NCBI RefSeq assembly: GCF_000020025.1
Contig: NC_010628.1
Coordinates: 6,900,001-6,932,000, forward strand
Origin: Nostoc punctiforme PCC 73102
GTDB lineage: Bacteria > Cyanobacteriota > Cyanobacteriia > Cyanobacteriales > Nostocaceae
Reading direction: 5' to 3'
Length of the DNA: 32,000 bases
Shown piece by piece: positions 1 to 32,000 of this stretch. A model generated the notes under the pieces. The model saw only the letters and a program-made list of their open reading frames with translations, did no database searches and was not told where the DNA came from. The position numbers and the translations under genes are program-made. The stretch's first letter is position 1. Every line of letters begins with the position of its first letter.

Positions 1-867
1 GCGGAAAGTCCGAACTGTTAAGGGACAAAATTCCCATTCAGCCTTTCCCCGCTCCAGTTCCAGCATTACATAGCCTTTGTCTTCTTTTTCTTCACTAAAA
101 TCTACCCGCTCAATACTTCCCGGATAAATCACCGGCGGGTTGTTAGATTTATTGAGGTTCTGATGGCGGTGGACATGTCCCAACGCTACATAATCAAAAC
201 AAGGTCGCGTCAGCAAAGATAGGGGTAGAGTAAAGCCTTTACCTACTGCCAAAAATCGTTCTGCGCCCAAGCTAGCATTATCAGCCATCAAATGAGCCAA
301 AAGCACAGTTGGCACATCGGGGTCAAGACGGCGAATTTCCCCTTCCATAACAACTCGCAGGCGTTCCGTTAACAGTTCGTTGACTTCTGCCAAAGATGAA
401 CCTTCAGTCTCTTGGCGAGTCATCAAAGTTGAACGGGTCAACCAAGGGAGGGTAATTACTTGCACTTTGCCATTACGGGTTTCAATGCAGTGAGTAGTTA
501 ATGTATCACCGACAACAAACCCTGGCACTCCCAAAGTGCGGTAAATATTTAAACTTGCTCCTCCCTGTCCTTGGGAATGTTGGTCATGGTTGCCTACCAA
601 CAGCACTGTTGGAATATCGGCATCCATGAGACGGCGAAACTGGCTAGCAAAAGCTTGTTGTACATAAGGCGGTGGTGTTGCATCCGGGAAAGCATCGCCA
701 CCAAATATCACCATATCAACAGCATCAGTTAGGGCTCTGTCAATACATATAGACAAAGTATTGACAAAATCCTCCAATCGTGTATTCAACCCAGTTGTAG
801 GATTAATTCGTCCGTGGGAGAAGCCGCTTCCCATGTGGATGTCGGAAAGATGGAGGATTTTAATCAT
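1..867 (-). CDS. SbcD/Mre11-family metallophosphoesterase (nuclease subunit D-like); 3' end runs off the window
   Basis: The minus-strand frame is open from the ATG (complement of 865-867) to position 1, so it is absent from the ORF track. The translation starts MIKILHLSDIHMG and contains GDAFPD, LLVGNHDQH and ALGHVHRHQ. These are the calcineurin-like phosphoesterase motifs typical of SbcD/Mre11. Confidence 0.8.
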   Translation of the reverse strand, partial: MIKILHLSDIHMGSGFSHGRINPTTGLNTRLEDFVNTLSICIDRALTDAVDMVIFGGDAFPDATPPPYVQQAFASQFRRLMDADIPTVLLVGNHDQHSQGQGGASLNIYRTLGVPGFVVGDTLTTHCIETRNGKVQVITLPWLTRSTLMTRQETEGSSLAEVNELLTERLRVVMEGEIRRLDPDVPTVLLAHLMADNASLGAERFLAVGKGFTLPLSLLTRPCFDYVALGHVHRHQNLNKSNNPPVIYPGSIERVDFSEEKEDKGYVMLELERGKAEWEFCPLTVRTFR

Positions 868-909
868 ATTTGTCTTTTGTCCTTAGTCACTTATCCTTTG
901 TCTAATAGT

Positions 910-944
910 AATGACAAATGACAAATGACCAATGACTAATAACT
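910..944. repeat. STRR-type tandem heptamer array (AATGACA/AATGACC/AATGACT, 5 units)
   Basis: Read directly from the sequence. The units are the complement of TTGGTCA/TTTGTCA-type cyanobacterial short tandemly repeated repetitive sequences. The array abuts the cysH stop codon (943-945). Confidence 0.85.
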
Positions 945-1668
945 AAATATGAATTCCGCATTCTGTTTTATCACTTCCCCGCCAACGTCCGGCGCGTTCG
1001 TCTTCACCTTCGCCTACTTTGGTGGTGATGGGTTGGTCGCCTATGCTGGGATAGCCTTTGTCATGGAGTGGGTTGTAGATGACTCCGTGTTCAGCTACGT
1101 AAACCCAGGTATCTTGACGTGTCCAGGTAGCAATGGGATTTACTTTCAACCGACCTTTACCATCAAATTCAAATATGGGCATATTCGCACGGGTTACTGC
1201 TTGGTCACGGCGGCGACCGGTAATCCAAGCCACGCTGTTGAGTTCGTCTAGACCCCGTAACAGTGGTTCAATTTTTGTAATGTGGTGGAATTTGGCAATA
1301 TCCGTATCCCAAAGTTTGTCGCCGTATTTGGCTTCAAAGGCTTCACGGGTTTCTACGTCTGGAGTTTTGAAAGTTTGCAAGTCCAGATTGTAGATTTCTT
1401 TGGCTTTGGCTACTAATTCTAGGCTCTCAGGGAAGTGATGTAAAGTGTCGAGAAAGATCACAGGAACGGGATGCTTCAGTTCACTGTAAAGAATATGGGT
1501 AATTATCATGTCATCCACGTTAAAGGCGCTGGTTTGCACCAATCCCGTTGGGATATTCTCTATAGACCATGCCAGTATCTCTTTAGGAGTGGCAGTTTCA
1601 AATTGCTCATTTAATTTTTCTAAGTCAAAAGCGATCGCTTGATTTCTAGATGCCGTGGAGACTGTCAT
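943..1668 (-). CDS. cysH: Phosphoadenosine phosphosulfate (PAPS) reductase
   Basis: The 241-aa ORF has a PAPS-reductase/ATP-PPase fold sequence and the C-terminal redox motif KTECGIH. It has no CC...CxxC iron-sulfur cysteines, so by sequence it is the PAPS type rather than the APS type. Confidence 0.9.
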   Translation of the reverse strand: MTVSTASRNQAIAFDLEKLNEQFETATPKEILAWSIENIPTGLVQTSAFNVDDMIITHILYSELKHPVPVIFLDTLHHFPESLELVAKAKEIYNLDLQTFKTPDVETREAFEAKYGDKLWDTDIAKFHHITKIEPLLRGLDELNSVAWITGRRRDQAVTRANMPIFEFDGKGRLKVNPIATWTRQDTWVYVAEHGVIYNPLHDKGYPSIGDQPITTKVGEGEDERAGRWRGSDKTECGIHI

Positions 1669-1969
1669 GATAATCTTCTATTCAAATATTTCTACCTTGA
1701 TTAAGATTTATTTTACTCCATAAAGGCGCGTATTCCGCTCGGAGTTCAGGTATTTATTCTGTTCGGAAATTACTACATTTGGGAACCGGAGAATAAGAAG
1801 TGGGGAGACTAGAAGACTAAACCATCATAAGTAAAAACCGATACTTAAGTTGTAAATTAATTTTTTGTTAAGAAAAATTACAGGATTTTAAGTTTTACAG
1901 CGCTTTTATAGATATTTATACTGATTTTGATATGGTTAAGGAACTATTAAAAAAAGGATTTTTACTTAA

Positions 1970-2074
1970 ATGAACGATTCAAAATTCAGCAATCCATTAG
2001 GCCAATCTATAATTATGGGCGCTTTAATGATGTTAACCAGTGTTGGCGTTATTACAATAATGAACTTTTTCTAA
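1970..2074 (+). CDS. Possible 34-aa small hydrophobic protein (MNDSKFSNPLGQSIIMGALMMLTSVGVITIMNFF)
   Basis: An ATG is preceded by AAGGA about 13 nt upstream. The C-terminal roughly 20 residues are hydrophobic, the length of one TM helix. A strong plus-strand intrinsic terminator follows 40 nt downstream. There is no homology evidence. Confidence 0.3.
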   Translation: MNDSKFSNPLGQSIIMGALMMLTSVGVITIMNFF

Positions 2075-2114
2075 GATTTGGAATTTCTAATTTTAGCAAT
2101 AAGACTTCACATAG

Positions 2115-2148
2115 TCCTGCTCAAAACTGAGTAGGATTTTTATTTTTT
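2115..2148 (+). terminator. Rho-independent terminator (9-bp stem TCCTGCTCA/TGAGTAGGA, 4-nt loop, T-rich tail)
   Basis: The stem spans 2115-2123 and 2128-2136 with one G-U pair. It is followed by TTTTTATTTTTTAT. A T-tail exists only on the plus strand. Confidence 0.55.
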
Positions 2149-2175
2149 ATCTACATATATCAGTGTATGTTAATT

Positions 2176-2208
2176 TTCTTCTGTGACTTTTGGCTCAGAA
2201 GAATTTTT
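2176..2208. terminator. Second hairpin (TTCTTCTG...CAGAAGAA) with a T5 tail on the plus strand; possibly also serves the convergent MFS gene
   Basis: An 8-bp stem spans 2176-2183 and 2196-2203, followed by TTTTT at 2204-2208. It lies 53 nt beyond the MFS stop on the other strand. Confidence 0.35.
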
Positions 2209-2260
2209 AAGCCGTGTTTTTACATAGTTTTACATCAGAGAGCTTAAAATTGGTATCCGT

Positions 2261-3850
2261 CTAATGGCTGACTGGTGCTTTCGCTCCGGCACCGCCTTTA
2301 CCCAAGAATAGTAATAAAGGTAATGAGCAAAGGAACCCAATCCCTACCACTCGAAAGCAATCTGCGTAAGATAAAACAGCAGCTTGAGTATCTACTGTTT
2401 GACTTAATAAAGCTAGTGCTTGTTGTTGTGCTGTTGCCGCATCCATGCCTTGGCTTTGAAGTGCCCCATTGAGCAAATCTAGACGTTGATTGGTTTCTGG
2501 GTCATAAGGGCTAAGTTTTGCTAACAAGATAGCTCGATGAAAAGTTTGTCTTCGGTCAAGCAGAGTGGTAAGTAGGGCAATGCCGATACTGCCACCTAGT
2601 TGTCGAGTCAGGTTGTAGAAACCAGACCCAGCCGAAACATCTTGTTTGGGTAGCGGGCCTAAAACTGCCAAACTCAAAGGGAGAAACATCAACACAGTAA
2701 AAGCCCCACGCCATACCAATGGCCAAAATAAATCATCTGTGCCCGTTTGTGGAGTAATTGCTGCTAGTTGAAACATAACTCCAGATGATCCAACAGCGCC
2801 CATTGCAATTAAAAATCGGGCATCAATTTTACTGGACAGCTTGCCTAATAGAACCATGACGATCGCAGACGCTAAAGCACCAGGCGCTAACAATAGTCCT
2901 GTCTGCGTTGCCGTAAAGTGCAGTACACTTTGAGCAAATATCGGCACAGCAAAGAGTGTGCCATAAAGCCCCATACCCACCACTGCTGAGAGAACGCTTC
3001 CCGCAGCTAAAGAACGGTGACGCAAAACTCTCAAATCCACAGCAGGATGATTTGTTTTCAGTTCTCGCCAAATAAACAACCCTAAGCCGATCGTACTGGC
3101 GATCGCTAACGTGGTGATGAAACCGGAGGAAAACCAGTCTTCTTTCTCTCCTTCTTCTAACAAAGTTTGCAGACAGCCGATCGCAATAATCAAAAACCCA
3201 ATACCGAACCAATCGACGGATTGGCTTTGTGTCTCGCTTTTGTCTTTGTCTTTGGGCAAAAACATGAAGGACATCGCCACTGCAACGATCCCGAAGGGAA
3301 TATTAACAAAGAAAATCCAGCGCCAGCCCAAACCATCTACCAAGAATCCTCCTAAAGTCGGGCCGATAGCTGGGCCAGCAATTACACCTACTCCAAAAAC
3401 TGCCTGTGCCAAACCCTGTTCAGCAGGTGGAAAAGTCTCAAACAAAATCGCTTGTGCTTTAGCTAGCAACCCGCCACCACATAAACCTTGAAGAATTCGG
3501 GAAAGAACCAGCATCGGTAAATTGAATGCTAACCCGCATAAAACTGAGGCAATGGTAAAGCCAATCAACGAAAAAATAAAGTAGGTTTTGCGCCCAAAGT
3601 AATCTCCCAGCCATGCAGATAAGGGAATTAAGACGACATTTGCGATCGCATATCCAGTTACTACCCAACCTACCTCACTGACAGTTGCACCCAAACTAGC
3701 TTGCATATCCGTCAAGGCAACGTTAACGATACTAGTATCAATTACTTCTAAAATTGCACCAAGAGAAGCCGTCAAAGCGATCGCCCACTTCAATGGTCCG
3801 TGGACATAACCAAATTGATCAAAACTAGAACGTTTAATGTTGGTAGCCAT
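2261..3850 (-). CDS. MFS transporter, DHA2 (EmrB/QacA-like, 14-TMS) drug:proton antiporter family
   Basis: The ORF is about 529 aa from the ATG at 3850; the track's 3868 start is a TTG. The N-terminus MATNIKRS...LKWAIALTASLGAILEVIDTSIVNVAL is typical of the EmrB family. The protein is very hydrophobic throughout and diverges from a TetR gene. Confidence 0.9.
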   Translation of the reverse strand: MATNIKRSSFDQFGYVHGPLKWAIALTASLGAILEVIDTSIVNVALTDMQASLGATVSEVGWVVTGYAIANVVLIPLSAWLGDYFGRKTYFIFSLIGFTIASVLCGLAFNLPMLVLSRILQGLCGGGLLAKAQAILFETFPPAEQGLAQAVFGVGVIAGPAIGPTLGGFLVDGLGWRWIFFVNIPFGIVAVAMSFMFLPKDKDKSETQSQSVDWFGIGFLIIAIGCLQTLLEEGEKEDWFSSGFITTLAIASTIGLGLFIWRELKTNHPAVDLRVLRHRSLAAGSVLSAVVGMGLYGTLFAVPIFAQSVLHFTATQTGLLLAPGALASAIVMVLLGKLSSKIDARFLIAMGAVGSSGVMFQLAAITPQTGTDDLFWPLVWRGAFTVLMFLPLSLAVLGPLPKQDVSAGSGFYNLTRQLGGSIGIALLTTLLDRRQTFHRAILLAKLSPYDPETNQRLDLLNGALQSQGMDAATAQQQALALLSQTVDTQAAVLSYADCFRVVGIGFLCSLPLLLFLGKGGAGAKAPVSH

Positions 3851-3891
3851 TGTCAGAGCGATTCCCAAAGCAAAAATTAAATATCTTATAT

Positions 3892-3908
3892 TACGCTACG
3901 GTAGCGTA
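3892..3908. promoter_or_regulatory. Perfect 8-1-8 palindrome TACGCTAC-G-GTAGCGTA; candidate TetR operator
   Basis: Read directly from the sequence. It lies 42 bp upstream of the MFS start codon, inside the 250-bp divergent MFS/TetR intergenic region. Confidence 0.5.
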
Positions 3909-4100
3909 TCATATAGAAATGGTCAAGGGAGACTTCAATGAAAAGCAGCAAAAATACTTATGCTAAAGATGGATAGTCACTTTTGCTGTTTTCGTGCATG
4001 AAAACTGAGTAGTAGGGCTTATTTGTTTCCCTGATGCTTGTTCTGTGACCAAAGCCAGAAGCAGATTGCCAAGAAGATATTGCTTGGGGATGATATTTTT

Positions 4101-4697
4101 ATGAGTAACCAAATTAACAGCCCTTCAGGACGACCACGCAGCATCCACGCCGACCAAGCGATTCTGCAAGCGACCTTAGACTTACTTGCAGAGGTAGGAT
4201 ATCAGAGCATGAGTATAGAAGCGATCGCTTTTCGTGCTGGAGTTGGTAAAACAACCATCTATCGCCGTTACACTTCCAAAGAAGAACTAGTTGCAGACGC
4301 GATAGAAAGTTTGAGAGATGATTTAGCGATCCCCGATACTAGCAGCTTTTGGGGAGATATGGATATTTTGATCGAGAATGCCGCCAAAAAGATAGATAGT
4401 CCCCTTGGTCGTCAGACACTCGCTTTGATAATTAGTACAGCGTCTAGCAATCCTCAGTTTGCAAAGGTTTACTGGACAAAATATATCAAACTCCGACGTG
4501 AAGCATTCTCTAAAGTACTTGAGCGTGCCCAGTCTAGAGGTGAAATACATAAGGATGCAGACTTAGACTTAATTATCGACCTGGTGAGCGGATCATTATA
4601 TTATGCACTGATCTTTAAACCCACAACCGAGCCAGTAGAAGCATATATGCGCCGCACAATAAATCTTCTCCTCAAAGGGATTGGGTATGGGGCATAG
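4101..4697 (+). CDS. TetR/AcrR-family transcriptional regulator
   Basis: The N-terminal HTH region is RPRSIHADQAILQATLDLLAEVGYQSMSIEAIAFRAGVGKTTIYRRYTSKEELV, a TetR_N signature. I prefer the ATG at 4101 over the track's TTG at 4038. Confidence 0.9.
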   Translation: MSNQINSPSGRPRSIHADQAILQATLDLLAEVGYQSMSIEAIAFRAGVGKTTIYRRYTSKEELVADAIESLRDDLAIPDTSSFWGDMDILIENAAKKIDSPLGRQTLALIISTASSNPQFAKVYWTKYIKLRREAFSKVLERAQSRGEIHKDADLDLIIDLVSGSLYYALIFKPTTEPVEAYMRRTINLLLKGIGYGA

Positions 4698-4732
4698 GGC
4701 AAGGGGGACAAGGAGAAAGAATAACCTATGTT

Positions 4733-4770
4733 CAATTCCCAATTTCCAATGCCCAATTCCCAATTCCCAC
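4733..4770. repeat. Tandem heptamer array CAATTCC/CAATTTC/CAATGCC (about 5 units)
   Basis: Read directly from the sequence, between the convergent TetR gene and the 117-aa ORF. Confidence 0.85.
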
Positions 4771-4853
4771 CTTATAACTTGTTAGCAAAATAACTTTTCA
4801 CGAACGGTCGTAAATGAGATGATGGATTAATTAGAGAAAAAGGTAAACAATTG

Positions 4854-5207
4854 TTATTTTTCTCCTTCCGCTTCTGGTTGCAGAATAGCATTACAGTACT
4901 GAATGAGGGTTGTCAAGCGATCGCTAATCGTCTGAAGTCTCGTCTGTGCAGTCGATGCCTGCCGCGCTCCTTGCAAAAACATCACATCTATCGCCAACAA
5001 ACGCAATTGCTTGCTCATTTCCGTTTGATAAGACTGTACTCGCCAGTTTTCATCAGCCAAAGGCACAATCTGCTGTCCGAAAAATTGCTGCAACGAGGCT
5101 ACACGCACTCGCAGTTCAGGCGCAGCGATTTGGGTCGTTGTGGCATCGGAGCGTAATTGCTCTAGCAAGGTTACGAGTGCCAAATATTTCTCAGGGTTTA
5201 AAGACAT
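4854..5207 (-). CDS. Hypothetical 117-aa protein, predicted helical
   Basis: A clean ATG-initiated ORF with non-repetitive, plausible composition. I cannot assign a family from sequence alone. Confidence 0.55.
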   Translation of the reverse strand: MSLNPEKYLALVTLLEQLRSDATTTQIAAPELRVRVASLQQFFGQQIVPLADENWRVQSYQTEMSKQLRLLAIDVMFLQGARQASTAQTRLQTISDRLTTLIQYCNAILQPEAEGEK

Positions 5208-5425
5208 CCAGTGCTAGTTAAGATAGTATTAGTGTCAAGTAATTTTTCTTTTACAATAAACTTTCTTAAAGGCTTATCAGCACTAAAAGCCTCAAATCAG
5301 GATTTGAGGCTTTGTTTGCCATCAATGGATTTTCAAGGTTAATAGGCGACAGCATTTTCTTAGGGTGATGCTGCCACTTTTATTTATCATTCACTTATCT
5401 ACCGATCCTATCCAAACCCACTTGT

Positions 5426-7699
5426 ATGAGCAGTCTAGCTATAAATTCATCAGTTGATCTAGCCATTCCGGAATGGTTAAAAAAATGTTTGAAGGAGTCA
5501 TCGACAAGTAACGGCGAAGTAGAAGATGACCGAAGGCATAGTGATGCAGTTTTAATTGGCCGCGCATTTGAATTTGCTTACCAACTGCATCAAGGTCAAT
5601 ACCGCAAATCTGGAGAACCATACATTGCTCATCCCATTGCTGTAGCCGACTTGCTGCATGACTTGGGAGGTAGTGCTGCTATGATAGCAGCTGGATTTCT
5701 CCATGATGTTGTTGAAGATACAGAAGTTACAAGTCAAGAAATTGAAGAACGCTTTGGCGCAGAAGTGCGGCAATTGGTTGAAGGTGTAACAAAGCTTTCT
5801 AAGATCAATTTCACCAGCAAAACCGAAAGCCAAGCCGAAAACTTCCGGCGGATGTTTTTGGCAATGGCGCAAGATATTCGGGTCATTGTGGTGAAATTGG
5901 CAGATCGTTTGCATAATATGCGAACTTTACAATATATGTCAGAGGCCAGCCGCCGCCGCAGTGCCCAAGAAACGCGAGATATATTCGCGCCTTTAGCCAA
6001 TCGCTTGGGGATTTGGCGAATAAAATGGGAACTGGAAGATTTGGCTTTTAAGTATTTGGAACCAGAAGCTTTTCGCCAAATGCAAGAGCTTGTTTCTGAA
6101 AAACGGACGGCGCGAGAAGAGAAACTGGCTAGAGCTACGAACATGTTGCAAGAGCGTTTGCAGCAAGCCGGAATCCGCTTTCAGGATATTAGCGGTCGTC
6201 CCAAGCACCTTTATAGCATTTACCAAAAAATGCACCGCCAGCAAAAGGAATTTCATGAAATTTACGATTTGGCAGCGCTGCGGATTATTGTTCAAAGCAA
6301 TGAGGAATGCTATCGGGCGTTGGCGGTGGTTCATGATGCTTTTCGCCCAATTCCTGGGAGATTTAAAGATTACATTGGGCTGCCAAAGCCTAACCGTTAC
6401 CAGTCGTTGCATACTGGGGTGATTGGACTAACTGGCCGTCCTTTAGAGGTGCAAATTCGGACAATCGAAATGCATCATATCGCCGAGTATGGGATTGCCG
6501 CCCATTGGAAATACAAAGAAACTGGAGGTTCTAGTATTAGCCATTTGACAGGGACAGATGACAAGTTTACTTGGCTGCGACAACTACTAGAATGGCAAAC
6601 CGATCTCAAGGATGCACAAGAATATCTTGATAGTGTCAAGGATAATCTATTTGAAGATGATGTCTATGTCTTCACCCCTAAGGGGGATGTTGTTCCTTTA
6701 AGTCCCGGTTCTACCACTGTAGATTTTGCTTATCGCATTCATACCGAAGTTGGAAATCACTGTTCAGGGGCGCGGGTGAATGGGCGAATGGTGTCTCTGT
6801 CAACGCGACTACAAAATGGCGATATTGTAGAAGTTCTCACTCAAAAAAACTGCCATCCGAGTTTGGATTGGTTGAACTTTGTCAGAAGTTCGGCGGCGAA
6901 ATATCGGATCAAACAATGGTACAAGCGATCGCGCCGCGAAGAAAATGTTGCCCGTGGACGGGAATTGTTAGAAAAGGAACTAGGTAAAACTGGTTTTGAT
7001 AGTTTGCTAAAGTCCGATGCAATGCAGATTGTCGCCGAAAAGTGTAACTACCACAGTGTGGACGATTTACTTGCCGGTTTGGGTTACGGTGAAGTGACAT
7101 TGAACTTGGTGCTAAATCGTTGGCGAGAAGTGGCGAAGGGACAACAACCAGTTTCTACAGTGCCGCCATTTATCCCCAAAGAACCACCTACTACATCAAA
7201 AGCTTTGCGAGATGCCCCTCCAACTACTTCCCGCGCCAGTGATTCGCCTATTGTTGGGGTAGAGGGGTTGGTATATCATTTAGCTGGATGTTGTACCCCG
7301 ATTCCTGGCGAACCGATTATTGGTGTGGTGACGCGAGGTAGGGGGATTTCAATTCATCGCCAAGGCTGCCATAATCTAGAGACTGTGGAATATGAGCGCT
7401 TAGTACCAGTTAGGTGGAACCCAAGCGCCGAAAATAGTGGTCGTCCGCACACGTATCCAGTAGATGTTCAAATTGAAGCCCTTGACCGCGTAGGGGTACT
7501 AAAAGATATTTTGTCACGGTTGAGTGACCAAGGAATCAATGTCCGCCATGCTCAGGTGAAAACCTCTGTTGGTCAACCTGCATTGATGGATTTAGGAATA
7601 GATATACGCGATCGCTCTCAATTAGAGCAAGTATTTGTGCAAATTAAGAAAATGAGCGACATTTTGAATATCCGCCGCGTTGGTCAAATTGACGAATAG
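5426..7699 (+). CDS. spoT: Bifunctional (p)ppGpp synthetase / guanosine-3',5'-bis(diphosphate) 3'-pyrophosphohydrolase (long RSH)
   Basis: A 757-aa ORF. The HD hydrolase motifs are YIAHPIAVA and HDVVEDT. The synthetase region is RPKHLYSIYQKM...YDLAALRIIV...YQSLHT. It also has a TGS domain (VYVFTPKGDVVPL...GSTTVDFAYRIHTEVG) and a C-terminal ACT-like domain. Confidence 0.95.
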   Translation: MSSLAINSSVDLAIPEWLKKCLKESSTSNGEVEDDRRHSDAVLIGRAFEFAYQLHQGQYRKSGEPYIAHPIAVADLLHDLGGSAAMIAAGFLHDVVEDTEVTSQEIEERFGAEVRQLVEGVTKLSKINFTSKTESQAENFRRMFLAMAQDIRVIVVKLADRLHNMRTLQYMSEASRRRSAQETRDIFAPLANRLGIWRIKWELEDLAFKYLEPEAFRQMQELVSEKRTAREEKLARATNMLQERLQQAGIRFQDISGRPKHLYSIYQKMHRQQKEFHEIYDLAALRIIVQSNEECYRALAVVHDAFRPIPGRFKDYIGLPKPNRYQSLHTGVIGLTGRPLEVQIRTIEMHHIAEYGIAAHWKYKETGGSSISHLTGTDDKFTWLRQLLEWQTDLKDAQEYLDSVKDNLFEDDVYVFTPKGDVVPLSPGSTTVDFAYRIHTEVGNHCSGARVNGRMVSLSTRLQNGDIVEVLTQKNCHPSLDWLNFVRSSAAKYRIKQWYKRSRREENVARGRELLEKELGKTGFDSLLKSDAMQIVAEKCNYHSVDDLLAGLGYGEVTLNLVLNRWREVAKGQQPVSTVPPFIPKEPPTTSKALRDAPPTTSRASDSPIVGVEGLVYHLAGCCTPIPGEPIIGVVTRGRGISIHRQGCHNLETVEYERLVPVRWNPSAENSGRPHTYPVDVQIEALDRVGVLKDILSRLSDQGINVRHAQVKTSVGQPALMDLGIDIRDRSQLEQVFVQIKKMSDILNIRRVGQIDE

Positions 7700-7836
7700 A
7701 TGATTGGTAGGGTGCGTTAACGGGGTTTGACGCACCAGATGGCGATCGTTTTTAGGAATCGAACCGCAGAGGCGCTGAGGGCGCAGAGAAAGAGAGGAGG
7801 AAATGAATGTGCCGTGTGATTATTTAGGCGATTGCA

Positions 7837-8877
7837 TTAATTGCTACTATTGACAGACTGCAACATTTTTTCTCGTTTCTTGCGGGCAATTTCTTGCAAA
7901 TCAACAGTTCTATCAGTTTCATCTACAATTTCACCAGTTATCACCTCAAGCACATCTTCCAAAGTGACGACACCAGCGATACTTCCATATTCGTCTACCA
8001 CTACTGCAAGATGTTCACGAGCTTCTATGAAATTTTTTAACAGTTTATCTGCTCGAATTATCTCAGGAACAAAGTTGACTTTTCGAGCTAGACTAGCGAT
8101 TTTTTGATTGTTACTTCCTTCAACCATCGCTGTCAGTAAATTCTGTTTGAGAGCATATCCAATAATTTCATCCAGAGATTCATTTATTACAATAATCCGG
8201 GTGTGTTGAGACGCAATAATATTTGCTTTCGCCTCAGCAAGAGTCATATCTCCATAAATATATGTCAGCATGATTCGGGGTGTCATTAAATCAGATGCTG
8301 TCACATCATTTAATCTAAACACTCGCTGAATCATTTCTGCTTCATCGCTTTCGATAATTCCCTCTTGATGCCCAATCTTCGCCAACAGCTTGATTTCAGC
8401 CTCATTCGTAGTTGGTCGTTTTTTCCCTTTGGCAAAGGGTGCAGTAACATTTTCTAGAATCCAAACTAAGGGTGTGAAAGCAATAGCAAGTCCAGCTACA
8501 GGTAGAGCTGCAAGTATGGCGATTTGCTCAGAATAACGCTCTCCAATTGTCTTTGGGATGATTTCACCAAAGATGATAATTAAGAATGTCAATATTCCTG
8601 AAAATACACCAAGCCATTTGTCTCCTAATACCTGAACAGCAATACTACCTGTAAGAATACTACCAATGATATTGAAAGTATTATTGAGGATTACAAGAGC
8701 CGCAATCGGTCGATTCATATTTTCACGAATCGCTAAAAGTCTTACTGCTGATGGACTATTTGATTGTGCTAATTGTCTGACTCTCAGGGTTGAAACAGAA
8801 AACAGGGCTGTTTCTACACTAGAACAAATTGCTGAACCTAAAAGGATAACAAACACAATGATGAGAAGCTGTAGCAT
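7837..8877 (-). CDS. DUF21 (CNNM) transmembrane plus CBS-pair protein (HlyC/CorC-family transporter, lacking a long CorC C-terminal domain)
   Basis: The N-terminal hydrophobic DUF21 region runs from MLQLLIIVFVILLGSAICSSVETALFSV to GEIIPKT. A CBS pair follows (VTASDLMTPR...LAVVVDEYGSIAGVVTLEDVLE). I prefer the ATG at 8877 over the TTG at 8889. Confidence 0.85.
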   Translation of the reverse strand: MLQLLIIVFVILLGSAICSSVETALFSVSTLRVRQLAQSNSPSAVRLLAIRENMNRPIAALVILNNTFNIIGSILTGSIAVQVLGDKWLGVFSGILTFLIIIFGEIIPKTIGERYSEQIAILAALPVAGLAIAFTPLVWILENVTAPFAKGKKRPTTNEAEIKLLAKIGHQEGIIESDEAEMIQRVFRLNDVTASDLMTPRIMLTYIYGDMTLAEAKANIIASQHTRIIVINESLDEIIGYALKQNLLTAMVEGSNNQKIASLARKVNFVPEIIRADKLLKNFIEAREHLAVVVDEYGSIAGVVTLEDVLEVITGEIVDETDRTVDLQEIARKKREKMLQSVNSSN

Positions 8878-9562
8878 ATAGTTTCCCAAATATGGGAAGC
8901 GAAAGTTGAGCTTAACTGATAGCGAACTGGGTTACTATCCTGTTATCTTCTAAGTTTACCGTTTTCTTATTTTAAGCTCATCGCACAGGAAGGCTTAACT
9001 GCTTTATTCCTATAGCACTAGATTTTCATCTTGTAAGTATTTATACCATTTATTTGTAAGGCTGCACCAGATTTCCCTGGCTTCTGTTTTCTTCTTGGTT
9101 TCTTTCTTTGGGTTATGAGAACGAGGAGCAAGGATGCCTTATATCTTATAATTAATTTTCCGTTATTTTGTGTTCATTGGATTGCCAACTCAGTATTGAA
9201 TAAGTATTCAAACTTACTCTTAAATAATTAATTAATGAAGGCAACTCGGTTTATTTTTATCATCGACTTCGATTAAACTAACTATTAATTGAAGTTTGGT
9301 TAATTACTCTCGTAAGTTTTTTAAATTTCCTTACATAAACACAAAACTTCTGCAAAGATACTCTGAAAAAGATCAGAGCTAACCTTATCTATATTACCAT
9401 AATATATCGGAATGCAAGAGTGATGATATTTAAATCGCTGCCATAGTATGACTTTGAATATCTCACGATTTAATAGACTAGTGCAATTTTTAGAAGAAGC
9501 GTTATACTACAAGTCCGTTAATCGGTAAACTCCAGCTATAATAATAGATAAAAAGATGAATT

Positions 9563-10609
9563 ATGCCAGTACTTAATATCCTTCATTTAGTTGGGTCTGC
9601 ACACGATAAGTTTTACTGTGATTTATCACGTCTTTATGCCCAAGACTGTTTAGCTGCAACAGCAGATCCATCGCTTTATAACTTTCAAATTGCATATATC
9701 ACACCCGATCGGCAGTGGCGATTTCCTGACTCTCTCAGTCGAGAAGATATTGCTCTTACCAAACCGATTCCTGTGTTTGATGCCATACAATTTCTAACAG
9801 GCCAAAACATTGACATGATGTTACCACAAATGTTTTGTATTCCTGGAATGACTCAGTACCGTGCCCTATTCGATCTGCTCAAGATCCCTTATATAGGAAA
9901 TACCCCAGATATTATGGCGATCGCGGCCCACAAAGCCAGAGCCAAAGCAATTGTCGAAGCAGCAGGGGTAAAAGTGCCTCGTGGAGAATTGCTTCGCCAA
10001 GGAGATATTCCAACAATTACACCTCCAGCAGTCGTCAAACCTGTAAGTTCTGACAACTCTTTAGGAGTAGTCTTAGTTAAAGATGTGACTGAATATGATG
10101 CTGCCTTAAAGAAAGCATTTGAATATGCTTCGGAGGTCATCGTAGAAGCATTCATCGAACTTGGTCGAGAAGTCAGATGCGGCATCATTGTAAAAGACGG
10201 TGAGCTAATAGGTTTACCCCTTGAAGAGTATCTGGTAGACCCACACGATAAACCTATCCGTAACTATGCTGATAAACTCCAACAAACTGACGATGGCGAC
10301 TTGCATTTGACTGCTAAAGATAATATCAAGGCTTGGATTTTAGACCCTAACGACCCAATCACCCAAAAGGTTCAGCAAGTGGCTAAAAGGTGTCATCAGG
10401 CTTTGGGTTGTCGCCACTACAGTTTATTTGACTTCCGAATCGATCCAAAGGGACAACCTTGGTTCTTAGAAGCTGGATTATATTGTTCTTTTGCCCCCAA
10501 AAGTGTGATTTCTTCTATGGCGAAAGCAGCCGGAATCCCTCTAAATGATTTATTAATAACCGCTATTAATGAAACATTGGGTAGTAATAAAAAGGTGTTA
10601 CAAAATTGA
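9563..10609 (+). CDS. mysD: D-Ala-D-Ala ligase-like ATP-grasp enzyme of MAA biosynthesis (adds Ser/Thr to mycosporine-glycine)
   Basis: A 348-aa ORF with Ddl-like ATP-grasp sequence (AAHKARAKAIVEAAGVKVP..., VVKPVSSDNSLGV, LFDFRID...WFLEAG). It is convergent with mysC, exactly as in the N. punctiforme NpF5597/NpR5598-5600 arrangement. Confidence 0.88.
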   Translation: MPVLNILHLVGSAHDKFYCDLSRLYAQDCLAATADPSLYNFQIAYITPDRQWRFPDSLSREDIALTKPIPVFDAIQFLTGQNIDMMLPQMFCIPGMTQYRALFDLLKIPYIGNTPDIMAIAAHKARAKAIVEAAGVKVPRGELLRQGDIPTITPPAVVKPVSSDNSLGVVLVKDVTEYDAALKKAFEYASEVIVEAFIELGREVRCGIIVKDGELIGLPLEEYLVDPHDKPIRNYADKLQQTDDGDLHLTAKDNIKAWILDPNDPITQKVQQVAKRCHQALGCRHYSLFDFRIDPKGQPWFLEAGLYCSFAPKSVISSMAKAAGIPLNDLLITAINETLGSNKKVLQN

Positions 10610-10775
10610 TATTAAAAAAATAAGCGGTGTAAGCCTGCATTCATAAAAGTATAAATAATTACTGCTCTTTTGGAGTGCGGGAGGCGATCGCAGAAAAAAT
10701 CAAGAGCATGGACAAGCTTTTCGCTATTCATGCTCAACAGGTTTACAAATGCCATTTTTGCTTCTTACGAATCAC

Positions 10776-12161
10776 TTAGTCGCCCCCTAATTCCACGAGT
10801 TTACCGATATTAAAATCGATCTTTACCCAACCTTTGAGTCGTTGCAAATTTTGTAGCAAAAGTAAAGTAATCTGCCAATGGTGCAAAGTTAAAAATGGTA
10901 TCGGATCGTCCAGGCGATAAATGGCATCTGTACCTCTGACTAATCTCCCAAACCAAGTTTGTAATTGTTGTCCAGAGCGAATCCCAGTCAATCGCCAGAT
11001 TTCGTGATATATCCAGTAAGTGGGCTTGCTATCTGCAAGAGGTTCCAAAGGTGCAGCTAGAGGAGTTTTACCAAGATAGGCTTCTGCAACACCTGGGTGA
11101 TTGTAGAACATTGTGATCGCCGAATGGGTGCGAGGATTACATTCAATGGCATAAGCTGTACCATCTTCAGCTTGGATAAAGTCAAGAGATATTTGTCCAG
11201 TCAGCCGTAAACTTTTGACGAAATGTTGTACCCATTCTTGAATTTGGGGATTTTCGACATTTTCATAGTTAATCTGAAACGCTGAAGAATTTGAACAGCA
11301 ATGCAACCTTAATTCGCCGTCTCGGACTGTGCTATGGGTGCATAATTCTTTCCCAGGAATAAATTCTTGCATAATCCAAGGTTTTTCTGGGCTGATGGGT
11401 AAACTCTTGACAAACGCTGCTGTCTCTTCTGGGGTATCACAAGGAAGTTTGGTTAAATTTAAGCGGCGAACTGAGTCGTAAGAAATACTCTTAAGAATAT
11501 ATTTGCGCGTCTCTTTACTAAAATCGAAGTTGATAACTTGTTCAGGATCGGTAATTTTAAAAGATTTCGGGGCTGATAAACCAAGCGATCGCGCCCGATC
11601 GGTAAAGGCAAATTTATCATCCAGCATCTTGGTTATATCAGCATCAAAGTGAAAAACCTCACAATATTCTGATAGTGCAGACTTTGCCAAAGAGTCGTAA
11701 TAACTAGCTACAGGGCTGCATACGGGTACATAAACGTCAATCTTCTCTCGTTTGACAATTTCCAATAGCGCTTGGGTATAGCCTTCTGGGTCGTCTTGTG
11801 GTGCAGGAACTGTATAAAAACGACTCACAGAATTTGAGAATCTATGCCCTGATAACCAGTATTTATGACCTTCAATCAGAATAACTCTGTGTCCGGCTGC
11901 ATGGAAGGAGCGGGCAAGTTGCAATGCTTTGGTCATTTTGCCGCCACTGACCAAGATATTCTGGGGATGAGTGGCTACGGCAGGTTTTTTTGTAAACGGC
12001 CTACACATCAGAGATATCAATACTATCAAAGCATTAAGCGGCAAGGCTATCAGCAGTAGTATTAGAGTCCCGATAGTCTTCAGTAGAGCTGCTATTTTTA
12101 GCCTCACACCCTTTGATGGCGTTGTGGATTGAGGAAGAGATAAAGAGATTGATTGTGCCAT
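10776..12161 (-). CDS. mysC: ATP-grasp mycosporine-glycine synthase (4-deoxygadusol + glycine)
   Basis: 461 aa from the ATG at 12161, with AAGGA 8 nt upstream; the track's 12206 start is a GTG. The sequence (SGGKMTKALQLARSFHAAGHRV..., YAIECNPRTHSAIT, IDFNIGKLVELGGD) closely resembles my recollection of Ava_3856/NpR5598. Confidence 0.9.
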   Translation of the reverse strand: MAQSISLSLPQSTTPSKGVRLKIAALLKTIGTLILLLIALPLNALIVLISLMCRPFTKKPAVATHPQNILVSGGKMTKALQLARSFHAAGHRVILIEGHKYWLSGHRFSNSVSRFYTVPAPQDDPEGYTQALLEIVKREKIDVYVPVCSPVASYYDSLAKSALSEYCEVFHFDADITKMLDDKFAFTDRARSLGLSAPKSFKITDPEQVINFDFSKETRKYILKSISYDSVRRLNLTKLPCDTPEETAAFVKSLPISPEKPWIMQEFIPGKELCTHSTVRDGELRLHCCSNSSAFQINYENVENPQIQEWVQHFVKSLRLTGQISLDFIQAEDGTAYAIECNPRTHSAITMFYNHPGVAEAYLGKTPLAAPLEPLADSKPTYWIYHEIWRLTGIRSGQQLQTWFGRLVRGTDAIYRLDDPIPFLTLHHWQITLLLLQNLQRLKGWVKIDFNIGKLVELGGD

Positions 12162-12284
12162 AAATTTTTCCTTGACGTGGAATGCAGTTCTTTTATAGGG
12201 ACACACAGATGTGCGTCCCTACCGGATATTGCATCCAAATGAGAACTGCCATAACATCAGATGCCTTGAATTGAGAAGCGCCTG

Positions 12285-13118
12285 TTATACCAAGCGTCTA
12301 ATCAGGGTTATACCATCTCGTATGGGTAACAGAACTTGCTCTACACGAGGATCTGCGGCGACAATGCGGTTGAATTGAGCGATCGCTTCACCATTGGCTG
12401 TACGCTGTTCTGATGGCAGGTAAACTTGTCCTTGCAACAAAGTATTATCTACACAGATTAATCCGTCGGGAGCTAGTAAATGGCTATCCAAGATAATTTG
12501 GAAGTATTCTATATACTCCTTTTTATCCGCATCAATGAAGATCAGATCAAAGGATTCTTTTTTAGCCACCAGCTTGTGCAGCGTCTCTAGTGCAGGTGCC
12601 ACTTCTACAACAATCTTGCGGCCGTGGGGAGACTCTTGAAAGCAAGTTTGAGCAAACTCGGCCACATAGGAGTCTACTTCACAAGCAATCAGTCGCCCAT
12701 CATCTGGTAACGCCTCTGCCATTGCCAAAGCTGAATATCCTGTGAACATTCCCACTTCTAGGATGCTTTTAGCCTTAGTGATATGCACAAACATCTTTAG
12801 TGTTTGTCCTTCAAGATGTCCTGAGAGCATTTCTTGCTCTAATTGACGCACTGTTTCACCATCACTGAAGCGTTTACTCCAGTCTTCAATGCTTGTCTTC
12901 TGCGCTAGTGCTGTCAATGCGGTCGATTCAGGGGTAGTGCAATCATCCAGATAGGGATCTAAACCTGCTGCTAATTGCAACCCTTGGCGCAGAGAAGTCA
13001 GTATCTCTGAAGGAATATTACTTTCCTCTGCCATTCTGAGGGTTTTTTGTAGCTGTGCTACCAGAATGCTATGTGGCGTTATTGGTCTTGCGGTATCTCG
13101 TCCTAAAATACTGGTCAT
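12285..13118 (-). CDS. mysB: SAM-dependent O-methyltransferase (desmethyl-4-deoxygadusol to 4-deoxygadusol)
   Basis: A 277-aa ORF of the catechol-OMT-like class I fold (ILEVGMFTGYSALAMAEAL, FDLIFIDADKKEY). Its ATG lies 4 nt after the mysA stop. Confidence 0.9.
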   Translation of the reverse strand: MTSILGRDTARPITPHSILVAQLQKTLRMAEESNIPSEILTSLRQGLQLAAGLDPYLDDCTTPESTALTALAQKTSIEDWSKRFSDGETVRQLEQEMLSGHLEGQTLKMFVHITKAKSILEVGMFTGYSALAMAEALPDDGRLIACEVDSYVAEFAQTCFQESPHGRKIVVEVAPALETLHKLVAKKESFDLIFIDADKKEYIEYFQIILDSHLLAPDGLICVDNTLLQGQVYLPSEQRTANGEAIAQFNRIVAADPRVEQVLLPIRDGITLIRRLV

Positions 13119-13122
13119 GTTT

Positions 13123-14355
13123 TCACACTCCCAATAGTTTGGATTCTTCTTGAGTTTCTATGTAAGCGTCAATGCCATCTCCACCACGAGGGTATGTAGC
13201 ACACAGACGTTTGTGTTCAGCTAAAGCTGCATCTAGTTCTTCACGGGTGAAATCGTTGACAAAGAAGCACTCACCAATGGGTTTAGGCATAGCTGCGCGT
13301 TGTTTCCCGTCTCGCGTCAAGCTAATAGATTGGGTAGCATACCAGAGCAAATCGCCATCTAGTAGAGGATGATCGATTGATAAACCTATACGACTCATCA
13401 AGCTCAAAATGCGATCGCGTTCTCCTGATGTAATGTAGCCACGTCTTGCCGCAATAGTTGCAGACAAAGCCATGTCTATATTGACGGCATGACCGTGAAA
13501 CAACGGTATCATCGGAGCTAATTCTAAGGTCGGACTCCAAGTGTGACCGTAGGCAATGACGCGATCGAGGTCTAACTCATGCAAGTTTGGAGTTTCCAAC
13601 TCCAGCATAGTTTTTATTGCCTCGTAATTGAGTTTATGTGCGATCGCTTTCAGTTCCTTTGTACCATTCACATATCCAAAGTGAGTGGAAAGCAACTCTT
13701 CGCCATATTCATACAACAATTCAAAGACTTCAGAGTTCGCCACAACAGCAATTTTGACCAACTCTGCCATCCCATTACGAACTTGAGCCGTTGGTAATGT
13801 TTGCAAGAAGGAGAAATCGAGGATGACTTTCAAAGGAGCATGATATGCACCCAAGCGATTTTTTAACTTGCGATGGTTGACTGCAACCTTAATCGCTACA
13901 CCTGCATCAATCAGACCAATCAGCGTTGTCGGAACCCGAATATAGTTACTCTTACGACGGTAAGCAGCACACGCAAACCCAGCTACATCAGTGGTTAAAC
14001 CACCACCCACTACTAATACTGGTTCCTTGCGGATTAAACCAAAGTCAGAAAAAGCATCAACAATTTTCTCAAAGGTTGCAAGGGTTTTAGTAGGCTCAGT
14101 AATCACAATGGGAACTACGGTCAGATCAATACCATAGTGTCTAAAATATGACTTGATTTGCTTGCCATATAATCTGTTGACATTAGCATCAATCACAGTC
14201 AGACAACGGCCAAACTTCTCATAGCTGTCTGCAATTTCTCTGTTACTGATATCAAATGCACCATTTACATAGACAAGACTAAACTCAATTTTTTCGTAAC
14301 CTTCCACGCGGAATTCAGCTTCCGTTGCTTCAAACGATGCTTGAACATTACTCAT
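13123..14355 (-). CDS. mysA: Desmethyl-4-deoxygadusol synthase (sedoheptulose-7-phosphate cyclase, DHQS-like)
   Basis: A 410-aa ORF of the sugar-phosphate cyclase superfamily ([45 protein letters not shown]). It is near-collinear with the Ava_3858/NpR5600 sequences as I recall them. Confidence 0.93.
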
Positions 14356-14680
14356 TATTATTGACCTTGATAGAATTGAAAAATTTGTGAAAATTCAGGC
14401 AATATTTTAGATTAATCCTGATGTATGGCAATAACAAATCATGCTCATGAACGCTAAAACTTTTAGGCATTCTAAAGCCAGCTTTTACTAGAAAAGCTTA
14501 TTATTATTACCGAGCGATGCCACTAAATAGCACCGTTATTGATCTAAATTCTGTAAGCTAACCTCTAATTTAAGGTTGCCCTAAGACTACTCAACTAGTC
14601 CCATTAAAAATTGATCGTCATAACGCTTGCGCTCTTTTGGGATTGTTGACCTGAATTCGGCAAGTTAACCTTAAGTTTAG

Positions 14681-14724
14681 ATTAACTCTACTATTAACTC
14701 TGCTATATCTATCTATAGATATAG
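14681..14724. promoter_or_regulatory. Direct repeat ATTAACTCT-N3-ATTAACTCT immediately followed by perfect 10-2-10 palindrome CTATATCTAT-CT-ATAGATATAG; candidate regulator binding sites upstream of mysA
   Basis: Read directly from the sequence: the direct repeats are at 14681-14689 and 14693-14701, and the palindrome is at 14703-14724. The sites lie about 330-370 bp upstream of the mysA ATG in a roughly 0.9-kb AT-rich divergent intergenic region. Confidence 0.3.
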
Positions 14725-15281
14725 AGGTTTGACAACTGTTTTAATTCGCAAAATTTCTAACAGAGAAAACTGGATAAATAGTTTATCTCCAAGCTTCCAT
14801 TTAAGATTACAGCCCTGATTAACCTTCAGTTCGCTGTTTTTTAGCATTAGTCTCGAACCTTTTATCGCTAAACTTTCTACACTCTGTTTTACTCAGAGTG
14901 CCAGTGGACTTCTAGTTGATTTTAGTTAACTTTCTGTTCAGTATTTAATATACCAACGTCGGTAACTTTTGAAAACCCAAAATTTTAATTAATCAGAGTT
15001 ACTAATTACACATATCAGTTTAACTCAAGACATGAGTCATTTTATATTTACAAATCTTAAAAAAGAGTTAAATTGGCTTTTTCGTTCAAAATTATAGGAT
15101 TTCAGCTTAAATTAAGAGATGATTTTCTGGTTAGTAACATAAAAAGTGATATGTGTATTCTGCCAAAAGTATATGAAGTGAATATTTTTTTATACTAAAA
15201 GTTGATTCTACCGATGTAGTATATACCTCAGTAATGATGGATGATTAATATTAGTAAGTGTGTGTATTCGTTCTAATCCCT

Positions 15282-15998
15282 ATGCAACAGTTATTTCCCG
15301 GAGAAGTATTCGCCAGCACTGCTGATTTTGACATTGGTATTCGCCAACTGATACCCAGATACGATGAGATGTTGGAGGTAATTACCCGTTGTCTACCTTC
15401 CACAAGTCTGCGGATATTAGAATTAGGTTGTGGTACAGGCGAACTTAGTCTCAAAATACTCAAACGCTTTCCAAATGCCCAAGTAATTGCTCTAGATTAC
15501 TCACCTCGAATGTTACAATTTGCCCAACATAAAATCACAGCATCTGGATATCAAAAACGTTGGGTTGGTACACAAGCAGACTTTGGCGATTGGGCAAATA
15601 ATCCAGAAAAATTAGATATTGGTAGCGAATTTGATGCCTGTGTATCATCCTTGGCAATTCATCATCTCCAGGATGAGATGAAATTAAAGTTATTTAGCCG
15701 AATTGCTGCTAGCCTCACTCAAGATGGCTGTTTTTGGAATGGAGACCCAATTTTACCGGAATCATCAGCCTTAGCAGAAGTTTATCAGGCTGCACGAGAA
15801 GAATGGTCAGTTGAACAGGGAACCAATTTAACAGAGATTCGTGCAAAGCTTGGTGCAAGCAGCACTCAAGGTTACTCTAGTCAAGACCAGCTAGCTAGCT
15901 TAGATACTCATTTACAGATGTTGAGCAAAGCTGGATTTAAAACAGTTGCAGTACCTTGGAAATATTATGGTCTGGCGGTGTTAGGTGGCTGGCTATGA
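15282..15998 (+). CDS. Class I SAM-dependent methyltransferase
   Basis: Motif I is ILELGCGTGELSL, and the post-I acidic residue is in VIALDYSPRML. I prefer the ATG at 15282 over the GTG at 15258. The gene is divergent from mysA. Confidence 0.85.
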   Translation: MQQLFPGEVFASTADFDIGIRQLIPRYDEMLEVITRCLPSTSLRILELGCGTGELSLKILKRFPNAQVIALDYSPRMLQFAQHKITASGYQKRWVGTQADFGDWANNPEKLDIGSEFDACVSSLAIHHLQDEMKLKLFSRIAASLTQDGCFWNGDPILPESSALAEVYQAAREEWSVEQGTNLTEIRAKLGASSTQGYSSQDQLASLDTHLQMLSKAGFKTVAVPWKYYGLAVLGGWL

Positions 15999-16130
15999 AA
16001 ATTTTGGTTTTTGGATACTGGATTTGGAATTTACCTGTCCCTAATCGATATTTATAGGATTAGCAGACTTATGGTAACAAAACAGTAATAAATAACATTA
16101 TTTCCCTTAATTAGAACTAATATGTAGACC

Positions 16131-16264
16131 AATACAGTTCAGTTAAGAAAAATTGTTGGTTAGGTTAAGCAAAGCGCAACCCAACAAAGGCCCGGAAATG
16201 TTGGGTTTCGTTCCTCCACCCAACCTACGCAGTTTAAGTTTTTTGGCGCTAACTGAACCGTATT
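16131..16264. mobile_element. MITE-like element (about 134 bp) with terminal inverted repeats AATACAGTTCAGTTAAG / CTAACTGAACCGTATT
   Basis: The TIRs were read directly and match at 14 of 17 positions. The interior carries AACCCAAC/GTTGGGTT hairpin modules. There is no coding capacity. The same TIR bounds a second element at 27638-27925. Confidence 0.55.
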
Positions 16265-16280
16265 GATATATAGACGCTTT

Positions 16281-16418
16281 AGGTCTGTAAAGGAGGTCTT
16301 GCTAACTCACGCAAAGATTTTGGCTGAGACTTACGGTATCTAGGCTGTCCTTGTGTTTTGATGCAATATTTCCACATCAGAAGTACCCATGAGGGTACTA
16401 TCAATCCTTTACAGACCT
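16281..16418. repeat. Perfect 14-bp inverted repeat AGGTCTGTAAAGGA ... TCCTTTACAGACCT enclosing about 110 bp (with a nested 7-3-7 palindrome at 16382-16398); a second MITE-like element or a structured leader
   Basis: Read directly from the sequence. It lies 140 bp upstream of the M4 protease start codon and directly adjacent to the 16131-16264 element. Confidence 0.4.
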
Positions 16419-16558
16419 ATCCGAAAATACAGAGTAGAAAATTTTCTTCAGAAAATAAACCAGGGACACGCAATTTGGATTCGTTTTTCTGCTCCTATCT
16501 CCAGTGGGGTTAGAGCCACTGTTTGCCATCACTTAGTTTTAAAAGGAGAATATCTTGG

Positions 16559-17638
16559 ATGGCTCGAAATAAAAAGAAATCAGCCGGGTTTAAGTATGAG
16601 CATCCACTTGTGTCTAGATGCCCGATTTGTTGTATTATCCCGCCACATATACTAGAACATGTCGTTGTAAATGGCAATCCTCAACAGCGTAATTGGGCTT
16701 TTCGTACATTAAATGTTTCGGCACAATTTCGCGGACGGAGAGATGTCATAGGTACTGTCTCGTTTGCACCTTCTCCAGGTGAAAAGCGTCGCACCATTTA
16801 TGATGCAAAATATGGCCAACAGCTTCCTGGTACATTAGTGCGCGGTGAAGGCGATCCTCCCAGCAGTGATATAGCAGTGAATGAAGCCTACGATGCTGCT
16901 GGTGCAACTTATGACTTGTTTTATGAGATATTCGATCGCAATTCCGTTGACGACAAAGGACTACGTTTAGACTCCACCGTGCATTATGGCGTTAAATATG
17001 ACAACGCCTTTTGGAACGGCGACCAAATGGTTTATGGTGATGGCGACGGAGAAATGTTTCAACGCTTTACGACATCAATTGATGTGATTGGGCATGAGCT
17101 AACTCATGGTATAACCCAATATGAAGCGGGTTTACAATATTATGGCGAACCAGGAGCATTAAATGAATCATTTTCTGATGTCTTCGGTTCTTTGGTGAAA
17201 CAAAAGAGCAAAAATCAGACTGCACAAGAAGCAGATTGGCTGATTGGCGAAGGTCTTTTAGTACCAACTGTTAAAGGTGTTGCCCTGCGATCGATGAAAG
17301 CACCGGGAACAGCTTATGATGATCCAGTAATGGGTAAAGATCCTCAACCAGCCCATGTAAAAGATAAATACACTGGTACTGATGATAACGGTGGCGTGCA
17401 TATCAACTCAGGAATTCCTAACCATGCGTTTTATTTAGCGGCTGTTAGCATTGGTGGCTATGCTTGGGAAAAAGCAGGCAAAATCTGGTACATAGCTTTA
17501 CGCGATCGCTTGAAAGCCAAAGCAGATTTCAAAAAAGCTGCCAGTGTCACCATTCAAATTGCTGGCGAACTCTACGGTAATGGTAGTGATGATCAAAAAG
17601 CTGTACAGGATGCTTGGCAAAAGGTAGGAGTTATCTAG
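16559..17638 (+). CDS. M4 (thermolysin-family) zinc metallopeptidase, protealysin-like (short propeptide, no signal peptide)
   Basis: The zinc site is VIGHELTHG plus GALNESFSDVFG, and GGVHINSGIPNHAFY is also present. The N-terminus is charged and non-hydrophobic and carries IIPPHILEHV, resembling the protealysin propeptide motif. The ATG at 16559 has AAGGAG 9-14 nt upstream; the track's 16523 start is a TTG. Confidence 0.9.
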   Translation: MARNKKKSAGFKYEHPLVSRCPICCIIPPHILEHVVVNGNPQQRNWAFRTLNVSAQFRGRRDVIGTVSFAPSPGEKRRTIYDAKYGQQLPGTLVRGEGDPPSSDIAVNEAYDAAGATYDLFYEIFDRNSVDDKGLRLDSTVHYGVKYDNAFWNGDQMVYGDGDGEMFQRFTTSIDVIGHELTHGITQYEAGLQYYGEPGALNESFSDVFGSLVKQKSKNQTAQEADWLIGEGLLVPTVKGVALRSMKAPGTAYDDPVMGKDPQPAHVKDKYTGTDDNGGVHINSGIPNHAFYLAAVSIGGYAWEKAGKIWYIALRDRLKAKADFKKAASVTIQIAGELYGNGSDDQKAVQDAWQKVGVI

Positions 17639-17645
17639 GAGTTAT

Positions 17646-17693
17646 GAGTGAGGAGTGAGGAATAAATAGTCAATACCTTCCACTCCCTCACTC
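17646..17693. repeat. Imperfect inverted repeat of GAGTGAG-type units forming a stem-loop in the protease-inhibitor spacer
   Basis: GAGTGAGGAGTGAGG (17646-17660) pairs with CCACTCCCTCACTC (17680-17693), giving about 13 bp with bulges. It starts 8 nt after the protease stop. Confidence 0.6.
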
Positions 17694-17806
17694 AACACTC
17701 AGGACTGATAAATCTGTTGTGTATTGTTGCTAAAGTGGGATGTGAGAACTGCTATCTCCCATTCTAAATATTTATCCAAACTAAATAACACAACAGAGAG
17801 CAAAAA

Positions 17807-18106
17807 ATGCGGATATCCTTTGAACGCACAGGTGGCTTTGCTGGAATCAGCAAGAAGACAACCGTTGATACAGACACTCTCCCGCCAGATGAAGCTGCCA
17901 CACTTCCCCGCCTGGTGGAAATTGCAGATTTATTTAGGCTACCTGAACTAATTACCTCGCCAAATCCCCAGAGCGATCGCTTTCAGTATAAGTTGACAGT
18001 AGAAGATAACGGCAAGCAGCATACAGTGACTGTCAGTGAAGCAGCATTGCCAGGAACCTTAAGACCACTGATTGAATGGCTGCAAACCGTAGCACAAAAA
18101 AAGTAA
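17807..18106 (+). CDS. Emfourin-like (M4in family) proteinaceous inhibitor of protealysin-like proteases
   Basis: A 99-aa ORF immediately downstream of the M4 protease and co-oriented with it. The N-terminus MRISFERTGGFAGI...VDTDTLPPDEAA matches my recollection of the emfourin family consensus. The size and synteny fit the Serratia protealysin operon. Confidence 0.7.
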   Translation: MRISFERTGGFAGISKKTTVDTDTLPPDEAATLPRLVEIADLFRLPELITSPNPQSDRFQYKLTVEDNGKQHTVTVSEAALPGTLRPLIEWLQTVAQKK

Positions 18107-18251
18107 AAAGAATTACTTATAAGTCTCTGTTTTGGTAATAAAAAATAACAAAGATGAGATACCAATGCGCTGTAGGGGTATAACATTGTTATACCTTCCA
18201 TGAACTGCGTGTATTACAACTAATTAATTAGAACTGATTTATGAGTATGAT

Positions 18252-19076
18252 ATGAATAAACCAATCAAACGAGCATTTTTAGACACCGAAGATGGGCAGA
18301 TTCTTTACCGTATCGGTGGCGAAGGAGAGCCTCTGCTTTTACTTCATCAAAACCCAAGGAGTAGTGACGAATTTCGTGAGTTAATACCTATTTTTGCCCA
18401 GACAAGACGTGTCATTGCTATGGACTTTTTAGGACTAGGTGATTCTGATAAACCTCCAAGACTTTACTCCACCGAAGACTACGCAAAAACTGTTATTGCC
18501 CTTTTGGAAGAATTAGGTATTTCCAGTATAAGCATCCTGGGAAACCATACGGGTGCTTTTGTGGCAGGGGAAGTGGCAGCAGCATATCCTGAAAAAGTAG
18601 ATAAACTTATATTATGTAATGCTTTTGGCTTTGATCAAGAAGGAAAAGAAGCTCTGTTAAAGAGATTTTCTGACGGTTTCAAAATAAAAGCAGATGGCTC
18701 CCACCTCATGGAAAGATGGTCAGCCCGTGCCCAATATGTAGGCTCTCCAGAATTAAATCAACGTTGGGTTTTAGACGATTTAAAAAGCTTTGGCTATCCT
18801 TTATATGCTATTTGGGCTGTACAAGACTACTGTCTAGATGCACCAAAAAGATTTCAATTAATCAAGTCTCCTACTTTGATTCTCTGGGGGACTGAAGATA
18901 TGAAAACCTTTGACAAGCTAGGTTTAGCCAAGGTAGAAAATAGATATTTTGTTTCTAAAGCAATTCCTCATAGCAAGGTGGTTGAGATTGAAGGCGGAAC
19001 TATCTGTATGATGAATCAAATGCCTGAAGAAATATCACAGATAGTCATAGATTTTCTAGAAAATTCAAGTATTTAA
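18252..19076 (+). CDS. Alpha/beta-hydrolase-fold protein with non-canonical active-site positions
   Basis: A 274-aa ORF with typical alpha/beta-fold landmarks (LLLLHQNPRSS, ILGNHTGAFVAG, LILWGTEDM). The nucleophile elbow reads G-N-H-T-G, and the usual C-terminal GH is GGT. Confidence 0.8.
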   Translation: MNKPIKRAFLDTEDGQILYRIGGEGEPLLLLHQNPRSSDEFRELIPIFAQTRRVIAMDFLGLGDSDKPPRLYSTEDYAKTVIALLEELGISSISILGNHTGAFVAGEVAAAYPEKVDKLILCNAFGFDQEGKEALLKRFSDGFKIKADGSHLMERWSARAQYVGSPELNQRWVLDDLKSFGYPLYAIWAVQDYCLDAPKRFQLIKSPTLILWGTEDMKTFDKLGLAKVENRYFVSKAIPHSKVVEIEGGTICMMNQMPEEISQIVIDFLENSSI

Positions 19077-19112
19077 AATTTTAGATAGGTGTTTGAAAAA
19101 ATTATGTTAAGA

Positions 19113-19168
19113 AAGCATATGAGTTTATTCAATCAACATTAAGCATATGAGTTTATTCAATCAACATT
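19113..19168. repeat. Perfect tandem duplication of a 28-bp unit AAGCATATGAGTTTATTCAATCAACATT
   Basis: Read directly from the sequence: copies at 19113-19140 and 19141-19168 are identical. Confidence 0.95.
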
Positions 19169-19177
19169 AAAAATTAA

Positions 19178-19208
19178 TTAACATAGTAAAGATGCTTTAC
19201 TATGTTAA
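19178..19208. promoter_or_regulatory. Perfect 14-3-14 palindrome TTAACATAGTAAAG-ATG-CTTTACTATGTTAA; candidate operator or terminator
   Basis: Read directly from the sequence. It lies 45 bp upstream of the cupin-gene ATG (19253) and 100 bp downstream of the alpha/beta-hydrolase stop. No T-tail follows it. Confidence 0.45.
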
Positions 19209-19252
19209 TGCTCCATATGATTTTAAGATTGACTGTGTGAGTGCTAAATAAC

Positions 19253-20161
19253 ATGGAAAATGAAGAAAATTCTGCACGAGAACAAGAGGCTGATGACTTT
19301 TTACATATAGCCTCCGTAAAAGAGGATTGGGGTGGAGACGGCAGAGGGCGCATGAATTTATCAGGAAGGCGCACAGCGATCGCTAAAGAATACCTACCTC
19401 GCCAGTACCAGTTCTTTGACACGAATACCGTAATGGAAAAGCAAGGTTGGCGAGTCAGGGGAATGCCAGACAACATAGCACCTGGAAGTCGTCGATTGTT
19501 AACGTGGCATGATTCTGGTGCATCGACTTCAAGAGTGGTTTTACCACCTAAGTTTGAGGCTCCATCTGGAATCTTTACTGCTGATCTGGAGATTTTTGTA
19601 ATTAAGGGTGCAATACAACTGGGTGAGTGGCAGCTAAACAAACATAGCTACTCCTTTATCCCCGCAGGTGTAAGAATAGGTTCTTGGAAAGTACTAGGTG
19701 GAGAAGAAGCTGAAATCCTTTGGATGGAAAATGGTTCTGTTCCATTAGAGTATAAATATGCACAAGAAGACCATCCAGATGCTAGATTATCTGACTTTAT
19801 CCCAGCATTGGACAGTAAATTGCTACCTTGGGGCAAAGCAGATACAGTTCAGTTTGTGCAAGCAAATAAGAAGTGGCTAAGGAAAGATATTAACGGAGGT
19901 GGAGTATGGCTGCTCGCCATTTTGCCGCATTTTGACAACAAGTATCAAATGATACAACCTTACAACGAAGAAGGATATTGTTTAACGGGGTATTGTGATG
20001 TAGGAGATTATCGGATCGTAAAAGATCATTATTGGTATTGTCCTAGCTTTAGTACTCTTCCCAGGCATATCACGGATGATGGCGGCTTGTTCTTTGTTAG
20101 AGTTGATAGAGATTTATCAAAAGTTGCAACAGTCTTGTCATACGCACCTCAAGACACATAA
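19253..20161 (+). CDS. Cupin-fold protein of unknown function (two beta-barrel-like halves; canonical metal-binding His motif not evident)
   Basis: About 302 aa from the ATG at 19253; the track start at 19241 is a GTG. Cupin-like strands include LEIFVIKGAIQLGEWQLNKHSYSFIPAGV and, in the second half, GGVWLLAILPHF...YCLTGYCDVGDY. I have no family-level assignment. Confidence 0.65.
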   Translation: MENEENSAREQEADDFLHIASVKEDWGGDGRGRMNLSGRRTAIAKEYLPRQYQFFDTNTVMEKQGWRVRGMPDNIAPGSRRLLTWHDSGASTSRVVLPPKFEAPSGIFTADLEIFVIKGAIQLGEWQLNKHSYSFIPAGVRIGSWKVLGGEEAEILWMENGSVPLEYKYAQEDHPDARLSDFIPALDSKLLPWGKADTVQFVQANKKWLRKDINGGGVWLLAILPHFDNKYQMIQPYNEEGYCLTGYCDVGDYRIVKDHYWYCPSFSTLPRHITDDGGLFFVRVDRDLSKVATVLSYAPQDT

Positions 20162-20165
20162 ATTT

Positions 20166-21677
20166 TTAAGCAGTAAGGTTTCCATGTGGATTACTAGAAT
20201 GTCTTTTTAAATAGCGCCCAATAGGTGAACCTAAAACTTGCCCATTGTTATAAATAAGATTTCCACGCAAAAAGGTATTCTTTACCCGCCCACTTAACTC
20301 TACACCTTCAAAAGGTGTATAACCTTGTTGTGACTCCGACTTAGCAGCGCATACCACAAAGGTTTCATTGGGGTCTACCAGTACCAAATCAGCATCATAG
20401 CCAATTGCAATATCACCTTTTTTTAACAAACCAAAGCGCCGCGATGGATTCCAAGATAGCAACTTAGCCATCTGATTGTAAGACATTCCACGCTTGCTAC
20501 CTTCACTAAATACACCAGAAAGTAAATATTCTGTACCACCAAAACCAGACTTTGCTAACCAAATATTATTTGGGTCTTTAGCACTTCTTTTTTGTTCAGC
20601 AGAACAGCAAGCATGGTCGCTAACTATCCAATCTACTTGATTATTTAGTACTGCTTGCCACAAGTATTCCACATCAGCGCGAGGACGGATAGGAGGGTTA
20701 ACTTTTGCCCAAATACCATTAGGAGTATCGACATCTAATAGCAGATGTCCAACAGTAACTTCTCGCCGAAAATTGATATGGGGAAAAGCAGTTTGCATAG
20801 TCAAAGCTGCTTCCATTGCTTTACGCGAACTTAGGTGCAACAAATTGATATTTGCACAGTTAGTTTCATTGGCTAAATAAGAAGCAATACAAATTGCTAA
20901 ACCTTCTGAATGAGGAGGGCGTGCTGCACTGTAAGCGTGTAATCCGCTCAGACTAGAATCATTTTCAACTATTTTGGTATAGGCGTTGAGAATTTCTGCA
21001 ACTTCGCAATGCAAACTCAAGCTGATGCTATCTCGCGCTTCTGGATGTTTTTCCATCAAGCGAGTTAGACCGCGCATAATAAATTCAAAATGGGCGAAGT
21101 CGTATCTTTCCTCTTTGTTAATCATCAAAAAAAGGTTTTGCTGGTCTGACAAACCATGCAACCCATATCCGCCATAAAACATGAATATTTTAAACGAAGA
21201 TATACCGTGTTCCTCAAACAATAAAGGTATTTCGTCGATATGCTGGCTTGCTATAGGTGCGATGTGATAGGCGTAATCTACAAAAAAATTACCTGCGGAT
21301 AAGGCCAAAACCTCTGGAAGAAAATCGCGGTAGGAGCCGCCTTTGTTAAGATAATACTGCCCTGTACGGATGTAATTCAGGCTGGTAGTCACGCCTCCCG
21401 TTGCGGCTGCTTTGCTTTCAGTCAGAGCATCTTTGTCGAGGGGTCGATAAATACCTACGTGCATGTGGGCATCCACGACTCCAGGAAAGCCTAGCAGGTT
21501 TTTGCCATCAAATACCTGTTTGCCAGTGTCTGGGCTAATATTAGAGGCAATCTGAGCAAATTTTCCATCCTTAATGCCTAAATCAAGTAGTTCGATTACA
21601 TCCTCATGGGGACGAACTACCCGCACATTTTTGATAATTTGATCTAATAGGGGAGTTTCAGACACAGTAGACCTCAC
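20166..21677 (-). CDS. Cyclic amidohydrolase (D-hydantoinase/dihydropyrimidinase/allantoinase-like), catalytic residues intact
   Basis: A 503-aa ORF. The binuclear-metal ligand pattern is complete: VVDAHMHVG (HxH), SSFKIFMFY (lysine that is carbamylated in homologues), SLHCE, LLHLSS and VSDHACC (Asp). Only a GTG start is available at the N-terminus. Confidence 0.88.
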   Translation of the reverse strand: MRSTVSETPLLDQIIKNVRVVRPHEDVIELLDLGIKDGKFAQIASNISPDTGKQVFDGKNLLGFPGVVDAHMHVGIYRPLDKDALTESKAAATGGVTTSLNYIRTGQYYLNKGGSYRDFLPEVLALSAGNFFVDYAYHIAPIASQHIDEIPLLFEEHGISSFKIFMFYGGYGLHGLSDQQNLFLMINKEERYDFAHFEFIMRGLTRLMEKHPEARDSISLSLHCEVAEILNAYTKIVENDSSLSGLHAYSAARPPHSEGLAICIASYLANETNCANINLLHLSSRKAMEAALTMQTAFPHINFRREVTVGHLLLDVDTPNGIWAKVNPPIRPRADVEYLWQAVLNNQVDWIVSDHACCSAEQKRSAKDPNNIWLAKSGFGGTEYLLSGVFSEGSKRGMSYNQMAKLLSWNPSRRFGLLKKGDIAIGYDADLVLVDPNETFVVCAAKSESQQGYTPFEGVELSGRVKNTFLRGNLIYNNGQVLGSPIGRYLKRHSSNPHGNLTA

Positions 21678-21723
21678 ACTAAAATGAGTTTAGTCAGGAA
21701 TTCCAACATCGAATCGAGACGAA

Positions 21724-21751
21724 AGCCAAATCCCATCAGCCAAATCCCATC
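21724..21751. repeat. Perfect tandem 14-bp repeat AGCCAAATCCCATC x2 followed by ATTATATAA
   Basis: Read directly from the sequence. It lies in the roughly 120-bp divergent region between the amidohydrolase and AspH-like oxygenase genes. Confidence 0.9.
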
Positions 21752-21796
21752 ATTATATAACGGTTTTTTATGAAATCATCTTCAGGAGAAAAGACA

Positions 21797-22594
21797 ATGG
21801 AGAGCTTTAATGAATATCATATAGACCCAAAGCAATTTCCTTTTCTGAAAAATTTTCAAGATAACTGGCAAGTCATTAGAGATGAGTATACAAGCTTTAT
21901 TAATAATGCATCTAATGAGGAATTAAAATTTACTTACGATGTTCTTGGCCCTAAAAGCCAAACCATTAAAACCAAGGGAAAGTCGAAATACAGTGCTTTT
22001 GGTATTTTGTTTCAAGGTATGTTTATTGAAAAATATATTCAGGCGCATCAAATAAAATATCCTGATTATGGGCCAGATGAAGCATCAAAAAAAGCACTGG
22101 TATTAAGAGAGAAATATTTTACGAATTTAGCCAATGTGATAAAAGATGTGAACCTGATTGAGGATGATATCATCAGAAACGTGTATTATGGTACATTTCA
22201 CCCAGGTTTGGATATCAAGCTGCATGTAAACTATAACCCTCATACAAATCGTGGCTATTTAGGATTAATAGTGCCAGAGGGAGATGTGGCTATGAAAATA
22301 TGTCACGATCAACTTTATTGGCATGAAGGAAAATTCTTGGTTTTAGATCATAGCTATCCCCACTGTCCACATAATTACACTAGTTATGATAGAACTGTTT
22401 TGGTTGTAGACTTTTTTAAACCGGATAAACCTAGAGATGAAGTGATCGAATTTGAGAAAGAGCAAGTCACACAACGGATGCAAGATAATCCTTACAGCTT
22501 AGGTGTTTTTGGTAAAAGCGATAAAGCTAAAGAAGAAGATTTTATCAAGTATGGTTTAGCTCATCAATTAGAGTGGGATAAAGCCTTGATTTAA
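21797..22594 (+). CDS. Aspartyl/asparaginyl beta-hydroxylase-family Fe(II)/2-oxoglutarate oxygenase
   Basis: The core HPGLDIKLHVN...RGYLGLIVP...WHEGKFLVLDHSYPHCPHN...RTVLVVDFFKP aligns by eye with the AspH family pattern (PG..I.pH ... L.vP ... W.eG..lvfD.s..H...N ... R.vL..D). The ATG at 21797 has AGGAG 8 nt upstream; an alternative ATG is at 21770. Confidence 0.82.
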   Translation: MESFNEYHIDPKQFPFLKNFQDNWQVIRDEYTSFINNASNEELKFTYDVLGPKSQTIKTKGKSKYSAFGILFQGMFIEKYIQAHQIKYPDYGPDEASKKALVLREKYFTNLANVIKDVNLIEDDIIRNVYYGTFHPGLDIKLHVNYNPHTNRGYLGLIVPEGDVAMKICHDQLYWHEGKFLVLDHSYPHCPHNYTSYDRTVLVVDFFKPDKPRDEVIEFEKEQVTQRMQDNPYSLGVFGKSDKAKEEDFIKYGLAHQLEWDKALI

Positions 22595-22596
22595 AA

Positions 22597-23604
22597 ATGA
22601 ACGTAACAACCTACAGAAAGTTAATAGCAAAGCAACTGAATCAAGATTTTAAATCTGCTATTGAAATTGTCGAAATTCCTCTTTCCAAGCCTGCTGCTAG
22701 TGAACTTGTAATCCAAAACAAATTTGCTGGCGTTAACGGTGGTTTTGACACCTTACTTTGTCGTGGTGACGTTCCATATATTAACTTAATTCCTCCCTTT
22801 GATTTGGGTGTGGAAGCTGTGGGGGAAGTTATCGCTATAGGTGAAAATGTCAAAGATTTTCAAATTGGTGATGCTGTCATAACTACGGCACGTGGTGGCG
22901 GTTATCGAGAATATCAGCTTATCAATGCAAACTTAGCAGTGAAGGTGCGGGAAGCAACACCAGAGTTACTAACACTAATGCCCACGGGTGTATCAGCTTT
23001 GGTTGCATTGGAACAAGTGGGGGAGATGAAAAGTAATGAAGTGGTTTTAGTGACAGCAGCAGCCGGGGGAACAGGCCATATTGCAGTGCAATTGGCAAAG
23101 TTAGCCGGGAATCATGTCATTGGTACTTGCAGTTCTGAAGCGAAGGTAAAGTTATTGAGAGAATTAGGGTGCGATCGCATTATCAACTATCGCACAGAAA
23201 ATCTCAATCATGTCCTCAAGCAAGAATACCCCAATGGGATTAATCTAATTTTTGACTGTGTAGGTAAACAGGTTTTTGATACCTGCGTTGAAAACTTGGC
23301 AATACGGGGACGCTTAATTGTAGTTGGTTTCATCTCCGAATACGCAAAAAATGTAGAGCAAATTACACAACCACGCCTTTATCACCAGCTATTTTGGAAA
23401 GCTGCTTCTGTGAAAGGCTTTCTCATGCCTCATTATAAAGAATATATTGCTGAGGCACGCGATCGCCTATTAAACCTGTTCTACACAGACAAACTCAAAG
23501 TTTCTGTTGACCCAAGCCACTTTAACGGTATAGAATCAATTCCCGAAGCTGTAGAATATCTCTTGCGTGGTCAGAATTGTGGCAAAGTAGTTGTGAGGTT
23601 TTAA
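22597..23604 (+). CDS. Medium-chain dehydrogenase/reductase (quinone oxidoreductase / zinc-independent NADPH-dependent enoyl reductase-like)
   Basis: A 335-aa ORF with the nucleotide-binding motif VLVTAAAGGTGHIAVQLAK and a GroES-like N-domain (GVEAVGEVIAIGENVKDFQIGDAV). Its ATG lies 2 nt after the upstream stop, suggesting translational coupling. Confidence 0.9.
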   Translation: MNVTTYRKLIAKQLNQDFKSAIEIVEIPLSKPAASELVIQNKFAGVNGGFDTLLCRGDVPYINLIPPFDLGVEAVGEVIAIGENVKDFQIGDAVITTARGGGYREYQLINANLAVKVREATPELLTLMPTGVSALVALEQVGEMKSNEVVLVTAAAGGTGHIAVQLAKLAGNHVIGTCSSEAKVKLLRELGCDRIINYRTENLNHVLKQEYPNGINLIFDCVGKQVFDTCVENLAIRGRLIVVGFISEYAKNVEQITQPRLYHQLFWKAASVKGFLMPHYKEYIAEARDRLLNLFYTDKLKVSVDPSHFNGIESIPEAVEYLLRGQNCGKVVVRF

Positions 23605-23743
23605 GTAACACGGTAAGCTGTTGTGCCTTTAATTTGCACTAATATTTCTTTCAATATGATTGTGGGGTGGGCAACATGAGCGCCCTGATAGTGCAAGTTG
23701 TATACGTAACAGCTTATTAGTTGATATTCAGTCAGGGGTGAGA

Positions 23744-24142
23744 ATGACACAAAATTCAGAAAATACTTTAAAAGTTGCTCGACAGGCATTTGAGCATCTT
23801 ACGTATGGTATGGCAACTGGAGAGTGGGAAGCATTGTTAGATATGCTCACAGAAGATTTTACCCTTTGGTTTCCAATGGGTAAATTTCACGGTTTGAATG
23901 TCGGCAAACAGCGAGCTAGAGAATTTTTTGAGTACGTTTTTGAAGCATTCAGTCCTGGTTTGAACCTGACTGGTTTAGACCGTGTTACTAGCAATGAAAC
24001 AACGGCTGTTTTTGAGTTTCGAGATGAGGGACTTTTGTTTGGACAGCTTTACAAAAATCGGGTAGCGGTTTCTTTTGATGTGCGTGGAGACAAAATTTGT
24101 GGCTATAGGGAATACTTTGGCAGCGATGGTAAATCCTATTAA
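23744..24142 (+). CDS. NTF2/SnoaL-like small protein
   Basis: 132 aa from the ATG at 23744, with AGGGGTGAG upstream. The size and pattern (ARQAFEHL...GEWEALLDMLTEDFTLWFP...VAVSFDVRGDKICGYREYF) are typical of SnoaL-like polyketide-cyclase/NTF2 folds. Confidence 0.7.
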   Translation: MTQNSENTLKVARQAFEHLTYGMATGEWEALLDMLTEDFTLWFPMGKFHGLNVGKQRAREFFEYVFEAFSPGLNLTGLDRVTSNETTAVFEFRDEGLLFGQLYKNRVAVSFDVRGDKICGYREYFGSDGKSY

Positions 24143-24166
24143 ATAATTCGTAATTACGAATTATTT
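24141..24166. terminator. Perfect 26-bp palindrome AAATAATTCGTAA|TTACGAATTATTT spanning both convergent stop codons
   Basis: Read directly from the sequence. It overlaps the TAA of the SnoaL-like gene (24140-24142) and the TAA of the minus-strand ORF (complement of 24165-24167). It is AT-rich, so this is a weak bidirectional terminator candidate. Confidence 0.4.
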
Positions 24167-24641
24167 AGTTTCTCTCAGGGTTGAGTTTGTTGATTTCTTG
24201 ACACTTAGCTTCTGCGGCTTGATATGCTGCCAAATAGTCCTGACCACCCAACATCACATCACCATAATATTCATAAGGTGGATCGCCATAGATTGGTAAT
24301 GGTTCATCTTCTGGATAATCTTCTTTCGATTCTTCAATGATGGCTTTCAACTTTTTAACCGTTAGCCTTTGTGCCGCAAAATACCAGAGTTCTTGGGGAT
24401 TTTTGTTCAGGTGCGGTAATGTGGGATCGATAATGCGTACCTCAGAGGCATCGCCTAGTTCAATCCAACTGTGTTCAATGGGCCTGTATGGCTTTCCCAC
24501 AAAAGTTAAAAATCCTTGGACATATCTTGCTCCCTCAGTAGACAATGCTGCTTTATAAGCATTATCAAACGGAGTGCTAGCTCTGCTGTTTATGCGTTCA
24601 GCAGTTTCGATTGACAGCGTTTCATCCAGTAGTTTGTTCAT
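24165..24641 (-). CDS. Hypothetical protein (158 aa)
   Basis: An ATG-initiated ORF (MNKLLDETLS...) with non-repetitive composition. I recognise no family. Confidence 0.55.
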   Translation of the reverse strand: MNKLLDETLSIETAERINSRASTPFDNAYKAALSTEGARYVQGFLTFVGKPYRPIEHSWIELGDASEVRIIDPTLPHLNKNPQELWYFAAQRLTVKKLKAIIEESKEDYPEDEPLPIYGDPPYEYYGDVMLGGQDYLAAYQAAEAKCQEINKLNPERN

Positions 24642-24684
24642 CAATAGCAAGGATTAGAGCAGCCATGAGAATATATTACCACTC

Positions 24685-24792
24685 ATGGGCACTGGGGAAT
24701 GGGGGATGGGCACTGGGGAATGGGGGATGGGGAATGGGGAATGGGAGATGAGGTAGAAATAACCAATGACGAATGACAAATGACAAATGACA
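24685..24792. repeat. Compound STRR array: a 21-bp unit ATGGGCACTGGGGAATGGGGG x2, then ATGGGGA heptamers, then AATGACA heptamers
   Basis: Read directly from the sequence. The array fills the spacer between the hybrid kinase stop (24797) and the downstream ORF start (24641). Confidence 0.9.
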
Positions 24793-24796
24793 AACT

Positions 24797-27190
24797 CTAC
24801 TTTGTATTAATCACCATCTGTAAATTTCTTAACAAATCGCTTGAGGTGTAGGGCTTGGACAAAAGGGTTTTGACACTATTACCAAGGATTTTAATCATTT
24901 CATGATTGGAAGCTAATCCACTAACACCAATAATTTTGATCTCTGGATTAATTTTTTTCAACACACTGATGGTTGTTGGTCCATCCATGTTTGGCATCAT
25001 CATATCAACCAAGACTACACTAATTTCTTGTTGATATTCTGTATATAGTGCGATCGCATCAATACCATCACTAGCTACTATAACTTTATAGGCATTTTTT
25101 TCTAACCAGGTTTGAGTAACCTCTCGAATTGAATCTTCATCATCAACAACGAGAATCAATTCTCCATGCCCTGGTGGTAATTCATCTCCAGCTAATTTAC
25201 TATCTGTCTCCATTGTTTGCGTGACGGGTAAGCAAACTTGAAACTCTGTGCCTTTGCCCACGTCAGTCACTACATTCACAAAACCGAAGTGGCTTTTGAT
25301 AATCCCAAGCACTGTTGAAAGACCAAGCCCCGTGCCTTTTCCGACTTCTTTTGTTGTGAAAAATGGCTCAAAAATTCTATCTACTATTTCTCTCTTAATT
25401 CCTATCCCTGTATCACAGACGCTAATCATTACATAAGAACCTACCTTAGCATCAATATTCATTTTGGCGTAGTGACTATCAACCCAGAAATTCTTCGCAG
25501 AAATCTTTAGGATACCGCCATTAGGCATGGCATCACGAGCATTGATACATAGGTTCATTAGCACTTGGTGTAACTGAGTAGCATCACCAAAGATATTCCA
25601 TAAGTTTTGCTCAGAAACATCAATACGGATTTCAATAACTCTAGAAAATGTTTGCTTAATAATATTTTCAATTTCTGAGATTAAATACTGCACCTGTAAG
25701 GTTTTAAAGGTACCTACAGAGCCGCGTGAAAACCACAACACTTGTTTAACTAAATCTGCGGTGCGTTTAACATTTGTTTTCATAATTGTTAACCATTGCT
25801 GACTTTTTTCATCTAGAAGCTGTGCCTCTAAAAGTTGCACTGTCATCAATATAGGTGTTAATGTATTATTAAGAGCGTGGGCGATACCACTTGCTAGAGT
25901 GCCAAGGCTCTCCATTCGCTGGGCGCGGAGAAACTGTGCTTCAAGTAGTTTTTTCTCTGTAATGTCGGAGTTGACAATTAGGACGGATTTAGCTTGTCCC
26001 TCATTATCATTTACCAATGTCCATCGGCTAGCAACGATAATCTCTTTGCCTTGTTTGGTAACTTGATATAATTCACCTTGCCACGAACCATTTTCAACTA
26101 AAGTTTTCTGGATATTTTTTAGTTGTCCAAAACTTTGCTTTCGATACAAAAACTGATTGGCATTCTTGCTCAATGCTTCTTCTGCCATCCAACCGTACAA
26201 ATGTTCAGCTCCTTTATTCCAAAATTGAATTTTGGTAATCAAATCTTGAACGATAATTGCATCTGTGGTGATATCGAGCCAAGCTGCTTGCTCACGAATT
26301 TTTTGTTCTGCATTTTTGCGTTCGCATAGCGCAGCTTGCTGTTCGGTAATATCAATTACAAAACCCGCCATCCGAGCAACTTTACCTGTAGAGTCTAAAA
26401 AGATATAGCCGTTATTTTCAACTGTGATGTAAGTGCCATCTTTACGACCGACGCGAAATTCAAGGTGGAATCGCTCTTTTGCAGATAAAACGCGGTTAAT
26501 CTCTTCATTGAATAATTTTCTATCATCAGGATGAACTAACTCTAACCAACGGTTCAAACCTCCTAACATCTCAGGTATAGAGTAACCTAATATTTGCTCT
26601 AAGTTGCCATCATATTTAATATCGTTGGTATCCAAGTACCAGTCGTAGAGAATCTGACCACTCGCTTGAATTAGTGCTTGGTAGCGATTGTTCCACTCGT
26701 CTAATGCAGCTGAATGACATCGCAGTTCTTCTTCTACTCGCTGGCGCTCAAAGATTTCTATTTCTAAACGTTTATTTTGCTCTGTAAGTTTTTTTGTGAG
26801 GTTCCGTAAACGTAAATGGATATTTACCCTAGCTAAAACCTCTTTATGTTCTAGAGGTTTAGTTATGTAATCTACTGCCCCAAGATTCAAACCTTTGATT
26901 TGATCTATCTTATCGGTTATAGCAGTTAGAAATATTACTGGAATATCCTGAGTGACTAGATTTTTTTTTAAAAGTCTGCAAGTTTCAAAACCATCAATTC
27001 CTGGCATTAATATATCCAATAAGATTAGGTCAGGTAAGGCATTCTCTGCAATTTCAATGGCATTCATTCCATCTTCAGAGACTAAAACCTTCAAACCGTA
27101 ATACTCTAAAAGCTTGAATAATATCTCTAAATTAATAGGGGCATCATCAACTATTAAAATGACATTTTTTTCATCTTTATTAAAATTCAT
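24797..27190 (-). CDS. Hybrid sensor histidine kinase / response regulator (REC - coiled coil - PAS - PAS - HisKA - HATPase_c - REC)
   Basis: A 797-aa ORF. The N-terminal REC has ILIVDDAPINL...DLILLDILMPGIDG. Two PAS-like blocks follow. The H-box is LASGIAHALNNTLTPI, and the ATPase N/G boxes are NLCINARDAM, DTGIGI and GKGTGLGLS. The C-terminal REC has ILVVDDEDSI...VVLVDMMMPNMDG. A GGAGG Shine-Dalgarno sequence precedes the ATG. Confidence 0.92.
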   Translation of the reverse strand: MNFNKDEKNVILIVDDAPINLEILFKLLEYYGLKVLVSEDGMNAIEIAENALPDLILLDILMPGIDGFETCRLLKKNLVTQDIPVIFLTAITDKIDQIKGLNLGAVDYITKPLEHKEVLARVNIHLRLRNLTKKLTEQNKRLEIEIFERQRVEEELRCHSAALDEWNNRYQALIQASGQILYDWYLDTNDIKYDGNLEQILGYSIPEMLGGLNRWLELVHPDDRKLFNEEINRVLSAKERFHLEFRVGRKDGTYITVENNGYIFLDSTGKVARMAGFVIDITEQQAALCERKNAEQKIREQAAWLDITTDAIIVQDLITKIQFWNKGAEHLYGWMAEEALSKNANQFLYRKQSFGQLKNIQKTLVENGSWQGELYQVTKQGKEIIVASRWTLVNDNEGQAKSVLIVNSDITEKKLLEAQFLRAQRMESLGTLASGIAHALNNTLTPILMTVQLLEAQLLDEKSQQWLTIMKTNVKRTADLVKQVLWFSRGSVGTFKTLQVQYLISEIENIIKQTFSRVIEIRIDVSEQNLWNIFGDATQLHQVLMNLCINARDAMPNGGILKISAKNFWVDSHYAKMNIDAKVGSYVMISVCDTGIGIKREIVDRIFEPFFTTKEVGKGTGLGLSTVLGIIKSHFGFVNVVTDVGKGTEFQVCLPVTQTMETDSKLAGDELPPGHGELILVVDDEDSIREVTQTWLEKNAYKVIVASDGIDAIALYTEYQQEISVVLVDMMMPNMDGPTTISVLKKINPEIKIIGVSGLASNHEMIKILGNSVKTLLSKPYTSSDLLRNLQMVINTK

Positions 27191-27637
27191 ACTTGCCTCC
27201 TATTAAATTTTTTGGAGAATTATCGAATTTGTTGATCTTTCAAATCCTTGGCAAGTTGACGAACATGGTTGGCAAAGGGCACTTCATCACCTAATTCTTC
27301 GGGAGCATTCCAATGCAAGCAAATTGACCAAGATAATATATTATTGCGATTAATCTTCTATAAGATGCTAGGTGAACGCCCCATTTTATTAGGTACCCTG
27401 CGAGAACGCCAAAGGCGATCGCAATAACAGCTTATACTTTTACACATTTGGGTGACTCTCACTTGTGGGAATGAGAAAAAATTTTACTAAGTAGGCTATC
27501 TCCTGGCTGATTTGGCACATCACATCTTCTGCCAAATTTTTTAGATATGCACGGATTCTGGACTAGAAAGCAAAAAGATTTAATTAAAAGTAAACTATCT
27601 CCAGAAAATACTTGTATAAAGCAGAGCTTATAGGTGC

Positions 27638-27925
27638 ATACAGTTCAGTTAAGTATTTCTTCTTTCTCTTGGCATCTTTGGTCTCCTTCTCTGCGAGACG
27701 CTGTGCGATGCTGGTAGCCTGCGGTAAGCCCTATGGGTGACGCTCGTACCGACGCTCGTTCCTCTCTACGAGACGCTGCGCGAAGGCTAACGCTGCGCTA
27801 TCGCTACCGCTACGCTAACGCCAGTTCCTTTATACCGGGGAACCCGTCCACCGGACTGGCTCACCGCTTTGCATCTAGGTTATAAACAATTGACTTTAGA
27901 GTTTTACCCTTAACTGAACCTTATT
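27638..27925. mobile_element. MITE-like element (about 288 bp) with the same terminal inverted repeat as 16131-16264 (ATACAGTTCAGTTAAG / CTTAACTGAACCTTATT)
   Basis: The TIRs were read directly. The left 16 nt are identical to those of the other copy. The interior is GC-rich and made of short dispersed repeat modules (GAGACGCTG, CGCTACGCTAACGC and similar), with no ORF. Confidence 0.55.
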
Positions 27926-27978
27926 GGTCTATATTCTATGCAATTGAGAACCGTTATAAATAAAATATGTAGAAAATT

Positions 27979-28008
27979 TAAGGTAGCCCAGCTAGCTGGG
28001 CTACCTTA
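27979..28008 (-). terminator. Strong GC-rich hairpin (perfect palindrome TAAGGTAGCCCAGC|GCTGGGCTACCTTA) downstream of the acetyltransferase gene
   Basis: A 30-bp perfect palindrome 19 nt beyond the stop at 28027. On the minus strand it is followed by AAATTTTCTACATATTTTATTTAT, which is U-rich. Confidence 0.6.
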
Positions 28009-28026
28009 CTATCTTTATCTATAAAA

Positions 28027-28608
28027 TCACGGGTTTGTAGGGGTATCAGGTTTTATGCGACTCGTCTTAGGACGACAGGGGCTTCCCCAACAAACCTGTC
28101 CAGAAGGCATATTAGTCAAAACAGTACTACGAGCGCCAATCACAGCATTAGCCCCAATTTGCACTCCCGGCCCAACAAAACAATCTGCCGCTACCCATGC
28201 ACCATTGTTAATAGTGATACTCGCTGTTTTTAACCCAAAAGCAGGATCTTGGATATCGTGACTACCAGTACACAGGTAACTTTTTTGAGAAACTACGCAG
28301 TGTTCACCGATGTGTATCCGATCGAGGCTGTATAAAACTACGTTATCTCCAATCCAACTGTAGTTGCCAATAGTAACTTTCCAAGGATAGGTGAAGCGGG
28401 CGGTGGGTCGAATTAATACGCCTTTGCCGATACTAGCGCCAAATAATCGTAGCAAGGCACAACGCAGAATATTTAACGGTTGAGGAGTAAGGGGAAATGC
28501 GATCGCTTGTACAAGCCACCATAACAAAACATACCAGCTTGGCCGCCCCCGATCGAACCAAGATTGGTCATATTTACGTAAATCTACGAAAGGTTGGTCA
28601 TTGGTCAT
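28027..28608 (-). CDS. Hexapeptide-repeat (LbH) O-acetyltransferase, WcaF-like polysaccharide acetyltransferase
   Basis: A 193-aa ORF with an N-terminal hydrophobic segment, followed by left-handed beta-helix repeats (IGNYSWIGDNVVLYS, INNGAWVAADCFVGPGVQIGANAVIGARSTV). Confidence 0.85.
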   Translation of the reverse strand: MTNDQPFVDLRKYDQSWFDRGRPSWYVLLWWLVQAIAFPLTPQPLNILRCALLRLFGASIGKGVLIRPTARFTYPWKVTIGNYSWIGDNVVLYSLDRIHIGEHCVVSQKSYLCTGSHDIQDPAFGLKTASITINNGAWVAADCFVGPGVQIGANAVIGARSTVLTNMPSGQVCWGSPCRPKTSRIKPDTPTNP

Positions 28609-28635
28609 TGGTCATTTGTCATTAGTTATTTATCA
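28594..28635. repeat. STRR array TTGGTCA x3 then TTTGTCA/TTAGTTA/TTTATCA, overlapping a start codon and a stop codon
   Basis: Read directly from the sequence. The acetyltransferase ATG (complement of 28606-28608) and the upstream GT2 stop (28633-28635) both lie inside the array. Confidence 0.9.
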
Positions 28636-29589
28636 GGAATCAATGGTTAATAGCTTTACATCTGTTCCTCTGTTCCCCTGCTCGCCTGCTTCTTCCTTTG
28701 GAGTAGTTGCAGTATTTAAGTGACCACCACAGCTGCGTAATTCGTAAAGTTTAACGCCAATTTGATATTCATATTGACTCAGCAAGCGTGCATAAATATA
28801 TCCGGCTTTGCCATCCAAAAACCCGCGTTGAATTATATAAAATAAAACAAACCGTAGAAAGGGTTTAAATGGCAGGTGTACCCAGACTTTTTTCAAAAAG
28901 CGCTTGCGTTGCACTGCATCACCAAAGAGATTTGCGCCGATGGTACCGCTATCATCTTTACCTGTGAGAGTATTAAAATAAACGCTGGCTTCCCAGTTGG
29001 AATAACGGTTATGACGTTCTAACCAGTGATAAAGGTCGCGGAAGTCTTCGTGGAGCATATCATTTTTGAGATACCCAACTTTGCCCTGCAAAATCACATG
29101 TTCGTGAACTTCGTTGTCACCAGTATTAGGAATATCTTCTGTATGTAGATTTTCGTAGCGGCCTTTTTTATGCTGAAATAAACGGAGATTCCAATCGGGA
29201 TATTTCCCACCATAGCGAATCCATTTTCCTAAGAAAAATACGCGGCGGTTGAGATAATAACCTGTATATTCTTCATTTTGAATTGCTTGGTCAATTTCTT
29301 CCCAAAGTTCTGGGGTGATGCGTTCATCGCAATCTACAATTAGCACCCATTCGTTACGGAAAGGGAGATTATCTAAAGACCAATTTTTCTTTTTAGGCCA
29401 GCGTCCATTGAAGTTGAATTGCACGACATTGACACCGTGACTTTTCGCAATTTCAATGCTGTTGTCGGTACTTTGAGAGTCTACTACAAATATTTCATCT
29501 GCTCTGCTGACGCTAGCGAGGCAGGCTGGCAGGTTTGCTTGTTCGTTTTTTGCTGGAATTAGTACTGAAACTGGTATTTTAGATGACAT
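28633..29589 (-). CDS. Family 2 glycosyltransferase
   Basis: The sequence VSVLIPAKNEQANLPACLASV...IFVVDSQSTDNS...VLIVDCDERI carries GT-A/DxD signatures. The C-terminal tail (EEAGEQGNRGT...) is encoded by repeat-like sequence. Confidence 0.88.
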   Translation of the reverse strand: MSSKIPVSVLIPAKNEQANLPACLASVSRADEIFVVDSQSTDNSIEIAKSHGVNVVQFNFNGRWPKKKNWSLDNLPFRNEWVLIVDCDERITPELWEEIDQAIQNEEYTGYYLNRRVFFLGKWIRYGGKYPDWNLRLFQHKKGRYENLHTEDIPNTGDNEVHEHVILQGKVGYLKNDMLHEDFRDLYHWLERHNRYSNWEASVYFNTLTGKDDSGTIGANLFGDAVQRKRFLKKVWVHLPFKPFLRFVLFYIIQRGFLDGKAGYIYARLLSQYEYQIGVKLYELRSCGGHLNTATTPKEEAGEQGNRGTDVKLLTIDS

Positions 29590-29609
29590 AACAGTATAAA
29601 TCTTAGTGA

Positions 29610-30542
29610 TTATTTCTTATTTGATGTGAATAAAAGACCTTGAATAGCAGCATTTAAGTAACCAATCTGACCGTAAGCATATACAAGTTTGTCAAACCGT
29701 TCTGCTGGATCGAAGAAATATTGCAATGCTTTATACAAGCCACGCACAAACCGTTCGCTACCTCGCTGCAATTGAGCGATTCCAGCTTTACCAGCGAGTT
29801 GTTCTCGATAGCATTCACTGATACCCTGCCACCAGCCTCGGTTTAAAAACCAGGTGCGTTGTAGACGTTCTGGGGCAACATTGTGAGCAACTAGCGCTTC
29901 GGGAAGATAAGCGACTTGCCAACCACGCTGTAGGGCAAATTCGGTCATTTGCAGTTCTTCATTAGATAATAGATTTTTCCCCACTCGACCGAGATGAGGA
30001 TCGAAACCGCCAATTTCTTCTAGGAAACTGCGGCGGATGGAGTAATTTAAGCCTCTGGGTGTTAAGCCCGGTTGCTCGATGTAGATGTTACTGTCACCCA
30101 AGTCGTATGCACCCAGATTTGCAGCCAGCCCTGGAGATAGCCACCGTGGTTGTTCAATTCCTGGGGGCCATAAGAGAGTGACTTTGCCACCTGCGATCGC
30201 TAGTTTAGAATTATTGTAATAGGCAAAATATAAAACTTGTAGCCAGCCAGGGCTAGCAACAGCATCGTCATCTAGATAAGCGAGAATATCACCACTAGCT
30301 ACTTTTGCACCTGTGTTGCGGGCGACAGATAAACCGATAGTGGGTTCAAATACATACTTCAGGCGCGGATTGTGGGCCCTTTGTTCTACAACCTCACGGG
30401 TGCGATCGCTAGAGCCATTATCAACTACCACAATTTCAAAGTCAGCAGCAAAATCCTGCGCTAAAAGACTATCAATTGCAGCCCCTAAATAGGTATCTCG
30501 ATTGTGGGTACAGATAATGGCAGAGATTTGGGTGTCTGGCAT
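29610..30542 (-). CDS. Family 2 glycosyltransferase
   Basis: The sequence ISAIICTHNRDTYLGAAIDSLLAQ...IVVVDNGSSDRT...LAYLDDDAV carries GT-A signatures. I prefer the ATG at 30542 over the track's TTG at 30620. A 20-nt gap separates it from the next GT2 gene. Confidence 0.88.
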   Translation of the reverse strand: MPDTQISAIICTHNRDTYLGAAIDSLLAQDFAADFEIVVVDNGSSDRTREVVEQRAHNPRLKYVFEPTIGLSVARNTGAKVASGDILAYLDDDAVASPGWLQVLYFAYYNNSKLAIAGGKVTLLWPPGIEQPRWLSPGLAANLGAYDLGDSNIYIEQPGLTPRGLNYSIRRSFLEEIGGFDPHLGRVGKNLLSNEELQMTEFALQRGWQVAYLPEALVAHNVAPERLQRTWFLNRGWWQGISECYREQLAGKAGIAQLQRGSERFVRGLYKALQYFFDPAERFDKLVYAYGQIGYLNAAIQGLLFTSNKK

Positions 30543-30700
30543 AGATTTTATTTTGGATTTGAGATATGGGACTTCGGCTCCGCTCAGTCGAACGATTTTA
30601 GATAAAAATCTTAAATCCAACGCACACCTGCTGAGAGTTAATCTAAACCAAAAATTACCGACCCACCAACCGAGTTTCTTCGGAAATAATCTTTAAAACT

Positions 30701-31510
30701 TCATGTTTGTTGAATATGACTGTGTAAAACTACAAGTGTTTGGGCCAGTTGACTCAGGCGGGTTTCTAAAGATTGCTTGCGCCCCAACAGTTGACGTAAC
30801 TTTTGGTAACGTGCGATCGCCATACTAACATTGGGAACCTGATCTGCTGGACATGGGCGCGACCAGACTTTACCAGCATCGTCTACACCACAGAGGCGGT
30901 AGCCAGTAATCGATGATTTATAAGATACTTTCCCACCAGTAGCACAAATTTCTTCTACGTAGTTCATCAGGCGGTCAACTTCTGCATGGCGTAGTGTTGC
31001 GGTTCCTCCCAGTTCTGGTTCGCTGGGATTGGATTCTAACCAGCCATTAACAATTGGCCCTTCTAAGTAAATATCCTGAATTTGGTTCAAAATATTTTGC
31101 AGTTCTATTTGCCAACCAGCGACGGTTTCCTGAATTTCTTGTAATAGATTCATCGCCAATGCTGGATTCGCTCCGTGGCGATGGTTACTAAAACTCGGAG
31201 TTTTTAACTTGGGTAGGCTGGGTGTTTTGCCACCATTCTCTTCTGCTTGAAAGGTCTGCACAGAGTCATGGTGAGGAAAGAAATTCTGTTCAAGAGGATA
31301 ATCACTCTCAGTATTTACACCCAATTCAACTGTTTGTTCTTGCTGAGATGATGAAGTTTGTGTACTTTCTGTGGATTCGTTGGCTCCGACACTGATTCTA
31401 AAGGAAAAAGGCCGTTTTGTTTTCGAATCAGTTGTTTCGGCGGCAGGGGCAGTGCCGCGATTCCCTAAATCGTGTAGAGTTGCTTCTATGCGTTTTAAGC
31501 CTGCGTTCAT
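30701..31510 (-). CDS. Hypothetical protein (269 aa), with a Ser/Thr/Glu-rich N-terminal half and a structured C-terminal half
   Basis: An ATG-initiated ORF. The C-terminal region (GWQIELQNILNQIQDIYLEGPIVNGWLE...YRLCGVDDAGKVWSRPCP...) looks like a genuine folded domain. I recognise no family. Confidence 0.55.
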   Translation of the reverse strand: MNAGLKRIEATLHDLGNRGTAPAAETTDSKTKRPFSFRISVGANESTESTQTSSSQQEQTVELGVNTESDYPLEQNFFPHHDSVQTFQAEENGGKTPSLPKLKTPSFSNHRHGANPALAMNLLQEIQETVAGWQIELQNILNQIQDIYLEGPIVNGWLESNPSEPELGGTATLRHAEVDRLMNYVEEICATGGKVSYKSSITGYRLCGVDDAGKVWSRPCPADQVPNVSMAIARYQKLRQLLGRKQSLETRLSQLAQTLVVLHSHIQQT

Positions 31511-31546
31511 AAAGACATCCTAAATTTTGCTGTCCCCAATGGTGTT

Positions 31547-31726
31547 GAAGAAGAGGCAGGGGGGCAGAGAGCAGGGGGATAATTCAGATGGGGATTCGAC
31601 CCAATAGAACTAGAACCACACTTGGTTGTTGTGGGGGAATCAGACCCATGTTCTGCTTCGCTCCACAGCAGAGAGCAGGGATCATTTCCCCTTGCTCCTT
31701 TTCCCCCTGCCCCCTGCCTCTTGTTG
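31547..31726. repeat. Imperfect inverted arrays of G-rich (GGCAGGG-type) and C-rich (CCCCTGC-type) short repeats flanking about 105 bp
   Basis: The left arm GAAGAAGAGGCAGGGGGGCAGAGAGCAGGGGGA (31547-31579) faces the right arm TCCCCTTGCTCCTTTTCCCCCTGCCCCCTGCCTCTTGTTG (31687-31726). Read directly from the sequence. Confidence 0.5.
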
Positions 31727-32000
31727 AATCATTAAGAATGGGGTTGTTGGGATTTTCGGCTTTTGCCAGTTGTGACATCAATGATGTTGGTGCTAATTTT
31801 ATCCCTTAAAAGTTATTTGAAACCAAAAATCTCGCTGATGAAGTAAAAATTATGGTGATAAATTGCAACCGTAAGCATATTCTTGTTGAAGAAGGCAGAA
31901 TTCTGAATTCTGAACAAGAAAGTTCGCGGAGCGTGCTGGAGGCATTATTCTGGCTCCTGATTTCTGAATTCTAGTTTTGTTACAATACTCAAAAAACAAC

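Follow-up and report, generated by a model that had tools for sequence, protein, structure and literature searches.

A MysD-type cluster for mycosporine-like amino acids in Nostoc punctiforme PCC 73102 and a small open reading frame upstream of its mysA gene

Which mycosporine-like amino acid (MAA) cluster lies in a 32,000-nt stretch of the Nostoc punctiforme PCC 73102 chromosome (the whole of it called the window here), what would it make, and does it hold anything besides its four enzyme genes? A sequence-only reading had placed a UV sunscreen pathway of four open reading frames (ORFs) in this stretch, and the ORF list agrees with it on every position and strand:

9563 to 10609, plus strand: mysD (NpF5597), a 348-aa ORF
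10776 to 12161, minus strand: mysC (NpR5598), a 461-aa ORF
12285 to 13118, minus strand: mysB (NpR5599), a 277-aa ORF
13123 to 14355, minus strand: mysA (NpR5600), a 410-aa ORF

Between the mysA stop and the start of mysB lie the 4 nt that had been proposed (13119-13122), and a 166-nt spacer lies between the convergent mysD and mysC. That reading had also likened the gene content to the cluster of N. punctiforme, which turned out to be an understatement. MysA, MysB, MysC, and MysD are 100% identical to GenBank ACC83905, ACC83904, ACC83903, and ACC83902 of N. punctiforme PCC 73102 (ATCC 29133), and the DNA of the stretch matches sequencing-run assemblies at 100% identity for up to 15.6 kb. Because all four proteins are identical, the locus is almost certainly the model MysD-type MAA cluster NpR5600-NpR5599-NpR5598/NpF5597 itself and not a look-alike. 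No evidence contradicting the MAA-cluster assignment was found. The four-gene shinorine cluster is already known and previously characterized, and its description is credited to Gao and Garcia-Pichel (2011) in later papers (PMC3901267, PMC10666671, PMC10384724). It represents the reference MysD-type sunscreen pathway and is already in use for heterologous shinorine production, so the cluster itself adds nothing new. Genes for a SpoT/RelA protein, a CNNM protein, a 246-aa methyltransferase, an M4 peptidase, and emfourin were considered as additional cluster members and rejected, since their synteny is limited to the five closest relatives. A methyltransferase encoded near another mys locus is no homologue.

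In the proposed pathway, MysA would cyclize sedoheptulose-7-phosphate to demethyl-4-deoxygadusol, MysB would use SAM to O-methylate this compound to 4-deoxygadusol, and MysC would phosphorylate 4-deoxygadusol and install glycine at C3 to give mycosporine-glycine. MysD would then join an amino acid to C1 of mycosporine-glycine, with serine leading to shinorine as the main product and with threonine leading to porphyra-334 and glycine to mycosporine-2-glycine as minor ones. The source of the carbon in vivo is not fully settled, since an Anabaena variabilis mysA deletion still produced MAAs and inhibitors of the shikimate pathway reduce MAA levels (reviewed in PMC10666671). With regard to transcription, mysA-mysB-mysC would form a single operon that ends at a hairpin past mysC, mysD would be transcribed apart from the opposite strand, and a conserved small ORF and leader upstream of mysA would be part of the operon control region. 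Three observations suggest the operon: the 4-nt gap between mysA and mysB, a joint induction in N. punctiforme RNA-seq data, in which mysA, mysB, and mysC rose together 22-, 14-, and 4-fold in an alkane-overproducing strain and mysD was not listed (PMC7660261), and the following hairpin with its U-run:

10691 to 10735, minus strand: terminator-like hairpin (GAGCAUG...CAUGCUC), then UUGAUUUUUU, from an RNA fold of the mysC-mysD spacer

This hairpin is found about 40 nt past the mysC stop codon, and the mysABC transcript probably ends there. It is not among the calls of a consensus terminator scan; the counts from that scan and from the corresponding promoter scan were at or below shuffled expectation, and both are used as pointers only.

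The split transcription leads to a possibility that refines the main explanation and would not replace it. The native host could have two separately controlled outputs, such that some stresses induce mysABC without mysD and yield mainly mycosporine-glycine, as an antioxidant or osmolyte, in place of shinorine. An inverted mysD must have its own promoter, the convergent layout occurs in just 8 of 80 related loci, and the RNA-seq induction of the other three genes points the same way. However, a published table that leaves out mysD is weak evidence, and reviews cite UV-B-related shinorine work in the N. punctiforme strain. We regard separate outputs as a rather unlikely refinement. Short repeats around mysD were also inspected as an explanation of its inversion and set aside, as the pairs found are short, AT-rich, and probably due to chance (one such pair has 14-nt arms, at 9033 and 10649).

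The pathway to shinorine begins with the cyclase. MysA has the two-domain architecture of DHQS-like proteins, with DHQ_synthase N-terminal and C-terminal domains (PF01761, E 3e-30; PF24621, E 3e-16), and one fold is common to DHQS, EEVS, and DDGS. The sequence-only reading had made its call depend on the enzyme grouping with DDGS, and the comparison leaves that call standing. In phmmer searches MysA scored 683 bits against the A. variabilis MysA structure (5TPR) versus 265 bits against the EEVS ValA (4P53) and at most 113 bits against DHQS structures. The alignment with 5TPR covers 404 residues at 74% identity and is gapless, so that residue numbering transfers directly to MysA, which carries the DDGS signature E254/A268/T347. 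The DDGS active site has been described as Glu254/Ala268/Thr347, and the EEVS counterparts are Leu267/Asp281/His360 (PMC10666671, after Osborn et al. 2017). UniRef names ACC83905.1, the identical entry, demethyl-4-deoxygadusol synthase. Were the cyclase an EEVS or a true DHQS instead, the cluster would lead to gadusol, an aminocyclitol, or a shikimate intermediate and to no MAAs. Beyond the common fold, aroB-type models do match MysA, but weakly and below their cut-offs (TIGR01357, 188 bits versus 305). The bit scores and the active-site residues oppose this reading, MysA is identical to NpR5600, whose cluster gives mycosporine-glycine and shinorine, and mysB, mysC, and mysD follow mysA where a fused methyltransferase-oxidoreductase (MT-Ox) does not. 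With the sequence tests ruling out both enzymes, we consider such a cluster extremely improbable and, judging by these comparisons, assign the cyclase as a DDGS.

The next two proteins fit the steps proposed for them. MysB matches Methyltransf_3 (PF01596) with an E value of 5e-57 and is, by this domain assignment, a class I SAM-dependent O-methyltransferase of the cation-dependent type, encoded directly 3' of mysA. MysC scores 569.5 bits against the ATP-grasp model NF005315/PRK06849 (cut-off, 406) and is 75% identical to Ava_3856 of Trichormus variabilis ATCC 29413 at 100% coverage. Ava_3856 has been biochemically characterized. The longest ORF for mysC spans 10776 to 12206 on the minus strand and would encode 476 aa from a GTG, while the ATG at 12161 gives 461 aa. 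The shorter form is preferable because its N-terminus, MAQSISLSL, is conserved among homologues and the residues upstream are not. The entry ACC83903.1 is likewise 461 aa, in line with the length given in the sequence-only reading. A hydrophobic segment near the N-terminus, at residues from about 20 to 55, is conserved. A search for solved structures of MysC relatives gave none, and the predicted model (pLDDT 59) was too poor for a fold search.

The fourth step had been ascribed to a Ddl homologue and not to the NRPS-like MysE, and the window bears this out: none of its ORFs is longer than 797 aa, and the called genes contain neither an AMP-binding nor a PP-binding domain. MysD matches Dala_Dala_lig_C (PF07478) with an E value of 1e-21 and falls below all NCBIfam Ddl and Van cut-offs, the best score being 105.7 against 243; on this evidence it has the Ddl fold without being a bona fide Ddl. 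There is next to no chance that 9563-10609 encodes a standard D-Ala-D-Ala ligase of the cell wall and is only by accident a neighbor of mysABC. Ddl and Van ligases are the closest solved structures (E 4e-16 and weaker) and mysD occupies the strand opposite to mysABC, but that idea is ruled out by the shortfall against the Ddl cut-offs, by identity to NpF5597, the converter of mycosporine-glycine to shinorine, and by homologues 73-98% identical whose neighbor, at most of the 80 related loci, is mysC or mysB. As the fourth enzyme of the pathway, MysD has the omega-loop pair L249/A257. Mutagenesis on this very enzyme has established that this pair sets product preference, with L-A favoring shinorine and F-S favoring porphyra-334 (PMC11983340), and shinorine is predicted as the main product because of L249/A257. 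E. coli expressing NpR5600-5598 made mycosporine-glycine and, when NpF5597 was added, shinorine (PMC3901267), and yeast with the cluster made shinorine and minor porphyra-334 (PMC10614408). The earlier prediction of shinorine and/or porphyra-334 was therefore right and can be sharpened to mainly shinorine, from serine, with threonine and glycine products minor; the products come from published experiments, and the protein identity and the loop residues are what is seen here. No gene for a MysH/PhyH-type dioxygenase (PF05721) occurs between or beside mysA-D, and palythine-type products are not expected because a PhyH gene is absent from the window. A PF05118 hydroxylase gene (21770-22594) is 7.4 kb away, belongs to a family other than PhyH, and shows no linkage to mys genes at other loci.

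The one new detail beside the known cluster lies in the 902-nt spacer upstream of mysA, where the following elements were located:

14713 to 14847, minus strand: 44-aa small ORF (MLKNSELKVNQGCNLKWKLGDKLFIQFSLLEILRIKTVVKPLYL) from the ORF call, in the orientation of mysA and 357 nt upstream of that gene
14356 to 14712, minus strand: leader that separates the small ORF from mysA, conserved and non-coding, from an alignment of 54 loci
14848 to 14915, minus strand: conserved stretch upstream of the small ORF, from locus alignments
14431 to 14404, minus strand: sigma-70-like site (TTGCCA, 16 nt, TAAAAT) from a consensus scan, the best in the region, with a site count not above chance

The region from 14361 to 15144 aligns by blastn to many related loci, and the conserved block in the spacer is coding. 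Codon-position entropies of the small ORF are 0.40/0.34/0.73, a clear coding signature, and the synonymous fraction is 0.37 in frame versus 0.18 and 0.09 out of frame. The ORF is an exact match to the RefSeq hypothetical protein WP_272913937.1. Among 64 related loci with mysA, 54 have a profile match to the small ORF upstream of that gene and 52 have an intact ORF of 41-58 aa. Members of the family are orphans of 41-73 aa, except for two weak longer matches. Every member whose context was readable has a mysA gene behind it, and the distance from the small ORF stop to the mysA ATG is near-constant across loci at about 335 nt. The best-conserved motif, R-x-R-T-[VI]-G-K-P-L, is C-terminal, and the tail behind it varies in length. 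The protein has no match in Pfam, NCBIfam, or the PDB, and an AlphaFold2 model from 46 sequences was uninformative (pLDDT 61, pTM 0.27, one helix).

The DNA on either side of the small ORF is conserved as well. Many columns of the leader are at least 90% identical across the 54 loci. On the other side, a Shine-Dalgarno-like TAAGG ends 10 nt before the small ORF ATG, and conservation starts about 70 nt upstream of this ATG and is poor farther out. A structured RNA or riboswitch was rejected as the cause of the spacer conservation: Rfam gave no match in the 902 nt, whether at the gathering score or with E relaxed to 1, and the only consensus structure from RNAalifold was a single invariant 6-bp hairpin, which shows no covariation. 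A hairpin upstream of the small ORF had no support across loci.

We suspect a regulatory role for the small ORF. It may encode a cis-acting leader peptide; the arrangement of its C-terminal motif and variable tail resembles that of ribosome-arrest peptides. Alternatively, it may encode a small regulator that acts in trans and links the expression of mysABC to UV or osmotic signals. In the MAA literature examined, including published cluster accounts (Gao and Garcia-Pichel 2011 by way of secondary sources), no description of it was found. We see about an even chance that the MysD-type MAA clusters of Nostocales contain a fifth conserved component, one that this literature does not mention, namely a 41-58-aa protein with its own Shine-Dalgarno-like site and a conserved leader. 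Such a component could matter modestly. MAA regulation in cyanobacteria is poorly understood, with OrrA called "the only characterized prokaryotic regulator" (2026, PMC13131328), and the small ORF and leader, conserved with mysA across Nostocales, provide a concrete and cheap target for the question of a UV-B/desiccation switch. Constructs built from "the four genes" omit this element.

Relative to the N. punctiforme ATCC 29133 cluster, the order and orientation of the four genes are the same and no difference in them exists. Across the 80 related loci, 39 are colinear mysABCD, 22 are mysAB-D-C-C, and the 8 already mentioned are convergent. The likeness to the first three genes of A. variabilis (Trichormus variabilis) ATCC 29413, Ava_3858-3856, drawn in the sequence-only reading, also holds: the mysA-mysB-mysC order and the first three chemical steps are the same, and MysA and MysC are 74% and 75% identical to those here. 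The fourth step differs: A. variabilis uses the NRPS-like MysE, which has 888 aa with AMP-binding, PP-binding, and thioesterase domains and is encoded co-directionally, and the locus here uses a Ddl-like MysD on the opposite strand. The A. variabilis locus, unlike this one, lacks a homologue of the small upstream ORF. This MysE-type cluster, Ava_3858-3855, was reportedly described by Balskus and Walsh in 2010. Colinear Nostocales mysA-B-C-D clusters encode these four enzymes with 73-90% identity, and the same small ORF precedes their mysA by about 335 nt, but their mysD is on the mysABC strand and not opposite to it. Some of them, of the Nostoc linckia NIES-25 type, hold a gene for the PhyH-type dioxygenase MysH between mysC and mysD, whereas there is none here. 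The mysA-B-D-C2-C3 clusters of the Nostoc flagelliforme type direct the synthesis of ornithine-linked multi-core MAAs and are regulated by OrrA/Dsp1 (PMC13131328). They have two extra MysC paralogues where this locus has a single mysC, and their MysD is only about 74% identical, yet their MysA and MysB are 86-89% identical to those of N. punctiforme and the small ORF and leader are also present.

The four enzymes returned exact matches on sequence look-up: MysA, MysB, MysC, and MysD are ACC83905.1, ACC83904.1, ACC83903.1, and ACC83902.1 of Nostoc punctiforme PCC 73102 / ATCC 29133. These accessions are numbered consecutively, and the strands of the genes (three reverse, one forward) agree with the literature tags NpR5600, NpR5599, NpR5598, and NpF5597. 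Five public sequencing-run assemblies match the window DNA with 100% identity over 5.5-15.6 kb, and a RefSeq-annotated 44-aa hypothetical protein of N. punctiforme is encoded exactly at a small ORF upstream of mysA. Because all four proteins, the DNA, and the 44-aa protein are identical, the window contains the model organism's own cluster and not merely that of a relative. The sequence-only reading had proposed the NpR5600-NpF5597 gene content, which the four identities bear out, and its interpretation of the locus as a MysD-type mycosporine-like amino acid (MAA) cluster is supported. The four ORFs that it described match the ORF list exactly, down to the 4 nt that it placed between the end of mysA and the start of mysB.

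9563-10609, plus strand: mysD, 348 aa (ORF list)
10776-12206, minus strand: mysC, 476 aa from a GTG, or 461 aa from an internal ATG at 12161
12285-13118, minus strand: mysB, 277 aa (ORF list)
13123-14355, minus strand: mysA, 410 aa (ORF list)
14713-14847, minus strand (that of mysA): small ORF, ATG at 14847 to stop at 14713, 44 aa (alignment inspection)

MysA has the N- and C-terminal DHQ_synthase domains with very strong scores (Pfam/NCBIfam). In a search of all PDB sequences, it scored 683 bits to 5TPR, the A. variabilis MysA/demethyl-4-deoxygadusol synthase (DDGS), and 265 bits to the EEVS ValA (4P53); true DHQS reached no more than 113 bits. The alignment with 5TPR is gapless, with 74% identity over 404 residues. 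DDGS and EEVS differ at three active-site positions, Glu254/Ala268/Thr347 in the former and Leu267/Asp281/His360 in the latter (PMC10666671), and the window MysA has E254, A268, and T347. Whether the cyclase belongs with DHQS or EEVS was thus checked, and by 5TPR score, identity, and active-site trio it groups with DDGS.

The remaining enzymes also fall in the expected families with very strong scores. MysB matches Methyltransf_3 (E 5e-57, Pfam/NCBIfam). MysC scores 569.5 bits with NF005315, a PRK06849-type ATP-grasp family whose cut-off is 406 and whose NCBIfam model spans residues 64-457 only; along its entire length, MysC shares 75% identity with the biochemically characterized glycine ligase Ava_3856. 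The ATG at 12161 is a better start for MysC than the GTG at 12206, since the N-terminus MAQSISLSL is kept among homologues and the upstream extension is not; the GenBank annotation is likewise 461 aa. Residues ~20-55 of this protein (10776-12161, minus strand) are strongly hydrophobic (19-residue Kyte-Doolittle means reach 2.85), and all examined MysC1/C2/C3 homologues, including Ava_3856, share the motif F-[KQ]-[TN]-L-G-T-L-x-L-L-L-x-A-L-P-x-N-x-x-I-V-L-x-S-L-L. This segment suggests a membrane anchor; no discussion of it was found in the literature searched, and the AF2 model of MysC is of low confidence. MysD contains Dala_Dala_lig_C (E 1e-21, Pfam/NCBIfam), is only distantly related to Ddl/Van ligases (E 4e-16 or weaker), and scores far under all NCBIfam Ddl cut-offs.

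E. coli carrying NpR5600-5598 makes mycosporine-glycine, and addition of NpF5597 leads preferentially to shinorine (PMC3901267). Mycosporine-2-glycine, shinorine, and porphyra-334 are tabulated in a review (PMC10384724), and Yarrowia with the N. punctiforme genes produced 4.1 mg/L shinorine and 0.4 mg/L porphyra-334 (PMC10614408). These reports agree with the earlier call of shinorine and/or porphyra-334. Mutagenesis of N. punctiforme MysD established that two omega-loop residues set product preference, L249/A257 for shinorine and F/S for porphyra-334 (PMC11983340); the window MysD has L249 and A257. The fourth step had been assigned to MysD and not to an NRPS-like MysE, and indeed no MysE-like NRPS occurs anywhere in the window, nor does a PhyH-type MysH.

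Transcripts of the mys locus are inferred throughout. To judge from the 4 nt between mysA and mysB and the 123 nt between mysB and mysC, mysABC may form a single transcript. About 40 nt past the mysC stop is a hairpin (10735-10704, minus strand) with UUGAUUUUUU after it. A published RNA-seq comparison in N. punctiforme showed a joint rise of 22-fold for mysA, 14-fold for mysB, and 4-fold for mysC; mysD was absent from its list (PMC7660261).

The 902-nt spacer 5′ of mysA is AT-rich and is not freely drifting. Most of 14361-15144 aligns with mysA upstream regions of many other Nostocales loci, and nhmmer located the block 14778-14915 in 54 of 64 mysA-containing loci at a near-equal distance from the mysA ATG. 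On inspection of the alignment, this block proved to be the small ORF, which is intact in 52 loci (41-58 aa); a conserved TAAGG ends 10 nt 5′ of its ATG. Its variation falls mostly at third positions (codon-position entropy 0.40/0.34/0.73), and synonymous changes make up 37% of codon differences in frame versus 18% and 9% out of frame. By this behavior the small ORF has a clear coding signature. In many related loci, a second, truncated copy of 22-25 codons, e.g., MQKNSEMRINHACNIKCQPGDRQ, precedes the intact one, at ~-800 to -650 with respect to mysA; only a single copy is present in the window. The small ORF is missing from the MysE-type A. variabilis locus and from most loci with a MysA only 70-76% identical.

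A profile of the small ORF searched against 5.8 billion proteins gave 45 clusters, all of 43-63 aa and none with a Pfam domain. The named clusters come from heterocystous cyanobacteria, and nearly all bear the name "hypothetical protein"; an rRNA methyltransferase name occurs once, as does the UniRef name "Transposase". Exhaustive HMMER searching of 1.84 billion representatives yielded no more than 18 matches at E ≤0.001. Of these, 16 are 41-73 aa long, one is a 106-aa protein, and one matches part of a 1,740-aa protein weakly. The short matches whose sequences were examined share the core N-x-G-[CS]-N-L-K-x-K-x-G-D. The context of seven further family members was examined: six precede mysA (Fischerella sp. 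CENA71, the Nostoc sp. NIES-2111 plasmid, a Trichormus MAG, two metagenome contigs, and one sequencing-run assembly), and the seventh lies at the edge of its contig. On these searches the family is an orphan, mostly of 41-73 aa, found in front of mysA in heterocystous cyanobacteria wherever the context is readable. It has no match in Pfam, NCBIfam, PDB, or Rfam, and its AlphaFold model is too low in quality for interpretation.

The stop of the small ORF lies a median of 335 nt from the mysA ATG (range 267-451; 357 nt in the window), and a conserved 335-nt leader extends between them. Constant orientation, near-constant spacing, and this leader would tie the small ORF to mysA expression. It could act in cis as a leader peptide: its best-conserved C-terminal motif, R-N-R-T-[VI]-G-K-P-L, is followed by a variable tail of 0-16 residues, an arrangement that resembles arrest peptides holding a proline-containing motif in the ribosome. 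However, no covarying attenuator-like structure was found, which weakens the classical attenuation version of a leader peptide. Alternatively, a small trans-acting protein would account for full-length conservation and a ribosome-binding site of its own.

Around the cluster, the flanking SpoT/RelA, CNNM, methyltransferase, M4 peptidase, and emfourin genes were rejected as members, their synteny being confined to the five closest relatives. The 757-aa RelA/SpoT-family (p)ppGpp synthetase/hydrolase (5426-7699, plus strand) lies two genes from mysD, with synteny in the closest relatives only. A class I SAM methyltransferase (15258-15998, plus strand; start 15282 and 238 aa by other gene callers) diverges from mysA, is syntenic in the five closest relatives only, and is not homologous to the one near the Nostoc NIES-2111 plasmid mys locus. 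A protealysin-like M4 metallopeptidase (16523-17638, plus strand; Peptidase_M4 and M4_C, weak PLN_propep match) and the 99-aa emfourin-family gene after it (17807-18106, plus strand; PF20242, E 1.6e-28) appear to be a protease/inhibitor pair. Three co-directional genes 7.4 kb from mysA (21770-24142, plus strand) encode an Asp/Asn beta-hydroxylase-family oxygenase (PF05118), a zinc-type alcohol dehydrogenase or quinone reductase, and a SnoaL-like protein, and may be a small tailoring cassette. Farther on are a 797-aa hybrid sensor kinase (24797-27190, minus strand) with two receiver domains, PAS domains, HisKA, and HATPase, and, adjoining it, genes for a hexapeptide transferase, two family-2 glycosyltransferases, and an unassigned 269-aa ORF (28027-31510, minus strand).

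In the window, mysD and mysC (9563-12161) are convergent and 166 nt apart, with no convincing inverted repeats flanking mysD. Among 80 related loci surveyed from species-representative genomes, 39 are colinear mysABCD and 22 are mysAB-D-C-C; only eight, the five closest relatives and three others, have a convergent mysD. The small ORF is unmentioned in the MAA literature searched, including a review (PMC10666671), the UHCC 0926 cluster (PMC10510106), and the OrrA/Dsp1 regulation study (PMC13131328), whose "five-gene mys cluster" refers to enzymes; it may be described elsewhere. The system is already known, being the reference cluster of the MysD type in the reference strain itself, and the small conserved upstream gene might be the sole element of the locus that is new.
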